This document shows positions 1 to 64,000 of a stretch of DNA of 64,000 nt, piece by piece. The position numbers were made by a program, and so were the translations under genes. The stretch is from Nitrosopumilus sp. Lineage in GTDB: Archaea; Thermoproteota; Nitrososphaeria; Nitrososphaerales; Nitrosopumilaceae. The first letter of the stretch is position 1; every line of letters begins with the position of its first letter. The notes below the pieces were generated by a model. It did no database searches, was not told the origin of the DNA, and was given only the letters and a program-made list of their open reading frames with translations. The stretch spans positions 1,376,001-1,440,000 of the forward strand of contig OZ244651.1 of assembly GCA_965218695.1 (NCBI GenBank). The letters are read 5' to 3'.

Positions 1-1
1 C

Positions 2-979
2 CGTGACTCCGAGTACGAGCTGGTTCCAGGCACCATCACGATCCCCGAGATGATCGGCGCCATATCCCTGGTGTACGACGTTCCCGGCGTTGGTACTGGA
101 ATCAATATCACAGCAGAGGCGCTGTGCGACATGCACCTGGGCAAGATTACGTCCTGGAATGACCCCCTGATTGCCGATGCCAATCCTGACCTGGAGATAC
201 CCGATCAGGACATAGTCATAGTGCACAGGTCTGACGGATCCGGTACGACGTTTGCATTTACCGGCTACCTTACCAAGGTCTGTCCTGAGTGGGACGAGAG
301 GGTGGGGGCAGGCAAGAGCGTTCCGTGGCCGATCGGCGTCGGCGCTGCAGGCAACGAGGGAGTCGCAGGCGTAGTAGTCTCGACGGAGGGCTCAATCGGC
401 TATGTCACCCTTGCCTACGCGTTCCAAAATGATCTTGCCACGGCAGCCATCGAGAACGGCGACGGCACGAACTTTGTGCTGCCCACCCTGGAGAGCGCAT
501 CTGCTGCATCCGAGGGAGTCGCAGCCGCCCTTCCTGACGCATGGGAGAGCTGGAGGGGCGTCGACCTGCTGGCAGCACCCGGGGAGAACTCGTATCCGAT
601 CACCAGCTTCTCGTACCTCCTGCTGCATCCTGATCTGAAGGGCTCGGTAAACGACTTTGATCACGCAGTGGAGGTCGTGAACCTCATTGCCTGGATCATA
701 ACTGACGGCCAAGAGTACAACGACGACCTGCTATACGTGCCAATCTCAACACCCGTAGTCAACATCGGTCTGGAGGGACTCTCCAGGGTCACCTATGACG
801 GCCAGCCCGTATACACCGGCCCTGTCAGCGTTGAAGACCCGGAGCCAGAAGAAGAGGACAAGATCCCCGCATGGATACAGCAGGTGTTCAAATTCTACGG
901 AGAAGGACTGATATCTGATGACGAGCTGATCAACGCAATTACATACCTGGTGAACCAGGGTATCATCAAGCTGGAATAG
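2..979 (+). CDS. pstS: Phosphate ABC transporter substrate-binding protein PstS (5' end outside window) with thaumarchaeal C-terminal IPAWI...GII domain
   Basis: VHRSDGSGTT, GNEGVA, GSIGYV and YPITSFSY motifs. Frame is open from base 2 and the gene lies next to pstCAB. Confidence 0.93.
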   Translation, partial: RDSEYELVPGTITIPEMIGAISLVYDVPGVGTGINITAEALCDMHLGKITSWNDPLIADANPDLEIPDQDIVIVHRSDGSGTTFAFTGYLTKVCPEWDERVGAGKSVPWPIGVGAAGNEGVAGVVVSTEGSIGYVTLAYAFQNDLATAAIENGDGTNFVLPTLESASAASEGVAAALPDAWESWRGVDLLAAPGENSYPITSFSYLLLHPDLKGSVNDFDHAVEVVNLIAWIITDGQEYNDDLLYVPISTPVVNIGLEGLSRVTYDGQPVYTGPVSVEDPEPEEEDKIPAWIQQVFKFYGEGLISDDELINAITYLVNQGIIKLE

Positions 980-1086
980 CTGCAACAGCCTGTTTTTTAT
1001 CCTTCTTCTTGTAACCCTGCACCATTACAGACCGGATGCATCTGAATCCGGCCGGCCGGCCGGCATGCAGGCAGGCAACAACGACC

Positions 1087-2121
1087 CTATGCCGTTTCCG
1101 GGGAGTGATCCTCGATAATGACACTTTGAATATTCCTGTCCATTACCACCTCGGCAATGTCGCCCGAGTACTCTGCTGTCCTTCTGATGTCATCAAGGAT
1201 GAACTTGATCATCGTACCGTCTGCCGTGCTATCCATGGACGCCATCATCTCCTCCTGCTTCCCTATTATCTCCGGGACGTCATCCAGGATCCGTTCTGCA
1301 CCTTGATAGTCGTGCTTGATCAGGGCCTTGATGGCCCTCTCAAAGATGCCCAGCGCGTCTTCGCTCAACTCCGTGATCATCTTGCCGGTCTGCGCATCAA
1401 TCGGTTCTGAGGTGTACCGCACCCTCTTTGCAATAAGGACTCCGTGATCTGCTATCCTCTCAATCCTTGATATGATCGTCCTGTATATGAGACAGTCCGC
1501 CGGCCCGTCCAGCGACATCTCCTGCAGCATTCCTGCGTCCTGTACTGCCATGATCAGGTTTCTCTGTATGTACAGGGTAAACCGGTCCACCTCGTCGTCG
1601 GTTCTTATGATCTCCTCGGCACACGCCTTGTCGTTCTCAATGAACGCGCTTACTGCCTCCCTGTGTATGTTGACTGTCATCAGGTACATCCTCCTTAACG
1701 CAACATCAAAGGACAGTTCTGACAGACGGGTCAGTATCTGTACCACTACTGACTCTGAGTCCGTTTTAACAATCTCGGTTCCAATCATCGAGGTTCTTAT
1801 GAGGTTTCTGATGGCGCCGGTCTGACTCGGGTGCAGCCTTATGCCTCTTGACCTGATTGTGATGGACTTGTATCCTGCCAGATATATGGCAATTATCCTC
1901 CTCCTGATGGACTCCTCAGAATCCTTGGGAGAGATCACGGTGATGGCCTGATCCAGCATCTTCGACTCTGCTGGATCCGGCATGAATGTGAGGGAGTTGT
2001 TGCTGTTTCTGATAATCGATATGTCGTCTCCGGCATTCAGCTTTTGGTCCTTGACCCATGCCTTTGGAAGCGATACGATGTATGTGGAGCCGCCGCTGAT
2101 CTGAAGCTTGCGTGTATGCAT
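1087..2121 (-). CDS. Phosphate uptake regulator (AbrB-type N-terminal domain + PhoU domains)
   Basis: RKLQISGGSTYIVSLPKAW AbrB start, plus DDEVDR, ERIADH and RRTAEYSGDIAE PhoU repeats. Start placed at MHTRK. Confidence 0.9.
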   Translation of the reverse strand: MHTRKLQISGGSTYIVSLPKAWVKDQKLNAGDDISIIRNSNNSLTFMPDPAESKMLDQAITVISPKDSEESIRRRIIAIYLAGYKSITIRSRGIRLHPSQTGAIRNLIRTSMIGTEIVKTDSESVVVQILTRLSELSFDVALRRMYLMTVNIHREAVSAFIENDKACAEEIIRTDDEVDRFTLYIQRNLIMAVQDAGMLQEMSLDGPADCLIYRTIISRIERIADHGVLIAKRVRYTSEPIDAQTGKMITELSEDALGIFERAIKALIKHDYQGAERILDDVPEIIGKQEEMMASMDSTADGTMIKFILDDIRRTAEYSGDIAEVVMDRNIQSVIIEDHSPETA

Positions 2122-2149
2122 GTGGGGCTTGCCCGGTATCATGGGATGG

Positions 2150-2245
2150 TTTGTAATTTATAGGATATACTGGTATACTTGGCATTCTATATAGGACTAA
2201 TGCAGATCTATTGATAACGTAAACTATGGTCGTATTTTTTACAAT
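2150..2245. promoter_or_regulatory. AT-rich divergent promoter region between the PhoU-type regulator and pstC
   Basis: AT-rich gap between divergent genes with repeated TATAGGA motifs (ttataggatatac, ctatataggacta). Operator not proven. Confidence 0.4.
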
Positions 2246-2268
2246 CGGTGCGGTTCTGTCCATATCAT

Positions 2269-3252
2269 ATGCCAAGGGATCATCTTGCAGGCCGGATACG
2301 AAAGGAGGGAAGATCCCCCCTTGCCGACAAGATCTTCAAGGTGGGCACGACCATCGCCGGAATCTACGTGCTTGCCATAATCGCCATCATGGTTCTGCAG
2401 CTTGGCTGGGAGTCCGGACCGATCTGGGAGGAGGAAGGCATTGCAGGCTTCGTCGGGGGCACCGACTGGAACCCCGTGGAGGGGAGGGAGTCGTTTGGCA
2501 CCCTGCCATACATAGTGGGCACGCTGACAACATCTGCCATCGCAATGGTGATCGCCCTGCCGCTCAGCATCGGCATAGCGATGTTTGTGATGATAGTCCC
2601 CAAACGGATCGGCCAGCCCATGGGATATCTCATCGAGCTGCTTGAGGCGGTGCCAAGCGTAGTCTACGGGCTGTGGGGACTGTTCGTCTTTAGAATCTAC
2701 TTTAGGGACATAATCGAAAAGCCGCTCCATGACATGTTTGGCGACTCGATATTCCTGTTCTCGGGAACGCCGTTCGGACTCGACGTCCTCTCTGCAAGCA
2801 TCATACTTGCAATAATGATAATTCCGACCATATCTGCCGTGTCCCGGGAGGTGATGATGGCAGTACCACACCAGCAGAAGGAGGCCGCATACATGCTCGG
2901 CTCCACCACCTGGGAGATGTTCCGGTTGGCGGTGTTCCCATACTCCAAGACCGGACTGATGGGCGCCTCGGTCCTTGGACTGGGCCGTGCCATCGGGGAG
3001 ACCCTGGCAGTCACCATGCTGATTGGAAACGCCATCGGATTCTCTGCAATACCGCAGTCGCTCTTTCACCCAAGCCAGACCATGTCAAGCATCATTGCCA
3101 ACGAGTTTATCGAGGCATCCCCTGCATCCCTGCACCTGCCTGCACTGATTGGAGTGGGGCTTGTGCTGCTGCTGGTTGCGATGACGGTAAGCGTATTTGC
3201 CCACTATATAGTCGCGAGGATGATAAAGGTCCAGGAGGGCGGCGTCCATTGA
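2269..3252 (+). CDS. pstC: Phosphate ABC transporter permease PstC
   Basis: ELLEAVPSVVYGLWG, EAAYMLGST and LGLGRAIGETLAV motifs. Confidence 0.95.
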   Translation: MPRDHLAGRIRKEGRSPLADKIFKVGTTIAGIYVLAIIAIMVLQLGWESGPIWEEEGIAGFVGGTDWNPVEGRESFGTLPYIVGTLTTSAIAMVIALPLSIGIAMFVMIVPKRIGQPMGYLIELLEAVPSVVYGLWGLFVFRIYFRDIIEKPLHDMFGDSIFLFSGTPFGLDVLSASIILAIMIIPTISAVSREVMMAVPHQQKEAAYMLGSTTWEMFRLAVFPYSKTGLMGASVLGLGRAIGETLAVTMLIGNAIGFSAIPQSLFHPSQTMSSIIANEFIEASPASLHLPALIGVGLVLLLVAMTVSVFAHYIVARMIKVQEGGVH

Positions 3253-4181
3253 GCGTGACTCCCAGGAGCCGGCGGCGTGCGGAGATTCGCGCCATGTTCA
3301 AGTCAAACGTACGCAGGAGGCTTACAGTCGACAAGGTTATGATCAGCGGCATCACCTGTTGTGCATTTATTGCAATCGTCCCGCTGTTCTGGATACTGGG
3401 GCAGCTTGTAGTGGGCGGCGCACCCGCACTGACACTTGACTTCTTTACCCAGACGCCCGGGGCGATCGGCGCCGGAGCCATCAACATCGGACCTGCCATT
3501 CAGGGAACCCTGATAATAATCGGACTCTCGTCGCTCATAGGGATTCCCCTGGGGATCAGTGCCGGAATCTACCTCTCCGAGGTGGGAGACAACAGGATCG
3601 TCAAGCAGATCCGGTTCTTTCTGGACGTGTTCATGCAGATTCCCTCCATCGTTCTTGGCCTGTTTGCGTTTCTGGCAATCGTTCTGCTTTTGGGACACTT
3701 TTCAATCTGGGCCGGCGCATTTGCACTCTCGCTGATCATGTTCCCGATCGTCGCACGATCCACCGAGGAGCAGCTCAAGATGGTCCCATGGACGTACAGG
3801 GAGGCAGGGGTTGCACTGGGGATGAAGAAGGTCACCATTGCGTTTCGAATAGTACTTGCGACTGCAAAGCGCGGCATGCTGACTGGAATACTGCTGTCGG
3901 TATCGCGGATTGGCGGCGAGACTGCCCCCCTCATAATGACGATTCTGGGCAGCAGCCAGTTCTTCTCAAGCCTGGATGCGCCCATGGACGCGCTGCCGCT
4001 GAGAATATGGCGGTTCTCGCTGCTTCCTTACGAGGAGGCGCGTCTGGCAGGCTGGGGGGCCGCGCTCGTGCTGGTGATTATAATCCTTGCAATACATGTC
4101 GGCGTCAGGTACTACTTTCAGGGAAGGAGAGGCAGCAAAGGTTTATTGCCAAAGAGCATGGCAGGAGCAAACAAGGGATGA
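3249..4181 (+). CDS. pstA: Phosphate ABC transporter permease PstA
   Basis: [17 protein letters not shown] and RIGGETAPL motifs. TTG start overlaps the pstC stop. Confidence 0.95.
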
Positions 4182-5002
4182 CTGCTATACTATCACAGGA
4201 TGGCACTGCCAAACCTACCATGTTGTCCCCCCCAAAGCCTGAAGTCCGTTACAAGATGGTTACCGACGGCGTAAACGTGTACTATGGCGACTATCTTGCA
4301 GTCAAGAACGTCAGTCTGAAATTTCCCGAAAACTCTGTCACCGCGCTGATCGGCCCGTCCGGATGCGGCAAGACGACCTTTCTCAGATGCCTGAACAGGA
4401 TGCATGATATGACTCCCGGTTCCCGGGTGGAGGGGAAGGTGATGATTGACTCGACTGATCTGTATGATGGCAGCATAGATCCGATATACCACCGGCGAAA
4501 GGTCGGCATGGTATTCCAGAAACCCAACCCGTTCCCAACGATGTCCATATACGACAACGTCGTCTCCGGCGTAAAACTCAACGGGGTAAAAGACCACGAC
4601 ATCCTTGACGAGATAGTCGAGGACAGTCTGAAGATGTCCTATCTGTGGGACGAGGTCAGAGGCGATCTAAAGAAGCCTGCGATGAACCTCTCCGGCGGCC
4701 AGCAGCAGAGGCTCTGCATCGCGCGCGCGCTGGCAATCCAGCCCGAGGTGCTGCTGATGGACGAGCCCGCATCGGCCCTTGACCCAATCGCGACACAGAA
4801 GATTGAGGAGATGATAAGGGATCTGGCAAAAGAGTACTGCATCATTATCGTAACCCACAACATGCAGCAGGCAGTCCGATGTTCTGACTACACTGCATTC
4901 ATGTATCTGGGTGATCTGGTCGAGCATGGGGATACGGCACAGATCTTCCAGAATCCCAAAAACGAGCTCACTGCACGATACGTAGAGGGCCAGTTCGGCT
5001 AG
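4178..5002 (+). CDS. pstB: Phosphate ABC transporter ATPase PstB
   Basis: GPSGCGKT Walker [32 protein letters not shown] 4178 overlaps the pstA stop. Confidence 0.96.
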
Positions 5003-5142
5003 ACATGATTAAGGTGCACATGCTCAGGCCCGTCGCCGGCGTGGGCGTGAAGATGCAAAACTGCTTACAAATCCGTGCCTATACTGAAGATCAAAAGTTT
5101 TTACACAGGGTCTCACATTTCCGGCTGGCAAATTTGAGAATG

Positions 5143-5459
5143 TCAAGCTTGAACCGGATGGTTCGATAATACAATGAAACTGCCCGGTGCATGTCCTGAA
5201 ATGTCCGGTAATGACTCGTTTATCTGCGTGCACCAGAACCTGACCGAGTCCAGCTTCAGGATCCGCTCGTACGGCGAGATCCTCCTGAGTATGCCGCGGG
5301 AGCACGCGTGCGCCACCCCACTGCGCGCCCTGCTGTTCCCCGCGCGCTTGAACTGCTCGTAGGACACCAACCCGCTCAGCGGGATAATCCTTGATACCGC
5401 GGCAAGCACGCTGGACGTGTCGAGATCGCCGGACGCAGCACCTCGTAATCCGTGGTCAT
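5143..5459 (-). pseudogene. Degenerate ORF remnant between pstB and phoU, possibly the N-terminus of a thaumarchaeal tyrosine-recombinase-like protein
   Basis: MTTDYEVLR start then an apparent frameshift into ...RIIPLSGLVSYEQF...ISPYERILKLDSVRFWCTQI. Family resemblance is from memory only. Confidence 0.25.
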
Positions 5460-5537
5460 ACCTTCATACACCCGTTTGTATACAAGGACGACAAAAGCAA
5501 CGGCGGATTAAAGTATCAGAATCACGCTTAAACCTGT

Positions 5538-6188
5538 ATGGCAAGGTTGATGGATCCTAATCTTGGACAACTCTCCGCCTCACTGTCCGAGATGGGAGAT
5601 CTTGCAATCGAGTGCGTCGAGCTTGCAATAGACTCATACATCAAGGGGACCAACACCATCAACCAGGTCCGGGATCTCTCGGCACGCATAACTGACAGGT
5701 ATCATGATGTGGGAAACCTGATATTCAACACCATTCTAAAGTTCCAGCCGGTGGCATCCGATTTCAGGTTCATCCGTTCTGCAATCGAGATCTCCTACAC
5801 GTTCCACCGGTTTGGCCGCTATGCATACGACATAACGCTTGTACGCGACAGGTTCGGCGACATCTCATGCTGTAAGACAGGATGGCTGTACCAGGTGTCA
5901 AACGAGACGCTCCGGATGACCAAGGATGCCATGCAGTCCTTTGCGTTGCTTGATATTGGAAAGGCAAACATGATTCAGATAAACGAAGAGTATGTCGACA
6001 AGCTGTACCTTGAGAGGATCTCGATGCTGGTTGACTCCGAGGATACCCGCTGCGCGCTGGCCGAGGCCCTCTTGCTAAAATATCTTGAAAGGATTGCAGA
6101 TCACGCCCTGTTCATGAGCAGGGCAGTCAACTATATCGTGACCGGTGAGTACGGCCCGGAGGCTCCCCCGTCATCCCCTGCAGACTAG
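5538..6188 (+). CDS. phoU: Phosphate signalling complex protein PhoU
   Basis: QPVASDFR, RFGRYAYDI and YLERIADHA motifs, downstream of pstB. Confidence 0.9.
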   Translation: MARLMDPNLGQLSASLSEMGDLAIECVELAIDSYIKGTNTINQVRDLSARITDRYHDVGNLIFNTILKFQPVASDFRFIRSAIEISYTFHRFGRYAYDITLVRDRFGDISCCKTGWLYQVSNETLRMTKDAMQSFALLDIGKANMIQINEEYVDKLYLERISMLVDSEDTRCALAEALLLKYLERIADHALFMSRAVNYIVTGEYGPEAPPSSPAD

Positions 6189-6478
6189 CAGCACGCCCCG
6201 TCACACATAACCGGAATCTTCCTGCTGGCTTCCGTAATGTCTGCAATCAGCGCGGAGAGCTGCGGACTTGATATGCTGTACATGACCCTCTTTCCCTCGT
6301 CCCTCGATCTGACGATGCCGCACCTCTTCAGAGTCCTCAGGTGGTGTGAGACCAGCGGCTGGCCCTTCCCCGTTCTGCAGACCAGCTCGCCCACCGACGA
6401 TTCCCCGTCCTGAAGCATCGTTAGAATCTCAAAGCGCGCCTCGTCGCAGATGCATCTTAAAAGCCCGATCCCATTCAT
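6185..6478 (-). CDS. arsR: ArsR/SmtB family repressor with C-terminal Cys cluster (CDGACC)
   Basis: wHTH motif QPLVSHHLRTL, divergent from arsC. Confidence 0.88.
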   Translation of the reverse strand: MNGIGLLRCICDEARFEILTMLQDGESSVGELVCRTGKGQPLVSHHLRTLKRCGIVRSRDEGKRVMYSISSPQLSALIADITEASRKIPVMCDGACC

Positions 6479-6512
6479 ATAAATGTAAATTTATATAAAC
6501 TAATATTTATGT
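6477..6512. promoter_or_regulatory. Putative ArsR operator: two overlapping 8-4-8 palindromes
   Basis: ATATAAAT-gtaa-ATTTATAT (6477-6496, perfect) and ATATAAAC-taat-ATTTATGT (6493-6512, imperfect) fill the 40-bp arsR/arsC gap. Confidence 0.6.
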
Positions 6513-6518
6513 GATGGC

Positions 6519-6914
6519 ATGCCAAGAAAGGTCCTCTTCGTCTGCAGGGAGAATGCAGGGCGCAGCCAGATGGCAGAGGGGTTCGCCCGGAATCTTGCGC
6601 CGCACCTTGATGTCATGAGTGCAGGCACCGAGCCGGGATCAAAGCTGAATCCTGTAGTGGTGCAGGCGATGGGGGAGGTCGGGATAGACATTACACGGCA
6701 GAAGCCAAAGGCACTGACAAGCCGGATGCTCGGCGAATCGGTCCCAGTCAGCATGGGGTGCATTGATGAGGAGTCGTGCCCTGTGACGCTTGCCGAGGGC
6801 ATGGCTGACTGGGGGATAACGGATCCCCGGGATGCAGACATTGGGCAGGTCAGGAGGATTCGTGACGAGATAAGGGAGCGGGTTCTGCGCCTGATTGAAG
6901 AATTCGATGCATGA
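6519..6914 (+). CDS. arsC: Thioredoxin-type arsenate reductase (LMW-PTP fold)
   Basis: CRENAGRS P-loop plus MGC...CP distal cysteines and W...DP. Confidence 0.9.
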   Translation: MPRKVLFVCRENAGRSQMAEGFARNLAPHLDVMSAGTEPGSKLNPVVVQAMGEVGIDITRQKPKALTSRMLGESVPVSMGCIDEESCPVTLAEGMADWGITDPRDADIGQVRRIRDEIRERVLRLIEEFDA

Positions 6915-7591
6915 TGGCATACTCCAACCTTCAAATGTTTGCAGTGGAACTGGTAGGGACGTTTGTCCTCGTGGTGTTTGCAACCGGCTCGATAGTGCAT
7001 GATGCCCAGGTTGGGGGGCTGTACGGGGTCTGGATTGCAGCTGCTGCGCCGTTTGTGGCACTGATAATCGGGGTGTACTCGTTTGGACGGATCTCAATGG
7101 CCCACTTCAACCCTGCAGTGACCATCGGGTACTACATTACAGGACACATCACGAGGATCCAGATAGCGTGGTATTTTGCAGCGGAGATGATCGGGGCCCT
7201 GCTGGGCTCGTTGTTTGTGATGGGTGTGATTGGCAGCGAGGCCGACCTTGGGGCAAACGCGCCAAGCCCGGACTATCCGCTGTCTTTGGTGTTTCCGGTG
7301 GAGGTGCTGGCCTCTGCCCTGCTCATGGCAGTGGTATTTGCGGTGGTGTATACGAAGGGGCTGAGGGGGTTCAGCGGGATTGCAATCGGCGGAATAGTGG
7401 GGCTGGACATACTCTTCCTGTCCTTCATATCCGGGGCATCGATGAACCCTGCAAGGGCGCTGGCGCCCGCGCTGCTTTCAGGAACGCTTGATCATCTCTG
7501 GCTGTACTGGAGCGCGCCCTTTGTGGGAACCGTGATCGTCGCCGTCCTGTTTCGGGGACGGTTTGAACGGCAGAGGCGGCCGGAGTCGTAG
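6911..7591 (+). CDS. MIP family aquaporin/aquaglyceroporin, probable arsenite channel
   Basis: HFNPAVT and MNPARAL NPA motifs. Translationally coupled to arsC. Confidence 0.9.
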   Translation: MMAYSNLQMFAVELVGTFVLVVFATGSIVHDAQVGGLYGVWIAAAAPFVALIIGVYSFGRISMAHFNPAVTIGYYITGHITRIQIAWYFAAEMIGALLGSLFVMGVIGSEADLGANAPSPDYPLSLVFPVEVLASALLMAVVFAVVYTKGLRGFSGIAIGGIVGLDILFLSFISGASMNPARALAPALLSGTLDHLWLYWSAPFVGTVIVAVLFRGRFERQRRPES

Positions 7592-7747
7592 GCGCGCAGG
7601 GTTGGCGTTCGTGCCTGCACGTGAATGACGGTGATGGTGATGGTGTGGCTGCATGCCGGCCGGCCGTGTCCGGGAGGGAGAGGGGGGGGAGAAGGTGCCC
7701 GTGCCGGACAGGTACGATATGCCGTATTACGAATTAATAATGCCGGA

Positions 7748-9040
7748 ATGATACATCCGGTGTTGTCAAAGTCAGAGAGACTCTTTGGGAGGGCAAGGGG
7801 GGCTATCCCGTCCGGCGTCAACAGCCCCGTGAGGTATTTTGAGCCGTACCCGTTCTTTGTGAGGCGGTCTGACGGATGCCACATATGGGACGCAGACGGG
7901 AGACGGCTTGCCGATTTCTGCAACGGGTACGGGGCGCTGCTGCTGGGCCACCGCAGGCCGGAGATTATTCGGGCAGTGAATGCGCAGCTGGATCTTGGAA
8001 CGCTGTACTGCGCCCCGACAGAACAGGAGGTAATCCTGTCTGAGATGATTATCGGGAATTATCCGTCCATCGAGATGGTGCGGCTGGTAAACACCGGCGG
8101 CGAGGCCACGATGACTGCAATCAGGCTTGCAAGGGGATACACCAAGAAGAACAAGATAGTAAAGTTTGAAGGCTGCTATCACGGGGCGCATGACTCTGTC
8201 CTGGTCAGGGCAGGCTCGGGGGCTGCACACAACGGGATATCCGTGTCCGAAGGGGGGCTGGAGGAGGTATCCCGGAACACCCTTGTCGCACAGTACAACA
8301 ACTACGCCGATCTTGAGGGCATCATAAACGGGGATGACGACATTGCAGCTGTGATCATCGAGCCGATCATCGCAAACATGGGACTGATTATGCCCGAGGG
8401 GGACTTTCTAGAGAAGGTGAGAAGGATAACCCGTCAGCACGGCATCGTGCTGATATTTGACGAGGTGGTTACCGGGTTCCGGGTCTCGCCGGGCGGGGCG
8501 CAGGAGTACTTTGGAGTCCGGCCAGACGTTACCACTATGGCCAAGGCGCTTGGCAACGGATTTGCCATTGCCGCCGTGGGGGGAAGACGGGACATAATGG
8601 AGCAGCTTGCCCCTTCCGGCAGGGTGTACCAGGCAAGCACGTTTGCAGGAAACCCCATAGCCGTCAGTGCAGCCATTGCATCCCTCCGGGTGATCAACCG
8701 GCTCAAGGGCCGGCTGTACCCCAAACTGGAGAGAAACTGCCAGCGGTTCTCACGGGAGATTGGCGATATTGCGACTGACTACGGGATCCCCCATCAGATC
8801 AACTCTGCATCGTCCATGATGCAGATATTCTTTTCAGAGGAGCCTGTGACCGACTATGCCACTGCCATGGGTGCCGATGCCGGCAGGTTCAAGCGGCTCT
8901 TTGATGGGCTTCTCAAGGGCGGCGTCTTTGTTGCGCCGTCGCAGTTTGAAGTGGTCTTTCTGTCCAACGCACATGCCATCCATGACCTGAATCGCACCGT
9001 CGAGGCGTACAGGTCCGGCCTCAAAGCGGTGATGAATTGA
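7748..9040 (+). CDS. hemL: Glutamate-1-semialdehyde 2,1-aminomutase
   Basis: GVNSPVR, FEGCYHG, IFDEVVTGFR, PLP lysine in TMAKALG. Confidence 0.96.
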   Translation: MIHPVLSKSERLFGRARGAIPSGVNSPVRYFEPYPFFVRRSDGCHIWDADGRRLADFCNGYGALLLGHRRPEIIRAVNAQLDLGTLYCAPTEQEVILSEMIIGNYPSIEMVRLVNTGGEATMTAIRLARGYTKKNKIVKFEGCYHGAHDSVLVRAGSGAAHNGISVSEGGLEEVSRNTLVAQYNNYADLEGIINGDDDIAAVIIEPIIANMGLIMPEGDFLEKVRRITRQHGIVLIFDEVVTGFRVSPGGAQEYFGVRPDVTTMAKALGNGFAIAAVGGRRDIMEQLAPSGRVYQASTFAGNPIAVSAAIASLRVINRLKGRLYPKLERNCQRFSREIGDIATDYGIPHQINSASSMMQIFFSEEPVTDYATAMGADAGRFKRLFDGLLKGGVFVAPSQFEVVFLSNAHAIHDLNRTVEAYRSGLKAVMN

Positions 9041-9969
9041 GGTATCTCATCGGAACGCGCGGCAGCAGGCTGTCCCTGGCCCAGACGCGTTGGGTCATAG
9101 ACATGCTCAAGGGGGCCAATCCTGATTGCGACTACGAGGTGGTTCCGATAACCACAAGGGGAGATACCGATTCCAGGCCGCTCTTTGCAATAGACCAGAG
9201 GGGGATATTCGAAAAGGAAGTGGACAGGGCCGTACTCGAGGGCAGGGTGCATTTTGCCGTCCACAGCATGAAGGACGTGCCGTCAGGACTGCCTGAGGGG
9301 CTGGCCCTGGCATCGGTTCCAAAGAGGGAGCAGGTCAATGACGTGCTGGTTACGCCAGACGGCCATTCCATGGAGTCATTGCCAAGAGACTCGGTTGTTG
9401 GCACCAGCAGCCTGCGGCGTGCAGTCCAGGTGCGCCGGATGAGGCCTGATGTACGGGTAAGGCCGATCCGCGGAAACATCGAGACCAGGATACGAAAGAC
9501 AGACGGATCCTTTGACGGGGTGGTCCTTGCAGCAGCCGGGATCCGCAGACTGGGCCTGGATGTCCGATATGAGACGCTTCACACGGACGACTTCTCCCCG
9601 TCTCCGGGCCAGGGCGCCCTCGCCATGGTTGCCAGGGCAGATGACGAGGACACGATACGGATGCTTGGGAGCATCGAGGATCCCGATTCCAGGCTTGCAG
9701 CCGATGCAGAACGTGCCCTGTCCGGCATGATAGAATCCGGGTGCAGGTTTCCCATAGGCGCATACGCAAGGCCCGACGGGGACATGATGAGCATCAGGGC
9801 CCATGCATACTCTGTGGACGGGAGCGACTCCATCGTGGTTGAAAAGAGCGGCCGAAAGACTGATCCGGACAGGCTGGGTGCGGACGCGGGAATGGAGATG
9901 CAGAGACGGGGCATTAGCAGACTTGCATTAAATTGGAGGGCAAAGGTGGAGGAATGGAACACGAAATGA
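9037..9969 (+). CDS. hemC: Porphobilinogen deaminase
   Basis: IGTRGSRLSLAQ, AVHSMKD, GTSSLRR, IRGNIETR. Confidence 0.96.
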   Translation: MRYLIGTRGSRLSLAQTRWVIDMLKGANPDCDYEVVPITTRGDTDSRPLFAIDQRGIFEKEVDRAVLEGRVHFAVHSMKDVPSGLPEGLALASVPKREQVNDVLVTPDGHSMESLPRDSVVGTSSLRRAVQVRRMRPDVRVRPIRGNIETRIRKTDGSFDGVVLAAAGIRRLGLDVRYETLHTDDFSPSPGQGALAMVARADDEDTIRMLGSIEDPDSRLAADAERALSGMIESGCRFPIGAYARPDGDMMSIRAHAYSVDGSDSIVVEKSGRKTDPDRLGADAGMEMQRRGISRLALNWRAKVEEWNTK

Positions 9970-10709
9970 CAGGTACAGTCTACCTTGTGGGTGCGGGTCC
10001 GGGTGATCACAAACTGATCACGCTGCGTGCAGCCGAGCTTATACGGGATGCAGACGTGGTGCTGTATGACCGGCTTGTGGGCGAGAAGATAATCGCGATG
10101 ATACCTGCATCCGCAGAGAAGGTGTACGTCGGCCGTGCAGTGGGCGACGAGACGACCCACCAGGACGGTACCAACGATCTGATGGTGAGGCATGCCCGAC
10201 TCAAAAAAACAGTCGTCAGGCTCAAGGGAGGGGATCCGTTCATCTTTGGCAGGGGAGGCGAAGAGGCCGAGTTTCTCCAAAAACACGGAGTCCGGTATGA
10301 GGTAGTTCCCGGCATTACCTCGGGAATGGGCTCTGCGGCATATTGCGGCATTCCGCTCACGCACCGGAGACATTCCTCGTCTGTAGTGTTTGTGACCGGC
10401 CACGAGGATCCGCAAAAGGATGCAGAATCCGTCAAATGGACGAATCTTGCAGGTTCCGTTGACACGATTGTAATCATGATGGGACTGTCCCGAATTGGCA
10501 CCATCTGCAGACAGCTGGCGGCCGGGGGGATGAGCAAGGATATGCCCGTTGCAGTAATTCAGGACGGCACCGCGCCGGGGCAAAAGATGATCACCGGAAC
10601 GATCTCTGATATTGCAGGGCTGGTAGAGGAGAACCGGATTGCGCCTCCCGCCAACATCATAATTGGCAGGGTCGTTGACCTGAACAAGACGATCGGGTGG
10701 AGGCCATGA
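9966..10709 (+). CDS. cobA: Uroporphyrinogen-III C-methyltransferase
   Basis: VYLVGAGPGD, RLKGGDPFIFGRGGEE, VVPGITS. Confidence 0.95.
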   Translation: MTGTVYLVGAGPGDHKLITLRAAELIRDADVVLYDRLVGEKIIAMIPASAEKVYVGRAVGDETTHQDGTNDLMVRHARLKKTVVRLKGGDPFIFGRGGEEAEFLQKHGVRYEVVPGITSGMGSAAYCGIPLTHRRHSSSVVFVTGHEDPQKDAESVKWTNLAGSVDTIVIMMGLSRIGTICRQLAAGGMSKDMPVAVIQDGTAPGQKMITGTISDIAGLVEENRIAPPANIIIGRVVDLNKTIGWRP

Positions 10710-11503
10710 ACAGAACCGTTGCAATAACACGCTCGCCCGAAGACGCAGCCGAGTTTGTCAGCCTAGCCGAGAGGGACGGCATCGTGACGTACGCGCTGCC
10801 CACAATCCAGCTGGTCAGCAGGGGCCTGCAGATAGTGGACGAGTTTCTGGGACACGTCGCAGAATACTCTCCGGACTATTCTGTCTTTATGAGCTCCAAG
10901 GCAGTAAGACTGCTGTTTGACACTGCCAGGCAAAACTCCAAGCTCGATGAGCTGCGGCTTGCCGTAGCCAACACCGTGGTGGTCGCGGTGGGCCCCAAGA
11001 CGGGGGATGCCCTTGAAGAGCAGGGAATACGCGTCAACCAGATGCCCGCAAGGACATACTCGTCTGTGGGCGTGGGAGAGGTGTTTACAAGGATTGACGC
11101 CGTGGGCAAAAAGGTCATCATTCCCAGAAGCGGGGCGTCGACCCCGTTCCTCAAGGAACTCCTAAACAAGATAGGCTTGGACGTGCTGGAGGTCCATCTT
11201 TATGACGTGTGTGCGTTCCGGGACACCACCGAATGGAACGGGTTCCGCAAGGCGTTTTATGAAGGGACGGTGGACGGAATCGTGTTTACCAGCGCATCGT
11301 CTGTGCGCGGGTTCTTTGATATAATGTCCCGTGATCACGATGCTGCATCCCTGTCCTCGCACCTGCAGAAGACAGCCGTGGTTGCAATCGGACCGTTCAC
11401 TGCAGACGAGCTGAAAAAGTTCGGCGTGCCAAACGCAGTATCCCGGGTACACACGGTTTCAGGCGCATTTGACACCCTCAAGGACATGCTCCCGGCCCCA
11501 TGA
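10706..11503 (+). CDS. hemD: Uroporphyrinogen-III synthase
   Basis: VAITR, AVGPKT, VFTSASSV, AIGPFTA; follows cobA. Confidence 0.92.
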   Translation: MNRTVAITRSPEDAAEFVSLAERDGIVTYALPTIQLVSRGLQIVDEFLGHVAEYSPDYSVFMSSKAVRLLFDTARQNSKLDELRLAVANTVVVAVGPKTGDALEEQGIRVNQMPARTYSSVGVGEVFTRIDAVGKKVIIPRSGASTPFLKELLNKIGLDVLEVHLYDVCAFRDTTEWNGFRKAFYEGTVDGIVFTSASSVRGFFDIMSRDHDAASLSSHLQKTAVVAIGPFTADELKKFGVPNAVSRVHTVSGAFDTLKDMLPAP

Positions 11504-11704
11504 CGCCTGTTGCAGGAGTTGGCAGGGACGGCAAGTGGCGTACCGGGATGTCCGGAGCCTTGCTGCATACCCGAACATGCGCTATCCCGTAGCGCATTAA
11601 ACTGCCATTATTCCTGCGTTGACTGAGGCAGACCGCTTTCCGGATGACATCGGCTGTCCTGCCAAATGCATGAACTTATTTGAAACCATGTTCAACCTAA
11701 ACTC

Positions 11705-12211
11705 ATGAAGATCTACATACTGAGGCACGGAAAGGCAGAGGGCTTTGCAGCCGGAGTCCAGAGTGACGCCAAAAGAAGACTGACGCCTGCCGGCCGTCGT
11801 GAGATGGAACTGGTAGCCGACGGAATAAAGAACATCAACGTCTCCTTTGACTACGTAGTGTCAAGTCCGCTTGCCCGGGCCAGGGAGACTGCCGATATCG
11901 TGGCAAGATCCCTCCATGGGAATGACATGACAGTAACCGTGTGGGATGAGATGAAGCCCGAATCCAACGTGACAGATGCGCACAGACTGCTTGCCAAACT
12001 GCCTCCAGACACCCGGATACTTCTTGTCGGCCATGAGCCGCATCTCTCCTGCCTGGCATCGTCGATAATATCTCAGACCGGCGCTGCTACTGCTGCAATA
12101 AACCTCAAGAAGGGGGGACTTGCGATCCTGGATGGCAATACCCGCAATTCCAAGATTACCGGGACACTGCGCAGTCTCCTTACCCCTCGGCAGATAAGAC
12201 TATGCAGATAG
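11705..12211 (+). CDS. sixA: Phosphohistidine phosphatase SixA
   Basis: LRHGKA, SSPLARARET, LVGHEP, KKGG. Confidence 0.92.
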   Translation: MKIYILRHGKAEGFAAGVQSDAKRRLTPAGRREMELVADGIKNINVSFDYVVSSPLARARETADIVARSLHGNDMTVTVWDEMKPESNVTDAHRLLAKLPPDTRILLVGHEPHLSCLASSIISQTGAATAAINLKKGGLAILDGNTRNSKITGTLRSLLTPRQIRLCR

Positions 12212-12215
12212 AGAT

Positions 12216-13790
12216 GTGAATCAATTGGGTGGTGACAGTGCAGAAACAAAACCGGCACAAGTCCGGAATCTTGTGAAGATCAAGGCCGCCTCCGTTCTGG
12301 ATCTTGGTTCAAACTCTGTCAAGCTTGCAAACTATGCCATTAACCGCCACGGTACCTACAAGCCATACCACCAGGAATCCGCACGCCTCAAGCTCTTTGA
12401 CGGCATGGAAGACGAGGTTCTCGAGGAGGAGTATGTCGACAAAACCGTAGAGTCCCTCAAGCTCTTTAGAAATATCGTTGATTTTGAGAACATATCCTAC
12501 GTGATATCCGTTGCCACAAGCGCCATAAGGGACGCCAAGAACAGGGACGAGATAGTACAAAGGATCCGCAGGGAAGCCGGCTTTGACTTTAGGATACTTT
12601 CAGATCATGACGAGGCGGTATTCTCATACACCGGGGCCATCCGGGCCCTTCGCATTCCATCCGTACTGTTCTTTGATATTGGCGGGGGCAGCCTTGAGAT
12701 GGTGCTTGCCAAAGACTATGGGATCAAGAAGGTCCTGTCACTGCCGCTTGGTGCGCTGAGACTGACTAGGATGTTCTCTGACGGGCCCACATACGAGACG
12801 ACTGATCTCGACAGAATGACCAACCATGTCCGCAAGACCCTTCCGAGCCGGGATGATCTTGGCCTGTCCGGTTCGGAGAGGCCGGTGCTAGTCGGCGTGG
12901 GCGGAATCCTGCGGGCACTGGCAAGGTACAACCAGTATCGCCGGGAATACAGCCTCTCAAAAGTACACAACTACCGGCTCGGCCATGACTCGCTAGCAGA
13001 GATCTACAAACGTATTTGCTCCCTTCCTGTAGACAAGATTGCCAGCATACCTGCAATCGGAAAGGGGCGGGCAGATATCGTCAAGGCAGGCAATCTTGTG
13101 ATTCTGCAGCTTATGAAGACGCTGGGATTTGACAGCCTTACGGTGAGCGCCCACGGACTCCGGGAGGGAACCCTTGCACTATCGCTCCAGTACCCGAAGA
13201 AGTTTGACGACGAATCCCTGGCCCATTCGGATATCCGGGACGTGGTCTGCACCCGTCCCAGCGATCCGGCAGAATCGGCAGGCAATCTTGTCCACCTGAT
13301 GTTCTCCATGAACCTCATGTCGGGCCACGAGAGGGATCTGCTCTCCTACGCACTAACCGAGATCGACAACCTCGGGGCCTTTAGGGATGTTGAAAATGTC
13401 CTGTATTCGGTCATGGATAATGACAGCCATCTGAGCCACAAGGACCAGCTCACCGTGGCGCTGGCACTAATCTATTCCAAAAAGAAGAACAAGATAGATC
13501 CGCTCATACTCAGGTTTGAGAACATACTGGAATCAAGTGACAAGAAACTGATTAAAAAGATATCATCTGTCGTCTCCATATGTGACATATTCCACAAGAC
13601 GTCTGCAAGGGTGGATGCTGCATCCGATTCTCCTGACTCCATCACGATCTCAATCCAGCCAAAGACGCGTATCTTTCCAGAGATGCTGCTGCACCAGATG
13701 CGCCGAAGGCTGGAAGGCACGCTTGGAATCTCGATTGAATATGATGTGCATTATCCCGAATCCGACCATTCTGATGCCGCGAAAACGTGA
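12216..13790 (+). CDS. ppx: Exopolyphosphatase Ppx/GppA family
   Basis: LDLGSNS, ATSAIRDA, DIGGGSLE, GLREG. Confidence 0.92.
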   Translation: MNQLGGDSAETKPAQVRNLVKIKAASVLDLGSNSVKLANYAINRHGTYKPYHQESARLKLFDGMEDEVLEEEYVDKTVESLKLFRNIVDFENISYVISVATSAIRDAKNRDEIVQRIRREAGFDFRILSDHDEAVFSYTGAIRALRIPSVLFFDIGGGSLEMVLAKDYGIKKVLSLPLGALRLTRMFSDGPTYETTDLDRMTNHVRKTLPSRDDLGLSGSERPVLVGVGGILRALARYNQYRREYSLSKVHNYRLGHDSLAEIYKRICSLPVDKIASIPAIGKGRADIVKAGNLVILQLMKTLGFDSLTVSAHGLREGTLALSLQYPKKFDDESLAHSDIRDVVCTRPSDPAESAGNLVHLMFSMNLMSGHERDLLSYALTEIDNLGAFRDVENVLYSVMDNDSHLSHKDQLTVALALIYSKKKNKIDPLILRFENILESSDKKLIKKISSVVSICDIFHKTSARVDAASDSPDSITISIQPKTRIFPEMLLHQMRRRLEGTLGISIEYDVHYPESDHSDAAKT

Positions 13791-13824
13791 GATGTGCCCT
13801 GCCCATGTCACTTGGAAATGGAAT

Positions 13825-15369
13825 GTATGAATTCACCTGCCCCTTATATCAGTCGACCAACTTCTTCGGCCACGCTCTTGCCATGTGCCCTCCACGTGAG
13901 GACGCACGTGACAAAATCTGCAAGGCGCTTCATGGCCTTGGAGCCGCCCTTGGTCTGCCCGCTTATCTTGCGGAACACCACCAGGTAGCGCAGCGCCCTC
14001 TCGCTGGCGTTGTTTGTAGGCTCGACGCCGGGATGCTCCAGGAACGCAAACATGCGGTGCAGGTGCCTCTCGAGCTTGTCCAGCACCTTTTGCATGTCGT
14101 CATCGTTACCACCACCACCGGCATCGCGGTACCGGTCAAGCACGTCCTGCATGGTGCGGTTCATCGTATGCCGCAGCTGTGGCGAGCGCGCCTCCTGCGC
14201 GGCCAGCAGTTTTGCCCTCTCAAACACCCACTTGTGGTCCTCGTGGAGCTGCTGCCGCCGCCGCCGGACACGTTTGGTCTCGGGAGGCACGGCGCAGTAT
14301 TTTTCTGCCAGGTGCCTTGTCTGCCGGAGGTCGTGCGCCCAGCACGACTGGTGCATGCCGTCCTTGTCAAACCTGTCATATCCGGTGTACCCGTCAGTTA
14401 TCGCCACCCCGTCAAATTTGTCCATGGCATCGAGCATGAGCGTGGCCCTGCTCTGGCTGATGTTTATTGCGATGTTTTTGCCCGACTGTGCCACGTTTGC
14501 GTGTACCTTCTGGCCGTCGTTTCGCCAGCTGGTTTCGTCAAACCCGGCACAGTCAGAAGCCTCCACTTCCCCGAGGATCCTGCCTGCCTCGTGGCCCGAG
14601 GCGTCCCCGACGCGTGCCATGATGTTGTTGACGGTGGATCCTGCAAGCATAATGCCCGTTATGGAGCGCACCGCGACCGAGATTCCCTTGAGCGGCACCC
14701 GTGCCGCGCGCAGTTCTGAGACGAGTCCGACCATGCCCTTGCCGAAGTTGCCCCGCCGCGGCAGGTCGTTTGGAGCATCTTCCCTGCGGCCGCATGAGCC
14801 GCATACTGCAGTCTCCACGCGGTGCCGCGTCTCGCACGCAGTCACCCTGATGTCCGTGATGTCCCGCACGCGCGGACTGCCAATCGCCATCCGGCCGCCG
14901 CCGCCGCCGCACCCGCATTCCGGGAGCACCGGCACCCGCCTCCTGCCCGACTTCCTGCGCCCGAACCTGTGGGATACGGTCCTTTCCGGGTCGTGGGGGC
15001 GCGACGCCCCCGCGTGTCCCTTTCTTCCCCCGCGCTTGGATTTGCCCTCCTTTTCCTGTTTTTTTGCCCGCTCCCTCTTCTGGGCCTTCCATTCCAGGGA
15101 TTCAGATGAGGGCGGCGTGTTGGGGTTTGTATAGTATGTCATGAGGCGTTCGCTGTACCCCAAGGCCCTTTCAAGACGTTCTATCCTGCCAAGTGCCTTC
15201 TCAAGATCGGATTTGAGGGTGGCAATCTCCCGGTTCCGTGCTAGGAGTTCCTCTTTTAGCTGGTCCCTGCTCATGTGCCGTGAATTTACCATGTAAAGTG
15301 ATGTGTATTGCCAGCATATGGATCAGTATGATCATTTTTTTGTGACAGGAAGGACAGGTGAATTCATAC
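13825..15369 (-). mobile_element. IS66-family element type A, copy 1 (single ORF, ISBst12-like)
   Basis: IR GTATGAATTCACCTG at both ends; 8-bp TSD AATGGAAT (13817-24 / 15370-77). Confidence 0.93.
13844..15292 (-). CDS. IS66 family transposase (type A)
   Basis: Coiled coil, Zn ribbon, FDETSW, TDGY, CWAH, PTNNASERALR. Confidence 0.93.
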   Translation of the reverse strand: MVNSRHMSRDQLKEELLARNREIATLKSDLEKALGRIERLERALGYSERLMTYYTNPNTPPSSESLEWKAQKRERAKKQEKEGKSKRGGRKGHAGASRPHDPERTVSHRFGRRKSGRRRVPVLPECGCGGGGGRMAIGSPRVRDITDIRVTACETRHRVETAVCGSCGRREDAPNDLPRRGNFGKGMVGLVSELRAARVPLKGISVAVRSITGIMLAGSTVNNIMARVGDASGHEAGRILGEVEASDCAGFDETSWRNDGQKVHANVAQSGKNIAINISQSRATLMLDAMDKFDGVAITDGYTGYDRFDKDGMHQSCWAHDLRQTRHLAEKYCAVPPETKRVRRRRQQLHEDHKWVFERAKLLAAQEARSPQLRHTMNRTMQDVLDRYRDAGGGGNDDDMQKVLDKLERHLHRMFAFLEHPGVEPTNNASERALRYLVVFRKISGQTKGGSKAMKRLADFVTCVLTWRAHGKSVAEEVGRLI

Positions 15370-15800
15370 AATGGAATGCAGCTAAGCGAAATGTGCTTTG
15401 ATCTAGGCAAAATCTGACAAGAATGCAAGCAGATCAATAAGGGTACGGCCCTATGGTTTTTGTTGTCTAGACAAAAAACCAAGCAGGGCCGCGATCTACT
15501 GAACAATCCAAGAATATATCAAGATGTCGCAAGCGGCATGAAAAACATGCTTGCCTGCGCCAACACGTCAAACAGGTACAATGCGGTATTTGGAACAGAC
15601 GATCTAAATCACGGCATGCTGAGGGGAGCCACCATGGATTCGTCCGTAGGCGGGTGCGCAAACGCGGTAAAGCGCACGCACTGCGACGCTCCCTCCGACA
15701 GGTGGCATGCATCGGCAATCAAGGGGATGGAGCAGGGCACGGTTCAGCGCGCATTCGAAGAAATGGTGGCAGTGCAACTTGACACATTCAAAAAACTGGG

Positions 15801-17441
15801 ATAACTGCATAGTTTTTTGATCAAATGTTGAACTCCATGCCTACGCGCGTCTATGCAGTTTTTTGACGTGGAGCCAGGCCCTCGCGCAGGATCGTGCCAA
15901 GATCATCTCCCCTTGCCTTGCATGTCTGCTTGATGCTCATCAGCGTGGCAATGGCATCTGCACCCTTCTTTGACCTGCTCCCGTTGCTGTTCTTGCGCAG
16001 GATGACGCACGGCCTGATGGCCCGCTCTGCCCGGTTGTTGTGGTATTCGACGCCGTCTGTCTCCAGAAACGCAAACAGGTGGCCTTTTTCCCGCACCAGC
16101 CTCTTGCGCATCCTGTTGCAGTGCTTGCAGTCGCGGTCCTTTTCGAGCCTGCCGATAAGTGACGCGATACGACGATCCAGCCTCTTCTTTGCGGCAAGCG
16201 CGTCTGTCCCTCCCGGAACGGCGCCGTCGATGTGCGAGTCCCACAGTATCGCGCGCAGCGTCCTTGCGTGACGCTTGTAGTCGTAGCCGGGATTCTTGTA
16301 TTTCAGGGTGTCCTTGATGTCCCGGGCGTAATGAAGGTGGCACTTTTGGTGTTCGGATCCGATGACGTTCCACGCGGCCCACGAGTCAGACGTGACGCAT
16401 CCCGGGTAGTCCTTGCCGAGCATCTTTTTTGGAACCTTCGAGTTCCTGTGGCGGTGCACCTCGTAGATTACGGCGTACCTGGCTACAGCCACCCACAGCC
16501 AGTAGTTCGTGCCGTCGACGCGCCAGATTGTCTCGTCCCCGTTTATCGCAGGCGAGTTTCTTACCTCCTCCTTGATCTTCTCGTACAGCGGCCCGAGCTC
16601 CCGGGCCATCCTGCACACCATGCGGTTTATCGCAGATTCCGTGATTCTTGCCGAGTACATCATCATGACAATATTGCATATTCTGAGGTCTGACATGCCG
16701 TGCAGCCTGAGGATGACCATCATTATCATAAAGTTGATCCCGTACCTGGAGTTTGGCAGTGCCAGCGGAGTCCTGCCGGACACGGTCCTCTTGCAGTTCC
16801 TGCAACGCCTTCTCTTTACTGTCACCTTGATGTGCTTTAGTTCCGTCTTGGCAGCCTCCCTTACCACCTTTGTGTACGTGGATACGCACTCGGAGAGGTC
16901 GGAGCTGCCGCAGTTGTCGCACGTGTGGGGATCTGCCGTCTCCTCTGCGTCTATTCTTTCAGGACGCGCAAGGCCCGTGCGTTTGTGGTCACTTGGCTTG
17001 CCCTTGGCCTTGCCCTTGCCCTTTGCGCGGCGCCGGGTACTGCCGGTCTTTTTGTCCGGTTTTGCGCCGATGCTCCTTGCAACGGCAGCCGATATGATGC
17101 CCTTTGCCTCCTGCAACTCTGCCGTGAGATCCTGGATCTGTTTGAGGGCGGCAGCGTAAAGATCAGCGAGTTTGGCCATCTGCCGGTCTTTTTCGGCCAT
17201 CTGCCGGTCTTTTTCGGCCATCTGCTCTGCCATCACACCCACTTTTTCCTCCAGTTCTGCAATCTTTGACTCGGAATTATCATCAGACATATGCAAACCG
17301 TGGGCAACAATGATCTAAAAATTAGGACGGAGAGAAAAACTCGATCAAGTGATCAAAAATAGTTTTAAAAAATTAGACAGACGCGGATTTTCTGATTGTA
17401 GATATGGAGTTCAACATTTGATCAAAAAACTACACAGATAC
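15801..17441 (-). mobile_element. IS66-family element type B nested in ISH3-A
   Basis: ~38-bp IR containing TAGTTTTTTGATCAAATGTTGAACTCCAT; 8-bp TSD AAACTGGG (15793-800 / 17442-49). Confidence 0.92.
15851..17296 (-). CDS. IS66 family transposase (type B)
   Basis: GDETIW, SDSW, QKCHLH, HNNRAERAIR; QMAEKDR heptad repeat. Confidence 0.92.
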   Translation of the reverse strand: MHMSDDNSESKIAELEEKVGVMAEQMAEKDRQMAEKDRQMAKLADLYAAALKQIQDLTAELQEAKGIISAAVARSIGAKPDKKTGSTRRRAKGKGKAKGKPSDHKRTGLARPERIDAEETADPHTCDNCGSSDLSECVSTYTKVVREAAKTELKHIKVTVKRRRCRNCKRTVSGRTPLALPNSRYGINFMIMMVILRLHGMSDLRICNIVMMMYSARITESAINRMVCRMARELGPLYEKIKEEVRNSPAINGDETIWRVDGTNYWLWVAVARYAVIYEVHRHRNSKVPKKMLGKDYPGCVTSDSWAAWNVIGSEHQKCHLHYARDIKDTLKYKNPGYDYKRHARTLRAILWDSHIDGAVPGGTDALAAKKRLDRRIASLIGRLEKDRDCKHCNRMRKRLVREKGHLFAFLETDGVEYHNNRAERAIRPCVILRKNSNGSRSKKGADAIATLMSIKQTCKARGDDLGTILREGLAPRQKTA

Positions 17442-18407
17442 AAACTGGGCAAATTCCCAAAAGAAGGACTGGACATCGCAATCGACATGCACCTCATACC
17501 GCGTTATGACCGGGCACCCGGAGGGGAGCTGACCCGTTCCAAATACAAAAACGGAACCACGTATTTTGAGCGTTACATGACAGTCCAGTGCGTAAACGAC
17601 AAGATGCGCATGGTCCTTGCAGCATCATACCTCAAAAGGCTCGAATTCGTGCCTGATTACGTGGATGCAGTCCTCAAGACCATGGCAGGGATGGGCATCA
17701 GGATCCGCCTGGCGCGGAATTCTTCTCAGTCGACACGATAAGCAGGCTGCGGGCACGGCGTAAGGTACCTGATGCCGCAGGAACACGCCCAACGTGCACT
17801 GCTTGACCGGGAATTCTTCTCAGTCGACACGATAAGCAGGCTGCGGGCAAACGGCGTAAGGTACCTGATGCCGTGCAGGAACACGCCCAACGTGGTGGAA
17901 GCCCTGCAGGATTTTGCACAAGGAAAGAGGGAAAGGATCTCAACAAACGTGATTGAGAACAACCAGGGCTCCGTCGAATATTCCATGATAATAACTGAAA
18001 GAAAAAACGCCAAAGACCCTGATGTCCCGGAAGAGAAATACATCGGGTTTGCAACAAACCACCCCACAATCAAGACGGAGGCTTATGCCAAAAGATGGGG
18101 AATAGAGACCGGGTACGGTAAAATCGAGGAGTGCAGGGCCAAGACGCGGATTTCGGACATGGAATCGCGGATGTTGTGTTTTTACTATTCCCTAACATTG
18201 TACAATGAATGGATAATCGTCAGGGCAATGCTTTCTGACGGTACCGAAAGGCAGAGTGTCATGACCATGCTCACGTTCAAGGTGCAGTTGGAATCACTCC
18301 TCATACGCCAGTCCAAACCGCCTACCTGATCTCAGATGAGGCACTTTTCGCTTAGCTGGAATGGCTCAAAAACTTATAGATGACCGGCCCTCTCTTAAAA
18401 TCTGAAA

Positions 18408-19118
18408 TTGTCTGCTGCCACAGGATCACCCAAAAACAACAGCGCAACCATTCCCGGAAAACTCATAGTGGTCGAGGGCATTGACGGCTCCGGCAAGTCC
18501 ACCCAGCTCCGCCTGCTTGAGCAGTGGCTGCGGTATGACGGGTTTGAGGTGTTCAGGACCGAGTGGAACTCCTCGGACATGGTCCGCTCCATCACCTCCA
18601 AGGGAAAAAAGAAGGAACTGCTTGTCCCTACCACGTTCAGCCTTCTCCACGCAACCGATTTTGCCGACCGGTTTGAGAGGAACATCCTGCCGTTGCTACA
18701 TGCAGGATACTTCGTCCTTGCCGACAGGTACATCTACACTGCGTATGCAAGGGATGCAACACGCGGGTGCGATCCCAACTGGATAAGGCACGTCTACAAC
18801 TTTGCAATAAAACCTGACATTACATTCTACTTTCGGGTGCCTCTTGATGTCGCGATGGACAGAATCCTTTCTGGCAGGCCGAAGATAAAATTTTACGAGG
18901 CAGGCATGGATCTGCATCTTGCCAAGGACTCTTACGAGAGCTTTCGGATGTTCCAAAGCAGGATAATCGCCCAGTACGAGGCGATGAGCCAGCGGGAGAA
19001 CTTTTGCATCATGGATGCCACCGCCCCTATTCCAAAACAGCAGCAGCTGATGAGAGACGAGGTGCGACGGCTTCTGCCAGAAGAGACAGAGGGGCAGACA
19101 CGCGCGGAGGCTTCCTGA
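18408..19118 (+). CDS. Thymidylate-kinase-like protein 1 (canonical P-loop); candidate polyphosphate kinase subunit
   Basis: EGIDGSGKST, ADRYIYTAYARD; tandem with a paralog and next to ppx once the IS stack is removed. Confidence 0.85.
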   Translation: MSAATGSPKNNSATIPGKLIVVEGIDGSGKSTQLRLLEQWLRYDGFEVFRTEWNSSDMVRSITSKGKKKELLVPTTFSLLHATDFADRFERNILPLLHAGYFVLADRYIYTAYARDATRGCDPNWIRHVYNFAIKPDITFYFRVPLDVAMDRILSGRPKIKFYEAGMDLHLAKDSYESFRMFQSRIIAQYEAMSQRENFCIMDATAPIPKQQQLMRDEVRRLLPEETEGQTRAEAS

Positions 19119-19853
19119 TTGGCAGATCCGACAGGCGTGGTAACCAACAGAACGCCAGAGTGGTACGGCACAAAGAGATCCGGCGGCATTCCATACCTGA
19201 AGGACCTGGAGATCTCCGGACGGCTTATCGTCATTGAGGGGCCGGACGCATCGGGCCGGAGCACGCAGATCGAGCTGCTCACTGCAAAGCTTGAGGCAGA
19301 AGGATACGCGGTGCTTAACACGGGGCTAAACCGCTCTGAGATTATCAGCGAGGGAATCTTGGAGGCCAAGCGCAACGTCTCCCTGGGAAAACGGACGCTT
19401 GCCCTGTTTTATGCAGCCGACTTTGCAGATCAGCTGGAGCACAAGATTATTCCTGCACTCCAGTCAGGGCACGTAGTCTTGGCAGACAGATACATCTACA
19501 CCCTGATGGCCAGAAACACGGTCCGGGGAATCGCACGGAAGTGGTCAAGTGATCTGTACAGCTTTGCACTCGTGCCGGATCTGATCTTTTATATCGACGT
19601 GGACCCGTACGTCCTGGTTCACCGCGTATTTGCAAAGAGGCAGTACCTGGATCACTACGAGTCCGGCGCGGATCTTGGAATATCCGATGACATGTTTGAG
19701 TCGTTTATCAAATACCAGCAAAAGCTCGCAAGGGAGTTTAGGGTTCTCAAACAAAGGTACGACCTGAACGTGATCGACGGAAACCGCACAATCGAGCAGC
19801 TCAACGTGGCATTGGATGAACAGATCAACCTCTATCTCTCCAAGGCGTCATGA
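19119..19853 (+). CDS. Thymidylate-kinase-like protein 2 (altered P-loop GRST); candidate partner subunit
   Basis: EGPDASGRST, ADRYIYTLMAR; TTG start abuts the previous stop. Confidence 0.85.
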   Translation: MADPTGVVTNRTPEWYGTKRSGGIPYLKDLEISGRLIVIEGPDASGRSTQIELLTAKLEAEGYAVLNTGLNRSEIISEGILEAKRNVSLGKRTLALFYAADFADQLEHKIIPALQSGHVVLADRYIYTLMARNTVRGIARKWSSDLYSFALVPDLIFYIDVDPYVLVHRVFAKRQYLDHYESGADLGISDDMFESFIKYQQKLAREFRVLKQRYDLNVIDGNRTIEQLNVALDEQINLYLSKAS

Positions 19854-20097
19854 GCAGCGTACCGGCTGCTGCGTGCCATGAGGGGACGGCACCTGCAAAA
19901 CCAGACATACTGACATGTCTTGTCAGACACCTGCGATCGTCTCCTGCAACACGCATGGGGGGGAAGAGAGGAGTGTGCGAGTCTGCATCTGGGCCGCATT
20001 GCATCCGTGGGGCCGTGGCTGCAGGGTTTTAGCTTCAGCTATTTAGCTATGCCTATTTTTCCTCATCTATTTATAATATAACGGAGTTATTCTGAAC

Positions 20098-21498
20098 ATG
20101 GCTACAGAAAATCTTGACATGGATTATTCAAAGTATGATTTTAAGGACTCGACTGAGATGTATGTCCACCTCAGCAAGAAGGGCCTGACCAAGGAGACTG
20201 TAATAGGCATCAGCAAGATGAAGGATGAGCCGCAATGGATGCTTGATTTCAGGCTGCGGTCCTTTGAGATCTTCATGAAGAAGCCGATGCCTACGTGGGG
20301 CGGAAACCTGAGCGTTATTGACTTTCAAAACATCTACTATTACGCAAAGGCATCTGAAAAGACAGAAAAGAGCTGGGATGACGTTCCGGATAATGTCAAG
20401 AGTACGTTTGACAAGCTTGGGATTCCAGAGGCTGAAAAAAAGTTTCTTGCAGGCGTCGGTGCGCAGTACGAGTCGGAGGTAGTGTACCACAATCTGCGAG
20501 AAGACCTCCAAAAGCAGGGAGTCCTCTTTTTAGATACCGACTCTGCCCTGAAGGAGCAGCCTGAGATATTTAAGAAATATTTTGCAAAGGTCATTCCTCC
20601 GGAAGACAACAAGTTTGCGGCACTAAACAGCGCAGTCTGGAGCGGAGGCTCGTTCATCTATGTTCCGCCCGGCGTGAAAGTTGACATGCCCCTGCAGGCG
20701 TACTTTAGAATTAATGCCGAGAACATCGGCCAGTTTGAGCGAACCCTGATAATAGTTGACGAAGGCGCAGAAGTTCACTATATCGAGGGGTGCACGGCCC
20801 CGGTATACTCTTCAGAATCACTCCACTCTGCCGTAGTAGAACTGGTGGCACACAAGGATGCACGTCTGAGATATACCACCATTCAGAACTGGAGCAACGA
20901 TGTCTATAACCTGGTCACAAAGCGTGCGTATGCATACGAGGGGGCAACAGTGGAATGGATCGACGGAAACATCGGAAGCAAGCTTACCATGAAGTATCCC
21001 GGAGTCTATCTCATGGGCGAGAGGGCATACGGCGAGACGCTCTCCATTGCATTTGCCGGCAAGGGACAGCACCAGGATACCGGTGCCAAGATGGTACACC
21101 TTGCGCCAAACACAACCTCCAAGATCACATCCAAGTCTGTCAGCAGAATGGACGGAAGATCCACATACCGGGGGCTCCTCAATGTAGCAAAGGGGGCCAC
21201 AGGCGTAAAGTCCACGGTAAGGTGCGATGCATTGCTGCTAGACGATACCTCCAAGACCGACACGTATCCCTACATGGAGATCAACCAGGAGGATGCCACC
21301 GTCACCCACGAGGCGACGGTCGGAAAGATCGGCGACGAGCAGATATTCTATCTGATGAGCAGGGGGTTCAGCGAGGAGGAGGCGCTGTCACTGATAGTCA
21401 ACGGGTTCATGGAACCGTTCACAAAGGAGCTGCCAATGGAGTACGCAGTAGAGCTAAACAGACTCATAAAACTAGAGATGGACGACTCCGTCGGCTAG
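20098..21498 (+). CDS. sufB: Fe-S cluster assembly protein SufB
   Basis: [24 protein letters not shown]. Confidence 0.97.
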
Positions 21499-21518
21499 TC
21501 TTGGCGTTTTGATCGGCA

Positions 21519-22925
21519 ATGTCCCAAGAAACTCTTTCAAGAATCAATACCAGCCATATTGATGAGATCTCCTCGTCTGGCCATGAGCCCGAGTGGCTCA
21601 ACGACTATAGGAGAAACTCCCTGTCCATCTACAACAGCCTGCCCATCGAGATGTCGCCACTCTACAACAAGTACACCGACGCAAAAAAGATGGATCCGGA
21701 CCAGGTGTTCCTCTCTACGTCCACTGCCGGAACGGTTCCGGGATTCCTTGACAGGCGGCTGAGGGAACTCGAAGACAAGACGTGCATAATTCAGATCGGG
21801 ACAAACATTCACCGGATAAGTATTCCAGAATCCCTAAAGTCCAAGGGGCTGATCGTCTCCTCGATATCAGATGCCATTCAGAACAACCCTGATCTTGTGA
21901 GGACTGCCTTGGACTCTCTAAACTCCGGGGAGGACAAGTTTACAGCACTCAACAACGCAGCATTCAACTCAGGCATGTTCATACACATTCCGCGCAACCT
22001 TGTCCTGGAAGAATCCATCCACCTTTTGGTGTGCCTGTCAGAAGATGGCCGCTCGACAATCTCCCGGAATGTCATCCTCGCAGGCCAGAGCAGCAAGGCC
22101 ACGATAGTCCAGGAGGTCTACTCCCCCAAGTCAGACGCCCGGCAGCAGCAGGCATACCTTGAGACGCTAAACATAACTGCCGGTGAAAACTCACACCTGG
22201 ACTTTACCACCCTGCAGATGATGGATCAGCACTCTGTAAACTTTTCAACACGGCGGACGGACCTTGCAAGGGACGCCACTGTAAACTGGTATTCGGGCCT
22301 CTTCGGCTCCATGCTGTCCAGATACAAGATAGACTACTATCTCAACGGGTCCGGTTCTTCTGCCAACGACTCTGAGGTGATATTTGGCAACCGCGACCAG
22401 TCCTTTGACATTCAGACCAGCGTGAACCATCAGAGTCAGGCAACCGAGGCAAGGGTGGTCGAAAAGTCAATTCTAAGGGACAGATCAAAGTCGCTCTTCA
22501 AGGGGATGATAAGAATCATGGAGAATGCCGCAAAATCAAACTCATTCCTGTCTGGACGATCCATCCTTCTGGACAAGGATGCAAAGTCAGACGCGATTCC
22601 GGGACTTGAGATATTCACAAACGACGTAAAGGCGACACACTCTGCATCCGTTGCACAGATTGACGAGGAGCAGCTCTTCTATCTCAAGACCAGGTGCCTT
22701 AGCCACGAGGAGGCAGAAAGAACCATCGTGGAGGGATTCTTGGAGCCCCTCTCACGAAAGATGTCCTTTCAGGTAAGGGCGTGGATTGCATATCTTATAG
22801 AGTCCAAATGGGAGAACAGGGAGCTTGGCATCAATACAGACGAGGAACTTGCAAAATTCGTAGAGATCGAGGAGACGCGCTACAACGAGGATGCAGAAGT
22901 TGAGCAGCACTACAAGTACCGGTGA
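21519..22925 (+). CDS. sufD: Fe-S cluster assembly protein SufD
   Basis: PGLEIFTNDVKATHSASV, QLFYLKTR. Confidence 0.93.
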   Translation: MSQETLSRINTSHIDEISSSGHEPEWLNDYRRNSLSIYNSLPIEMSPLYNKYTDAKKMDPDQVFLSTSTAGTVPGFLDRRLRELEDKTCIIQIGTNIHRISIPESLKSKGLIVSSISDAIQNNPDLVRTALDSLNSGEDKFTALNNAAFNSGMFIHIPRNLVLEESIHLLVCLSEDGRSTISRNVILAGQSSKATIVQEVYSPKSDARQQQAYLETLNITAGENSHLDFTTLQMMDQHSVNFSTRRTDLARDATVNWYSGLFGSMLSRYKIDYYLNGSGSSANDSEVIFGNRDQSFDIQTSVNHQSQATEARVVEKSILRDRSKSLFKGMIRIMENAAKSNSFLSGRSILLDKDAKSDAIPGLEIFTNDVKATHSASVAQIDEEQLFYLKTRCLSHEEAERTIVEGFLEPLSRKMSFQVRAWIAYLIESKWENRELGINTDEELAKFVEIEETRYNEDAEVEQHYKYR

Positions 22926-23239
22926 TTCATGTGGCAGAATGGATTAGAGCCTGCGGCATCAAGGATGTTCCTGAGGGCCAGCTCTTCGGGTTTGTGCACG
23001 GTGAGAAGAGAATACTGCTTGCCAATGTGCGGGGGAGCATACATGCAACCGACCTTGTATGCACGCATGCAGATGCGGATCTCTCGACGGGCTTTCTTAG
23101 CGATGAGGGGGTGCGGTGCCCGCTGCACCTTTCCGTGTTTAATCTGGATACCGGGGAGCCGCAGAACCCGCCTGCAGAGGACTCCCTCAGGGTGTACAAT
23201 GTTAAAATAGACGGCGACTCGATTTACGTGGAGGTTTGA
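22922..23239 (+). CDS. Rieske-type ferredoxin
   Basis: CTH...CPLH Rieske ligands. Confidence 0.92.
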   Translation: MIHVAEWIRACGIKDVPEGQLFGFVHGEKRILLANVRGSIHATDLVCTHADADLSTGFLSDEGVRCPLHLSVFNLDTGEPQNPPAEDSLRVYNVKIDGDSIYVEV

Positions 23240-23240
23240 G

Positions 23241-24482
23241 ATGCAGAGGACACAGTTGTTTGAGAATTTGAGAAAGGACTTTCCAATACTGCAGCGCACC
23301 GTCAGGGAGGACAAACCCCTTGTCTATCTGGACAATGCATCCACCACGCAGAAGCCCAGACAGGTCATTGATGCCATAACTGACTACTACCAAAACTACA
23401 ACGCAAACATTCATCGTGCCGTATATGCTCTGGCCGAGGAGGCGACCCAGGCATACGAGGCGGCCCGGGACAAGGTGGCAGACTTTGTCAACGTCAAAAA
23501 CCGGGAGGAGATCATCTTTGTCCGTGGTACCACCGAGGCCATCAATCTGGTTGCGTATGCATGGGGCAGGAGCCATGTGGGCAAGGGGGACGTGATTGTC
23601 ACCACCGAGTACGAGCACCACAGCAACATCGTCCCCTGGCAGCTTCTTGCACAGGAGAAGGGAGCAAGGCTGGAGTATATCCGGATGGATGATAACGGGG
23701 AACTGATCCTTGATGATCTTGACCGGTATCTTGCCACCGGAAGGGTCAAGATTGTAGCGTTTAGCCTGATGTCCAACGTACTTGGAACAATAACTGATGC
23801 ACAGAGAATAATCAAGAGGTGCCAAGAGTCCAACGTCCTGACGCTGGTAGACGGAGCACAGGCAGTACCGCACATGCCAGTAGACTTGCAGAAGATCGGA
23901 TGCGACTTCTTCGCCTTCTCCGGCCACAAGATGCTCGGACCCACCGGAATCGGGGCGCTGTGGGTCAGAAAATCCGTTCTGGAGACCATGAGTCCGTTCC
24001 ATGGAGGGGGGGACATGATACGCGAGGTACACAAGTACGAGACCACCTGGAACGATCTCCCATACAAGTTCGAGGCAGGCACCCCAAACATCGCCGACGT
24101 CGTAGGGCTTGGGGCCGCAATCGACTATCTTACCGGAGTGGGAATGGCAAATGTGAGAAGACACGAAGTCGAGCTTACCGGATACGCACTGGAGAGGCTC
24201 TCGGAGGTGAAGGGACTCCACATCTATGGCACCATGGACGTATCAAAGCGCGGAGGCGTCATCTCGTTTAACTTTGCCGATGTGCATCCGCACGATGTGG
24301 CCCAGATAATGGACTCAGAGGGAATCGCAATCCGTTCCGGACACCACTGCGCCCAGGTGCTCATGGAGAGGATGAATGTTGCAGCAACATCCCGTGCCAG
24401 CTTTTACATATACAACACCAGGGAGGACGTTGATGCCCTGGTAAGGTCGTTAAACACTGTAGCGAGGCTCTTCAAGCTATGA
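23241..24482 (+). CDS. sufS: Cysteine desulfurase SufS
   Basis: YLDNASTTQKP, SGHKM, RSGHHCA. Confidence 0.96.
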   Translation: MQRTQLFENLRKDFPILQRTVREDKPLVYLDNASTTQKPRQVIDAITDYYQNYNANIHRAVYALAEEATQAYEAARDKVADFVNVKNREEIIFVRGTTEAINLVAYAWGRSHVGKGDVIVTTEYEHHSNIVPWQLLAQEKGARLEYIRMDDNGELILDDLDRYLATGRVKIVAFSLMSNVLGTITDAQRIIKRCQESNVLTLVDGAQAVPHMPVDLQKIGCDFFAFSGHKMLGPTGIGALWVRKSVLETMSPFHGGGDMIREVHKYETTWNDLPYKFEAGTPNIADVVGLGAAIDYLTGVGMANVRRHEVELTGYALERLSEVKGLHIYGTMDVSKRGGVISFNFADVHPHDVAQIMDSEGIAIRSGHHCAQVLMERMNVAATSRASFYIYNTREDVDALVRSLNTVARLFKL

Positions 24483-24913
24483 GCAGCAACGCTGACATAT
24501 ACCACGAGATGATAATCGACTACTCTAGGAACCCTGTAAACTATGGCAAGATGGAGGATCCTGATGTCACCTTTCACGACTCAAACCCGCTGTGCGGCGA
24601 CAGCATCGACATCGACATGAAGATCGACGGCCAGACCGTATCTGATATCAAATTCCACGGAAAGGGGTGTGCTATATGTATGGCCTGCTCATCTGTACTC
24701 ACCGAGATAACAAAAGGCAAGAGCATTGAGGATGTGCGAAAGATCGACAAGAACGACGTGTTGGGGGAGCTTGGGCTTGAACACCTACAGGCCGTGCGGA
24801 TAAAATGCGCCCTGCTCTCACTCAAAGTGCTCAAGTCTGCTCTCTACACGTATCTTGTGGAGCATGTCCGGGACGCAGACGGGCTCAAGGAAGAGGCCGC
24901 CAACCTGTACTGA
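24479..24913 (+). CDS. sufU: SufU/IscU scaffold
   Basis: NPLCGD, GCAI, RIKCALL. Confidence 0.92.
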   Translation: MSSNADIYHEMIIDYSRNPVNYGKMEDPDVTFHDSNPLCGDSIDIDMKIDGQTVSDIKFHGKGCAICMACSSVLTEITKGKSIEDVRKIDKNDVLGELGLEHLQAVRIKCALLSLKVLKSALYTYLVEHVRDADGLKEEAANLY

Positions 24914-24914
24914 T

Positions 24915-25262
24915 ATGAGCGGATTTACCCCCTCAACTCCCATCCCACTGCAGATAAGGAAGATAATCTTTGAGCGGTTCAACGACGTTGAGGCCCGGTT
25001 TACCAACGACGAGATCTTTGAGATACTTGTAAAGAATGGCGATATGGATCCGTCATGGGTGATCGATGACGTGGAGCACATGTTTAATGACATGTGCGAC
25101 TCCGGACTTGCCAGAAACATTGCGCAGAACTTTACGACCATCTGGCTGAAACTCTTTGATCCCGTCGAGGGCGTCCACTGCAACTCCTGCAACCTTGATG
25201 TCCATATGGGCGGCTCCGAGGACAGGACATGCCCAAATCCGGACTGCGGGGCACCTATTTAG
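24915..25262 (+). CDS. Conserved hypothetical protein with C-terminal Zn ribbon
   Basis: ATG right after the sufU stop; CNSC...CPNPDC. Confidence 0.75.
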   Translation: MSGFTPSTPIPLQIRKIIFERFNDVEARFTNDEIFEILVKNGDMDPSWVIDDVEHMFNDMCDSGLARNIAQNFTTIWLKLFDPVEGVHCNSCNLDVHMGGSEDRTCPNPDCGAPI

Positions 25263-26463
25263 ACCTGTATCTAGTGGCCGCATCCTCAAGCGCCCTGATC
25301 ATTGGCAGCTTTTTTCCCGTAAGGTAGAGCACCAGCGCCCCGCCTGCGGTACTCGTGTGGTTGATCTTGTCGGCCAGCCCGTACCGCTTTAGCGCGGTGG
25401 TCAGGTGTCCTCCGCTGACGATGGTTGTAGCCATCGAGTTTGCAACCGCGCTGAGCAGTGCCTTTGTGCCGTAACTGAATCTCTCCTTTTCAAAGAATCC
25501 TGCCGGCCCGCTGATAAACACGGTTCCCGCGCCTGCAATCAATCTTGAATAATACTCCACAGTCTTTGGACCAAGATCATATATCTTGTCATCCCTGCTC
25601 ATCTCCCTGACATCCATCTCCATCCTGTCGCCGTCCTTGTCCACTGCGATATCCACCGGGGTCACAAACACGTCCGGATACTCGCCAATCAGGGCATGCG
25701 CCTTTGCGACAACCTCGTCTTCCCTTCTGATTCCAAGCGGTGACTTGATTCTTGCCTGCGCGCGCATGAAGACGTTCCCTATGAGTCCTGTCAGCAGGAT
25801 GTAGTCTGCCCGGCCGTTCTGAATCAGCATCTTGATTGCCTCGAGCCTGTCCATCACCTTGGAACCGCCAAGAACAACCACGTGCGGCGCCTTGGCCACA
25901 GTCATTATCTCGTCGAGGTTTCTGACCTCTTTTTCGACTATCCTTCCTGCACATGCAGGCAGAACCTGCGGAAATCCCACGATCGACGGATGGGAGCGGT
26001 GCGCGCTGGGAAATGAATCCAGTATGCAGAGATCAAAGAGCTTGGAGAGCCTGGAGACCATGATTGTCTTGGCCGCATTCTTCGGCACAAACTCGTAATT
26101 TTCCTCAGCACACAGTCTGAGGTTGTCCAAAAACAGGATGTCGCCGTCCTGCATGTTCTTTATGGCACATTGCGCAGCCTGGCCAATCACGTCCTCTACA
26201 TATTCTATCTTCCTGCCCATCATCTCTTCTAGAACCTTTGCATGCATGGCCATTCCGCAGTAGTCCTTGTTTCCAACCCTGCCCTGGTGCGATGCGATGA
26301 CCACCTTGGAGTCCTTGAGCGACTTGATAGTCTCTATGGTCTCCTCGATTCTTTTGGTGCCCAAAATCTCCATCGTCGTGGGATCGATTGGGCAGTTCAT
26401 ATCCACTCTCAGAAAGACGGTCTTGGATTTTAGGTCAAAGTCGTCCAGCGTGAGAACCTTCAC
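25255..26463 (-). CDS. pgk: Phosphoglycerate kinase
   Basis: RVDMNCP, SHQGR, LGGSKV, STAGGA. Confidence 0.96.
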   Translation of the reverse strand: MKVLTLDDFDLKSKTVFLRVDMNCPIDPTTMEILGTKRIEETIETIKSLKDSKVVIASHQGRVGNKDYCGMAMHAKVLEEMMGRKIEYVEDVIGQAAQCAIKNMQDGDILFLDNLRLCAEENYEFVPKNAAKTIMVSRLSKLFDLCILDSFPSAHRSHPSIVGFPQVLPACAGRIVEKEVRNLDEIMTVAKAPHVVVLGGSKVMDRLEAIKMLIQNGRADYILLTGLIGNVFMRAQARIKSPLGIRREDEVVAKAHALIGEYPDVFVTPVDIAVDKDGDRMEMDVREMSRDDKIYDLGPKTVEYYSRLIAGAGTVFISGPAGFFEKERFSYGTKALLSAVANSMATTIVSGGHLTTALKRYGLADKINHTSTAGGALVLYLTGKKLPMIRALEDAATRYRSK

Positions 26464-26510
26464 AGCGATCGTACTATTTACTCGGATAAATTCGTTGAGC
26501 CGTCCCCAGC

Positions 26511-28055
26511 GTATGAATTCACCTGCCCCTTATATCAGTCGACCAACTTCTTCGGCCACGCTCTTGCCATGTGCCCTCCACGTGAGGACGCACGTGACAA
26601 AATCTGCAAGGCGCTTCATGGCCTTGGAGCCGCCCTTGGTCTGCCCGCTTATCTTGCGGAACACCACCAGGTAGCGCAGCGCCCTCTCGCTGGCGTTGTT
26701 TGTAGGCTCGACGCCGGGATGCTCCAGGAACGCAAACATGCGGTGCAGGTGCCTCTCGAGCTTGTCCAGCACCTTTTGCATGTCGTCATCGTTACCACCA
26801 CCACCGGCATCGCGGTACCGGTCAAGCACGTCCTGCATGGTGCGGTTCATCGTATGCCGCAGCTGTGGCGAGCGCGCCTCCTGCGCGGCCAGCAGTTTTG
26901 CCCTCTCAAACACCCACTTGTGGTCCTCGTGGAGCTGCTGCCGCCGCCGCCGGACACGTTTGGTCTCGGGAGGCACGGCGCAGTATTTTTCTGCCAGGTG
27001 CCTTGTCTGCCGGAGGTCGTGCGCCCAGCACGACTGGTGCATGCCGTCCTTGTCAAACCTGTCATATCCGGTGTACCCGTCAGTTATCGCCACCCCGTCA
27101 AATTTGTCCATGGCATCGAGCATGAGCGTGGCCCTGCTCTGGCTGATGTTTATTGCGATGTTTTTGCCCGACTGTGCCACGTTTGCGTGTACCTTCTGGC
27201 CGTCGTTTCGCCAGCTGGTTTCGTCAAACCCGGCACAGTCAGAAGCCTCCACTTCCCCGAGGATCCTGCCTGCCTCGTGGCCCGAGGCGTCCCCGACGCG
27301 TGCCATGATGTTGTTGACGGTGGATCCTGCAAGCATAATGCCCGTTATGGAGCGCACCGCGACCGAGATTCCCTTGAGCGGCACCCGTGCCGCGCGCAGT
27401 TCTGAGACGAGTCCGACCATGCCCTTGCCGAAGTTGCCCCGCCGCGGCAGGTCGTTTGGAGCATCTTCCCTGCGGCCGCATGAGCCGCATACTGCAGTCT
27501 CCACGCGGTGCCGCGTCTCGCACGCAGTCACCCTGATGTCCGTGATGTCCCGCACGCGCGGACTGCCAATCGCCATCCGGCCGCCGCCGCCGCCGCACCC
27601 GCATTCCGGGAGCACCGGCACCCGCCTCCTGCCCGACTTCCTGCGCCCGAACCTGTGGGATACGGTCCTTTCCGGGTCGTGGGGGCGCGACGCCCCCGCG
27701 TGTCCCTTTCTTCCCCCGCGCTTGGATTTGCCCTCCTTTTCCTGTTTTTTTGCCCGCTCCCTCTTCTGGGCCTTCCATTCCAGGGATTCAGATGAGGGCG
27801 GCGTGTTGGGGTTTGTATAGTATGTCATGAGGCGTTCGCTGTACCCCAAGGCCCTTTCAAGACGTTCTATCCTGCCAAGTGCCTTCTCAAGATCGGATTT
27901 GAGGGTGGCAATCTCCCGGTTCCGTGCTAGGAGTTCCTCTTTTAGCTGGTCCCTGCTCATGTGCCGTGAATTTACCATGTAAAGTGATGTGTATTGCCAG
28001 CATATGGATCAGTATGATCATTTTTTTGTGACAGGAAGGACAGGTGAATTCATAC
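26511..28055 (-). mobile_element. IS66-family element type A, copy 2
   Basis: Same IRs and protein as copy 1; different 8-bp TSD TCCCCAGC (26503-10 / 28056-63). Confidence 0.93.
26530..27978 (-). CDS. IS66 family transposase (type A, identical protein to 13844-15292)
   Basis: Identical translation in the ORF track. Confidence 0.93.
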   Translation of the reverse strand: MVNSRHMSRDQLKEELLARNREIATLKSDLEKALGRIERLERALGYSERLMTYYTNPNTPPSSESLEWKAQKRERAKKQEKEGKSKRGGRKGHAGASRPHDPERTVSHRFGRRKSGRRRVPVLPECGCGGGGGRMAIGSPRVRDITDIRVTACETRHRVETAVCGSCGRREDAPNDLPRRGNFGKGMVGLVSELRAARVPLKGISVAVRSITGIMLAGSTVNNIMARVGDASGHEAGRILGEVEASDCAGFDETSWRNDGQKVHANVAQSGKNIAINISQSRATLMLDAMDKFDGVAITDGYTGYDRFDKDGMHQSCWAHDLRQTRHLAEKYCAVPPETKRVRRRRQQLHEDHKWVFERAKLLAAQEARSPQLRHTMNRTMQDVLDRYRDAGGGGNDDDMQKVLDKLERHLHRMFAFLEHPGVEPTNNASERALRYLVVFRKISGQTKGGSKAMKRLADFVTCVLTWRAHGKSVAEEVGRLI

Positions 28056-28059
28056 TCCC

Positions 28060-29306
28060 CAGCTAAGCGAAATGTGCTTTGATCTAGGCAAAATCTGACA
28101 AGAATGCAAGCAGATCAATAAGGGTACGGCCCTATGGTTTTTGTTGTCTAGACAAAAAACCAAGCAGGGCCGCGATCTACTGAACAATCCAAGAATATAT
28201 CAAGATGTCGCAAGCGGCATGAAAAACATGCTTGCCTGCGCCAACACGTCAAACAGGTACAATGCGGTATTTGGAACAGACGATCTAAATCACGGCATGC
28301 TGAGGGGAGCCACCATGGATTCGTCCGTAGGCGGGTGCGCAAACGCGGTAAAGCGCACGCACTGCGACGCTCCCTCCGACAGGTGGCATGCATCGGCAAT
28401 CAAGGGGATGGAGCAGGGCACGGTTCAGCGCGCATTCGAAGAAATGGTGGCAGTGCAACTTGACACATTCAAAAAACTGGGCAAATTCCCAAAAGAAGGA
28501 CTGGACATCGCAATCGACATGCACCTCATACCGCGTTATGACCGGGCACCCGGAGGGGAGCTGACCCGTTCCAAATACAAAAACGGAACCACGTATTTTG
28601 AGCGTTACATGACAGCCCAGTGCGTAAACGACAAGATGCGCATGGTCCTTGCAGCATCATACCTCAAAAGGCTCGAATTCGTGCCTGATTACGTGGATGC
28701 AGTCCTCAAGACCATGGCAGGGATGGGCATCAGGATCCGCCTGGCGCTGCTTGACCGGGAATTCTTCTCAGTCGACACGATAAGCAGGCTGCGGGCAAAC
28801 GGCGTAAGGTACCTGATGCCGTGCAGGAACACGCCCAACGTGGTGGAAGCCCTGCAGGATTTTGCACAAGGAAAGAGGGAAAGGATCTCAACAAACGTGA
28901 TTGAGAACAACCAGGGCTCCGTCGAATATTCCATGATAATAACTGAAAGAAAAAACGCCAAAGACCCTGATGTCCCGGAAGAGAAATACATCGGGTTTGC
29001 AACAAACCACCCCACAATCAAGACGGAGGCTTATGCCAAAAGATGGGGAATAGAGACCGGGTACGGTAAAATCGAGGAGTGCAGGGCCAAGACGCGGATT
29101 TCGGACATGGAATCGCGGATGTTGTGTTTTTACTATTCCCTAACATTGTACAATGAATGGATAATCGTCAGGGCAATGCTTTCTGACGGTACCGAAAGGC
29201 AGAGTGTCATGACCATGCTCACGTTCAAGGTGCAGTTGGAATCACTCCTCATACGCCAGTCCAAACCGCCTACCTGATCTCAGATGAGGCACTTTTCGCT
29301 TAGCTG
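28060..29306 (+). mobile_element. ISH3-family element type A, copy 2 (intact ORF, no matching TSD)
   Basis: Same IRs as 15379-18358; flanks GTCCC vs ACATT do not match. Confidence 0.9.
28141..29277 (+). CDS. ISH3 family transposase (type A)
   Basis: IAIDMHLIPRY, LLDREFF, RWGIETGY DDE motifs. Confidence 0.9.
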   Translation: MLSRQKTKQGRDLLNNPRIYQDVASGMKNMLACANTSNRYNAVFGTDDLNHGMLRGATMDSSVGGCANAVKRTHCDAPSDRWHASAIKGMEQGTVQRAFEEMVAVQLDTFKKLGKFPKEGLDIAIDMHLIPRYDRAPGGELTRSKYKNGTTYFERYMTAQCVNDKMRMVLAASYLKRLEFVPDYVDAVLKTMAGMGIRIRLALLDREFFSVDTISRLRANGVRYLMPCRNTPNVVEALQDFAQGKRERISTNVIENNQGSVEYSMIITERKNAKDPDVPEEKYIGFATNHPTIKTEAYAKRWGIETGYGKIEECRAKTRISDMESRMLCFYYSLTLYNEWIIVRAMLSDGTERQSVMTMLTFKVQLESLLIRQSKPPT

Positions 29307-29896
29307 ACATTGGAAACCATGGTGTCGTCATCTACAATCATATTCATTGTATAAATGCCCCCAAAGGAGGCAAATTCCGCATCAGATACTTTTTCGTCCA
29401 GCCAAAGGTTTGCTATGATTTTGTAGCCAATAATGACAATGCTGTTTTCTGGTTTTGCATCAATTGTTACGCCAAAAAGGTTTTGGATACGATCTGCAAA
29501 ATGGAATATTCCGGTAATATACGACACGTTGAATCCGGTGTTGTATTCACCGTTATCAGATGTCAGGCCCAGCAGGGTAATTTTGTCAGGATGTGGCACG
29601 TACGCGTCAGAATATGGCAGATCGTAAGAACTCACAAGTATGGTGCCGGTCAGTTCGCCATAATAGATTTCTATGATCTCGACTGTCGTAACATATTTGG
29701 TGGGACAATATTGGCTGCAATCACCTACGGATGTCTGCTGCTGGTCCGTTGTTCTGCCCAGAATTATTGTTTCCACATCAGGAGTACTAAACGGCGGAAA
29801 AATTCTCGCATCTGCACTGTTGGTCGTTGAAAGTGAAAGTGACAGAATTGTCAAAAAAGCTACTGCAAAAACCTCTGGATATTTCATCTTATTCAT
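29300..29896 (-). pseudogene. Secreted protein, 3'-truncated by ISH3-A copy 2
   Basis: Signal-peptide-like MNKMKYPEVFAVAFLTILSLSL...SADA; its stop codon lies inside the IS right IR; lower GC. Confidence 0.6.
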
Positions 29897-29903
29897 GGCA
29901 CAT

Positions 29904-29952
29904 GGTGTTGCCCGCATCTTCCTCAAAAAAGTAGTGCTACGCTTAAAGATCA
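29904..29952 (+). mobile_element. Orphan IS5-type end related to the 5' end of the element at 46447-47683
   Basis: GGTGTTGCCCGCATCTTCCTCAAAAAAGTAGTGCTACGCTTAAAGATCA closely matches the reverse complement of ~47635-47682. Confidence 0.6.
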
Positions 29953-30266
29953 CGTGAAACTGGGCCAAAAACACGGTGTCACTACAAACGTGGTGTTCTT
30001 TAAGGACGTCCTCCGTGCGTACGGGCAAAACGCATGCAGGTCTGAACCACTGGAGAACTGGATTCTTGACAACCAGCACAAGGAACTGGAACCGCCGCAC
30101 GAAGACTAGTGGTTAGATTACATTCAGATCATAAAGTGAACTTGGGGGAAAGGAGTATTCCTGGACGTCTGCGCGGCAAGCCGTAGAACTGCAATGATTG
30201 AAAATGTTCTGATTTTACGCATATTTACGCCTGGGTTTGAGGAAGGCCTGGGTGCATGCTCGATGT

Positions 30267-31558
30267 CAGTCTTCCCAGAAGTAGCTCAGGGTAGCACCGG
30301 CGGCGGGGGCTCCGGCGGCTCTTTGTAGCCAAATACGATCAGCAACAGCAGCATGTCCCTGAGATCCTGTTGGGTGATCGGGGGATCCGTGGGATAAATC
30401 CCGGTAACGTGCATCAGCGTTGCGTTTGCCATTACCCAAGCGTTAAAGACGGCTACAGAGTACACAAAGCACAAAAGTCGCGCCATCGGGTTCTTGCTGT
30501 GCGTCTTGGCCCTTGTGTTTTCTATCATCCGGTATCCAGTCTCTATGCCCCACCTGTTCCCGTACGAGTCCGGATCCACGTCGGGGACGTTGGTGGCAAA
30601 CCCGATGTATTTCTCGTGCGGCAGCAGCTCGTCGTCGTCCTTTCTTTTCTTCCTCTTCTTCCTTTCTGTGATGGTCATCGTATACGACACCTCCCTGCCA
30701 TCTCCCCCGACGATGACGGATTTGGAGACGCGGCCGCGCCTGCCTGTAGCAAACTCTGCGATGGCATCCACCACAGTATCCGTATTCTTGCATGGTATCA
30801 GATATTTGATGCCCATGTCCCCAAGCGTCCCCATTACGTCTGCCGTAAAGAACTCCCTGTCCAGCATCGCCATTCCGATGCAGGCCCCCACGTCCCGTGC
30901 AGAGCCGATGATTTTACGCACGAAATCGGCAGTATCCTCAAGTGACGGCATGTTCAGGACGCCTAACACGAGGCGAAGGTTCTGAACCGTGGACTGTATC
31001 GTGATGTACCTCTCAAAGACGTGTGTCCCGTCCTTGGCCTTTGAGCGCACCAGTTCTGCCCCGTAGCTCTTGTCGTATCTGGGTATCAGGTGCATGTCGA
31101 TTGCCAAGTCAATCTCCTGGTCTTTCTTGAGCAGTCTCATCTTGCGCATCTGGTCAAGCTGCAGGACGACTGTCTTGGCAAAGCATTTGTAGACGTCGCT
31201 GCCACGCGTCCGGGATGCCGCATCGCGCATCCACTCATCACTTGGGCGTGAGTCCCCGTCTGCACCGCCGATTCTCTTGGAGGACCTGGTGCATCCGGCC
31301 ACCTGCCTGCCGTGCGCACATGCGCCTGCCATGCTTCTGTGAAAATCCTCGGTGCCGTAGATGGCATTGTGCCTGTGTGAGACCATGATGCACGGGGACA
31401 TGCCTGCCCCTACCGTGTCCAGAACATCTTGATATATGCGTGGGTTGTTAAGCAAGTCGCGTCTCAGTTGGTTCATTGGTAGTTCGATGACCTTCTGAGA
31501 TTGCCCTAATTGATCTGTTTTGATTTTGGGCTGTTTTCAGGTACTTCTGGGAAGACTG
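30267..31558 (-). mobile_element. ISH3-family element type B, copy 1
   Basis: IR CAGTCTTCCCAGAAGTA at both ends; 5-bp TSD GATGT (30262-66 / 31559-63). Confidence 0.92.
30286..31476 (-). CDS. ISH3 family transposase (type B)
   Basis: LAIDMHLIPRY, MLDREFF, RWGIETGY. Confidence 0.92.
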   Translation of the reverse strand: MNQLRRDLLNNPRIYQDVLDTVGAGMSPCIMVSHRHNAIYGTEDFHRSMAGACAHGRQVAGCTRSSKRIGGADGDSRPSDEWMRDAASRTRGSDVYKCFAKTVVLQLDQMRKMRLLKKDQEIDLAIDMHLIPRYDKSYGAELVRSKAKDGTHVFERYITIQSTVQNLRLVLGVLNMPSLEDTADFVRKIIGSARDVGACIGMAMLDREFFTADVMGTLGDMGIKYLIPCKNTDTVVDAIAEFATGRRGRVSKSVIVGGDGREVSYTMTITERKKRKKRKDDDELLPHEKYIGFATNVPDVDPDSYGNRWGIETGYRMIENTRAKTHSKNPMARLLCFVYSVAVFNAWVMANATLMHVTGIYPTDPPITQQDLRDMLLLLIVFGYKEPPEPPPPVLP

Positions 31559-31581
31559 GATGTATAGGTTAGTTTTTATTT

Positions 31582-31986
31582 TTGGAGCCACAACCGGTTA
31601 TCATGCAAGGGTTTAACGTACCGGGGGCCCTGTATCAGCAGAAATGCGCCCAGCTTTTACAGGAGAGCGAGATGCGCTTTGCAGGAATAGTTGACAAGGA
31701 GGGCGCGCTCGTGGCCGGAGGATTCAAGAAGACCATAGCGCCGTACGAAAAGGACGAGACCAACCTGCAGTCCTTCTTCAAGTTCATCTCGAAGATATCC
31801 ATCAGGCATGACTACGACGAGAGCCTGGGGCCAATCAACTACCTTGCGGCGCGGCGCGACAAGGTCATATTGATAGCATTCCCATTCCCGGTGTCGAAGA
31901 TAGTCCTTTTGATATCCGCAGAACCTACCGTCAGCATCGAGGAGACAGCAGAAAAGGTGGTACGCATATTCACGGACTCGAAATAA
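31582..31986 (+). CDS. Thaumarchaeal DUF6659-like (roadblock-like) protein
   Basis: MRFAGIVDKEGALVAGG...YDESLGPINYLAARRDKV; start may be 31603. Confidence 0.75.
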   Translation: MEPQPVIMQGFNVPGALYQQKCAQLLQESEMRFAGIVDKEGALVAGGFKKTIAPYEKDETNLQSFFKFISKISIRHDYDESLGPINYLAARRDKVILIAFPFPVSKIVLLISAEPTVSIEETAEKVVRIFTDSK

Positions 31987-32229
31987 CTGCAAGGGGAGAG
32001 TCATCAGGCTTCTCATCATAGCAGCTGCAGCAGCAGCTGCAGCAGCCTGTTGCATGGTTACTCCCAGGATATTATAGTGAATTGCGTCGTCTGCCCGAGA
32101 CTAAGAATCAAAGAAATATGGCCAACGCAAGATCCTGCCCCAAAAATCCAGCCAGGCGCACCATCCCTTAAAGGCTCCCGGAAATCCATACGCAAAATAT
32201 ACTTAAGCCGTCCACACCCAACCATATTC

Positions 32230-32787
32230 ATGCTTCCCAGGATAGAGTCCATCAGGCAGATAAGGCAGAAGGTCGGAGTTACGCAAAAAAAGCTTGCAGA
32301 CATGACCGGCGTCAGCACGTCGATGATAAACCAGATAGAGTCAGGCAGGAGCAGGCCAAGCTACGACACGGCAAGAAGGATATTTGACAGCCTTGCAACG
32401 CTGGAGGGGGCATCCTCGTCGCACACGGTGGGGGACTTTTGCAGCAGCGACATCGTAAGGCTAAAGCCCTCCGACACGCTGCACGACGCAATCAGAAGGA
32501 TGCACGAGCTGTCCATCAGCCAGATTCCGGTCATTGACGGAGCCGACGTGGTGGGGCTAATATCCGAAGACGGCATCGTAAGGCACATCTCGGAGATGGG
32601 GGAGGCAGGGATCAAGAAGGCAAGGCTCTCAGACACCATGGAGCCGGTCCCCCCGATCGTGGATCACAAGACCCCTGCAAACGTGCTTGTCCCGCTGATA
32701 AGATACTCAAAGTGCATACTGGTCTCAAGGAACACGAGGATCGTGGGGATAATTACGGCCTCAGACACCCTCAAGATGATGGAGTGA
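32230..32787 (+). CDS. XRE-HTH + CBS domain transcriptional regulator
   Basis: GVTQKKLA...NQIESG HTH followed by a CBS pair (SQIPVID, VGIITASD). Confidence 0.9.
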   Translation: MLPRIESIRQIRQKVGVTQKKLADMTGVSTSMINQIESGRSRPSYDTARRIFDSLATLEGASSSHTVGDFCSSDIVRLKPSDTLHDAIRRMHELSISQIPVIDGADVVGLISEDGIVRHISEMGEAGIKKARLSDTMEPVPPIVDHKTPANVLVPLIRYSKCILVSRNTRIVGIITASDTLKMME

Positions 32788-33183
32788 CTATTCCGGGCGG
32801 GAGCAGAGTTCTGCAAGCACGCCGCCAAGCGACTTTGGGTGGATGAATGTGACCTGCGTTCCCGCAGAGCCCGGCCTTAGCTTTCCCAGGAACCGGATTC
32901 CGCACCCCTCCATCCGCTCCACCTCGCCTGAGATGTCGTCAGTCTCCAGCGCGATGTGGTGAAGCCCCGGGCCCCTGCGGTCAAGGAACTTTTTAATCGG
33001 GCTGTCCGGGCTTGTGGGCTGCATCAGCTCAATCCGGCCGTTCTCCAGGTGAATTATTGCCACGCGGACCCCTTCAGACTCCACCGTCTCAAACTCGACT
33101 TCATCGACTCCGAGGGCCTGCTGGTAGACGCGCGCCGACTCCTCCACGTCACTTACGGCGATTGCGACATGATCGATCAGCAC
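32788..33183 (-). CDS. mce: Methylmalonyl-CoA epimerase
   Basis: IDHVAIAV, IELMQP, GLHHIA, FIHPKSLGGVLAEL. Confidence 0.95.
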   Translation of the reverse strand: MLIDHVAIAVSDVEESARVYQQALGVDEVEFETVESEGVRVAIIHLENGRIELMQPTSPDSPIKKFLDRRGPGLHHIALETDDISGEVERMEGCGIRFLGKLRPGSAGTQVTFIHPKSLGGVLAELCSRPE

Positions 33184-34776
33184 CTAAAAGACCTCCCTTG
33201 GACGGTACTGGCCAAACACGTCGCGGAACGCATTGCTGATCTCGCCGGTGGTGGCATACGCCCTTGCCGATTCCACGATATACGGCATCAGGTTCTCGTC
33301 GGTGTCGGCTGCCGACTTCATCGCGTGCAGCGCGTCCTGGCATCTTTTTTCGTCCCGGGATGCGCGCAGTGCCTTGATCGCCCTCTTCTGCTGGACCTCG
33401 ATCTTGCCGCCGATCCTGAGCAGCTTGGGCTGCGCCTCCTCCTCTGAGTATTTGTTGACGCCCACAAGTATCCTCTGGCCCTCGTCTGCCTCCTTTTTGA
33501 GCCGGTAGGCGTTCTGCCTAATCTCGGACTGGAAGAACCCCCTCTCGATTGCCCGAACCGAGCCGCCCATCCTCTCGATCCTCTTGAGGTACCGCCAGAC
33601 GCCTGCCTCTATCCCGTCGCACAGATCCTCTAGGTAGTGCGAGCCTGCCATCGGGTCGACAGTCTTTGTGATTCCGCTCTCGTGTGCCACGATCTGCTGC
33701 GTCCTGAGCGCGATCTTGGCAGACTCTTGCGTCGGAAGGGCAAGCGCCTCGTCCCGGGAATTGGTGTGAAGCGACTGGGTGCCGCCCATCACCGCAGCCA
33801 TGGTCTGGATTGCGACCCGGACTATGTTGTTGTCCGGCTGCTGTGCGGTGAGCGACTCGCCGCTGGTCTGGGTGTGAAACTTTAGCTGCATCGAGCGCGG
33901 GTTCTTTGCATGAAACATCTCCTTGAGTATCTTGGCGTAGACCTTTCTTGCGACCCTGAACTTGGCCACCTCCTCGAAGAACTCGATGGTACAGCAAAAG
34001 AAGAACGACAGGCGCGGGGCAAAGTCGTCTATCTTGAGGCCCCTGTCGAGGCATGTCTGGATGTATGCGATGGCGTTTGCCAGCGTGAACGCGACCTCCT
34101 GGGTTGCGGTGCATCCGGCCTCCCTCATGTGGTACCCGGATATCGATACAGGATACCATGACGGGACGTGCTCTGCGCAGTACCCTATCATGTCGCCGAT
34201 CAGGCGCATTGAGGGCTTTGGCGGATAGATGTACGTGTTTCGTGCGATGTACTCCTTGAGGATGTCGTTTTGTGTCGTGCCCCGCAGCTGATTACTCTGG
34301 AATCTCTGGGACTGGCCCACTGCGATATAGTATGCAAGCAGCGTGGATGCAGTGGAGTTGATGGTCATGGAGGTGCTGACCTTTCCCAGCGGAATACCGT
34401 CAAACGCAGTCATCATGTCCTTGATTGACGTGATGGATACCCCGACCTTTCCCACCTCGCCTTCTGCCTGCGGGGAGTCAGAGTCGTAGCCTATCTGGGT
34501 TGGCAGGTCAAATGCCATGCTCAGGCCCGTCTGGCCCTTCTCAAGCATGAACTTGAACCGCTCGTTGGTGAGCTGCGCGTCGCCAAACCCGGAGTACTGC
34601 CTCATCGTCCACAGCCGGTCCCGGTACATCCCGGGATGAATTCCCCTGGTGAACGGGTACCTTCCGGAATCCCCGGACGGCGGCCTGTCCTTGGAGGATC
34701 TGCGGTGGATCCTCTTTACGGGTATGTTCGAATCAGTAAATATCTTGGCATTATCACCATTAGGCTTTGCATTCAT
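33184..34776 (-). CDS. Methylmalonyl-CoA mutase large (substrate-binding) subunit
   Basis: WTMRQYSGF, AFDLPTQ, QNDILKEY, SLHTNSRDEA. Confidence 0.95.
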   Translation of the reverse strand: MNAKPNGDNAKIFTDSNIPVKRIHRRSSKDRPPSGDSGRYPFTRGIHPGMYRDRLWTMRQYSGFGDAQLTNERFKFMLEKGQTGLSMAFDLPTQIGYDSDSPQAEGEVGKVGVSITSIKDMMTAFDGIPLGKVSTSMTINSTASTLLAYYIAVGQSQRFQSNQLRGTTQNDILKEYIARNTYIYPPKPSMRLIGDMIGYCAEHVPSWYPVSISGYHMREAGCTATQEVAFTLANAIAYIQTCLDRGLKIDDFAPRLSFFFCCTIEFFEEVAKFRVARKVYAKILKEMFHAKNPRSMQLKFHTQTSGESLTAQQPDNNIVRVAIQTMAAVMGGTQSLHTNSRDEALALPTQESAKIALRTQQIVAHESGITKTVDPMAGSHYLEDLCDGIEAGVWRYLKRIERMGGSVRAIERGFFQSEIRQNAYRLKKEADEGQRILVGVNKYSEEEAQPKLLRIGGKIEVQQKRAIKALRASRDEKRCQDALHAMKSAADTDENLMPYIVESARAYATTGEISNAFRDVFGQYRPREVF

Positions 34777-34782
34777 TAGTCA

Positions 34783-35709
34783 TCACTTCAGTATGGATTT
34801 GGTTATCCTGGCACCTGCCTCAAGCGGATCCATGCTGCCCTCCTGCACCTTGAGAAGGTGCCGCGCAGTGGCCTTGTCGGAGAGTAGCATGTCATCGATT
34901 CTGCCGCGAATGTTATTTAAAATGATATCCTTTAGCTCTGCCTCGAGGCGCAGTTTGCGCGTCTCCTTTTTGGACTCTGCCCTGGACTTCATCATGTCCT
35001 TGAGCACCTTTGCAAACTCGCCGATTCCCGTATTCCTCTTTGCAGACGTCTTGAGGACGATCGGCCTTCTCTCAGAGCCTCCTATGAAGTCCTGCACGGC
35101 ATCAAAGAGCCGGCTAGAGCCTGCAAGATCGCTTTTGTTGATGAGGTAGATGTCGCCAATCTCGGTCAGCCCGGCCTTGATGGTCTGGATGCTGTCGCCG
35201 GTATTGGGGTTGAATACCACCACGGTTATGTCTGCAATCTTGGATATCTCCACCTCGGTCTGTCCTGCCCCGACGCTCTCGATTATTATCGGGTTGAACC
35301 CGGCATACTCCAGCACGCGGATGCTGTTTCTCAGGGAGTCTGCCACCGCGCCTGTCGCGCCCCTTGATGCGATGCTCCGGATATACACGCCAGAGTCGGT
35401 GGACTCGCTCATCCTGACCCTGTCTCCGAGTATGGCGCCCCCGGTGATGTGGCTCGTGGGATCTATTGCCAGCACCGCAGGCTTGGTGCGCAGCTTCCTC
35501 AGGTCCAGAATGGTCTGGTTGATAAGCGAGCTCTTGCCGGCGCCTGCAGGCCCGGTTATCCCGATTATGACAGAGTTTCCAGTCTCCCTGAATATCTCCT
35601 TTAGCAGTTCCCGGGTCCCATCCGGATCGTTTTCCACCGTGGTTATGGCCTTTGCAATGGCACCCCGCCTCCCCTTCTTCAGATCAGGTATCAGATCCAA
35701 TACGGTCAT
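34783..35709 (-). CDS. meaB: MeaB/ArgK GTPase chaperone of methylmalonyl-CoA mutase
   Basis: GPAGAGKSS, GGAILGDRVRM, ESVGAGQ, NKSD; start placed at MTVLD. Confidence 0.93.
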   Translation of the reverse strand: MTVLDLIPDLKKGRRGAIAKAITTVENDPDGTRELLKEIFRETGNSVIIGITGPAGAGKSSLINQTILDLRKLRTKPAVLAIDPTSHITGGAILGDRVRMSESTDSGVYIRSIASRGATGAVADSLRNSIRVLEYAGFNPIIIESVGAGQTEVEISKIADITVVVFNPNTGDSIQTIKAGLTEIGDIYLINKSDLAGSSRLFDAVQDFIGGSERRPIVLKTSAKRNTGIGEFAKVLKDMMKSRAESKKETRKLRLEAELKDIILNNIRGRIDDMLLSDKATARHLLKVQEGSMDPLEAGARITKSILK

Positions 35710-36962
35710 GGCTCCAAGGGGCAATAAAATCTTGTTCCCCTTTTTCTTCCCGGAATTTTTCATAATACAGGCAGGCGGACCCGGCAGGGTCGCAGTCACG
35801 GCATACAGCAACGACTCCAGAATTCTTAAACGCTGGGTGACAATGGCGTGCAAGGATCCCGTAATGGAGGGGTGAAATTCTATGGATCAAGGTCGTCAAT
35901 GTGCTTTTGTGCCTGCCTGTTTTTGGGCATGCCATTTTTTACCTTGCCTGCCAACTCCTTTTTGCATGATTCACGCGGAGTCTTGATCATTCTGCGAATT
36001 ACATGGATGGCCATGCATGGGCCTGCCACATAGATGCCTGCAATAACTCCAATCGAGAGAATCCCAAATGTCAGGATCGATGCATCCGAGTTGGAATCTG
36101 CAAGCGTCATGATTCCCAGAGCGTACATTGCAGGCATGATCATTCCCCTCACCACATCGCCAAACATGGGATTCTCCCTTTGGAGATCGGCAATCGCAGG
36201 CGAGAAGGAATAATAGAATTGGTTGAATGCCGTCATGAACGATGCGCCGACGTCGGCGGATAGTAATGTATTGTCCCGGATTTCTCTAAGGAACTGGACC
36301 TGGGGCGCAAGTTCGCTGCCATATGCAGCAGTTGCAACAAGGCATCCACCGCCGTCAGACGACTGTCCGTTCTCTTTTTCAAAAGACGGGTCAGATTCTG
36401 TGCCATACGTGATCTTTATCTGCTCTACCCCCCTCCCAGAATACTCATCCAACGTCAAGTATAGTTCGTCAGTCGTTATCCCTCTGAAAATCTCCCCGTC
36501 TATCTGAGTACTGAATCTGTTTTCCGAATCAATCTGGATGGGCTTCGAATCAAAAGCGACCCATTTTCCGACATAGTCGCTGAACTGGCCCGATACCGTG
36601 ACCGGCTCCCCGTATTCGTAATGTTGCTTGTCGCTGGCAAATGTTACAAAAACGTCATCTCCCCTAAAATTTTTGAACGGGTGGCCGTCAGTCGTATTGT
36701 TTGCGACGTTAAAATACATGATGTCGTAGCCGTAGAATCTTCCGTCCGCCTTGACGGTGGCAGGCCCCTCACCCACTGCGCGGATCGTCGCCTCCAAATG
36801 AAATGACAGCAGGACGGGTGGAAGATCTTGGTAGTATGCCAAAGTACCGCTATCGGTCCGTTCTGAATCCGGGGCGTCTACAAACACAAGGTTATCACTC
36901 AGTGTTATGCCAAAACGTTTGTAATCGTCGGGGAATGGGAGAATCTTCTCAGGATCCACGTT

Positions 36963-38254
36963 CAGTCTTCCCAGAAGTACCTGAAAACAGCCCAAAATCA
37001 AAACAGATCAATTAGGGCAATCTCAGAAGGTCATCGAACTACCAATGAACCAACTGAGACGCGACTTGCTTAACAACCCACGCATATATCAAGATGTTCT
37101 GGACACGGTAGGGGCAGGCATGTCCCCGTGCATCATGGTCTCACACAGGCACAATGCCATCTACGGCACCGAGGATTTTCACAGAAGCATGGCAGGCGCA
37201 TGTGCGCACGGCAGGCAGGTGGCCGGATGCACCAGGTCCTCCAAGAGAATCGGCGGTGCAGACGGGGACTCACGCCCAAGTGATGAGTGGATGCGCGATG
37301 CGGCATCCCGGACGCGTGGCAGCAACGTCTACAAATGCTTTGCCAAGACAGTCGTTCTGCAGCTTGACCAGATGCGCAAGATGAGACTGCTCAAGAAAGA
37401 CCAGGAGATTGACTTGGCAATCGACATGCACCTGATACCCAGATACGACAAGAGCTACGGGGCAGAACTGGTGCGCTCAAAGGCCAAGGACGGGACACAC
37501 GTCTTTGAGAGGTACATCACGATACAGTCCACGGTTCAGAACCTTCGCCTCGTGTTAGGCGTCCTGAACATGCCGTCACTTGAGGATACTGCCGATTTCG
37601 TGCGTAAAATCATCGGCTCTGCACGGGACGTGGGGGCCTGCATCGGAATGGCGATGCTGGACAGGGAGTTCTTTACGGCAGACGTAATGGGGACGCTTGG
37701 GGACATGGGCATCAAATATCTGATACCATGCAAGAATACGGATACTGTGGTGGATGCCATCGCAGAGTTTGCTACAGGCAGGCGCGGCCGCGTCTCCAAA
37801 TCCGTCATCGTCGGGGGAGATGGCAGGGAGGTGTCGTATACGATGACCATCACAGAAAGGAAGAAGAGGAAGAAAAGAAAGGACGACGACGAGCTGCTGC
37901 CGCACGAGAAATACATCGGGTTTGTCACCAACGTCCCCGACGTGGATCCGGACTCGTACGGGAACAGGTGGGGCATAGAGACTGGATACCGGATGATAGA
38001 AAACACAAGGGCCAAGACGCACAGCAAGAACCCGATGGCGCGACTTTTGTGCTTTGTGTACTCTGTAGCCGTCTTTAACGCTTGGGTAATGGCAAACGCA
38101 ACGCTGATGCACGTTACCGGGATTTATCCCACGGATCCCCCGATCACCCAACAGGATCTCAGGGACATGCTGCTGTTGCTGATCGTATTTGGCTACAAAG
38201 AGCCGCCGGAGCCCCCGCCGCCGGTGCTACCCTGAGCTACTTCTGGGAAGACTG
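36963..38254 (+). mobile_element. ISH3-family element type B, copy 2
   Basis: IR CAGTCTTCCCAGAAGTA; 5-bp TSD ACGTT (36958-62 / 38255-59). Confidence 0.92.
37045..38235 (+). CDS. ISH3 family transposase (type B; 2 aa differences from copy 1)
   Basis: D/N and A/V differences visible in the ORF track. Confidence 0.92.
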   Translation: MNQLRRDLLNNPRIYQDVLDTVGAGMSPCIMVSHRHNAIYGTEDFHRSMAGACAHGRQVAGCTRSSKRIGGADGDSRPSDEWMRDAASRTRGSNVYKCFAKTVVLQLDQMRKMRLLKKDQEIDLAIDMHLIPRYDKSYGAELVRSKAKDGTHVFERYITIQSTVQNLRLVLGVLNMPSLEDTADFVRKIIGSARDVGACIGMAMLDREFFTADVMGTLGDMGIKYLIPCKNTDTVVDAIAEFATGRRGRVSKSVIVGGDGREVSYTMTITERKKRKKRKDDDELLPHEKYIGFVTNVPDVDPDSYGNRWGIETGYRMIENTRAKTHSKNPMARLLCFVYSVAVFNAWVMANATLMHVTGIYPTDPPITQQDLRDMLLLLIVFGYKEPPEPPPPVLP

Positions 38255-39142
38255 ACGTTTGAAACTGTAACCGTCGCAGTTTCTCCCAAGTTTGGCAAGT
38301 TTGAGATGGATATGTCGGTATTGCCCATCTTGGCATTCCATGACAAACCAACTGAGTATGGAATACAATAGTTGCCGGTGCTTGCTCTCACTCCAGTGGA
38401 GCAGAATGCATTGGATGCATACGCGTTGACGTCTAGTGGCGGATTGTCGCCTATGTGTTTCCATTCATAAAATGACAGGCCGGGAAGATAAAATCCATAT
38501 CCGCTCTTGATCAATTCGTTCCTTTCGTCATGCGAAACACAGACTTTTTCCCGATCTGAGTTTCTAATCAGATAATGCTTGTCGGCATCGCATGGATTTG
38601 TCAGTAGGTCCTCATAAAATGCCGCAAACTCAACAAACGACATGGGTTCAAGCACAGTGCACTCGTCCCCGATATGCCAGTTCTCTCCAGCCAGGCTGTA
38701 CCCGACAACGTATCTGTCCCCGGCCTTTACGGCGTGCGCATTGATCACACTCACGGAATCCGATTCCAGTGGGAATTCCTTGTTGCCATAAATTACTTCG
38801 TCAATGGTAAAAGCGGTGGTTGCCCGACTCGAGAGAAGAAAATCCCCATTGAATTCGGGAGGATCATAAATTTTCTCCTCGGAGGAGACAACGGTAACAG
38901 TCACGATTGCAACCCTTTCCCCGTCATATCCGAATAAGGCGTCTGGGTGATAGCACACGGTTGCGTTTGCCTCCTGACTGAAGACCATGCCATTGAGACC
39001 AAGCAACAGACTTGCAAAAAAGACAGCTCTGACTGATTGCATCATCTTGCCCTGACGGCCAGCATTGCGGGCGGTGTCCATGGAGTTGATTATCAGCGGA
39101 CTTGTAAATAACTGCCATGCCCAACCCTGCCGGCCTGCATCA

Positions 39143-39547
39143 TCATTCCCCGGCATAGATTATCGGGGGGACGGGATCCCCCAGGGGGTAAATCTCGGTC
39201 TTGATCTGCACGTGTCCGAACTCGCTGTGCTCGACTTCAAGCACTACCGGGTGCACTGCCCAGCCGTGCTTGGGGGTACCCTGGAATGGCACAGTCTCGG
39301 TAAACCCGGAGCCCTCGAACCTTTTCTGGAACGATTCGGACATTCCAAGAATCTCGAGCACCACCGAGTCGGTGTTGCCTGAGATGTCATCATAGATGAT
39401 CTCCACGTTTCCGGTGTCATGGTATATGGCGCTGACATGAAGCGTCTCCCTAAGGGCCGTATCGTCCCCCCCTCTGTCCCCGGTCAAAAATATGAGTGCC
39501 AATATAGTGACCACTCCAAGAAGGATCGGGGCGGTAAACCTAGCCAT
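39143..39547 (-). CDS. Membrane-anchored hypothetical protein
   Basis: N-terminal hydrophobic helix; overlaps the pepN stop. Confidence 0.7.
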   Translation of the reverse strand: MARFTAPILLGVVTILALIFLTGDRGGDDTALRETLHVSAIYHDTGNVEIIYDDISGNTDSVVLEILGMSESFQKRFEGSGFTETVPFQGTPKHGWAVHPVVLEVEHSEFGHVQIKTEIYPLGDPVPPIIYAGE

Positions 39548-42044
39548 CCCCAAACTCCCGATTCATCCTTCTGAGAAGGGCAGAGTGTATACGCACCCTC
39601 TCAAGCATCTGTGCCTGCGTCCTCTCTGTTCCGGGCGCGGGGTTCTCCTTGAAGAATGCCGCTATCTCGGACTCCATGGAGTCGTCTGCCACAGACGATA
39701 TGCTGGCAACTATCCGGTTGAGCAGCGGGTTTCCGGAGCCGACCTTCCTGTTGAGCCGCTTCCAGTTCTTCTTCAGCCACGGCCACAGGATCTTTTTGCC
39801 GTGCGGGTTGGCAGCCACCTTCATTATCGGCAGCTGCATGTTCTGGGAGCGGACCTCGGGTGTCTGTGAAAAGTTGAGTGTCTTGGTGAGAAGCCGCGTG
39901 TCTTGGAACCCGCACATGGCGCCCAGAAACCTGAGCCTCTCCTCTGCGGTGCCGGCGTTCCTGTACAGATCCAGCAGCTGGGCAAACGTCTTGGCGTTTC
40001 CGTTCCAGGCTGCAATGGAGCAGACAGGCTCGATGAGGTCGGGCCTGAGGGAGTCGGGGGATTCCAGGAATCGGTCGTACCGCGCACGCGCCTCGGCAGC
40101 CACTTCTGCATCATTCATCCGCCCCAGCGCAGATATCACAAACGTGCGCAGCATGGCATCGGTGTGGCTGTCCGTCTTTTTGGGGTTCCATCCCAGGCGC
40201 CGAAGCATCGCCTTGAGGTGGCGCCGGGCGTACCTGCCGACCTCTCCTGAGAACCCCTCGTGGAATGCGCCAAAGTACAGCGATGCCAGGTTGCGTGCGA
40301 CGTTGAGGGATGCCATGTAGCTCTCCTCGTCAATGTACGCATCCGAAAAGTCCAGGTAGTTTCGTACCGTCTTGTCGCCGGATACGCAAAGAGAGAAGAG
40401 ATCGTTTTGGATTGCCCACCGGTCTATTGCGGGAATCTCCTTTTTATCCACCAGCGGCTTGAGGTCAGAGAGCATCGCGTCATCGTACCTGACCCGGTAG
40501 AATCCCTTTCGTCCGTGGTTCACGACGGGTCCCAGGGTACCCTTGGGAAGCCTCACCGACACGGACTCTTTCTTGAGGAGCCTCCTTGATGACTCGTCTT
40601 GGAGTCCCATGGACAGCGGGATGTGCCAGAGTCCGCCGGAGTGATCCTCGTCGTGCTCCAGCAGGTAGCGCCTCTGCTCGAGGCGCAGGGTGCTGCTGCC
40701 GCTCCGGCTTGCCAGGACCAGCGGGAACCCGGGCTGCTTGAGCCAGGTGTCCACCATGGATGCCACGGGCATCCCAGACGCCCTGCCAATCGCGTTCCAC
40801 AGATCCCTTCCCTCTGCGTTTCCGTACTTGAAGTCGGACAGGTACCTCTTGAGGCCCTTTTGGAAGTTCGGCTCGCCGACATAGTGCTCAAGCATCCGCA
40901 GTATGCACCCCCCCTTGTCGTACGATATCGCGTCAAATATCTCCCGGATCTCTGCAGGCGAGTTTACCGTGACGTCTATCGGGTGGGTGGTCTTCAGGGA
41001 GTCGATTCCCATTGCAGCCAGCATGGCATCATCTACAAACTGGCTCCACAGGTCCCATTCTGGATAGAACCGGTCGACAAACTTTGTCGCCATGAACGTG
41101 GCAAAGCTCTCGTTGAGCCACAGGTCGTTCCACCACTTCATGGTGACCAGGTTTCCAAACCACTGGTGCGCGATCTCGTGGGAGATGACTTCTGCGATGA
41201 ACTGCTTGGTCCTAGTGGAGGAGGTCTTGGGGTCGTAAAGCAGGATCGTCTCCCGGAACGTGATGGCCCCCCAGTTCTCCATGGCGCCTGCAGCAAAGTC
41301 CGGGATGGCAATCAGGTCCAGTTTGGGCAGGGGGTACTTTATCCCAAAGTATTCCTCGTATGAGGCCAGCAGCTTCTTGCCCAGATTCAGCGAGTATCTT
41401 CCGCGGGACTTGTTTCCCTTTGTGGTTACGACCCGGATTCTGGTATCTCCTGTCCGTCCCGAGAGGTACTCAAACTCGCCCACGCCAAGATAGATCAGGT
41501 AGGTGGGGGTTACCGGGGTCTTTGCAAACCGGTGTGTCGTTTTGCCCCCGGATCTCTTCTTTGAGAGGACGGGCATGTTTGATATTGCAGAGAGGGCGTC
41601 GTCTGCCACTATGGATATCTCAAATGTGGCCTTTGCCATGGGCTCGTCCCAGCACGGAAACGCGCGCCTTGCATCGGCTGCCTCAAACTGCGTCGTGGCA
41701 AGATACTTTGTCGTGCCGTCCTGCTCGTACCGGCTTCGGTAGAAGCCAAGGAGACGGTCGTTTAGCGTCCCCTGAAACTTTACAGATATCGTTACAGGGC
41801 CCTTGATCTTCTCGTCCAGCGTTATCCTCAGTTCCTCTTGTTTATCGTCGGTGGCATGGGTGGAGCCGATCTTTTTGCCTTCGTACTCCACCACGCATGA
41901 TCTTATCTTCAGTTCTGCACAGTGCATGGTTATCCTGTCGGTATTTACCATGCAGGATGCAGAGATTGTCTCGGTTCCCTCAAAGACAAACTTTTCAAGA
42001 TCCGGCTCAAAGATCAGATTATAGTTAATGGGCTTTACGTCCAC
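39540..42044 (-). CDS. pepN: M1 family aminopeptidase (PepN / tricorn-interacting-factor-like)
   Basis: TQFEAADARRAFPC, GAMEN, HEIAH...NE; GTG start at 42044 inferred. Confidence 0.94.
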   Translation of the reverse strand: MDVKPINYNLIFEPDLEKFVFEGTETISASCMVNTDRITMHCAELKIRSCVVEYEGKKIGSTHATDDKQEELRITLDEKIKGPVTISVKFQGTLNDRLLGFYRSRYEQDGTTKYLATTQFEAADARRAFPCWDEPMAKATFEISIVADDALSAISNMPVLSKKRSGGKTTHRFAKTPVTPTYLIYLGVGEFEYLSGRTGDTRIRVVTTKGNKSRGRYSLNLGKKLLASYEEYFGIKYPLPKLDLIAIPDFAAGAMENWGAITFRETILLYDPKTSSTRTKQFIAEVISHEIAHQWFGNLVTMKWWNDLWLNESFATFMATKFVDRFYPEWDLWSQFVDDAMLAAMGIDSLKTTHPIDVTVNSPAEIREIFDAISYDKGGCILRMLEHYVGEPNFQKGLKRYLSDFKYGNAEGRDLWNAIGRASGMPVASMVDTWLKQPGFPLVLASRSGSSTLRLEQRRYLLEHDEDHSGGLWHIPLSMGLQDESSRRLLKKESVSVRLPKGTLGPVVNHGRKGFYRVRYDDAMLSDLKPLVDKKEIPAIDRWAIQNDLFSLCVSGDKTVRNYLDFSDAYIDEESYMASLNVARNLASLYFGAFHEGFSGEVGRYARRHLKAMLRRLGWNPKKTDSHTDAMLRTFVISALGRMNDAEVAAEARARYDRFLESPDSLRPDLIEPVCSIAAWNGNAKTFAQLLDLYRNAGTAEERLRFLGAMCGFQDTRLLTKTLNFSQTPEVRSQNMQLPIMKVAANPHGKKILWPWLKKNWKRLNRKVGSGNPLLNRIVASISSVADDSMESEIAAFFKENPAPGTERTQAQMLERVRIHSALLRRMNREFGDG

Positions 42045-42155
42045 GGCTGTTCTCTTTTTGTTGCGCCATAAGTAGATTTTCCGGCATGGGATTACATGCA
42101 GAGCCCAGTGGGGGCAATGCAAACCTCAAATACGCACGCTCCATGTGTAATCATA

Positions 42156-43076
42156 TTGGATTTTGAAGAGCTGCAGCACTTTATCGGGCACAAGATGAGG
42201 ATGACCCACGTCTACCAGCCGCTGCTGATCAAGACCCTGCTGCTCTCCGGAGGCAGCGCGGCCGCCGAGAATGTTGCCAGGGGTTTTTTGAACGAGGACA
42301 AGGCGCAGCTGGAATACTATGTCCAGATAGCAAAGCGCTGGCCCCTGCAGACCCTGAGAAAACACAAGGTGGTAGACTATGACCGCGGCGTCTTTACGCT
42401 GCTGCTGGATGACATCACAAAGGAACAGGGGGAGAGGCTCGTGGAGCTCTGCGATCTGAGATACCAAGAGTACGTTGACAAGACGCTCAGGCTGCCGTGG
42501 TTTGACAGGCGCGGCTCCAGGGAGCACATCCCGGGCCAGATCAGGTTTGCCGTGCTAGCCAAGTCAAAGGGCGTCTGCGTGGCGTGCGGCGTCTCTTCCC
42601 TGGATAGGGCCCTTGAGATCGACCACATAGTGCCCGTGAGCATGGGAGGCGCAAACGAGCTTTCAAACCTCCAGGCGCTCTGCTACAAGTGCAACGCGCA
42701 AAAAAAGAACAGGGACGACACGGACTTTGTCATGGTCTTGAACCGGCTCAAGTACAGGAATCCCAAATGCCCGTTCTGCACGTCAAAGGATCCCGTGTTT
42801 GACAACCGCATGGCCTTTGCCCTGCGGGATGCAAAACCTGCCACCCACCTGCACTCGCTGGTCCTGCCGAGGCGACACACGGGCAACTTTTTTGATCTCA
42901 TACCTGCAGAAAAGTCGCTCTGCCTCGCCCTGATAGATTCGGTCAAGTCAGACATACAGGAGAAGGACGGTACCGTGACAGGGTTCACGGTGAGGTTCGA
43001 GACGGGCCAGATGGCAGGCAGCATGGCAGAGCACTGCCAGATTCACGTGATTCCAAACCGGCACGAGAAGGCGTGA
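42156..43076 (+). CDS. HNH endonuclease fused to a C-terminal HIT-like domain
   Basis: CVACG...EIDHIVP...GG.NELSNLQALCYKCN HNH; CPFC...HSLVLPRRH...HCQIHVIP HIT fold; TTG start inferred. Confidence 0.85.
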   Translation: MDFEELQHFIGHKMRMTHVYQPLLIKTLLLSGGSAAAENVARGFLNEDKAQLEYYVQIAKRWPLQTLRKHKVVDYDRGVFTLLLDDITKEQGERLVELCDLRYQEYVDKTLRLPWFDRRGSREHIPGQIRFAVLAKSKGVCVACGVSSLDRALEIDHIVPVSMGGANELSNLQALCYKCNAQKKNRDDTDFVMVLNRLKYRNPKCPFCTSKDPVFDNRMAFALRDAKPATHLHSLVLPRRHTGNFFDLIPAEKSLCLALIDSVKSDIQEKDGTVTGFTVRFETGQMAGSMAEHCQIHVIPNRHEKA

Positions 43077-43149
43077 ACGGTCACACCACGGATGAGGCGG
43101 TGGCGATCCGGGTTCCATAGTTAATATTTGTGTCATTCCCACCATACCC

Positions 43150-44148
43150 ATGGCAAAGACGTGGAAGGACGAGGAGATCAGCCTCGAGAAGATCAAGGAT
43201 CAGACCGTTGCCGTGATTGGCTACGGGATCCAGGGAGACGCGCAGGCCAACAACATGAAGGACTCCGGCCTGAAGGTAATCGTGGGCCTCAAGGAGGGCG
43301 GCAACAGCTGGGGCAAGGCAAAGACAGACGGCCACAACGTAATGCCGGTCGCAGACGCAGTCAAGCAGGCAGACATCATCCACATACTGGTACCAGACAT
43401 GATCCAGGGCGAGATGTACAAAAGCGAGATAGCCCCCAACCTTTCGGAGGGCAACGCGCTGTCATTTTCCCATGCAGCTGCCATCTACTGGAAGTGGGTT
43501 GAGGCTCCAAGCAACGTGGATCTTATCATGGTCGCCCCCAAGGGACCAGGCTCCAAGGTACGGGAGACGTACCTTGACGGCTTTGGGACGCCGTCCATAG
43601 TAGCAGTCGAGCAGGACTTTACCGGAATGGCATGGGACAGGACGCTTGGAATTGCAAAGGCCATAGGAAGCGCAAGGGCCGGCCTCATCAGGACCACCTT
43701 CAAGGAGGAGGTGGAGACTGACTGGTTTGGCGAACAGGCCGACCTGTGCGGCGGTGCGGCATCCATGGTGACAAACGCCTTTGAGACGCTAGTCGAGGCA
43801 GGCTACCAGCCGGAAATCGCATACTTTGAGGTGCTGCACGAGCTGAAGCTCATAGTGGACATGATTCAAAGGTATGGCATCAACGGCATGTGGAATCGCG
43901 TCAGCGAGACTGCAAGGTATGGTGGCCTGACGCGCGGGCCGATGGTGATGGACGAGGCAAGCAAGGAGAGGATGAGAGACGTTCTGGCCATGATTCAGGA
44001 CGGAACCTTCAACGCCGAGTGGACATCCGAGTATCAAAAGAGCGGCAAGGACGCATTTGCCAAGTACATGAAGCAGTACGACAACCACCAGATAGAAAAG
44101 GTCGGCAAGCAGATGCGCAAGATGATGTGGCCAGACTCCACCGAATAA
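43150..44148 (+). CDS. ilvC: Ketol-acid reductoisomerase
   Basis: IGYGIQG, APKGPG, ETDWFGEQ, SETARYG. Confidence 0.96.
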   Translation: MAKTWKDEEISLEKIKDQTVAVIGYGIQGDAQANNMKDSGLKVIVGLKEGGNSWGKAKTDGHNVMPVADAVKQADIIHILVPDMIQGEMYKSEIAPNLSEGNALSFSHAAAIYWKWVEAPSNVDLIMVAPKGPGSKVRETYLDGFGTPSIVAVEQDFTGMAWDRTLGIAKAIGSARAGLIRTTFKEEVETDWFGEQADLCGGAASMVTNAFETLVEAGYQPEIAYFEVLHELKLIVDMIQRYGINGMWNRVSETARYGGLTRGPMVMDEASKERMRDVLAMIQDGTFNAEWTSEYQKSGKDAFAKYMKQYDNHQIEKVGKQMRKMMWPDSTE

Positions 44149-44156
44149 GAAGAGGA

Positions 44157-44579
44157 CTAAATTCTTCCCAGATCAGAGACGCCCGTGTTGATGTGATCTA
44201 TTATTGCCGGCAACGGCGTTCCGGGGCCAAACACGTGATCCACCCCCGACTTCATCAGCGCCTTGTGATCCACGTCGGGAATCACGCCGCCCCCTACTAC
44301 CAGCACGTTCTCAACGTCCCTCTTCTTCAGCTCCCTTATCACCCTTGGAAACAGCGTCCCGTGTGCGCCGTTGAGCAGGCTCATCGCAATCGCATCCACG
44401 TCCTCGTCCTGGGCAATCTGCGCCACCCTCTCGGGAGTTGCAAACAGGCCAGAATAGATTACCTCCATGCCGGCATCCCGAAAGGCCCTGCAGAGTACAA
44501 GCGCACCCCGGTCGTGGCCGTCAAGGCCAAGCTTGGCAACCAGGATCTTGATGCTTCTGGATGCGGCCTTCTGCTTCAT
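44157..44579 (-). CDS. Methylmalonyl-CoA mutase small (B12-binding) subunit
   Basis: GLDGHDRG cobalamin-binding motif, GGGVIP. Confidence 0.94.
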   Translation of the reverse strand: MKQKAASRSIKILVAKLGLDGHDRGALVLCRAFRDAGMEVIYSGLFATPERVAQIAQDEDVDAIAMSLLNGAHGTLFPRVIRELKKRDVENVLVVGGGVIPDVDHKALMKSGVDHVFGPGTPLPAIIDHINTGVSDLGRI

Positions 44580-44766
44580 ACCGGTAACTGGACTATGGAT
44601 CTTTTAAAATCCTTCTGCAGGATCCGGATACGTAGAGCAGGAGATTCCGCATGCGGGCAGATGAAACGGTGTCCCCCGCAATGGCATTAATCCGTGTCAT
44701 CTGGAAGGAATCCCCCAAACCGCGATTACGGCAGATTTGGTACCACCACCCGCAGGCCCTCTCCCT

Positions 44767-44802
<36 letters not shown>

Positions 44803-44923
44803 TGTCAGATCTCAATTATTCGGCTGCACGACCTGCACTTGACTACAACCCCGTCGCCTGGAAGCCGGACAAACCTCTTCGAGCCGCATCCGGGGCAGAT
44901 TGGGCATGCACGGACCGGCTTCA

Positions 44924-45454
44924 TCAGTGTTTTGTGGGGACGGTGTCTGATTTAGATATTACCTCGAGCCTTTCTTTGGCGTTGATTCCCGTAAGAAAAG
45001 CATACACCGCATCCGGCACAAGGCTCTTCCAGTCCCCGCCGGATGCTATCAGCGAGCGAATCCGCGTGGCGTTGTACCTCGAGGTGTCTAGAAACTCCGG
45101 CAATATCACCTCCACCCCGGAGTCTGACAGCAGCATGGAGACGTAGTCGTTTCCGCTGTACACGCGATCAAAGCGGGGCAGTGCGGACATTAGGTAGGAG
45201 TGCCAGGTGGCAACATTGAACTGGTTTTCGATTGAGAGGACAAGAAACCTAGACCGGTCAAGGCCGGAGGCCTTGAGGGATTCGTGGATCATCTCGATGC
45301 GCTCTCCTGCCGTGAACGGATCCTTCTCCAGGTAGTTGAACTGGGCGCTTGTGACTGCTATTATCGCCTCGTCACAGTCCCCAAGGATGCGTTCTGCCAG
45401 ATGCAGGTGGCCAAGATGAAACGGCTGGAACCTGCCCATCATTAATCCGCGCAC
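44924..45454 (-). CDS. nadM: Nicotinamide-nucleotide adenylyltransferase (NadM)
   Basis: GRFQPFHLGH, PFTAGER, NATRIR. Confidence 0.92.
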   Translation of the reverse strand: MRGLMMGRFQPFHLGHLHLAERILGDCDEAIIAVTSAQFNYLEKDPFTAGERIEMIHESLKASGLDRSRFLVLSIENQFNVATWHSYLMSALPRFDRVYSGNDYVSMLLSDSGVEVILPEFLDTSRYNATRIRSLIASGGDWKSLVPDAVYAFLTGINAKERLEVISKSDTVPTKH

Positions 45455-45483
45455 ATCAGGGAGTGGTTTTTGATTTAATTAAG

Positions 45484-46443
45484 TTAGACTATGGTGCCGC
45501 TTCCAAGGATGCGGACGGTGGGGGACTCGGGTTTCAGGATTACTGCGGTGTCGCCCGTCCGGCAGACCAGCGGTTTTTCAAACTCCAGTATCACGGGATC
45601 AACAGATGAGAACCGCGCAGCCTTTACCTGCAGGCCCGCGCTCACAAGGCATCCCTGGTTCTGCGTGATTTCGCCCTTGTAGAACCGGTTGGGCGTAAAG
45701 TCAAGCGTGATTGCCGTTCGGGTCTCGGCTGCCCCCTCTGCGCACAGCACGTCCCCGCGTCCAATCTCGTCGGGCCGCGCCCCCTTTACTGCAAGTCCCA
45801 CCCGTGCAGGGGAGACGGATTCTGGGGTGGGATCATCGTGCATCTGAATCGACTTTACCAGGACGTCATGCCCTCCGGGATAGTGCCGGAGCGTGTCATA
45901 CTGTTTGATCCTGCCGGAGGTCACCTTTCCCAGCACCACTGTGCCCACCCCCCGGACATCAAAGCAGTGATCAACTGTAACTACGGGTGGGCCGTCACAC
46001 GATACGGGGCCCAGTTTGATCATGGCGTCTTTCATCTGGTCCTGTTCAACCCGGGTATACCCTTCCACGACTGTTCCCTTGATCATCGCATCGAGCCTTG
46101 AGGCGTCCACATCAAACGTGTGCGACAGGATTCCCCTTGTCTTTTTGAGCAGGTCAAGGGCGATTATCTGCTCTCCGGTAAACCTGCCCAGCGCATCCAC
46201 GTGAAATATGACATACTCTGCCAGGTTGATTGCCTGGAGCAGGGGCTGTATCTTGTCAGGGAATCCACTCGGGGTAACCCACGTCCTGATGGTGCCGGAC
46301 TCTTTTCGGTCGTACATGGAGAGATCCGTGACTGTCCCCCTCTTTCCAAACTCGGATGCAGTGTCCTGTCTGCCCAGTACCACAAAGTTTACAGACTCCA
46401 CAGGGGACGTGCCGGTGCACAACCTTATGAAGTTTTGAATCAT
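45484..46443 (-). CDS. Archaeal EF-Tu/SelB-like protein (degenerate GTPase + domain II)
   Basis: DHCFDVRGVGTVVLG, VKSIQMHD, RVGLAVK; true start may be internal (VESVNF). Confidence 0.8.
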   Translation of the reverse strand: MIQNFIRLCTGTSPVESVNFVVLGRQDTASEFGKRGTVTDLSMYDRKESGTIRTWVTPSGFPDKIQPLLQAINLAEYVIFHVDALGRFTGEQIIALDLLKKTRGILSHTFDVDASRLDAMIKGTVVEGYTRVEQDQMKDAMIKLGPVSCDGPPVVTVDHCFDVRGVGTVVLGKVTSGRIKQYDTLRHYPGGHDVLVKSIQMHDDPTPESVSPARVGLAVKGARPDEIGRGDVLCAEGAAETRTAITLDFTPNRFYKGEITQNQGCLVSAGLQVKAARFSSVDPVILEFEKPLVCRTGDTAVILKPESPTVRILGSGTIV

Positions 46444-46446
46444 GCG

Positions 46447-47683
46447 CGGCGTTGTCCACCTTTTGATAATCCTGCTCTATTTCACACTATTTTTGGTTCA
46501 TTTTGGCATCCCAAACCTGGACTCTGAAGGGGTTTCTGGTGTCGGCAGGCTTGCGGTTGGTCGTTTTTGAGCCGTTTTCATCTAGTGGTGCATGGCATCC
46601 GCTGGAACCGGAAACCGGCATTCTGCCCCTACCGGGACCCCTATGCTATCAGGTTGTAGCAGATGCTTCGCAGGATTATCTGGAGTCTCTGCATGGGAAA
46701 CGTCTTTGCGGCCACGACGGAACCGAACCTCTCCTTCATGGATGAGAACACGGACTCGACAAGACTGCGCTGGTGGTACACCTTCTCGAACCCTTCCCGA
46801 TCCCGCCTGAACCAGCGGAGCATCTCTGCCCTGGGATTGAAGCCCTTTGCGGTGTGGTTCTTGCGGGGCCAGATCACCGGTTTTCTGCCGCTGTCGTAGA
46901 TCATCTTGCAGTTTGCGTGCGCGTCATACGCCGAATCCAGCATGACGTGCCCGTCGCCGTCTGGCGTGCGGGCAAACATCTTCCGGAATATCGGCGAGTC
47001 GTGGGCAAGTCCGGGCGTCACCATGCATGCGGCGATCCTTCCGTGCGGGGCTACCAGTATGTGCAGCTTGACGAACTGACGCCTGGGTATGATGCCCTTC
47101 TTGGCATCCTCCCAGTCGGCGTAGATGTTGATGGAAAATCCGCTTGCGTCCCCAAGGAGCGGACCGTGAGCGTCACTCCCTGCCTGTCCCAGGATCACTT
47201 CCATCAGAATCTTCTGCTTTTCTGCCAGCCTCTTGGCTGCCGCATGCAGGCACGATTTGGACGGAACGGCTTTTAAGCCGCAGACGTGCAGTGAACCTGG
47301 GTTTGCCTCGAGGTACGAGACGTGTTCCCGGTACGAGTTGCCGCGAAACTCCTTGTCCATGAGGCAGATCAAGTAGGAGATCATGCGCCGGTCCTTGTCG
47401 GACTTGGGCTTGCAGATCTCGTACAGGATGGTGGTAAGGGCGAGGATTCCGATTGACACTCGTTTCCCCTCCCCACTCCTTCGCATCTCGTATTTTTTGC
47501 TGTAGCCTTTCGGGCGCACCCATTTCTTCTTGTCTTCCTTGTCTCTGTTCTTTGCTTTCCTCTTTTTTCTATTGGAATTCATTAATTGTGGGCAGGATCG
47601 GTGATCCAAAACTTTTCGGATGTCTGACGCTAATGATCTTTAAGCGTAACGCTGCTTTTTTGAGGAAGATGTGGACAACGCCG
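46447..47683 (-). mobile_element. IS5-family element type A
   Basis: 13-bp IR CGGCGTTGTCCAC; TSD ATCATGCG (46439-46 / 47684-91; 9 bp if the left end is 46448). Confidence 0.88.
46641..47582 (-). CDS. IS5 family transposase (type A)
   Basis: GDASGF, VKLHI, LDSAYD, YHQRSLVESVFSSMK. Confidence 0.88.
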   Translation of the reverse strand: MNSNRKKRKAKNRDKEDKKKWVRPKGYSKKYEMRRSGEGKRVSIGILALTTILYEICKPKSDKDRRMISYLICLMDKEFRGNSYREHVSYLEANPGSLHVCGLKAVPSKSCLHAAAKRLAEKQKILMEVILGQAGSDAHGPLLGDASGFSINIYADWEDAKKGIIPRRQFVKLHILVAPHGRIAACMVTPGLAHDSPIFRKMFARTPDGDGHVMLDSAYDAHANCKMIYDSGRKPVIWPRKNHTAKGFNPRAEMLRWFRRDREGFEKVYHQRSLVESVFSSMKERFGSVVAAKTFPMQRLQIILRSICYNLIA

Positions 47684-47761
47684 ATCATGCGCTGCAGGCC
47701 AGAAGGGTCGCAGACATCCGGGTGCTGTTGCTGCTGCATGTGCAAAGGCTGCCCGGCTGGC

Positions 47762-47788
47762 CTACTACTACTACTACTACTACTACTA
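47762..47788. repeat. (CTA)9 tract, equal to nine in-frame TAG stops ending purN
   Basis: Direct read of 47762-47788. Confidence 0.9.
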
Positions 47789-48526
47789 CCAGTCCACCAA
47801 GTTGCGCAGCCGCGCCGACACCACATCGGCGCCATCACCAGGCACCGACACCACACACGGCGTGTCTGCAGGACTCCTCTCAGATACTGCAAATGTGCCG
47901 CCGCCGCCATTCCACAGATACGCTACTCTGCCGCACCCGACTGCGGATGCAGCCGCGTTGCCTGCATCATCAAACATCATGCTGTTGCTGTCTGGTTCTG
48001 GTGTGCCGAGATCACTCCGCGCCAGAAACAGCCTGACTGCCCGCACGTACGCCTCATGCTCCCGCAGAATGATGCGGTCTGAGAGGGTATCCTCGGTGTC
48101 CCCGGGCATGACAGGCACTGCGTCCTGCAGGATGATCCTCCCGGTGTCCACGCCTGCATCTGCCATGTGGACGGTGCAACCAGAATACTTTACGCTGCCC
48201 TCTACGGCCTGCCTCTGTGCATGCAGTCCCGGAAACAGCGGCAGCAGCGAGGGGTGTATGTTCATGACGCTGTACCTTTCAGTCACGCGCGAGGGAAGGA
48301 TCCTCATGAATCCTGCCATGCACACCAGATCCGGATCAAGGGAGTCCAGCACGGATACGATTCCGTCCATGGCAGACTCCACGACGCACTCGATCCCCAT
48401 GTCCTGCGCAGTCTTGATTCCTGCCGCACCAGGCACGTTGCAGACTACTGCCTGCACGTCTACATTCTTGGCCAGCGACTCCATGTTGGAGCCGCGCCCG
48501 GATATCAGAACTACAATCCCGGTCAA
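47786..48526 (-). CDS. purN: Phosphoribosylglycinamide formyltransferase with ~70-aa C-terminal extension
   Basis: VLISGRGSNM, AGFMRIL, NIHPSLLP, GCTVH...VDTG; TTG start inferred. Confidence 0.9.
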   Translation of the reverse strand: MTGIVVLISGRGSNMESLAKNVDVQAVVCNVPGAAGIKTAQDMGIECVVESAMDGIVSVLDSLDPDLVCMAGFMRILPSRVTERYSVMNIHPSLLPLFPGLHAQRQAVEGSVKYSGCTVHMADAGVDTGRIILQDAVPVMPGDTEDTLSDRIILREHEAYVRAVRLFLARSDLGTPEPDSNSMMFDDAGNAAASAVGCGRVAYLWNGGGGTFAVSERSPADTPCVVSVPGDGADVVSARLRNLVDW

Positions 48527-48790
48527 TTCAGACCGCCTGCCCTCCTCCTCCTCCTCCTGCCCGCACAACCCCCACAGGAACGTGTCCTGTTATGGTATGC
48601 CCCGATACGCTTGAAGCCGAGCCGGCATGGTGTGAAAGGCGAACTACTGCCAAGTGGAACAGGATCAGCCTCCCTTCCGAGTTCTGTTCCACGGCACATG
48701 CAGACTCCCATGAACCAGCATTGCATGTACGGCTAAAAGATTCTTTTTGTCCGGCGGGAGTAGTTCTGGTATTCTTGTATCGGCGCACCC

Positions 48791-49549
48791 TCATGGAAAC
48801 GCATCAAGTACGGCAGCATAGCTTACAAACCTGTGATTCTCCGGCCGGACACGTATCTGCCGGTACTTGGAGGAGACCGGCCTGCCTGCAACCCCGCAAA
48901 GACCAAGCGAGCCGTGTATGTATCCTGTGTCATTGGCATAATTGAGCACCTCATCTGTAGGCGCGTAATGGTTGACTATCTCTTCAGACACGGCGTCATC
49001 AAGAATCCTGCCGTACTTTTCAGACGACGGGACCCGGTCGGAGATCGAGGCGCCAAACAGGTGGACGCTGCGGACCGCAGGTCCTCCCATCCGGCCTGCA
49101 AGGTACTCTAGCGTGCTGAGGATCACCTGGGAGCCCAGCGAGTGGCCCATTAGCCGTATCGCAGTGTCTGGGCTTGCACACCTGAAATCCTCGATGAACC
49201 GGCCCAGGTGGCACCCGTTCATCACGGCGATCCTCTGGCCGACTTCCAGTGCGGACTTTTCATGCTTTGCCAGGTGGGCGCCGGTGGTGTTAGAATCGTA
49301 GCTGAACCCCACCACCGGAAAGTCATACCCGAGGTGGCGCAGGCGCTCCCGGGCAATGGCCGTCTTTTGGATAGCGCCGCGGCTGTCGTTTCTCAGCCCG
49401 TGAATCATTATAGTGACCTCTGCAGAGACTCCTCTCCTGAGATCCTCAAAGTACCGCCTGGGGTACAGGTAGTATGCATCGTCTTTGAGCCTTTGGCCCG
49501 TGGAAAGATCATAGTATCCCCGAGTGGAGATGCGCGGAATCCTCCTCAT
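48791..49549 (-). CDS. Alpha/beta hydrolase (DUF726/DUF900-like)
   Basis: IHGL, GHSLG nucleophile elbow, terminal NH. Confidence 0.8.
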   Translation of the reverse strand: MRRIPRISTRGYYDLSTGQRLKDDAYYLYPRRYFEDLRRGVSAEVTIMIHGLRNDSRGAIQKTAIARERLRHLGYDFPVVGFSYDSNTTGAHLAKHEKSALEVGQRIAVMNGCHLGRFIEDFRCASPDTAIRLMGHSLGSQVILSTLEYLAGRMGGPAVRSVHLFGASISDRVPSSEKYGRILDDAVSEEIVNHYAPTDEVLNYANDTGYIHGSLGLCGVAGRPVSSKYRQIRVRPENHRFVSYAAVLDAFP

Positions 49550-51201
49550 TGGTGTGAACCCAGATTCTTCTTGTACGCTGCAACCTCAGACTTCTCGACT
49601 TTTGTAAAGAGTGGCGAGATGGTGCCCAGCGCGTGTCCGGGCTTGACTCCCAGGGAGGACATGCCGTCCCACGCAGAATCTGCGACATTCCCGTCCATGC
49701 CAAGCTGGTCCCATATCCTCTGGGCACTCTCGGGAATAAACGGCATGACGGCAATTGCCAGGCTCCGCACCGCATTGACTGAGAGAAACACGCAGTTGTT
49801 GGCGCCGCTGCCCCTTTTCCAGGGCTCCTTGTGTTGGAAGTACTGGTTGAAGAACGAGGAGAACTCCATTATCCTCTTCAGGGCCCTGTCAAGATGGTTC
49901 TGTCTCATGAGTGTGCCCGCGTCGGCTGCAAGGGAGAGGATCTGCTCTTCTGCCTTGGCGTCCATCTCGTCAAAGGGCGTGGCCTCTGGAACCACTCCCT
50001 CAAAGGCCTTTTTGGTGAATCCAAGCGCCCGGTTGACAAGGTTTCCCAGGTTCCCGATAAGCTCCGAGTTGATTCGGACGGTAAAGTCGTCCCAGTCAAA
50101 GTTCAAGTCGTCCTGGGAGTACGGGTTGATGGAGACCAGGTAGAACCGCAGGTAGTCGGCAGGATAATACTTGAGGAATTCCCTCAGCCCGATGTACCAG
50201 TTTCTGCTCTTGGAGATCTTTCTCCCCTGAAGGGTCAGGTGGCCCCGGGTGGGTATGTAGTCGGGCAGCTTGTACTCGCTGTCAATCCCCAGCCTCATCG
50301 CGGGCAGGAACAGGTAGTGGTGGTATGCTATGTCCTTGCCGATAAAGTGGTAGATGTCTGCAGAGTTCCAGAACTCTTTTCCGTCAATCCCCCGGTCATT
50401 GAGAAACTTTACCGCAGTGGAGATGTACGCCAGGTGGTTGTCAAACCACCCGTAGAACACCTTGCCCTTTGCAGAATCAAGGGGGACCGGAACGCCCCAC
50501 GGGATGTCCCGAGTGATGTCCCAGTCGATGAGTCCGGACTTTATCCAGTTCTGGACGTACTTTTTGACGTCCTTTTGGAGGTGTTTATTGCCCTCGAGCC
50601 ACTCGGACAGCGAGTCTCCAAAGTTCCGGAGCCGGAAGAAGTAATGGGCGGTCTTTCTCTTTGTGGGGGGCTGGCTGCATATGGAGCACCTGGGATCGGC
50701 TATCTCGTCGGGCACGCGCCCGCAGCTCTCGCAGAGATCAGAGTACTGGTCACGTGCGCCACAGTACGGGCACGTTCCCTGGACGTACCTGTCAGGCAGG
50801 AACTTTTTGTCATGTTCGCAGTAGAACTGTATTATCTCCTGCTCGTAGATGTGTCCTGCATCGTTGAGCTTTTGAAACACGCCCTGGACGAACTCGATGT
50901 TCTCAGGCGAGCTGGTCCTGTAAAAGTAGTCAAAGTTTATGTTGAATGCGGCAAAGTCATCATAGTCGCGCCTGTTCCAGTGGGCCACATACTCTGCGGG
51001 GGTCTTTCCCTCCTTTTCTGACTGGATCAGTATAGGGGTTCCAAAGTCGTCAGAGGCGCAGATATAGTATGCGTCGACCCCGTTGAGCTTGAGAAACCGC
51101 GTCGTGACGTCTGCAGGAAGGTACGTGGATGCGACATGCCCCAGGTGTATCTCCCCGTTGGAGTAGGGCAGGGCGCTTGTGATGATTGCCTTTTCTGTCA
51201 A
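49546..51201 (-). CDS. metG: Methionyl-tRNA synthetase
   Basis: SALPY...HLGH, Zn knuckles, DITRD, KISKS. Confidence 0.97.
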   Translation of the reverse strand: MTEKAIITSALPYSNGEIHLGHVASTYLPADVTTRFLKLNGVDAYYICASDDFGTPILIQSEKEGKTPAEYVAHWNRRDYDDFAAFNINFDYFYRTSSPENIEFVQGVFQKLNDAGHIYEQEIIQFYCEHDKKFLPDRYVQGTCPYCGARDQYSDLCESCGRVPDEIADPRCSICSQPPTKRKTAHYFFRLRNFGDSLSEWLEGNKHLQKDVKKYVQNWIKSGLIDWDITRDIPWGVPVPLDSAKGKVFYGWFDNHLAYISTAVKFLNDRGIDGKEFWNSADIYHFIGKDIAYHHYLFLPAMRLGIDSEYKLPDYIPTRGHLTLQGRKISKSRNWYIGLREFLKYYPADYLRFYLVSINPYSQDDLNFDWDDFTVRINSELIGNLGNLVNRALGFTKKAFEGVVPEATPFDEMDAKAEEQILSLAADAGTLMRQNHLDRALKRIMEFSSFFNQYFQHKEPWKRGSGANNCVFLSVNAVRSLAIAVMPFIPESAQRIWDQLGMDGNVADSAWDGMSSLGVKPGHALGTISPLFTKVEKSEVAAYKKNLGSHQ

Positions 51202-51247
51202 TGTGGGGGGTAATGCAGGCTAATCTTAATAGTGTACGGTTATCGGT

Positions 51248-52460
51248 GGGTGTGTCCTAGTAATAAAAAATGCCATCCCATGTACCAGAATGCCAAAGAC
51301 ATGATTGGTGCCAGAACCCGTCGACGCCAACAGTGCCGCACCATCGATCCTCCACAACCCATAAAATCCCCCAAATCCAAGACACTGTGCGGAGGCTCCG
51401 CTAGGAGGCGCGTGTCAAGACGCGCCGGTTACGCTGCAAGTGTCGCGATTTGATCCTGTGTGAGCCTGCCGTCTTTTGCCTGCAATCTGGCCACGAGCTC
51501 GATGTTGTAGCACATGACACGGATCGCAGTCTCCCTTGTCCGGTTCTCGTGTTTTCGGCACCTGGTGCTGTCCCCGTACATCTTCTTGAGGGCGGCAAAG
51601 ACTGCCTCGATGATGCTGCGCTGGTGGTATTCCGAGTCAAACCTGTCCCGTTCATCCATGTACAGGCTTACCATCTCGCGCCACGACTGGCTTCCCCTGG
51701 CGTTGCGTATGGTGTTGGATTTTGGCTTGATGCGGGGCACCATTCCCATCGCAGATATCATGTTGCACATTAGCCTTGCCAGGTATGCAGAATCCAGGCA
51801 AAAGTCGCCGGTGCCCCGGCCTAACCTGCCGAGCATCGCGTACAGCCCGTTTATGTCTGCCACTGCGCTGTCAGTCACCATGCAGTCGATTATCACCCTG
51901 GTGCGGATATCCACGATTGCGTGCAGTTTGACCCATCCCTTTCTGGTACGAAAACTGTCGGTCCTGACGTCAAACCACCTGACAAACCGCAGGTACGAGT
52001 ATCCGGTACCGTCTGCTGCCAGGGAGCCTGCCTCCACCTCCCTGATGGCAATCCGGTGTGCCTCTGCCAGGTACCATTCCGGGATCAGGCCGTAGGCGCG
52101 TGCTATCGTGCTCTTGGAGGGAATTTTCTCTAGGCCCATCTTGGCTGCCATGGCGCTATTGTTTCGGAGGATGCCGACCATCTTACGGTAGGTCGTGCGC
52201 TGTGCCTCAAGCATGATGCAGACAGCTGCCATGGCGCCAGGCGGGTATGCCGTCATGCCGCCCAGGCCGGGCCTGACGGCGTACGGATCCCCAAGATTCT
52301 TGATTATTCCCAGCACGGTATTCAGCATGAGGCCCGACAGGTACTGCTGAACCAAATCGTACTGTCGTTGGTCGCGTTTCTTTGTAGTCATTAGGCGATG
52401 CCGTGATCCGCCGATCCATATCTTTTGTCATCCGGGGGTATATGCCTCTAGGACACACCC
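51248..52460 (-). mobile_element. IS5-family element type B, copy 1
   Basis: IR GGGTGTGTCCTAG; 9-bp TSD GTTATCGGT (51239-47 / 52461-69). Confidence 0.92.
51429..52391 (-). CDS. IS5 family transposase (type B)
   Basis: ADGTG, WVKLHA, LDSAY, YHQRSIIEAVF. Confidence 0.9.
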   Translation of the reverse strand: MTTKKRDQRQYDLVQQYLSGLMLNTVLGIIKNLGDPYAVRPGLGGMTAYPPGAMAAVCIMLEAQRTTYRKMVGILRNNSAMAAKMGLEKIPSKSTIARAYGLIPEWYLAEAHRIAIREVEAGSLAADGTGYSYLRFVRWFDVRTDSFRTRKGWVKLHAIVDIRTRVIIDCMVTDSAVADINGLYAMLGRLGRGTGDFCLDSAYLARLMCNMISAMGMVPRIKPKSNTIRNARGSQSWREMVSLYMDERDRFDSEYHQRSIIEAVFAALKKMYGDSTRCRKHENRTRETAIRVMCYNIELVARLQAKDGRLTQDQIATLAA

Positions 52461-52472
52461 GTTATCGGTTGT

Positions 52473-53984
52473 GTGTTGCATAATTACGCCTACTTCATTA
52501 GAAAATATGCGTAATCCAGAATTTTTTCAAACTCCGCGTTGACATGTTAGCCCTGCTGTCAAAAATTTATGATCCATCCAATTAAAACCAAAATATGCCG
52601 GTTCATACTGTTGTCGAATCAGAAAACAAGCGACCTGCAAAAAGAGAATAAGGCTCTCAGAGACATAATCAAGCGCCAGGACGCAGCTGCCAGGCACGAG
52701 CAAAGCCTGTGGCGCACACGGGACGGTTCCGAATCCGGAGCCGCAGGAGAGCCCGCCCTGTTGCACCGCGTGGAGGTGCTTGACGACATCATCAGAGTCG
52801 GGAAAAATCTTCATGACGCGACGCTGAAGTGCAGGGAACAGTTCCAATACATACTTGACAGGGCCGAGGCGTGGATAAGGCAAAGCGGCAAATCCCCACT
52901 CTTCAGGAATGACGAGACGAGGGCATCGGATCCCGGGAACCGCTGCAAGCTGTACCCAAGGCACGCGCTGCTCATGTCACTGATGTACAAAAAGGGCAAC
53001 CCCACGCAGGGCGTGCTTGCGGCATTCTTTGGAATAGACCAGGCAACCGTGTCCCGGTATATCGATGTACTAGACGAGGTGCTTGACGTGGCGCTGCCCA
53101 CTGCTGCCAACATCTCAAAGGAGATGGCAGACACGGAGACAAAAGAGGATCTCAAAAAAATAATTTCCGGACCTGACGGGGGCATCATGATGATCGACGG
53201 CACGCACTGCCCCATACAGAGGCCGGACGAAAAACAGATGAGAAGCATGATGTATTCTGGCAAGAAGAAAAAGTTCACCCTCAATACCACCGTGTGCATA
53301 AACGAAAACGGGGTGATAGTCGCCATATCCGACAGCACCGTGGGATCCGTCCACGACATCACGCTTCTCAGGGAGAGCCCGCTGCCATTTGGAAAGTGGT
53401 GGGACCGCATGTGCGACGAGAACACCCCCGAAGAGGACAGGGTCCACACCCTTACTGACCGCGGTTACAAGGGAATCGCAAAGGATATGCCCGGTACAAA
53501 CACCCTGCAGCCGCACAAGAAGACCAAGAACCACAAGCGCTTTACAAAGGAGGAAAAAGAACACAACCACAAAATCAATTCCGCCCGGGTAAAGGTAGAG
53601 CACTCCATTGGCAGGCTGAAGCGGTACGGCCGGCTTACCGCGCCATACAAGGGAAAGATTGGCGACTTTAACAGGGAATTTAACATAATAACCGGGCTTG
53701 TAAACCTGGACCTCGTGTGGAACTACCTGGAGAAGGGACCCCCTTCAGGCGGCAATCTGGGGCCGGTAATAAACTGGGAACAGGCAAACGTCCCCGGCAG
53801 CGCCGTTTCAAACAATTAATTCCGTGCACATCGCGGTGCTGCAAGGCTGCGCACGTTATTTCGCATTTCGGGCAGGACAGGATCCCCACATGGCTAACAT
53901 GGCGATAATTAAATTAGAATTTTTAATATTTTCTGGTTTTTCTGGTTTAACCCAACGAAATGGAGGGATTACGCATGGCTTCTA
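52473..53984 (+). mobile_element. IS5-family (ISL2-like, DDE_Tnp_4) element type C with truncated right IR
   Basis: Left end GTGTTGCATAATTACG...; only the inner part of the right IR survives (53966-84 vs reverse complement of 52499-517, 16/19). Confidence 0.75.
52569..53819 (+). CDS. IS5/ISL2-like transposase (HTH + DDE_Tnp_4)
   Basis: IDGTHCPIQRP, YSGKKK, DRGYKG, RVKVEHSIGRLK. Confidence 0.9.
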   Translation: MIHPIKTKICRFILLSNQKTSDLQKENKALRDIIKRQDAAARHEQSLWRTRDGSESGAAGEPALLHRVEVLDDIIRVGKNLHDATLKCREQFQYILDRAEAWIRQSGKSPLFRNDETRASDPGNRCKLYPRHALLMSLMYKKGNPTQGVLAAFFGIDQATVSRYIDVLDEVLDVALPTAANISKEMADTETKEDLKKIISGPDGGIMMIDGTHCPIQRPDEKQMRSMMYSGKKKKFTLNTTVCINENGVIVAISDSTVGSVHDITLLRESPLPFGKWWDRMCDENTPEEDRVHTLTDRGYKGIAKDMPGTNTLQPHKKTKNHKRFTKEEKEHNHKINSARVKVEHSIGRLKRYGRLTAPYKGKIGDFNREFNIITGLVNLDLVWNYLEKGPPSGGNLGPVINWEQANVPGSAVSNN

Positions 53985-54047
53985 TAGTACAATTCAGTTT
54001 CTCTGTCTTGATATGCCGGCGTTGGGAGTTCAATTATTGAAAATCTG

Positions 54048-55791
54048 GTAAGTGATTCGCTTTTTGAAGTGCCCTGATTCCCCTGCCGGTAGTCACCGTG
54101 CCGGGACGGAACCCAAGGATTTTTTCACGCTTTGTCAAAATTAATTGTCTGTAGAGATCCAAGTACTAGCGGGTGCCAGTCCCTTCAGCTAACCACAAAT
54201 GAAGGAACCGACACGCCAAACATGCTTGGAAGAGGAGGGATTTAAGGCAATCCTTGAACGTTCCGCGCAGGACTGCGGTGCCTGCATGAAATCCGAATGT
54301 AGATGCTGCCAGTACTGGTCAGGCGTGGTGCGTGATGCCGTGGATGCTGCCGTCAAGACCCTGAAAATGGCGCGCGAGGTTGCAGGTGCGTCAGACGGCA
54401 ATGAGGCGGAGAGTCTTCAGGCCCAGGTAAAGTCCCTGAAAGAAGACAACAAGAAGCACGCCGAGGCAAACCGCAAACTCAGCGCCCGGGCAAACGGGAT
54501 AAGCATGCCTTCCTCCAAAAAGAAGACCAATCCCGGTAAGGCAGGCAGGCCCAAGGGGCAAAAGGCCACGATCAACAAGAGGCCCGATAAGGTAGACTGC
54601 ACGGAGATCGTAGACTTTGACAGGTGCCCCGGGTGCGGCGGGAAGAACGTCTCGGAGAACCCCACGGGCGAATACGACCGGATCGTCAAGACGCTGACCC
54701 TGCTTGTAAAGACCATAAAGTACGTGACAGTCAGGCGCTGGTGCAGGGACTGCAAGAAACAGGTCTCTGCCAAGCCTCCCGGAACCGCGCCGCACGCGCG
54801 CTACGGGGCCAACGTCGGCGCCGTGCTCAACTTTTTGAATATGTCGGGTCTGTCCCACGCAAGATCCGCCGAATTCGCAGGCGACGCGCTTGGCACGCCC
54901 GTGTCCTGCTCGTCTGCATACAGGAACAAGATAAGCAGGGCCCTGCAGATGGCCCCGGAACGCGACGCCGTGAGGAAAAAGATCCTCAAAGAGCCGCACC
55001 TGGGGGCCGACGAGTTCCACTGGCCACTCAAGGGCAGGCGCGGCTACGGCGTGGTCGCACTCGGCAAGGAGTCGTGCCTGGTGGAAATAGTAGACTCCCG
55101 CAAGACAAAGACCATCAAGGGAGTACTGCCAGGCTACGAGGGGATCATCACGCAGGACTCGTACCCGGCGTGGCTCCATGTCGGGTCGGCCCGCCAGATG
55201 TGCGTGGTCCACCAGGAGCGCCTGGTGCAGAAGGATCTGGAGTGGAATCCAGGCGGGGACGTGACCGAATTCCTGGCCGGGCTGTCTGCCGTGCACAAAA
55301 AGATCTACCGCGCCTGGCGCGTCAAGGACCCGTATTCCAGGGCCGTGGCGGCTGACTGCATAGACTCGGAACCGGCGGGGCTGTTTGCCGCCCCGTACCA
55401 AGACGACAAGCACGGCACCATCGCCAAATACCGCAAGCGGCGCTACCGCGAGGGGTACTACATGACAACATGCCTGCGGACCCCGGGCATCAGTCCGGAC
55501 AACAACGCGGTGGAGAGAGCCAACCGAAGGTTCGTCTCAGTGAGGAACGACGGCGGGGGCAACCGGTCCCGGAAGGGCATGGACGCAAATTCCGTGCTGT
55601 TTACCATGCTGGCCACTGACCGCGTCCGTAGAGAAAGCTTCTTCGACCACTTGGTGCGTTCTGCGTCCGGCGACGGCTGACAACGGAGCCTGCGTCACCA
55701 TTTATTCGGCACGATCCGCGCTCTCGGATGGGGAGGCTGCGCGAGTATAGGCGCGCAAAGCCAGCGGAACTTCAAAAAGCGAATCACTTAC
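54048..55791 (+). mobile_element. IS66-family element type C
   Basis: 23-bp IR GTAAGTGATTCGCTTTTTGAAGT; 8-bp TSD AAAATCTG (54040-47 / 55792-99). Confidence 0.93.
54199..55680 (+). CDS. IS66 family transposase (type C)
   Basis: GADEFHW, QDSY, QMCVVH, PDNNAVERANR. Confidence 0.9.
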   Translation: MKEPTRQTCLEEEGFKAILERSAQDCGACMKSECRCCQYWSGVVRDAVDAAVKTLKMAREVAGASDGNEAESLQAQVKSLKEDNKKHAEANRKLSARANGISMPSSKKKTNPGKAGRPKGQKATINKRPDKVDCTEIVDFDRCPGCGGKNVSENPTGEYDRIVKTLTLLVKTIKYVTVRRWCRDCKKQVSAKPPGTAPHARYGANVGAVLNFLNMSGLSHARSAEFAGDALGTPVSCSSAYRNKISRALQMAPERDAVRKKILKEPHLGADEFHWPLKGRRGYGVVALGKESCLVEIVDSRKTKTIKGVLPGYEGIITQDSYPAWLHVGSARQMCVVHQERLVQKDLEWNPGGDVTEFLAGLSAVHKKIYRAWRVKDPYSRAVAADCIDSEPAGLFAAPYQDDKHGTIAKYRKRRYREGYYMTTCLRTPGISPDNNAVERANRRFVSVRNDGGGNRSRKGMDANSVLFTMLATDRVRRESFFDHLVRSASGDG

Positions 55792-56478
55792 AAAATCTGC
55801 GTTTTAGTGCGTCTGATAGTGTATGTAAAAAATGCTTGTCTGCAGTGTTTTGGGTACCAATGATCCGGTAATCACGTGGAATCAACAAGTCCTCAAATGG
55901 TTTTTCAGGATCTGTAGTTGGGATTTGCAAATTGTTGTATTCCAAGGCGGTAAATAACTGGCCAAAGGCCCTGTCAATATTTGCACGGTTAAATTCATCA
56001 ATTACAAGCCAGATTCCCCTATATTTTGAATTTTTTCCATTAATTTTTTTTCCAGCAAAAATTCTTTTCTTGGAATTGCTAGTTCCATCGACCCAATTTT
56101 GTGCCACGGTGTCAGTCACACACCCTTTCTGAATTGAATATATTATTTGGCCATCTTGATCAAGTTTTGGGTAGATTCCCCCAATCACATCTTGAGTTGT
56201 CCAGTCAGCAGTTGCAGTATGAACTTGAGCAAAATATCCTTTAAATTCCCTCCAGCCTAGGCGGGGCAAGATGGTAGCAAGATGAGTTTTTCCAGAACCT
56301 ACTGGCCCAACAAGAAGAATATTTTTTCCAGCAATCAAGGTACTAAAAATTTGATTTAGGGTATCATCATCTATCAAAATTTCTTCCTTGATAGATTTTC
56401 TTGCTTCTTCAAGAGATTTAGTGGATGGGAAGGGCAGTGCCACATCTTCAAAAACATCATTGGGTTTTTCCATTTCTA

Positions 56479-57573
56479 TAGTGGCGATCAAAAGTTCCTG
56501 CAAAATAATTCGGCTTTTCTGTTAAGGAATTTGAACAAATCCAGATTGAATCTTGCAGTTCGATAATACTGGGAGACGGCACTGTGCATGTCCAAGAAGG
56601 TTTTGTAGTATTCTGAGACAAGCAGGTTCCGTTTTCCTTGGTGCCAGCATTCTTCCACGGCGTTGAGATACGGCGAGCCTTTTGGCAGGTATATGATCTT
56701 GATGTTCTTGTTCTCGCGCAGCAGCGTCCGGACGGCTTTTGCGCGGTGCGGGGACGCCCTGTCCACCATGACGGCCACCTTCCCAAAATGCCTCTGCAGG
56801 GCCTTGAGGTACGCAACAAATGTGGGCGCGTTAAACCCGCTGGCAGTCCTGAAGAACTGCCTGCCATCGGTCGTGACTGAACCGTACACGGCGATTCTTT
56901 TGTGGCTTCCCGTATATGGCACGGTTATTGGCACCCCCACAGGCGACCAATACTTGCGACCCGATTTTACGTCGTGTATGAAGAACGCCTCGTCTTCCAC
57001 GACTGGGACAAAATCGTCCTTTTCTAGGCGTGAAATTCTCTTTTTGAGGCGATATTGCCAGCTTTTTACGGCCGTTTTGGTGGCCCTGTTGATGTGGATC
57101 CTTTGCGACCCCTTGGGAGACAGGCCGTATTTTTGCATGATTTTCCTGATATTCGTTCTGTGCATCTTTGTTCCCGTTTCCCTGTGTATGACCTGCTGCA
57201 GTTCGGCAGGAGTGGTCTTGAACCGGTCCACTACCTTGTCCAGTATGCCGTCCATCGCTTCCGGCGAAATCTTGGGCGGCCTGCCGGATCTGGGAAGATC
57301 CCGGAGGCCTTCGAGGCCTCCTTCCTCGTATCTGCGCATCCAGCGGTATACCCACCGGTCAGCCTGCAAGAGAATGTCTGCGGCATCGCTTATGCTCATC
57401 TTGCGCACGTGTACCATGTGCACTGCAAGCATTCTGACACGCACCCTGCCGTCTTTTTCCTTTTTGTACGCCTTTTCGAGTTCTTCCTGTTTTGTTTCGT
57501 CCATGCTGCGTTCAAGGACCACGGATCTACATAGTTTTCGGGCAGAATTTGTCAAAACTTTTGCGCGTCACTA
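56479..57573 (-). mobile_element. IS630-family element, copy 1 (divergent 5' end)
   Basis: TAGTG...CACTA ends; TA duplicated in a CTAG target. Confidence 0.9.
56488..57504 (-). CDS. IS630 family transposase
   Basis: RSGRPPK, EDEAFF, DRASPH, LPKGSPYLNAVEECW. Confidence 0.92.
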   Translation of the reverse strand: MDETKQEELEKAYKKEKDGRVRVRMLAVHMVHVRKMSISDAADILLQADRWVYRWMRRYEEGGLEGLRDLPRSGRPPKISPEAMDGILDKVVDRFKTTPAELQQVIHRETGTKMHRTNIRKIMQKYGLSPKGSQRIHINRATKTAVKSWQYRLKKRISRLEKDDFVPVVEDEAFFIHDVKSGRKYWSPVGVPITVPYTGSHKRIAVYGSVTTDGRQFFRTASGFNAPTFVAYLKALQRHFGKVAVMVDRASPHRAKAVRTLLRENKNIKIIYLPKGSPYLNAVEECWHQGKRNLLVSEYYKTFLDMHSAVSQYYRTARFNLDLFKFLNRKAELFCRNF

Positions 57574-58032
57574 TAGAATTTGATTATAGACACTTTCATT
57601 GATTTTAATGATAGAATTATACGGATTCCATTCTGGCAGTTTCTTGATTTTTTGCTGTAGCATAGGAGAGGCCTTGATTGCATTAGGTACTTGGTCAGAC
57701 GATGGTTCATGCTGTTCATCAAAATAATGAAAATCTTTCATCTTTGCCACATGTTTGTTATCTTCGGTCGTTGTAATATTTTCTACAGTCCCAAATCCCC
57801 AAAAATGCAAGTCTTCGTTATCTGTATAAAACCAGACTGTTGTGGTGTTTTGATTTATTGTAGCATAATTTGACACGTTTGGGCCATATTGGTATTTCTT
57901 ACCTAACATGTCATTCCAATACATTCTGTCTTTTTTCTTTCTTTTAAAGCTTGGAGTGTGACGGGGTGTGTCCTAGAGGCATATACCCCCGGATGACAAA
58001 AGATATGGATCGGCGGATCACGGCATCGCCTA

Positions 58033-58995
58033 ATGACTACAAAGAAACGCGACCAACGACAGTACGATTTGGTTCAGCAGTACCTGTCGGGCCTCATGCT
58101 GAATACCGTGCTGGGAATAATCAAGAATCTTGGGGATCCGTACGCCGTCAGGCCCGGCCTGGGCGGCATGACGGCATACCCGCCTGGCGCCATGGCAGCT
58201 GTCTGCATCATGCTTGAGGCACAGCGCACGACCTACCGTAAGATGGTCGGCATCCTCCGAAACAATAGCGCCATGGCAGCCAAGATGGGCCTAGAGAAAA
58301 TTCCCTCCAAGAGCACGATAGCACGCGCCTACGGCCTGATCCCGGAATGGTACCTGGCAGAGGCACACCGGATTGCCATCAGGGAGGTGGAGGCAGGCTC
58401 CCTGGCAGCAGACGGTACCGGATACTCGTACCTGCGGTTTGTCAGGTGGTTTGACGTCAGGACCGACAGTTTTCGTACCAGAAAGGGATGGGTCAAACTG
58501 CACGCAATCGTGGATATCCGCACCAGGGTGATAATCGACTGCATGGTGACTGACAGCGCAGTGGCAGACATAAACGGGCTGTACGCGATGCTCGGCAGGT
58601 TAGGCCGGGGCACCGGCGACTTTTGCCTGGATTCTGCATACCTGGCAAGGCTCATGTGCAACATGATATCTGCGATGGGAATGGTGCCCCGCATCAAGCC
58701 AAAATCTAACACCATACGCAACGCCAGGGGAAGCCAGTCGTGGCGCGAGATGGTAAGCCTGTACATGGATGAACGGGACAGGTTTGACTCGGAATACCAC
58801 CAGCGCAGCATCATCGAGGCAGTCTTTGCCGCCCTCAAGAAGATGTACGGGGACAGCACCAGGTGCCGAAAACACGAGAACCGGACAAGGGAGACTGCGA
58901 TCCGTGTCATGTGCTACAACATCGAGCTCGTGGCCAGATTGCAGGCAAAAGACGGCAGGCTCACACAGGATCAAATCGCGACACTTGCAGCATAG
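58033..58995 (+). CDS. IS5 family transposase (type B, identical protein to 51429-52391)
   Basis: Identical translation. Confidence 0.9.
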   Translation: MTTKKRDQRQYDLVQQYLSGLMLNTVLGIIKNLGDPYAVRPGLGGMTAYPPGAMAAVCIMLEAQRTTYRKMVGILRNNSAMAAKMGLEKIPSKSTIARAYGLIPEWYLAEAHRIAIREVEAGSLAADGTGYSYLRFVRWFDVRTDSFRTRKGWVKLHAIVDIRTRVIIDCMVTDSAVADINGLYAMLGRLGRGTGDFCLDSAYLARLMCNMISAMGMVPRIKPKSNTIRNARGSQSWREMVSLYMDERDRFDSEYHQRSIIEAVFAALKKMYGDSTRCRKHENRTRETAIRVMCYNIELVARLQAKDGRLTQDQIATLAA

Positions 58996-59166
58996 CTGGC
59001 GCGTTTCACCACGCGCCTCCTAGCGGAGCCTCCGCACCGTGTCTTGGATTTGGGGGATTTTATGGGTTGTGGAGGATCGATGGTGCGGCACTGTTGGCGT
59101 CGACGGGTTCTGGCACCAATCGTGTCTTTGGCATCTTGGCACATGAAATGGCATTTTTTATTACTA

Positions 59167-60268
59167 TAGTGAAAAGCAAAAATTCGTTCCAAGTTCAGCA
59201 CCTCAGACCGAAAACTATGTAGATCATCTGGTCGCCTAACGCGGCATGAGCAAAGTAACACGGGAAGAACTCGAAGCAGCATACAAAAAAGAAAAAGACC
59301 TCAGGGTGGGAGTCAGAATGCTTGCAGTGCACATGGTATATTTTCGCAAAGTGAGCATAGAGGATGCAGCCGTCAATCTTTTGCGATGCCCTCGATGGGT
59401 GCGCAACTGGCTGGAACGCTTCGAGAAGGGAGGCCTTGAAGGCCTCCTGGATCTTCCCAGATCCGGCAGGCCGCCCAAGATTTCGCCGGAAACAATGGAC
59501 GGCATACTGGACAAGGTAGACAGGTTCAAGACCACTCCTGCCGAACTGCAACAGGTCATACACAAGGAAACGGGAACAAGGATGCACAGGACGAATGTCA
59601 GGAAAATCATGCAAAAATACGGCCTGTCTCCCAAGGGGTCGCAAAGGATCCACATTAACAGGGCCACCAAAACGGCCGTAAAAAGTTGGCAATATCGCCT
59701 CAAAAAGAGAATTTCACGCCTAGAAAAGGACGGTTTTGTCCTGGCCGTGCAAGACGAGGCGTTCTTCATACACGACGTAAAATCGGGTCGCAAGTATTGG
59801 TCGCCTGTGGGGGTGCCAATAACCGTACCATATACTGGAAGCCACAAAAGAATTGCCGTGTACGGTTCAATCACGACGGACGGCAGGCAGTTCTTCAGGA
59901 CTGCCAGCGGGTTTAATGCGCCCACATTTGTTGCCTATCTCAAGGCCATGCAGAGGCATTTTGGGAAGGTGGCCGTCATGGTGGACAGGGCGTCCCCGCA
60001 CCGCGCAAAAGCCGTCCGGACGCTGCTGCGCAAGAACAAGAACATCAGGATCATATACCTGCCAAAAGGCTCACCGCATCTCAACGCCGTGGAAGAATGC
60101 TGGCACCAGGGAAAACGGAACCTGCTTGTCTCAGAATACTACAAAACCTTCTTGGACATGCACAGGGCCATCTCCCAGTATTATCGAACTGCGAGATTCA
60201 ATCTGGATTTGATCAAATTCTTTAACAGAAAAGCCGAATTATTTTGCAAGAACTTTTGATCGCCACTA
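59167..60268 (+). mobile_element. IS630-family element, copy 2
   Basis: TA TSD 59165-66 / 60269-70 in the CTAG of the IS5-B IR. Confidence 0.9.
59246..60259 (+). CDS. IS630 family transposase
   Basis: QDEAFF, DRASPH, LNAVEECW. Confidence 0.92.
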   Translation: MSKVTREELEAAYKKEKDLRVGVRMLAVHMVYFRKVSIEDAAVNLLRCPRWVRNWLERFEKGGLEGLLDLPRSGRPPKISPETMDGILDKVDRFKTTPAELQQVIHKETGTRMHRTNVRKIMQKYGLSPKGSQRIHINRATKTAVKSWQYRLKKRISRLEKDGFVLAVQDEAFFIHDVKSGRKYWSPVGVPITVPYTGSHKRIAVYGSITTDGRQFFRTASGFNAPTFVAYLKAMQRHFGKVAVMVDRASPHRAKAVRTLLRKNKNIRIIYLPKGSPHLNAVEECWHQGKRNLLVSEYYKTFLDMHRAISQYYRTARFNLDLIKFFNRKAELFCKNF

Positions 60269-60333
60269 TAGGACACACCCAGTGTGACGTAATAGTACAT
60301 AAGTTTGTTTTTTAGAACTTACTGGCGTACCTA

Positions 60334-61435
60334 TAGTGAAAAGTGAAAGTTCGTTCCAAGTTCAGCACCTCAGACCGAAAACTATGTAGATCAGCCGGTC
60401 GCCTAACGCGGCATGATCAAAGTAACACGGGAAGAACTCGAAGTAGCATACAAAAAAGAAAAGGACCTCAGGGTGGGAGCCAGAATGCTTGCAGTACACA
60501 TGGTACATTTTCGTAAAATGAGCATAGATGATGCGGCCGTCAATCTTCTGCGATGTCCCAGGTGGGTACGCAACTGGCTGGAACGCTTCGAGAATGGAGG
60601 TCTACAAGGCCTCCGGGATCTTCCCAGATCCGGCAGGCCGCCCAAGATTTCACCTGAAGCAATGGACGGCATACTGGACAAGGTAGACCGGTTCAAGACC
60701 ACTCCTGCCGAACTGCAACAGGTCATACACAGGGAGACGGGAACAAAGATGCACAGGACGAACATCAGGAAAATCATGCAAAAATACGGTCTGTCCCCCA
60801 AGGGGTCGCAAAGGATCCACATCAACAGGGCCACCAAGGCAGCCGTAAAAAGCTGGCAATATCGCCTCAAAAAGAGAATTTCACGCCTAGAAAAAGACGG
60901 TTTTGTCCTGGCCGTGCAAGACGAGGCGTTCTTCATACACGACGTAAAATCTGGCCGCAAGTATTGGTCCCCCGTGGGGGTGCCAATAACCGTGCCATAC
61001 ACTGGAAGCCACAAAAGAATTACCGCGTACGGTTCAATTACAATGGATGGCAGGCAGTTCTTCAGGACTGCCAGCGGGTTTAACGCGCCCACTTTTGTTG
61101 CTTATCTCAAGGCCATGCAGAGGCATTTTGGGAAGGTTGCCGTCCTGGTGGACAGGGCGTCCCCGCACCGCGCAAAAGCCGTCCGGACGCTGCTGCGCGA
61201 GAACAAGAACATCAGGATCATATACCTGCCAAAAGGCTCACCGTATCTCAACGCCGTGGAAGAATGCTGGCACCAGGGAAAACGGAACCTGCTTGTTTCA
61301 GAATACTACAAAACCTTCTTGGACATGCACAGTGCCGTCTCCCAGTACTATCGAACTGCGAGATTCAATCTGGATTTGATCAAATTCTTTAACAGAAAAG
61401 CCGAATTATTTTGCAAGAACTTTTGATCGCCACTA
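60334..61435 (+). mobile_element. IS630-family element, copy 3
   Basis: TA TSD 60332-33 / 61436-37 in CCTAGG. Confidence 0.9.
60413..61426 (+). CDS. IS630 family transposase
   Basis: Close paralog of 59246-60259. Confidence 0.92.
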   Translation: MIKVTREELEVAYKKEKDLRVGARMLAVHMVHFRKMSIDDAAVNLLRCPRWVRNWLERFENGGLQGLRDLPRSGRPPKISPEAMDGILDKVDRFKTTPAELQQVIHRETGTKMHRTNIRKIMQKYGLSPKGSQRIHINRATKAAVKSWQYRLKKRISRLEKDGFVLAVQDEAFFIHDVKSGRKYWSPVGVPITVPYTGSHKRITAYGSITMDGRQFFRTASGFNAPTFVAYLKAMQRHFGKVAVLVDRASPHRAKAVRTLLRENKNIRIIYLPKGSPYLNAVEECWHQGKRNLLVSEYYKTFLDMHSAVSQYYRTARFNLDLIKFFNRKAELFCKNF

Positions 61436-61960
61436 TAGGATATGATCATACCAATAACAAAATACATCAAACACACCCAGATCTTTGAGCTCATCAATTT
61501 CAAGAAAATCAATCAATTTTTGGCATTTTTTAATGCCGTCTAGGTAACTCTCGATTTTCGGATCAATCTCATCTTTCCAATTATTAATAGATGCAAAATC
61601 TTTGTATGTACGTTTGATTCTATTATTTATCACAGGATATTTGTCATTAACACAAAAGAAAATCGGAGTAATCGAGCCAACTTGTAGCCTTCTCTGTAAT
61701 TTTTTATTTGCGGTAAATTTCTTAATGTGCTCTTCAAGTTTTTTTGGTTCTTTTTGAAAATTATATCCAAGATCATAGACCATGTTTGCTATCGTGTTCC
61801 AGTCTTCATCGGTGTAGTTGTAACTTTTGAAGTATTGCCTAATATTGCGAAAAGCTGGGAATGTACTAATTCGTTTTGCATACTCCCATTTGAATTGTGG
61901 TAATAATCCATTAAGAATCCATTCTGTAAATTCACTGCTTGATTTATCCATAGATTTAAG

Positions 61961-63486
61961 GTAAGTGTTCACGTGGTTTAACTCATTTTTAGGCGTATTT
62001 TGCAATCTCCGCCAAGTAATCCAATTTCTTGTTTTTCCATGTCATTACACATGAAAAGAAATTCGCCATCCACGTCATCGTCTCCTCTGCCCTTATGCTG
62101 CCCCGTATTTTTCTGTGCACGACTATCTCGCGCAACCCGCGTTCTGCAGCATTGTTTGTAGGCGGGATCTTTGGGTTCAGCACGAACCGGAACAGGTCGC
62201 TGCCAGCATTGCTGATCTTGACCATGAATTTTTCCAATATTGGATCGTCGGCGTACCTTGCAACGATCTTTTCGATGCATGACGTCAGCATGGCAGACGC
62301 GTTGTCCCGGAGAGAGCGCGAGCGTTTCCTGCTTGCCCTTCTGGCATAATCATAGATTATGCGCAGGTGCTTCAGGACGTTGCGCGCGCCTAGGCAGTCC
62401 GGATTGCGGTTGCAGATGTCCCTGGCCTCGCGTATTATGTGCGACCAGCAGCGCTGGACGCGGTATTTTCCGTACGCCGTCCAGCCGTCGCACACTAACG
62501 TGCCGTCCCAACCCCCAAGCGCTTCTTTCAGAACCTTTGCCCCCCGGCTGTCCCGTATCACGTACAGCGCGTGCCCGGTCAGCGGATCGTGCAGTATCCA
62601 CACCCAGACGTTGCGGCCGTTTAGGTGAATCGATGTCTCGTCGGCGTGCAGTATCTTGGCCTTGCGTATCATGGCGGCAATGGCTGCCGCAGGGGCGCCC
62701 AGCGACGTTCCCAGCCTGCGCATTATGTTGTGCGCCGTGCCCGAGGAGAGTGTAATTCCGTACCGCGACATGCGGTCTGCGATCATCCTAAACGGCATGC
62801 GACACACGTAATCGTCTGCAACATCAGTCGTTATGCTCGGATCGTAGCTGCCCTTGTCTGGAAGGCCGGTCTCGGGCTTGATGTCCACCAGACCGCAGGA
62901 GCAGCGACACGTGTTTATGGTGTGGCGCGTGGTGATGACCTTTATCGTGCGCTCCACCCTGGTAATGTCGCGTTTTTCTGACTGCACTATGGAAAGGCTA
63001 CCCGAGCCGCATTCGGGGCAGGCCTCCGGGGTGTGTTCCTCAAACTCGGTGGGTTTTGGCTTGCGGGTGCGGCCCATGTGGCCTTTTTGCCCCCCGCGCG
63101 ACTTCCCGCTGCCGGCCGCATCCACGCGGTCCTTTTGATCCCGGGAGGCTTTTGTGGATTTATTGTAGGCATTCTTTTCGTCGCCTTTTCCCTTTGTGTC
63201 AGGCCATCCGGGCCCCCTTTTTTGTGATGACGGGGTGTTGTAATTGTCATGCCGCACCAGCCTGCGCTTAAGATCAGCAACTGCCAGATTCAATTCCTCA
63301 ATTATCTGCCCTTGCATCTCAATCGTCTGCTTGAGCTTGATGTTCTCAGTCTTGAGATCCGTGTACATCTTTTTGAGTTCAGCCTGGCTTTTCACATCGG
63401 GTTTGGATTACCATCTTATTTGGATCTGTGGTTTGCACAAAATTTACCCAAGAGTGAACTGAATTAGGCACGACGTGAACACTTAC
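61961..63486 (-). mobile_element. IS66-family element type D
   Basis: IR GTAAGTGTTCACGT; 8-bp TSD GATTTAAG (61953-60 / 63487-94). Confidence 0.93.
61989..63395 (-). CDS. IS66 family transposase (type D)
   Basis: HADETS, CDGW, QRCWSH, PTNNAAERGLR. Confidence 0.93.
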   Translation of the reverse strand: MKSQAELKKMYTDLKTENIKLKQTIEMQGQIIEELNLAVADLKRRLVRHDNYNTPSSQKRGPGWPDTKGKGDEKNAYNKSTKASRDQKDRVDAAGSGKSRGGQKGHMGRTRKPKPTEFEEHTPEACPECGSGSLSIVQSEKRDITRVERTIKVITTRHTINTCRCSCGLVDIKPETGLPDKGSYDPSITTDVADDYVCRMPFRMIADRMSRYGITLSSGTAHNIMRRLGTSLGAPAAAIAAMIRKAKILHADETSIHLNGRNVWVWILHDPLTGHALYVIRDSRGAKVLKEALGGWDGTLVCDGWTAYGKYRVQRCWSHIIREARDICNRNPDCLGARNVLKHLRIIYDYARRASRKRSRSLRDNASAMLTSCIEKIVARYADDPILEKFMVKISNAGSDLFRFVLNPKIPPTNNAAERGLREIVVHRKIRGSIRAEETMTWMANFFSCVMTWKNKKLDYLAEIAKYA

Positions 63487-63787
63487 GATTTAAGTTTGCC
63501 CATTAAACTTTTGACTTCATGTTTTTCCTTTTCTATATTTTTTAGATGATTTTTTGCCTCATCTGTTTGCAACCATTCTCTAAACTTTAAAATTAATTCT
63601 TTTGTCATCAAATCAGTTGCTTTCAAACTCAATGCTTTGATTAAAATGTGTTTGCTCGGCTCAAAATGAGAAACAATTCACAGTTAATCCTGAGACTTGG
63701 ACATATGTTACCACGATCCACCGGCCGCAAATGCTGGTGGACACTCCGGACTCCAAAAAATTGTACGCGTCACGCCGCGGGACTAAC

Positions 63788-64000
63788 GTGTTGCATAATC
63801 ACGTCCATCATGTTGCAGTAAGCGACAATCATCAGCACCCGTGCAGACCGAAAAAGCTAAAGATCATTAGAACCAGGGCATCCGGTTGAAGACGAACAAC
63901 AAAAAATACATCCGGCGTGGTCATACGTTAATCATCCACGATGACCCGGAGAGTCATGTCGAGATCAAAAGGGCCAACCGCCGCAAGGTCGGAGCTCCGT
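63788..64000 (+). mobile_element. Probable left end of another IS5/ISL2-like element running off the window
   Basis: GTGTTGCATAATCACG matches the type C left end (52473) at 15/16; an ORF opens at 63940. Confidence 0.5.

Follow-up and report, generated by a model that had tools for sequence, protein, structure and literature searches.

A predicted PPK3-type polyphosphate kinase pair separated from sixA and ppx by a stack of insertion sequences in Nitrosopumilus sp.

The window (the whole stretch of 64,000 nucleotides of Nitrosopumilus sp. DNA that was analysed) carries sixA, ppx, three insertion sequences (IS) and two abutting genes of the thymidylate kinase fold, here named A and B, in this order. 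A pst/phoU cluster is located in the same window at 50-6188. The features of the locus are the following:

11705..12211, plus strand: sixA, phosphohistidine phosphatase family (TIGR00249, 92.3 bits, cut-off 74.5)
12216..13790, plus strand: ppx, Ppx/GppA exopolyphosphatase family, 524 aa (PF02541, E 3e-46)
13825..15369, minus strand: IS66-family element a, transposase at 13844-15292, 8-bp target duplication AATGGAAT
15379..18358, plus strand: ISH3-like element, 5-bp target duplication GAATG, transposase in pieces with partial matches to NF033541
15801..17441, minus strand: IS66-family element b, inside the ISH3-like element, transposase at 15851-17296, 8-bp duplication AAACTGGG
18368..18379, plus strand: conserved TATA-like motif AAAAACTTATAG, intact, downstream of the IS and 28 nt 5' of the start of A
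18408..19118, plus strand: gene A, predicted catalytic subunit of cPPK3 type (PF02223; P-loop EGIDGSGKST, TEWNSS, DRY)
19119..19853, plus strand: gene B, predicted regulatory subunit of rPPK3 type (PF02223; P-loop EGPDASGRST, DRY kept, TGLN)

A sixA-ppx-tmk-tmk order masked by an IS stack had been proposed in the original prediction and was borne out by the profile matches, the IS ends and an empty site, free of the stack, in the closest relative found (locus L037, B 97% identical). The stack spans 13825-18358 (4.5 kb) and consists of three IS with one nested within another. IS66 element b inserted after the ISH3-like element; for IS66 element a, insertion before or after the ISH3-like element yields identical junctions. 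The ISH3-like element contains an internal duplication near 17715-17798, and its uninterrupted form of 1247 bp is present in contigs. The genome is IS-rich, with 19, 13 and 12 near-identical copies of IS66 a, IS66 b and the ISH3-like element, respectively, this site counted. Contigs from four runs of one study, which may be the genome's own source, cover both unique flanks and extend 28-29 letters past the IS boundaries, short of the 31 letters set for bridging; neither a piece across the whole stack nor a joint skipping it was found among them. The three IS are recent intergenic insertions that divided an ancestral sixA-ppx-A-B cluster. The short gap between ppx and A expected after removal of the IS, put at about 85 bp in the prediction, was confirmed: from the ppx stop to the A start, 83 bp were measured with the IS simply removed, and 79 bp when each target duplication was also reduced to a single copy.

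SixA contains the RHG motif at residues 7-9, and ppx is single-copy in the genome; its product scores 228 bits against TIGR03706, below the cut-off of 307. With the IS removed, sixA and ppx adjoin the pair and, together with pst/phoU, provide the polyphosphate/phosphate neighbourhood of PPK3. A related locus (L036) has the order cobA-hemD-sixA-ppx-A-B-sufB with a ppx-A gap of about 220 bp. Among 35 archaeal loci, 21 have ppx in the flanking sequence fetched with A (at most 5 kb), which argues that the linkage is not due to chance; in the other 14, some of them on short contigs, A-B lies without ppx or sixA in that flank. The gene 3' of B is sufB and not a CHAD gene, and a PF05235 profile search of the genome for the latter gave no match, a weak test as the control missed the Sulfolobus CHAD gene too. 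Horizontal novelty of the pair was considered on the basis of GC content and rejected (54% in A and B, 51-59% in their neighbours).

The heteromeric polyphosphate (polyP) kinase of Sulfolobus acidocaldarius that the original prediction had mentioned is indeed published: SaPPK3 comprises Saci_2019 (cPPK3) and Saci_2020 (rPPK3) (Hofmann et al., J Biol Chem 2026, PMC12995831; preprint 10.1101/2024.08.28.610084). In that work PPK3 is derived from thymidylate kinases, separately from PPK2. The prediction had pointed to the thymidylate kinase fold shared by PPK2 enzymes; PPK2 membership of the pair was rejected, given that PF03976 matches two other genes of the genome (C1:418567-419409 and C2:192-1004) and neither A nor B. 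A TIGR03705 profile search of the genome for PPK1 found none.

The stop codon of A abuts the TTG start of B, and the two proteins are 35% identical. Their P-loops differ as had been described, GIDGSGKST in A and GPDASGRST in B, with Lys replaced by Arg. Protein A carries the residues of a cPPK3, namely the Walker A lysine (K30), the DRX arginine (R107) and a basic polyP cleft, the last judged by 18 alignment columns with a basic residue in at least 90% of 112 A proteins, every one of which is conserved in A; TEWN takes the place of the EP/FP motif of thymidylate kinases. At E 9e-64, 2plr/5h70 is its nearest PDB structure, ahead of the next at 4e-15. The best match of B is to structures of the same protein, STK_15430 (E 4e-36), and a predicted model of B aligned to it by Foldseek (E 1e-17, TM 0.78) has the thymidylate kinase fold. 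A Sulfolobus-type locus (L128), whose B gene contains the exact Saci_2020 forward primer (PMC12995831), encodes an A protein 50% identical and a B protein 32% identical to those of the window.

The phylogeny against the Sulfolobus pair that had been called for was built from 97 of 232 sequences, with 13 thymidylate kinases as outgroup and 42 B rows. A and B split from the thymidylate kinases with support of 99/97 and grouped with the Sulfolobus-type pair. All 42 B rows, Sulfolobus-type B included, fall on one side of the tree (100/99), and the A proteins were recovered as a single group in 21% of bootstrap trees. The four frames (sixA, ppx, A and B) are intact with dN/dS of 0.06-0.19. Pairwise values for A are 0.118 against L036 and 0.104 against L037; those for B (0.055 and 0.062) indicate the strongest purifying selection among the four genes.

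A and B are thus best explained as orthologues of the PPK3 subunits that likely form a heteromeric polyP kinase, A being catalytic and B activating (probability about 0.88). This agrees with the proposal that they are catalytic and regulatory polyP kinase subunits and not dTMP kinases, which the tree, the residues and the orthology support at the sequence level. The locus is therefore not new in kind, as the pair belongs to a published family. The predicted heteromer would transfer phosphate reversibly between polyP and ADP/ATP, possibly as an alpha2-beta2 complex; by analogy with Sulfolobus, its main reaction would be the formation of ATP from polyP when energy charge is low, and polyP synthesis would be confined to a high ATP/ADP ratio. 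Breakdown of polyP to phosphate would fall to Ppx. SixA, proposed beforehand as a possible phospho-His regulator, 'might participate' according to PMC12995831, which goes no further. Several observations count against this explanation: both proteins pass TIGR00041, B keeps the DRX arginine and is distant from the Saci_2020-like protein, the A proteins do not group, and in L037 an ISH3-like insertion interrupts A. In addition, the two ppk2 genes mean that A-B is not the sole candidate polyP kinase, and they could account for polyP turnover.

The similarity to thymidylate kinases raises the alternative of duplicated thymidylate (or other NMP) kinases that lie next to ppx by chance. A and B both match PF02223, share the fold and exceed the TIGR00041 dTMP kinase cut-off (89.6 and 92.7 vs 83.25), and the PDB entries of their closest relative are titled dTMP kinase. 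Despite these scores, neither the EP/FP motif nor a position in the dTMP kinase clade was found for either protein, and the Sulfolobus orthologues formed no dTDP (PMC12995831). A check for a separate canonical tmk, also suggested beforehand, located one at C1:2104606 (TIGR00041 104 bits, above the cut-off) and a second tmk gene at C1:642705 (78 bits, below it). Moreover, the pair is absent from 111 of the 129 same-genus genomes searched, a poor fit to an essential tmk, and this alternative is considered very improbable. A decaying PPK3 operon, in which the stack severs the pair from the sixA-ppx promoter, expression is lost and PPK2 takes over, is somewhat less improbable though still unlikely. 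It would accommodate 4.5 kb of IS within the cluster of an IS-rich genome, the ppk2 genes and the broken A of L037, which suggests that the enzyme is dispensable. The intact frames and their dN/dS values, as well as the loci in which A-B lies apart from ppx and sixA (bearing in mind the short contigs), argue against it. So does the TATA-like motif, which is presumably the BRE/TATA promoter of the pair in view of general knowledge of archaeal promoters. TTATAG precedes A at 10 of the 19 related loci, compared with 34 of 1379 background windows; its absence from the other 9 weakens the case for PPK3. As the stack lies 5' of this motif, silencing of the pair is improbable, and a promoter of its own probably still drives transcription of A-B.

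The role of B deserves separate consideration. Inactivity of rPPK3 was attributed to loss of the DRX arginine, and the legend of Fig. S14 names just Saci_2020 and STK_15420 as rPPK3s (PMC12995831), for which reason the loss is read here as a lineage trait and not as a family-defining one. This trait of Sulfolobales is not found in B, which has DRY. Among the loci compared, which are the best matches to the window's own proteins and not a family-wide sample, the DRX arginine (R124 in B) is present in 97 of 97 non-Sulfolobales B subunits (55/55 Nitrososphaerales-type and 42/42 bacterial) and in none of 10 Sulfolobus-type ones, which have DGY; the published reason for helper inactivity fails for those 97 of the 107 helpers examined. 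R132 has the same distribution, and R47 and R72 are invariant among the 97.

A tentative possibility, suggested by these residues, is that outside Sulfolobales B is no dead pseudokinase and either keeps a working ligand site as an allosteric nucleotide/polyP sensor or retains some catalysis, such as a second phosphotransfer, the degenerate Sulfolobus helper being a derived exception. The low dN/dS of B is in line with it, as is the mean pairwise identity of B in the Nitrososphaerales-type group (0.685, near the 0.705 of A), compared with 0.572 for B and 0.719 for A in the Sulfolobus-type group; interface constraints may account for such conservation. The Walker A change to arginine stands against it, since replacement of this lysine usually cripples P-loop catalysis. 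A literature search on this change in thymidylate kinases and P-loop proteins returned no matching paper. Of the basic positions, B has K84, R85, R124, R132 and R136 and is without R60, K65, K69, H81, R88, R127, K161 and R216; H81, R88 and K161, invariant in 112/112 A proteins, are gone from 55/55 Nitrososphaerales-type B proteins, which also argues against an active site. An active B would be a sub-case of the PPK3 explanation that differs in the role of B alone. If true, regulation of the common PPK3 in ammonia-oxidising archaea and bacteria would depart from that of the sole enzyme assayed so far. The retained arginine poses a cheap testable question, and the pair offers a likely mesophilic enzyme for assays; a literature search on PPK3 showed no assay of a Nitrososphaerota enzyme evident from titles, and one on sponge polyP returned nothing on archaeal PPK3.

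The pair is present in 89 of 347 other genomes of the same family and in 18 of 129 of the same genus. In Data S1 of PMC12995831, PPK3 and PPK2 are recorded together for Nitrosotalea okcheonensis and for 1 of 12 Nitrosopumilus rows; PPK3 is broader among Nitrosopumilaceae than these data imply, and a Nitrosopumilus-type member is added here. N. maritimus has 0 for PPK1-3 in Data S1, and the PPK3 locus leaves unexplained the polyP-like granules reported for it in the available text of PMC11082331.

Compared with known systems, the locus resembles SaPPK3 in its sixA-ppx-c-r order, thymidylate kinase fold, separate tmk and tree clade. It differs in that B combines DRY with a Walker A arginine, whereas the Saci_2020-like B of L128 has DGY and a Walker A lysine. 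The SaPPK3 operon is sixA-ppx-cPPK3-rPPK3-CHAD (PMC12995831); here sufB follows B without CHAD, ppx is parted from A by three IS, and the genome has two ppk2 genes in addition. STK_15430 of Sulfurisphaera tokodaii (PDB 2plr, 4nzy, 4rzx, 5h70), the best structural match of both proteins, was deposited as a dTMP kinase and reassigned as a cPPK3 homologue (PMC12995831); it is a protein of a thermoacidophile, and the partner in that lineage (B of L130) has DGY. The PPK2 family (PF03976) shares with the pair a P-loop kinase core and reversible polyP:nucleotide transfer, predicted in the case of A-B, and differs in profile and, according to PMC12995831, in origin. Canonical thymidylate kinases (TIGR00041, PF02223) share the fold, P-loop, DRX motif and HMM matches, but A and B are distinguished from them by TEWN (A) or TGLN (B) in place of EP/FP, a lid-region insert (YEAGxD...), conserved basic residues and their separate clade.

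The four genes of the cluster were found as described in the original prediction, with two abutting genes of thymidylate kinase fold (A and B) downstream of sixA and ppx, and with a GKST P-loop in A and an Arg-for-Lys GRST variant in B:

11705-12211, + strand: sixA, above the TIGR00249 cut-off
12216-13790, + strand: ppx, PF02541 match
18408-19118, + strand: gene A, PF02223 match, above the TIGR00041 cut-off, P-loop EGIDGSGKST
19119-19853, + strand: gene B, PF02223 match, above the TIGR00041 cut-off, P-loop EGPDASGRST

A and B are placed end to end with no gap between them. SixA, a candidate regulator, has an intact RHG motif; no SixA substrate emerges from the present data or is named in the consulted text of the article describing the PPK3 family (Hofmann et al., J Biol Chem 2026, PMC12995831; preprint 10.1101/2024.08.28.610084). 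In the related locus L036 the cluster occurs without interruption in the order cobA-hemD-sixA-ppx-A-B-sufB, and when the best 80 of 541 related loci (35 archaeal, 45 bacterial) were compared, the retrieved flank contained ppx in 21 loci of each set. Several Nitrosopumilaceae loci (L049-L054, L123, L124) carry A-B head-to-head with sixA or lack ppx within the retrieved flank, so rearrangement of the cluster is frequent. The neighborhood includes, 4-12 kb upstream of sixA (50-7591), a cluster resembling phosphate ABC transporter genes, two phoU genes among them (pstS-phoU-pstC-pstA-pstB-phoU-like, 50-6188, names read off Pfam matches), and after it arsR, arsC-like and aquaporin genes, and, directly downstream of B, a sufB-sufD-Rieske ferredoxin-sufS-sufU cluster (20098-24913); sufB also lies 3' of B in L036, in the closest relative found (L037) and in several other loci. 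The 3' end of ppx (13750-13790) matches intergenic DNA about 150 bp beyond the ppx stop in L037 (L037:3190-3390), which suggests that the last codons of Ppx were altered by a small deletion between short repeats.

According to the PPK3 article, Saci_2019 of Sulfolobus acidocaldarius is the polyP-making subunit, Saci_2020 is inactive alone and boosts activity about 6-fold, neither forms dTDP, and the alpha2-beta2 complex favours the reaction from polyP to ATP; the Sulfolobus operon order is sixA-ppx-c-r-CHAD (PMC12995831). The family is presented there as known mainly in Nitrososphaeraceae and Sulfolobaceae, and among the 29 Nitrososphaerota rows looked at in its Data S1, one of 12 Nitrosopumilus rows has both PPK2 and PPK3. 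The observation of a tmk-like pair beside ppx/sixA, and its reading as a polyP kinase with catalytic and regulatory subunits, is right and already published.

To assign the pair, A and B proteins from 145 loci were gathered into 232 distinct sequences, after excluding fragments shorter than about 150 aa and two ORFs that lack a P-loop, with K or R demanded at Walker A. The Sulfolobus-type reference comprised ten loci of family f37, anchored by L130 A, identical to 2plr across 211 residues, and by the Saci_2020 forward primer, present in L128 and L129; identity to the L128 pair is 50% for A and 32% for B. In a tree built from 97 of these 232 sequences, A and B were set apart from a small outgroup of 13 thymidylate kinases (support 99/97), and all 42 B rows fell on one side (100/99); a single A group was not recovered with these rows and outgroup. 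The best PDB match of A, and the top match of B, is 2plr/5h70 (E 9e-64 for A), compared with only 4e-15 for A against true thymidylate kinases. The original prediction called for a check on whether a separate canonical tmk exists elsewhere in the genome (2.63 Mb, about 53% GC, rated 99.99% complete, rich in IS), and two are present, both of FDFP/NRY type: C1:2104606-2105187 and C1:642705-643232, the latter slightly below the TIGR00041 cut-off and with a provisional start codon. That A and B are themselves true thymidylate kinases, as their profile matches taken alone could be read, is highly improbable. Rather, we consider, with a probability of about 0.88, that A and B would form a PPK3 heteromer that uses polyP to buffer ATP, while Ppx would release phosphate; by orthology, the pair is predicted to be active, complexed and expressed. 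The genome also encodes two PPK2-family proteins (C1:418567-419409 and C2:192-1004, about 80% DNA identity), of which the second, on a 21-kb contig, may be a real paralogue or originate from another strain. Profile searches of this genome gave no match for PPK1 or CHAD, and the CHAD search also missed the Sulfolobus gene.

Between ppx and A lies a stack of three insertion sequences:

13825-15369: IS66-family element, duplication AATGGAAT, 19 near-identical genome copies
15379-18358: ISH3-like element, duplication GAATG, 12 near-identical genome copies
15801-17441: second IS66-family element, nested inside the ISH3-like element, duplication AAACTGGG, 13 near-identical genome copies

The terminal base at the left end of the nested copy is apparently altered, and the ISH3-like copy differs from those found elsewhere in contigs by an internal duplication of 84 bp (17715-17798). 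Without the stack the spacer from ppx to A is 83 bp, or 79 bp once duplications are resolved, close to the predicted value of about 85; L037 has the empty site. On its downstream side the stack is separated by 9 nt from AAAAACTTATAG (18368-18379). This motif has a single occurrence in the window, lies 28 nt 5' of the A start and is likely the BRE/TATA promoter of the pair. TTATAG is found at a similar position in 10 of 19 related loci and 34 of 1379 background windows, an enrichment that is suggestive only, because the motif was picked post hoc from an alignment already inspected, and coding DNA makes up most of the background. Since this motif lies downstream of the IS and the frames of sixA, ppx, A and B are all intact and under purifying selection (pairwise dN/dS), the stack hides synteny but probably does not silence the pair. 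A silenced locus, for which the splitting of gene A by another ISH3-like element in L037 (L037:3600-5100, near codon 49, 5-bp duplication) could be invoked, is improbable given these four frames. B, ppx and sixA remain intact in L037. The distribution of the pair is patchy: leaving this genome aside, 18 of 129 genomes from the genus and 89 of 347 from the family carry it, as do 67 of 201 genomes sampled across the order. Given this and the split gene A, the pair looks dispensable.

A keeps K30, the arginine of the active-site motif DRX (R107) and all 18 columns in which 90% or more of 112 A proteins carry a basic residue, and has TEWN in place of the EP/FP motif. B has lost eight of these residues, H81, R88 and K161 among them, in keeping with a regulatory role. 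It is nevertheless conceivable, though unlikely, that B within the PPK3 heteromer retains a working ligand site: its DRX arginine (R124) is kept, and its pairwise dN/dS (0.055 and 0.062) is below that of sixA, ppx and A. The AlphaFold2 model of B adopts the thymidylate kinase fold (mean pLDDT 84.5, N-terminal 30 residues low-confidence). Among loci that are best matches to the window's proteins and include many kin, so that counts are neither independent nor family-wide, the DRX arginine is kept in 55/55 Nitrososphaerales-type and 42/42 bacterial B proteins and in 0/10 of Sulfolobus type (DGY), and 103 of 107 B proteins have arginine for the Walker A lysine; the remaining four are all Sulfolobus-type and include the Saci_2020-like L128 B. 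The inactivity of the Sulfolobus helper was attributed to loss of the DRX arginine (PMC12995831), an explanation that, judged from residues and against the text of that article, whose Fig. S14 alignment could affect these residue readings, does not carry over to B. The locus would add a new PPK3 member whose helper subunit has one testable twist: the assayed Sulfolobus helper keeps the Walker A lysine and has lost the DRX arginine, whereas B shows the reverse, the two being altered in opposite places.

Follow-up and report, generated by a model that had tools for sequence, protein, structure and literature searches.

Two copies of one IS66-type insertion sequence, in the same orientation, abut the left tips of two copies of one ISH3-like element in a 64,000-nt stretch of archaeal DNA (hereafter the window; Table 1), and the question raised by this arrangement is whether the IS66-type element (IS66-A) seeks out ISH3 ends or whether the two elements meet there for another reason. 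The host is an ammonia-oxidising archaeon (2.6 Mb, 20% insertion sequences, 99.99% complete by marker genes) whose genome holds four TBP genes and an archaeal AmoA. We consider it probable that both junctions are collisions at a landing spot upstream of promoters that is shared by the two elements, and that they do not reflect recognition of ISH3 by IS66.

Table 1. Features at the two IS66/ISH3 junctions (positions in the window).
Feature	Position	Strand	Remarks
IS66-family element copy 1 (IS66-A, family F1)	13825..15369	-	1545 bp
8-bp target duplication AATGGAAT of IS66 copy 1	13817-13824 + 15370-15377		
ISH3-like element copy 1 (ISH3-A, family F11)	15379..18358	+	
Nested IS66-family element (family F3)	15801..17441	-	1641 bp; 481-aa ORF 15851-17296
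BRE/TATA-like box (A-run then TTATAG)	18367..18379	+	reads rightwards towards ORF 18408-19118
TATA-like box ATAAATT (plus-strand letters)	26486..26492	-	putative promoter of minus-strand ORF 25255-26463
IS66-family element copy 2 (IS66-A)	26511..28055	-	1545 bp, identical to copy 1
8-bp target duplication TCCCCAGC of IS66 copy 2	26503-26510 + 28056-28063		
ISH3-like element copy 2 (F11)	28060..29306	+	intact, 1247 bp; 378-aa ORF 28141-29277

Identity of the elements

The transposase of IS66-A copy 1 is encoded by a single ORF (482 aa, 13844-15292, minus strand) and scores 101.8 bits against Pfam PF03050 (cut-off 23.1) and 170.8 bits against the NCBIfam IS66 model (NF033517), the latter just below the cut-off of 180. 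The canonical tnpA-tnpB-tnpC set is missing (there is only this one long ORF in 1545 bp), and we take IS66-A to fit the single-ORF IS66 subgroup (the ISBst12-type group, an ISfinder name), with whose members it shares an IS66-type DDE domain, an 8-bp duplication, a single transposase ORF of ~480 aa and an element length of 1.5 kb. The promoter-linked target preference described below may set it apart from the family, since our literature search (at the level of listings and abstracts) found no report of target preference for IS66 elements. Perfect 8-bp duplications flank 22 of the 23 full-length copies in the genome (modal length 8), the remaining one showing a single mismatch. The best NCBIfam match of the ISH3-like element (ISH3-A) is ISH3 (NF033541, E = 1e-37, 129.6 bits, under the cut-off of 225), and Pfam returns only the generic PF01609; its target duplication is 5 bp long (GAATG at copy 1, and the 5-nt halves GTCCC and ACATT on two inverted copies), the value for the ISH3 family.

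Structure and independence of the two junctions

At copy 1 the second AATGGAAT is followed by one G and then by the inverted repeat CAGCTAAGCGAAA at 15379, and the 5-bp duplication of the ISH3-like element, GAATG (15374-15378 and 18359-18363), overlaps the 8-bp IS66 duplication. The sequence-only reading had described the IS66 duplication as stopping 1 bp short of the ISH3 repeat and overlapping GAATG, and the coordinates (15370-15377, 15374-15378) agree with it. This ISH3-like copy carries an internal 84-bp duplication and is interrupted at 15800/17442 by a third insertion sequence, the nested IS66-family element, whose own duplication AAACTGGG lies at 15793-15800 and 17442-17449; the joint from 15792 to 17442 in short-read contigs shows eight shared letters at this insertion. 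At copy 2 the order of arrival is ISH3 first and IS66 second, on the promoter side, because TCCCCAGC consists of 4 nt of flank followed by the outermost 4 nt of the ISH3 inverted repeat, and the order previously proposed for this copy is thereby borne out. ISH3-like copy 2 is bordered by GTCCC on the left and ACATT on the right, and the reciprocal halves are found on the ISH3-like copy at genome position C1:1532902-1534148, which indicates a ~129 kb inversion between these two copies; it is because of this inversion that copy 2 is without a duplication of its own.

The two IS66 insertions are separate events, since each copy has its own perfect 8-bp duplication (AATGGAAT and TCCCCAGC differ), and the outer flanks of the two copies are unrelated, which upholds the initial description of same-orientation copies at ISH3 left tips that do not form a duplicated composite. 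That both junctions nevertheless stem from such a composite unit, or from an assembly artefact, is hardly credible: a 1976-bp stretch, made up of IS66 and 422 bp from the start of ISH3, is indeed 99.5% identical between the two loci, but the two junctions differ by 5 nt, and the outer junctions are crossed by contigs of three sequencing runs (of one study, possibly the assembly's own source) that run from unique DNA as far as 13852 in IS66, and from 18330 in ISH3 into unique DNA. The IS66/ISH3 junction, lying between two repeats, is unbridged by these short-read contigs. The locus is present in four runs of one study (three with all sampled words, one with 63%), and no RNA run is listed among the sequencing runs that carry it. 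No empty-site joints were found at either insertion sequence in the contigs of the runs carrying the locus, the sole joints there stemming from further ISH3 copies, in which neither the nested element nor the 84-bp duplication is present.

Placement of IS66-A across the genome

On the strength of the two junctions, it had been proposed that IS66 is recruited to ISH3 left ends. The genome-wide census speaks against this: ISH3-A is a neighbour at only 2 of the 29 IS66 sites (2/23 full-length copies), most copies thus lying away from ISH3 ends. Recruitment by the sequence of the ISH3 end fares no better, as IS66 equally abuts the ends of unrelated IS types that share no end sequence. The 'same left tip' is a coincidence, given that the promoter faces the left end of ISH3 at copy 2 and its right end at copy 1 (over all sites, the box lies beside the left end of ISH3-A seven times and beside the right end six times). 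The placement is, all the same, far from random, since a uniform random model gives P ~4e-6 for two or more of the 29 IS66 sites lying no further than 10 bp from any of the 13 left ends of ISH3-A.

In 18 of 23 two-flank sites, the IS66 end is 18-19 nt distant from a BRE/TATA-like box that reads away from the element (P = 6e-10). By a crude criterion (at least six A/T in 7 nt), a box is found at -27 to -24 in 23/52 IS66 flanks versus 9.5% of 157,116 random non-IS positions, and with flanks having an insertion sequence within 40 bp removed it is found in 19/39 (background 0.13 for the same flanks; P = 1e-7 before correction for the 32 positions scanned). The aligned flanks read A-A then TTAwAw, which is the BRE-then-TATA order away from the insertion sequence, and a 93% subfamily of IS66-A obeys the spacing in four of its five copies. 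Furthermore, a start codon that opens a frame of at least 80 aa is situated at 46-52 nt in 9 of the 18 box-bearing non-IS flanks, as compared to 8.1% of random positions (P = 4e-6). Over the whole genome, the box frequency measured from the first ATG in 1243 ORFs is highest at -29 to -23 (21% vs ~7%). The spacing is kept even where the opposite flank offers 60-163 nt free of ORFs (7/10 sites), free space being defined by the lack of stop-to-stop frames of at least 80 aa, a measure that is noisy on the promoter side and is given for the opposite flank only. The orientation of IS66 relative to the box shows no significant bias (left end 7, right end 12; P = 0.36), and three full IS66 copies (C1:1586150, C1:1652617 and C1:1986049) have no box in either flank. 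All spacing evidence comes from this one genome. When 40 other genomes were searched with IS66-A DNA, 39 gave no match and one (G002) a 33-nt match with E = 4e-4, and a search of five relatives with the transposase protein returned three distant copies (29-30% identity), all in one genome.

Six other families in the same genome show boxes at offsets of their own (P values uncorrected): F2 (IS5-like, 24/42, P = 5e-6), F12 (IS5-like, 10/17, P = 7e-5), F24 (IS6/IS1-like, 9/12, P = 3e-4), F6 (14/28, P = 4e-4), F11 (ISH3-like, 13/19, P = 1.6e-3) and F14 (IS481-like, 6/14, P = 0.018). Besides IS66-A and the ISH3-like element, the box-linked set thus comprises five families (IS5-like, IS481-like and IS6/IS1-like, with one not typed), and no box pattern was seen in families F4, F5 and F9. 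In all seven families, whose duplications measure 5, 8, 9 or at least 12 bp, the promoter-side cut falls 6-10 nt from the box.

The family offsets reproduce the spacing at both junctions of the window once the sites are rebuilt. In the rebuilt empty site of copy 1, where the intergenic region measures only 79 nt, 11 nt separate the box from the IS66 duplication and 10 nt separate it from that of ISH3; at copy 2 these distances are 10 nt for IS66 and 9 nt for ISH3 (original duplication GTCCC), and the GTG start of its ORF lies 23 nt from the edge of the box.

A probable shared landing spot upstream of promoters

The best reading of these observations is a shared landing spot, whether the promoter complex guides elements to it or selection filters the insertions. 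Under such a rule, IS66-A would take an 8-bp target beginning ~10-11 nt upstream of a BRE/TATA box whose gene reads away from the element, which would leave ~48 nt between the IS66 terminus and the start codon of this leaderless-type gene. For the ISH3-like element the rule would be the same, with a target of 5 bp at ~9-10 nt from the box, and its cut site would therefore fall inside the 8-bp IS66 target. At copy 1, IS66 was probably first and ISH3 then inserted between IS66 and the promoter, an order needed by the promoter model, as is the order at C1:37229. The likeliest candidates for the mark of the landing spot are a TBP/TFB-bound, bent promoter or accessible DNA at its upstream edge; the promoter suggests itself because the promoter-side cuts of at least four unrelated transposase kinds fall 6-10 nt from the box, irrespective of the length of the duplication. 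An element placed upstream of the BRE does the promoter no damage, so that copies at this position are also those that survive. We propose, tentatively, that the initiation complex (TBP/TFB on BRE/TATA) or its DNA geometry could be a landmark common to at least four unrelated kinds of transposase; with the same reserve, these kinds would be IS66, ISH3/IS4-like, IS5-like, IS481-like and IS6/IS1-like, all cutting 6-10 nt upstream of the box.

Approximately 8 of roughly 19 box-guided IS66 events share their promoter with another insertion sequence, where ~1 would be expected, so that IS-occupied promoters are chosen ~8-fold more often than uniform choice predicts, and ~8-10 times as often as unoccupied ones (an estimate that depends on an assumed promoter number); for at least two IS66 at ISH3-occupied promoters, P = 0.007-0.025 with 1000-2000 promoters assumed. 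This excess means either that some promoters are far more permissive than others or that IS ends make a contribution of their own. Of the safe-harbour idea put forward in the sequence-only reading, a passive effect may survive, on account of this ~8-fold excess, and the part that invoked recognition of ISH3 is unsupported. Guidance of IS66 by the promoter of ISH3's own transposase was also considered and rejected, as it would place IS66 ~34 nt inside ISH3, which is not the observed position; the A/T box nearest to the ISH3 transposase ORF is ~53-59 nt inside the ISH3 tip.

Alternative explanations of the placement

It could be argued that IS66-A recognises and inserts at the tips of IS elements, whether at the ISH3 left end specifically or, by way of bound transposase, nicks or bent repeats, at IS ends in general. 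Twelve of the 52 IS66 termini do lie within 15 bp of a true end of another IS, from five or more unrelated types (IS5-like, IS481-like, IS6/IS1-like and IS66-type elements, besides ISH3-A), none of them beside an internal breakpoint or nested in an IS body, which gives 12 tip and 0 body contacts versus 26 and 97 for the other families together (Fisher P = 6e-8). Moreover, the preference for IS-occupied promoters would be expected from end recognition, and at two sites (C1:200954 and the partial copy C1:1154893) IS66 sits beside the right end of the IS5-like F2 without an external box, the sole A/T run at the right distance lying inside the F2 end. The distances to partner ends also cluster at 4-5 and 12-13 nt, but these values are explained by the family offsets. 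Against recognition of ends stand, besides the small share of sites that involve ISH3-A, the partners themselves: no sequence common to their ends (at least five families) was seen by eye in the aligned ends, and 11 of the 12 partner termini come from box-linked families, which hold 172 of the 702 non-IS66 termini (P = 1.8e-6), although F0, F3, F4, F5 and F9 hold many more. About half of the IS66 copies are without an IS neighbour and keep the same distance to the box, and tip-contact rates with all partners are similar in F2 (10/57), F11 (5/26) and F24 (3/17) as compared to 12/52 for IS66-A. We consequently regard recognition of IS ends as quite improbable.

Alternatively, insertion could be near-random and without any targeting, with selection sparing only those copies that lie upstream of promoters or beside existing insertion sequences. 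A position upstream of the BRE is expected to be harmless, the boxes always read away (as selection would leave them), the rebuilt intergenic region at copy 1 is short, and the excess co-occupancy fits the re-use of tolerated sites. The box peak is, however, only a few nucleotides wide with background level beyond it, the offsets are specific to the family, and the free space on the other side goes unused at the 7/10 sites given above. The pattern is furthermore absent from three families of this genome (F4, F5 and F9), and IS66 is never nested in an IS body, where termini of other families are common (97). We view selection alone as unlikely, and retain the shared promoter-upstream landing spot as the probable explanation of both junctions.

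Relation to known systems

Integration at or upstream of Pol III genes by way of TFIIIB or Pol III is known from Ty3, Ty1 and the Dictyostelium element TRE5-A. The likeness to the present case lies in an initiation complex with TBP and a TFB-like factor, by which integration is positioned at a fixed distance; these are, in contrast, eukaryotic retroelements with demonstrated protein contacts, and a role of TBP/TFB in our archaeon is suggested by geometry alone. IS30, IS21 and IS911 target inverted repeats or the ends of other insertion sequences, and resemble the elements studied here in that IS copies abut IS ends within a few bp; they recognise their own or similar repeats, whereas the ends met by IS66-A are unrelated in sequence and have the neighbouring promoter in common.

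The closest bacterial parallel is found in the TnGBS, ISLre2 and ISKra4 groups with Mutator-like DDE transposases, whose insertions keep a fixed short distance to the promoter downstream of them, TnGBS inserting 15-17 bp upstream of sigma-A promoters (PMC3942029, citing Brochet 2009). They share with our elements a fixed distance upstream of a promoter that is left intact (18-19 nt in IS66-A, with six other families peaking too), and differ in using bacterial sigma-A promoters rather than an archaeal BRE/TATA box. They form one transposase superfamily (Mutator-like, p-MULT 3/4) with a sequence signature; the transposases considered here are IS66-, ISH3/IS4-, IS5-, IS481- and IS6/IS1-like, and so act like the TnGBS group without being members of it. 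The TnGBS group is also described as inserting mostly in one fixed orientation, in contrast to the 7 vs 12 (P = 0.36) of IS66 and the 7 vs 6 of the ISH3-like element. At the level of abstracts, no report of promoter- or TATA-guided insertion of insertion sequences in archaea was found (the archaeal ISH6 targets in table S2 of PMC3942029 may bear on this).

Implications

The account based on two events, in which IS66 seeks ISH3, is replaced by a rule with genome-wide support. If this rule is true, it would extend promoter-guided transposition, so far a matter of a few elements of bacteria and eukaryotes, to archaea and to relatives of IS66, ISH3, IS5 and IS481. It would then constitute an archaeal counterpart, spread over several families, of the targeting seen in Ty3/TFIIIB and TnGBS, with promoters acting as shared safe harbours. 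Should unrelated transposases indeed home to the upstream edge of promoters, the choice of target would be set by a feature of the host and not by each transposase. The rule would moreover offer a simple sequence criterion by which insertion sites may be predicted and promoters found, and would explain the tip-to-tip stacking of IS elements, as well as how a 2.6-Mb archaeal genome may consist of insertion sequences to 20% and yet retain 99.99% marker completeness.

Insertion sequences and the two IS66/ISH3-like junctions

The 2.63-Mb genome encodes an archaeal AmoA together with four TBPs, which marks the organism as an ammonia-oxidising archaeon, and its de novo catalogue of insertion sequences (37 families, numbered with the prefix F; 472 fragments, 317 full-length copies) covers 20.3% of the sequence. 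At two loci of the window an IS66-family element (IS66-A) directly adjoins an ISH3-like one, an observation of the sequence-only reading that is real and whose account of both junctions was borne out by end sequences, self-comparison and transposase domains. Within the window, 13825-15800 and 26511-28481 are 99.5% identical, with a single 5-nt gap at the junction; the 482-aa ORF of the 1545-bp element carries an IS66-type DDE domain, and the 378-aa ORF of its neighbour is nearest to ISH3 transposases (score under the curated cut-off). Copy 1 has AATGGAAT at both flanks, followed by one G and then by the 1247-bp neighbour with the repeat CAGCTAAGCGAAA, whose own 5-bp duplication (GAATG) overlaps that of IS66. 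Copy 2 is flanked by TCCCCAGC, and since the final four letters of this duplication are the initial four of the neighbour's repeat, IS66 was the second arrival there.

Features of the window (C1:1376001-1440000) and of other sites on the genome contig (C1)
Feature	Coordinates	Details
IS66 copy 1	13825-15369	1545 bp; inverted repeat GTATGAATTCACCTG
IS66 copy 2	26511-28055	1545 bp; inverted repeat GTATGAATTCACCTG
F3, IS66-family, nested within ISH3-like copy 1	15793-17449, including 8-bp duplication AAACTGGG	1641 bp
Internal tandem duplication of ISH3-like copy 1	17715-17798	84 bp; missing in consensus contigs
ISH3-like copy 2	28060-29306	flanks unmatched (GTCCC left, ACATT right)
Inverted ISH3-like copy	C1:1532902-1534148	~129 kb from copy 2, with the reciprocal flank halves; signature of inversion through recombination between both
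F6 inverted pair	30265-31558 / 36963-38256	1294-bp element; brackets ~5.4 kb
F2 (IS5-like) inverted pair	51258-52460 / 57964-59166	
Cluster of three elements	56476-61440	~1.1 kb each; 89-94% identity
Two ISH3-like copies, head to tail	C1:987640-990138	gap only 5 bp; either an IS dimer or a second copy inserted in the target duplication of the first
Two IS66 copies (one diverged, interrupted) flanking a single F2 copy	C1:196717-202504	near-identical 12-nt junctions, suggesting local duplication or recombination, not two independent hits

Genome-wide, BLAST recovered IS66 in 23 full-length copies, of which 18 show ≥99.3% identity and 5 ~93%; perfect 8-bp duplications flank 22 of the 23. The proposal that IS66 is recruited to ISH3 left ends does not survive this census: only the two window copies touch the ISH3-like element. 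The flanks of many others nevertheless lead straight into other repeats. Twelve of 52 IS66 termini were found within 15 bp of another element's true terminus and none of the 52 beside an internal breakpoint, as compared to 26 terminus contacts and 97 internal-breakpoint contacts among the 702 termini of all other families pooled (Fisher P = 6e-8). Besides the catalogued partner families, one further partner is a 3-copy element outside the catalogue; the partner end sequences, when compared, were unrelated to one another, and, measured from the IS66 terminus, the first base of the neighbour lies at distances that cluster around 4-5 and 12-13 nt.

A promoter box at fixed distance from the insertion point

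With all flanks listed, one flank of most IS66 sites was seen to hold an A/T-rich box between -26 and -19, counted from the terminus (23/52 flanks, as opposed to 9.5% among 157,116 randomly drawn non-IS positions; 18 of the 23 two-flank sites, P = 6e-10), the positional histogram showing a peak ~4 nt wide and background level beyond it. The box is likewise present in 19/39 flanks that have no other IS within 40 bp, versus 0.13 farther out in the same flanks; three IS66 copies have none in their flanks, and in two events beside F2 right ends the sole A/T run at the right distance lies inside the F2 end. Read away from IS66, the aligned flanks show A-A at positions 15-16 and TTAwAw at 20-25, which is the order BRE then TATA, directed away from the element. 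Start codons (ORFs ≥80 aa) lie 46-52 nt from the terminus in 9/18 box-bearing non-IS flanks (8.1% at random), and across the genome boxes are most frequent at -29 to -23 relative to the first ATG (21% versus ~7% background, 1243 ORFs ≥200 aa), a spacing of leaderless genes which indicates that many genes have promoters of this type. Taken together, the box, the BRE/TATA order and the start-codon spacing place IS66 just upstream of promoters, its terminus ~48 nt before the start codon.

Six further families share this association, each with its peak at a family-specific offset, while F4, F5 and F9 gave no peak in the same flank scan. Target duplications in the seven box-linked families (IS66 included) differ in length (5, 8, 9 and ≥12 bp), and once this length is subtracted every one of the seven has its promoter-side cut 6-10 nt from the box; in ISH3-like flanks, start codons are found at 41-51 nt. 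For the IS66-type families F0 and F3 the preference is for A/T-rich DNA in the 8-bp target, right at the point of insertion (33/47 and 22/33 flanks); unlike IS66-A, they may thus land in TATA-like boxes and not beside them.

Promoter boxes in the flanks of other families (P values without correction for the 32 scanned positions) and number of their termini contacted by IS66
Family	Type	Flanks with box	P	IS66 contacts
F2	IS5-like	24/42	5e-6	5
F12	IS5-like	10/17	7e-5	1
F24	IS6/IS1-like	9/12	3e-4	2
F6	not typed	14/28	4e-4	
F11	ISH3-like	13/19	1.6e-3	2
F14	IS481-like	6/14	0.018	1
F0	IS66-type			1 (15 bp inside the F0 tip)

Reconstruction of the window sites and alternative explanations

Removal of IS66 from copy 2 leaves ATAAATT, 9 nt, GTCCC and the ISH3 repeat, an arrangement that fits the ISH3 rule; the box is the promoter of the minus-strand ORF 25255-26463 (GTG 23 nt beyond it), and IS66 then took the 8 nt starting 10 nt past the box, thereby capturing 4 nt of the repeat. 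Copy 1 without both elements becomes a 79-nt intergenic site, in which a TTATAG upstream of ORF 18408-19118 follows 11 nt after the end of AATGGAAT and 10 nt after that of GAATG, so that each element fits its own offset to one promoter, now situated beyond the far side of the ISH3-like copy. The model would make IS66 the first arrival here and the ISH3-like element the later one; contigs of four sequencing runs (one study) contained no empty sites, and those of three runs confirmed the outer junctions. The same reconstruction holds for the IS66/F24 pair at C1:37229. At copy 2 the promoter is on the side of the ISH3 left end, at copy 1 on that of the right end, and all ISH3-like sites together divide into 7 left and 6 right; the left tip shared by the two loci is a coincidence. 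The reading in which IS66 seeks ISH3 gives way to a common landing spot upstream of promoters.

If IS66 chose uniformly among an assumed 1000-2000 promoters, at least 2 of its ~19 box-guided events would fall on the 13 promoters occupied by ISH3 with P = 0.007-0.025; ~8 of the 19 are at promoters that also carry another IS, against ~1 expected. Similar contact rates in other box-linked families (all partners counted: F2 10/57, F11 5/26, F24 3/17) show that this excess is general and not specific to IS66; it reflects either a small number of permissive promoters, or the selective safety of promoters at which an IS is already tolerated, or a contribution of the IS ends. Selection probably accounts for the fact that only insertions upstream of the BRE are seen. 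As the sole source of a sharp, family-specific spacing it is unlikely, given that 60-163 nt of free DNA on the other side are left unused in 7/10 sites.

Relation to known systems

A DNA search of 40 relatives, 24 of them congeneric (1.2-2.2 Mb where ≥90% complete), did not find IS66-A, and a protein search of 5 genomes gave only 3 distant relatives, all within one of them. Ty3, Ty1 and TRE5-A are known to insert upstream of promoters at a constant distance, in their case at Pol III genes. The bacterial elements TnGBS, ISLre2 and ISKra4 are described as inserting at a fixed 15-17 bp upstream of sigma-A promoters (PMC3942029). The elements studied here belong to none of these groups, from which they differ in transposase family and, in the case of IS66 and the ISH3-like element, by the lack of orientation bias; literature searches at the level of listings and abstracts gave no report of promoter-upstream IS insertion for archaea or for IS66. 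What makes the finding of interest is that several unrelated transposases obey the rule within a single genome; this points to a landmark on the side of the host.

What the first reader, a model, noticed from the sequence alone, without database searches (positions are those of the whole stretch)
53969..63608. A hidden McrB-like defence gene shredded by six IS elements rejoins perfectly into one 608-codon frame
Seen in the sequence: six AT-rich segments on the minus strand (63608-63487, 61952-61436, 60331-60281, 57954-57574, 56476-55792, 54039-53969) are separated by IS66-D, an IS630, IS5-B (with a nested IS630), another IS630 and IS66-C. Removing each IS plus one TSD copy gives 122+517+51+381+685+71 = 1827 nt with no stop or frameshift: MTKELILKFREW...GKLKS|MDKSS...YDHIL|GTPVSSKKQTYVLLRHT|PSFKRKKKDRMYWND...NQIL|EMEKPND...GPVGSGKT...IDEFNRA...GTQNTAD...ALKRRF|SIIELP. 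Established knowledge: Walker A/B plus NxxD and RRF are the McrB GTPase signature of modification-dependent (type IV) restriction. Inference: a horizontally acquired anti-phage/anti-MGE gene became an IS sink so recently that no frame-breaking decay accumulated. Either it is a neutral AT-rich landing pad or its inactivation was favoured and enabled the IS burst. An ORF caller sees only unrelated fragments.
Basis: partly seen in the sequence, partly recalled or inferred. Interest (0 to 1): 0.85.

Follow-up and report, generated by a model that had tools for sequence, protein, structure and literature searches.

The report
IS-shredded, truncated McrB-like restriction gene
A foreign, AT-rich anti-virus (McrB-type restriction) gene in an ammonia-oxidising archaeon has been cut into six pieces by jumping genes. 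The pieces do rejoin in frame, but the gene's last third and its nuclease partner are gone, so it is a dead remnant in a genome that is one-quarter jumping-gene DNA.

Summary
The six minus-strand segments, joined exactly as described, give 1827 nt with no internal stop. All five insertion sites have proper IS ends and target-site duplications. Homologs or a read-derived empty site validate every joint.

The "608-codon gene" is not whole, however. Only 604 codons are native. The last four codons and the stop belong to a seventh IS (52500-53983) whose flanking triplets do not match. Intact homologs continue for about 200 more residues and are followed by a roughly 500-aa PD-(D/E)xK (McrC-like) gene. 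Neither is found in this genome except beside an intact 40%-identical paralog on contig C9.

The protein has three parts: a helical N-module shared with GmrSD-type enzymes, a PUA-like reader, and an AAA_5 domain with the NTAD motif whose best solved-structure matches are McrB.

The host is an ammonia-oxidising archaeon with 25% repeat DNA. IS density is about 0.9/kb in 35-45% GC DNA and 0.14/kb at 50-55% GC. The equally AT-rich intact C9 system has no IS.

Best reading: a recently killed, horizontally acquired type IV restriction remnant that passively collected IS elements. It is an ordinary kind of thing, unusually tidy. Nothing supports the idea that its loss enabled the IS burst.

The parts
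63487..63608 (-). Segment 1: start codon and codons 1-41 (partial) of the McrB-like gene (N-module)
   Evidence: 11 of 11 N-module homologs align from residue 2-13 onward and cross this joint without net gaps.
61961..63486 (-). IS66-family element 'G', with 8-bp TSD at 61953-61960 and 63487-63494
   Evidence: Pfam DDE_Tnp_IS66 at 1.8e-39. Inverted ends and TSD read. 32 full-length copies; best sibling 99.87%.
61436..61952 (-). Segment 2: helical N-terminal module (residues about 42-213)
   Evidence: AF2 pLDDT 83.9, all-helical. The module is fused elsewhere to GmrSD_N, HNH, EVE and AAA_5.
60334..61435 (+). IS630-family element 'F', with TA duplication at 60332-60333 and 61436-61437
   Evidence: DDE_3 plus HTH domains. 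Ends read. It has 100%-identical siblings. A contig in run X3 joins 60331 directly to 61436, which is the empty site.
60281..60331 (-). Segment 3: 17 codons, covering the linker and the first strand of the PUA-like module
   Evidence: P0001 and P0003 align across the joint to segment 4 without gaps.
57964..60280 (+). IS5-like element 'E' (DDE_Tnp_1+DUF772), with 9-bp TSD at 57955-57963 and 60281-60289. It contains a nested IS630 at 59167-60268, inserted at a TA in the IS5 terminal repeat.
   Evidence: Best sibling 99.75%; the nested IS630 has 100%-identical siblings.
57574..57954 (-). Segment 4: PUA-like (EVE/ASCH/YTH-like) module, residues 231-357
   Evidence: AF2 pLDDT 83.7. VIA Z 6.3 PH1033, 6.1 ASCH, 6.0 YTH, 5.7 S. 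marinus McrB N-domain, 5.6 VcaM4I. The module is found in 44 of 131 stored homologs, directly before the AAA domain.
56479..57573 (-). IS630-family element 'D', with TA duplication at 56477-56478 and 57574-57575
   Evidence: It has 100%-identical siblings.
55792..56476 (-). Segment 5: AAA_5 / McrB-like NTPase core (Walker A, Walker B, NTAD, RRF)
   Evidence: Pfam AAA_5 at 2.2e-15. PDB McrB 6hz4/6ut6 at E 3e-12. 81% identical to P0001.
54048..55791 (+). IS66-family element 'C', with 8-bp TSD at 54040-54047 and 55792-55799
   Evidence: 3 copies; best sibling 99.94%.
53984..54039 (-). Segment 6 (native part only): the last 18-19 native codons. The gene ends abruptly at codon 604.
   Evidence: Homologs continue for about 200 residues beyond this point.
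52500..53983 (+). Seventh IS (DDE_Tnp_4 / HTH_Tnp_4, IS5-superfamily). Its flanking triplets are ATT and ATA, which do not match.
   Evidence: Pfam. Ends and the 3-bp TSD rule come from other copies: 4 of the 5 other copies with both flanks visible have matching triplets. Best sibling 99.46%.
51248..52460 (-). IS5-like element 'A' with a 9-bp TSD, lying between the truncating IS and metG
   Evidence: The sister genome G002 has an IS5-type element at the same target, in the inverted orientation.
49546..51201 (-). Native methionyl-tRNA synthetase gene, which marks the edge of the foreign interval
   Evidence: Pfam tRNA-synt_1g at 1.6e-136. Syntenic with G002.

Best explanation
This is the dead remnant of a horizontally acquired McrBC-type (type IV, modification-dependent) restriction locus in an ammonia-oxidising archaeon whose genome is about 25% IS-type repeats.

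The gene encoded a three-part McrB-like subunit: a helical N-module of unknown fold (also found on GmrSD-type enzymes), a PUA-like domain that probably reads modified bases, and an AAA_5 NTPase with the NxxD (NTAD) signature.

In intact relatives the protein continues for about 200 more residues. It is followed by a roughly 500-aa PD-(D/E)xK protein that would be the nuclease, as in McrC. Here that 3' third and the partner gene are missing. The most likely cause (inferred) is a deletion or recombination mediated by the seventh IS, whose flanking triplets do not match.

Once the gene was non-functional, the AT-rich remnant passively collected six more IS copies at five sites: two IS66, two IS630, and an IS5-like element that itself carries an IS630. 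This happened during a recent genome-wide IS expansion in which insertions persist mainly in AT-rich, dispensable DNA.

Shown: the segments, joints, IS ends, truncation, family assignment, absence of the 3' end and partner, and the genome-wide GC bias.
Inferred: the order of events, the deletion mechanism, and the function of the reader domain.
For: - Frame and joints.
- Collinear homologs across joints 1|2, 3|4, 4|5 and 5|6.
- Joint 2|3: confirmed by a contig in an independent run (X3) that joins 60331 to 61436, skipping 1104 nt, with TA..TA ends and 63 nt on the shorter side.
- IS-occupied junctions reproduced by contigs of runs X1, X2 and X4.
10 of 10 homologs have 218-225 residues after RRF. 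tblastn of those C-termini and of 9 partner proteins against the whole genome (99.99% complete) hits only the C9 paralog.
- Partner: 8 of 10 inspected homolog loci have an abutting 470-560-aa same-strand ORF, and 1 more is cut by the contig end. The PD...DAKNY motif is invariant. PF04411 matches 3 of 8, one above the cut-off.
- McrB assignment. The NxxD signature is defining according to PMC11090510 (passages read).
- Foreign origin. Synteny with G002 gives 2.3 kb there against 15.2 kb here.
- Recency.
- IS bias: 0.86-0.96 junctions/kb at GC 0.35-0.45, 0.14/kb at 0.50-0.55, and 0.07/kb or less above 0.55.
- Control: the intact C9 system (GC 0.37, 3.98 kb) has no repeat. P(0) = 0.028 at 0.9/kb.
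Against: - The cluster is still the densest on C1, with 7 repeat intervals in 1.8 kb of unique DNA. Even at the AT-rich rate, P(>=6) is 0.005-0.009 per window. By my arithmetic that is about 0.4-0.6 such windows expected among roughly 73 AT-rich windows. The rate estimate also includes this locus itself.
- The GC correlation cannot separate target preference from tolerance of insertions in dispensable DNA.
- The order of events rests only on sibling identities and on one nesting, which is weak.
- The 30 nt on the far side of the truncating IS has no match in G002, so the far deletion endpoint is not defined.
- The 3-bp TSD rule has one other exception among the 5 other copies examined.
- The gene scores far below the NCBIfam McrB equivalog cut-off (46 bits against 637). 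PADLOC gave no McrB-model hit; its best was a type II REase model at E 5e-4.
- The PUA-like assignment rests on Z 5.2-6.3, below the tool's confidence line of 8.
Confidence: 0.72

Rival explanations
1. Adaptive knock-out. Loss of this type IV restriction system was favoured, for example because of autoimmunity against the host's own or a partner's modified DNA, or to admit modified mobile DNA. IS insertion was the means, and further hits followed.
For: Run X3, from another study, appears to carry a different disruption. One contig joins 56461 to the end of the DDE_Tnp_4-type IS on the opposite strand (46 nt on the shorter side, depth 2.5), and that population lacks IS630-F. This hints at independent hits in two populations. 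IS inactivation of defence systems is documented for CRISPR-Cas (PMC10359306; I saw only the abstract start in the search listing). The cluster lies in the upper tail even for AT-rich DNA.
Against: One hit is enough to kill a gene, so six or seven need no selection. An intact paralogous McrBC-like system is retained on C9. The X3 evidence is a single low-depth contig. I obtained no phenotype or modification data.
Confidence: 0.13
2. Intrinsic hotspot. The gene's sequence or DNA structure attracts these IS families whether or not the gene is functional. The first lesion was then an IS insertion, and the 3' deletion came later.
For: IS630 needs only a TA, and both IS66 TSDs here are AT-rich 8-mers. 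IS density is highest at GC 0.35-0.45.
Against: The C9 system has the same GC and a similar sequence family yet carries zero insertions over 3.98 kb. The very lowest GC bins (<0.35) do not have the highest density, at 0.47/kb over 17 bins. The IS5-like TSDs are not AT-rich.
Confidence: 0.12
3. Artefact or chimera. The array is a mis-assembly of repeats, or IS630-mediated recombination fused two unrelated gene fragments at the N-module / PUA-module boundary.
For: Joint 2|3 lies exactly at a domain linker, and a TA duplication is uninformative. 0 of 61 metagenomic N-module loci (48 with at least 1.5 kb downstream) carry this PUA or AAA part.
Against: Contigs from three runs reproduce every boundary between a unique segment and its IS. 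A fourth run, from another study, holds the exact IS-free joint 60331|61436. An N-module followed by an EVE domain or an AAA_5 domain occurs elsewhere (L118, L107 and P0122).
Confidence: 0.03

Closest known systems
McrBC type IV restriction system (E. coli K-12 McrB/McrC; Thermococcus gammatolerans McrB)
   Same: An AAA_5 NTPase with Walker A/B, the NTAD (NxxD) signature and RRF aligned to McrB structures 6hz4, 6ut6 and 6ut3. An N-terminal reader domain sits before the motor. In homologs, a PD-(D/E)xK protein is encoded immediately downstream, and its DAKxY motif aligns with McrC's.
   Different: It is far below the McrB equivalog cut-off (46 bits against 637). It has an extra helical N-module, and a PUA-like reader rather than the E. 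coli DNA-binding domain. Homologs carry about 220 residues after RRF. The partner is about 500 aa, compared with 348 aa for McrC, and I detected no DUF2357 in it. hhalign against McrC gave a probability of only 9.9%. At this locus the 3' third and the partner are absent.
EVE/YTH/ASCH-McrB fusions catalogued in the McrBC census (PMC11090510; passages read)
   Same: A modified-base reader of the PUA-like superfamily fused N-terminally to an NxxD McrB-like GTPase. Several close homologs also carry a Pfam EVE domain (PF01878), Mrr_N or other readers.
   Different: I could not check whether this exact branch appears in the census tree, because supplements are closed.
GmrSD-family (DUF262/DUF1524) type IV restriction enzymes
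   Same: They share the helical N-terminal module at 46-65% identity.
   Different: The effector part is entirely different: GmrSD_N with or without HNH there, and an AAA_5 motor plus a separate nuclease here.
IS-mediated inactivation of defence genes and IS pile-ups in IS-expanded genomes
   Same: A defence gene is interrupted by IS elements in a genome undergoing an IS burst. Very IS-rich ammonia-oxidising archaea are in print, with a maximum of 14.95% IS content in a Nitrosopumilus sp. (PMC13343696, passage read).
   Different: The number of clean, independently resolvable insertions in one short ORF is unusual: five sites plus a truncating sixth within 1.8 kb. So is the complete lack of point decay.

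Membership tests
McrB-like GTPase (AAA_5 branch) | AAA_5 P-loop domain with Walker A and Walker B | tested here: met
   PF07728 scores 57.3 bits against a cut-off of 22, covering profile positions 1-139 of 139. Walker A and Walker B align to E. coli McrB.
McrB-like GTPase (AAA_5 branch) | [quoted passage not shown] | tested here: met
   NTAD aligns to the NTAD of McrB 6hz4. The N, T and D columns are at least 90% conserved in 41 aligned sequences.
McrB-like GTPase (AAA_5 branch) | Complete AAA+ module including the region C-terminal to the RRF motif | tested here: not met
   Only 19 native residues follow RRF, against 218-225 in 10 of 10 homologs. The rest is absent from the genome.
McrB-like GTPase (AAA_5 branch) | Orthology to E. 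coli McrB (NCBIfam equivalog NF008457) | tested here: not met
   46.2 bits against a cut-off of 637 for the AAA segment alone. Membership holds at superfamily or branch level only.
McrBC two-gene system | Adjacent McrC-like gene (DUF2357 + PD-(D/E)xK nuclease) | tested here: not met
   At this locus there is none. Downstream lie two IS elements and then metG, and partner proteins hit only C9. In homologs, 8 of 10 loci have the partner with an invariant PD...DAK motif. DUF2357 was not detected. hhalign against McrC gave probability 9.9%, E 0.003.
McrBC two-gene system | N-terminal domain that reads modified DNA | tested here: inconclusive
   PUA-like neighbours at Z 5.2-6.3 (EVE, ASCH, YTH, S. 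marinus McrB N-domain, VcaM4I), which is below the tool's line of 8. Pfam EVE did not hit.
McrBC two-gene system | GTP-dependent cleavage of modified DNA | not testable with these tools
   Biochemistry is required, and the gene here is broken.
IS66 family (two copies) | DDE_Tnp_IS66 transposase, terminal inverted repeats, 8-bp TSD (TSD length recalled) | tested here: met
IS630 family (three copies) | DDE_3 transposase with N-terminal HTH domains, TA target duplication (recalled) | tested here: met
IS5 / IS1182-like (two copies) and DDE_Tnp_4 IS5-superfamily element | DDE_Tnp_1 (+DUF772) or DDE_Tnp_4 (+HTH_Tnp_4) transposase, inverted ends, short TSD | tested here: met
   The two DDE_Tnp_1 copies have matching 9-bp TSDs. 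The DDE_Tnp_4 copy here lacks matching 3-bp flanks.

The most novel reading that the evidence does not exclude
The same foreign McrB-like gene has been knocked out independently, by different IS insertions, in at least two natural populations of this archaeal lineage: this genome, and run X3, which lacks IS630-F but shows a DDE_Tnp_4-type IS end abutting position 56461. That would make loss of this type IV restriction system a recurrent, selected step in an IS-laden (possibly host-associated) ammonia oxidiser, and not neutral decay.
Probability: 0.1. Interest if true: 0.55.

Novelty: new member of a known kind. Interest (0 to 1): 0.3.

Why it matters
On its own it matters little. It is a defence pseudogene in a genome full of IS elements, and it cannot be revived by excision because a third of the gene and its nuclease partner are gone.

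It is useful in three smaller ways:
- It is a clean natural record of successive transposition events, with nesting, TSDs and a polymorphic empty site. That record could be used to order an IS burst in an ammonia-oxidising archaeon.
- Together with the untouched, equally AT-rich paralog, it shows that AT-richness plus dispensability decides where IS elements persist, and AT-richness alone does not.
- It points to a helical N-terminal module shared by GmrSD-, EVE- and McrB-type restriction enzymes, for which I could assign no fold or role.

Tried and rejected
- I looked for the missing 3' end beside a 99.3%-identical inverted copy of the truncating IS at C1:2357108-2358600, which has an 'ATA' flank. 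The in-frame continuation stops after about 13 codons, does not resemble the homologs' C-terminus, and runs into another IS. Rejected.
- Permissive tblastn (E up to 10) with 10 homolog C-termini found only C9 and noise.
- PADLOC gave no McrB-model hit for any segment.
- Pfam and NCBIfam gave nothing above chance for the N-module and the middle module.
- Partner family: a profile search against PDB sequences found 0 hits and NCBIfam found 0 of 9.
- N-module fold: all Foldseek hits had E>1, with HhH-GPD glycosylases recurring but insignificant. The best VIA score was Z 4.9. The fold is unassigned.
- The atlas gave only a weak EVE lead for the middle module.
- The first metagenome scan, with the single N-module sequence, found nothing. 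The allowed second scan, with the alignment, found 61 loci.
- Reads: no RNA holder was listed, so I can say nothing on expression. Joints with 29-30 nt on the shorter side (e.g. 53985>61951, 57576>61960) are best read as other genomic places where two IS copies abut, not as alleles of this locus.
- The 30 nt between the two downstream IS elements has no counterpart in G002.
- I did not attempt complex prediction or the search of protein representatives.
- I did not open any paper supplements. The census tables of PMC11090510 might show whether this McrB branch is already catalogued.
Full report
**Observation.** The region alternates between AT-rich islands (GC 0.26-0.41) and GC-rich blocks. 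This is far beyond chance. The other five frames of the join contain 27-68 stops. Keeping two TSD copies, or none, destroys the frame at four of the five joints; the 9-bp joint is neutral.

The intervening blocks encode IS66, IS630 (DDE_3) and IS5-like (DDE_Tnp_1+DUF772) transposases. Each belongs to a repeat family with up to about 20-38 overlapping BLAST matches per position across the genome. Reading the ends directly shows inverted termini with 8-bp (IS66, twice), TA (IS630, three times) and 9-bp (IS5-like) duplications. One IS630 is nested at a TA inside the terminal repeat of the IS5-like element.

**The correction.** It is a DDE_Tnp_4/HTH_Tnp_4 element at 52500-53983. Native coding sequence ends at 53984, which is codon 604. 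The last four codons and the TAA are IS sequence.

In the other copies of this IS with both flanks visible, 4 of 5 have identical 3-bp duplications. Here the flanks are ATT and ATA.

Intact homologs show what is missing. All 10 homologs examined carry 218-225 residues after the conserved RRF motif, and this gene has 19. tblastn of those C-termini against the whole genome (9 contigs, 99.99% complete) finds only a 40%-identical, fully open paralog on contig C9. So about 200 codons are gone.

**Joints.** Homologs align without gaps across joints 3|4, 4|5 and 5|6 (P0001 is 74% identical over residues 220-603, with 0 gaps). 11 of 11 N-module homologs cross joint 1|2.

Joint 2|3 falls in a linker between modules, and the TA duplication of IS630 is uninformative. 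I therefore took a chimera seriously. Public contigs settle the matter. Run X3, from a different study and organism label, holds a contig that joins 60331 directly to 61436. It skips 1104 nt, has TA..TA ends, 63 nt on the shorter side, and depth 2. That is the exact empty site.

Runs X1, X2 and X4 reproduce the IS-occupied boundaries of segments 1, 2, 4 and 5. They may include the source sample, so they are not independent of the assembly in origin, only in method.

**What the gene was.**
- Segment 5 is an AAA_5 domain (57 bits). Its best solved-structure matches are E. coli and T. gammatolerans McrB, with Walker B, NTAD and RRF aligned. The McrBC census states that the NxxD signature occurs in all McrB-like GTPases (PMC11090510, passages read). 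The gene is not an ortholog of E. coli McrB (46 bits against 637).
- The 127-residue middle module folds confidently (pLDDT 83.7). Its neighbours are dominated by PUA-like modified-base readers: PH1033, ASCH, YTH, Rpa0253, the S. marinus McrB N-domain, VcaM4I and THYN1 with 5mC DNA. The scores are only Z 4.7-6.3, so this is a lead and not a proof.
- The N-terminal 212 residues form a helical module of unassigned fold. It recurs at 27-65% identity on GmrSD_N proteins with or without HNH or Schlafen/AlbA_2, on an EVE protein, and on AAA_5 proteins.
- None of the 61 metagenomic N-module loci (48 of them informative) carries this particular PUA+AAA combination. The exact architecture was therefore not seen elsewhere.

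**The partner.** In 8 of 10 inspected homolog loci a 470-560-aa ORF abuts the McrB-like gene on the same strand. A ninth is cut by the contig end, and the tenth has a fragmented gene. The C9 paralog has a partner too.

The nine partners share an invariant PD...DAKNY motif. Three of eight hit PF04411, which the census uses as the McrC nuclease family, and one of those is above the cut-off. hhalign against E. coli McrC aligns the catalytic motifs but is weak (probability 9.9%). No partner sequence exists in this genome other than on C9.

**Context.** The host is an archaeon (archaeal SSU and LSU) with archaeal amoA (386 bits; 0 of 14 control genomes match).

A quarter of the genome (659 kb) is repeated DNA. 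The locus's IS copies have siblings at 99.46-100% identity. The gene shows no decay: 0 of 51 invariant columns and 1 of 82 columns at 90% or higher conservation differ, which ranks it 29th of 58.

It is foreign. GC is 0.35 against 0.53 for the genome. 0 of 24 same-genus genomes match. The nearest genomic relatives are in AT-rich Nitrososphaerota. In the sister genome G002 (MetG 93% identical), metG and the next syntenic block are 2.3 kb apart; here they are 15.2 kb apart, and by my sum of the element lengths about 77% of that interval is IS.

**Why so many IS.** On C1, junction density is 0.86-0.96 per kb of unique DNA at GC 0.35-0.45, 0.14 at GC 0.50-0.55, and 0.07 or less above 0.55.

This locus is the maximum, with 7 intervals in 1.8 kb; the runner-up has 6 and is a similar pile-up. 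At the genome-average rate, P(>=6) is 3e-6. At the AT-rich rate it is 0.005-0.009. By my arithmetic that means roughly half a window of this kind is expected among the roughly 73 AT-rich windows.

The intact C9 system is equally AT-rich (GC 0.37) yet has no IS in 3.98 kb (P = 0.028 at 0.9/kb). Dispensability therefore matters, and base composition alone is not enough.

**Verdict.** This is a real, tidy but ordinary case: a recently killed, horizontally acquired McrBC-type remnant that became a sink for IS elements. The claim of a complete hidden gene fails. The idea that its loss triggered the IS burst has no support.

One low-depth contig in X3 hints at a different IS lesion in another population. 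That keeps a recurrent-selection reading alive at low probability.

Noticed in passing
G000:C9:33949-37926 (L059:6950-10926, minus strand): An intact, AT-rich (GC 0.37) paralogous two-gene system: an 814-aa McrB-like AAA_5 protein plus a 509-aa PD-(D/E)xK partner, with no IS insertion. It sits on a small 39-kb contig.
   Followed up: partly
window 51239-52469 and L069:7233-8464 (G002): An IS5-like element sits at the same 9-bp target, 46 nt upstream of metG, in both this genome and sister genome G002. The two copies are in opposite orientations and about 93% identical. This is either site-specific reinsertion or an old insertion that later inverted.
   Followed up: partly
whole genome G000: About 25% of the genome (659 kb) is repeated at 88% or higher identity, with 386 repeat intervals on C1. 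That exceeds the 14.95% IS-content maximum reported for archaea in PMC13343696, although the two measures differ.
   Followed up: partly
G000:C1:1087222-1099631: The second-densest IS pile-up: six repeat intervals separated by unique pieces of 100-994 nt. I did not examine the disrupted content.
   Followed up: no
L071-L131 (metagenome loci) and P0121-P0131: A helical module of about 210 aa and unassigned fold is a recurrent N-terminal fusion partner of type IV restriction enzymes: GmrSD_N, GmrSD_N+HNH, GmrSD_N+Schlafen/AlbA_2, EVE and AAA_5.
   Followed up: partly
L006:7626-9049: The closest genomic relative of the AAA part (74% identity, from an uncultured Nitrososphaerota archaeon) appears split into three short ORFs. 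This may be frameshifts or sequencing errors.
   Followed up: no
G000:C1:2184420-2184662: A stretch 42% identical to the zinc-ribbon N-terminus of the long homologs (P0001 residues 7-102) exists elsewhere in the genome, unlinked to any AAA_5 gene.
   Followed up: no
window 64375-64785 (L061:1375-1785): A unique 136-aa ORF with a weak DDE_Tnp_1 match (20.6 bits, below the cut-off) lies just upstream of the gene's start. It is probably a decayed transposase relic inside the foreign interval.
   Followed up: no
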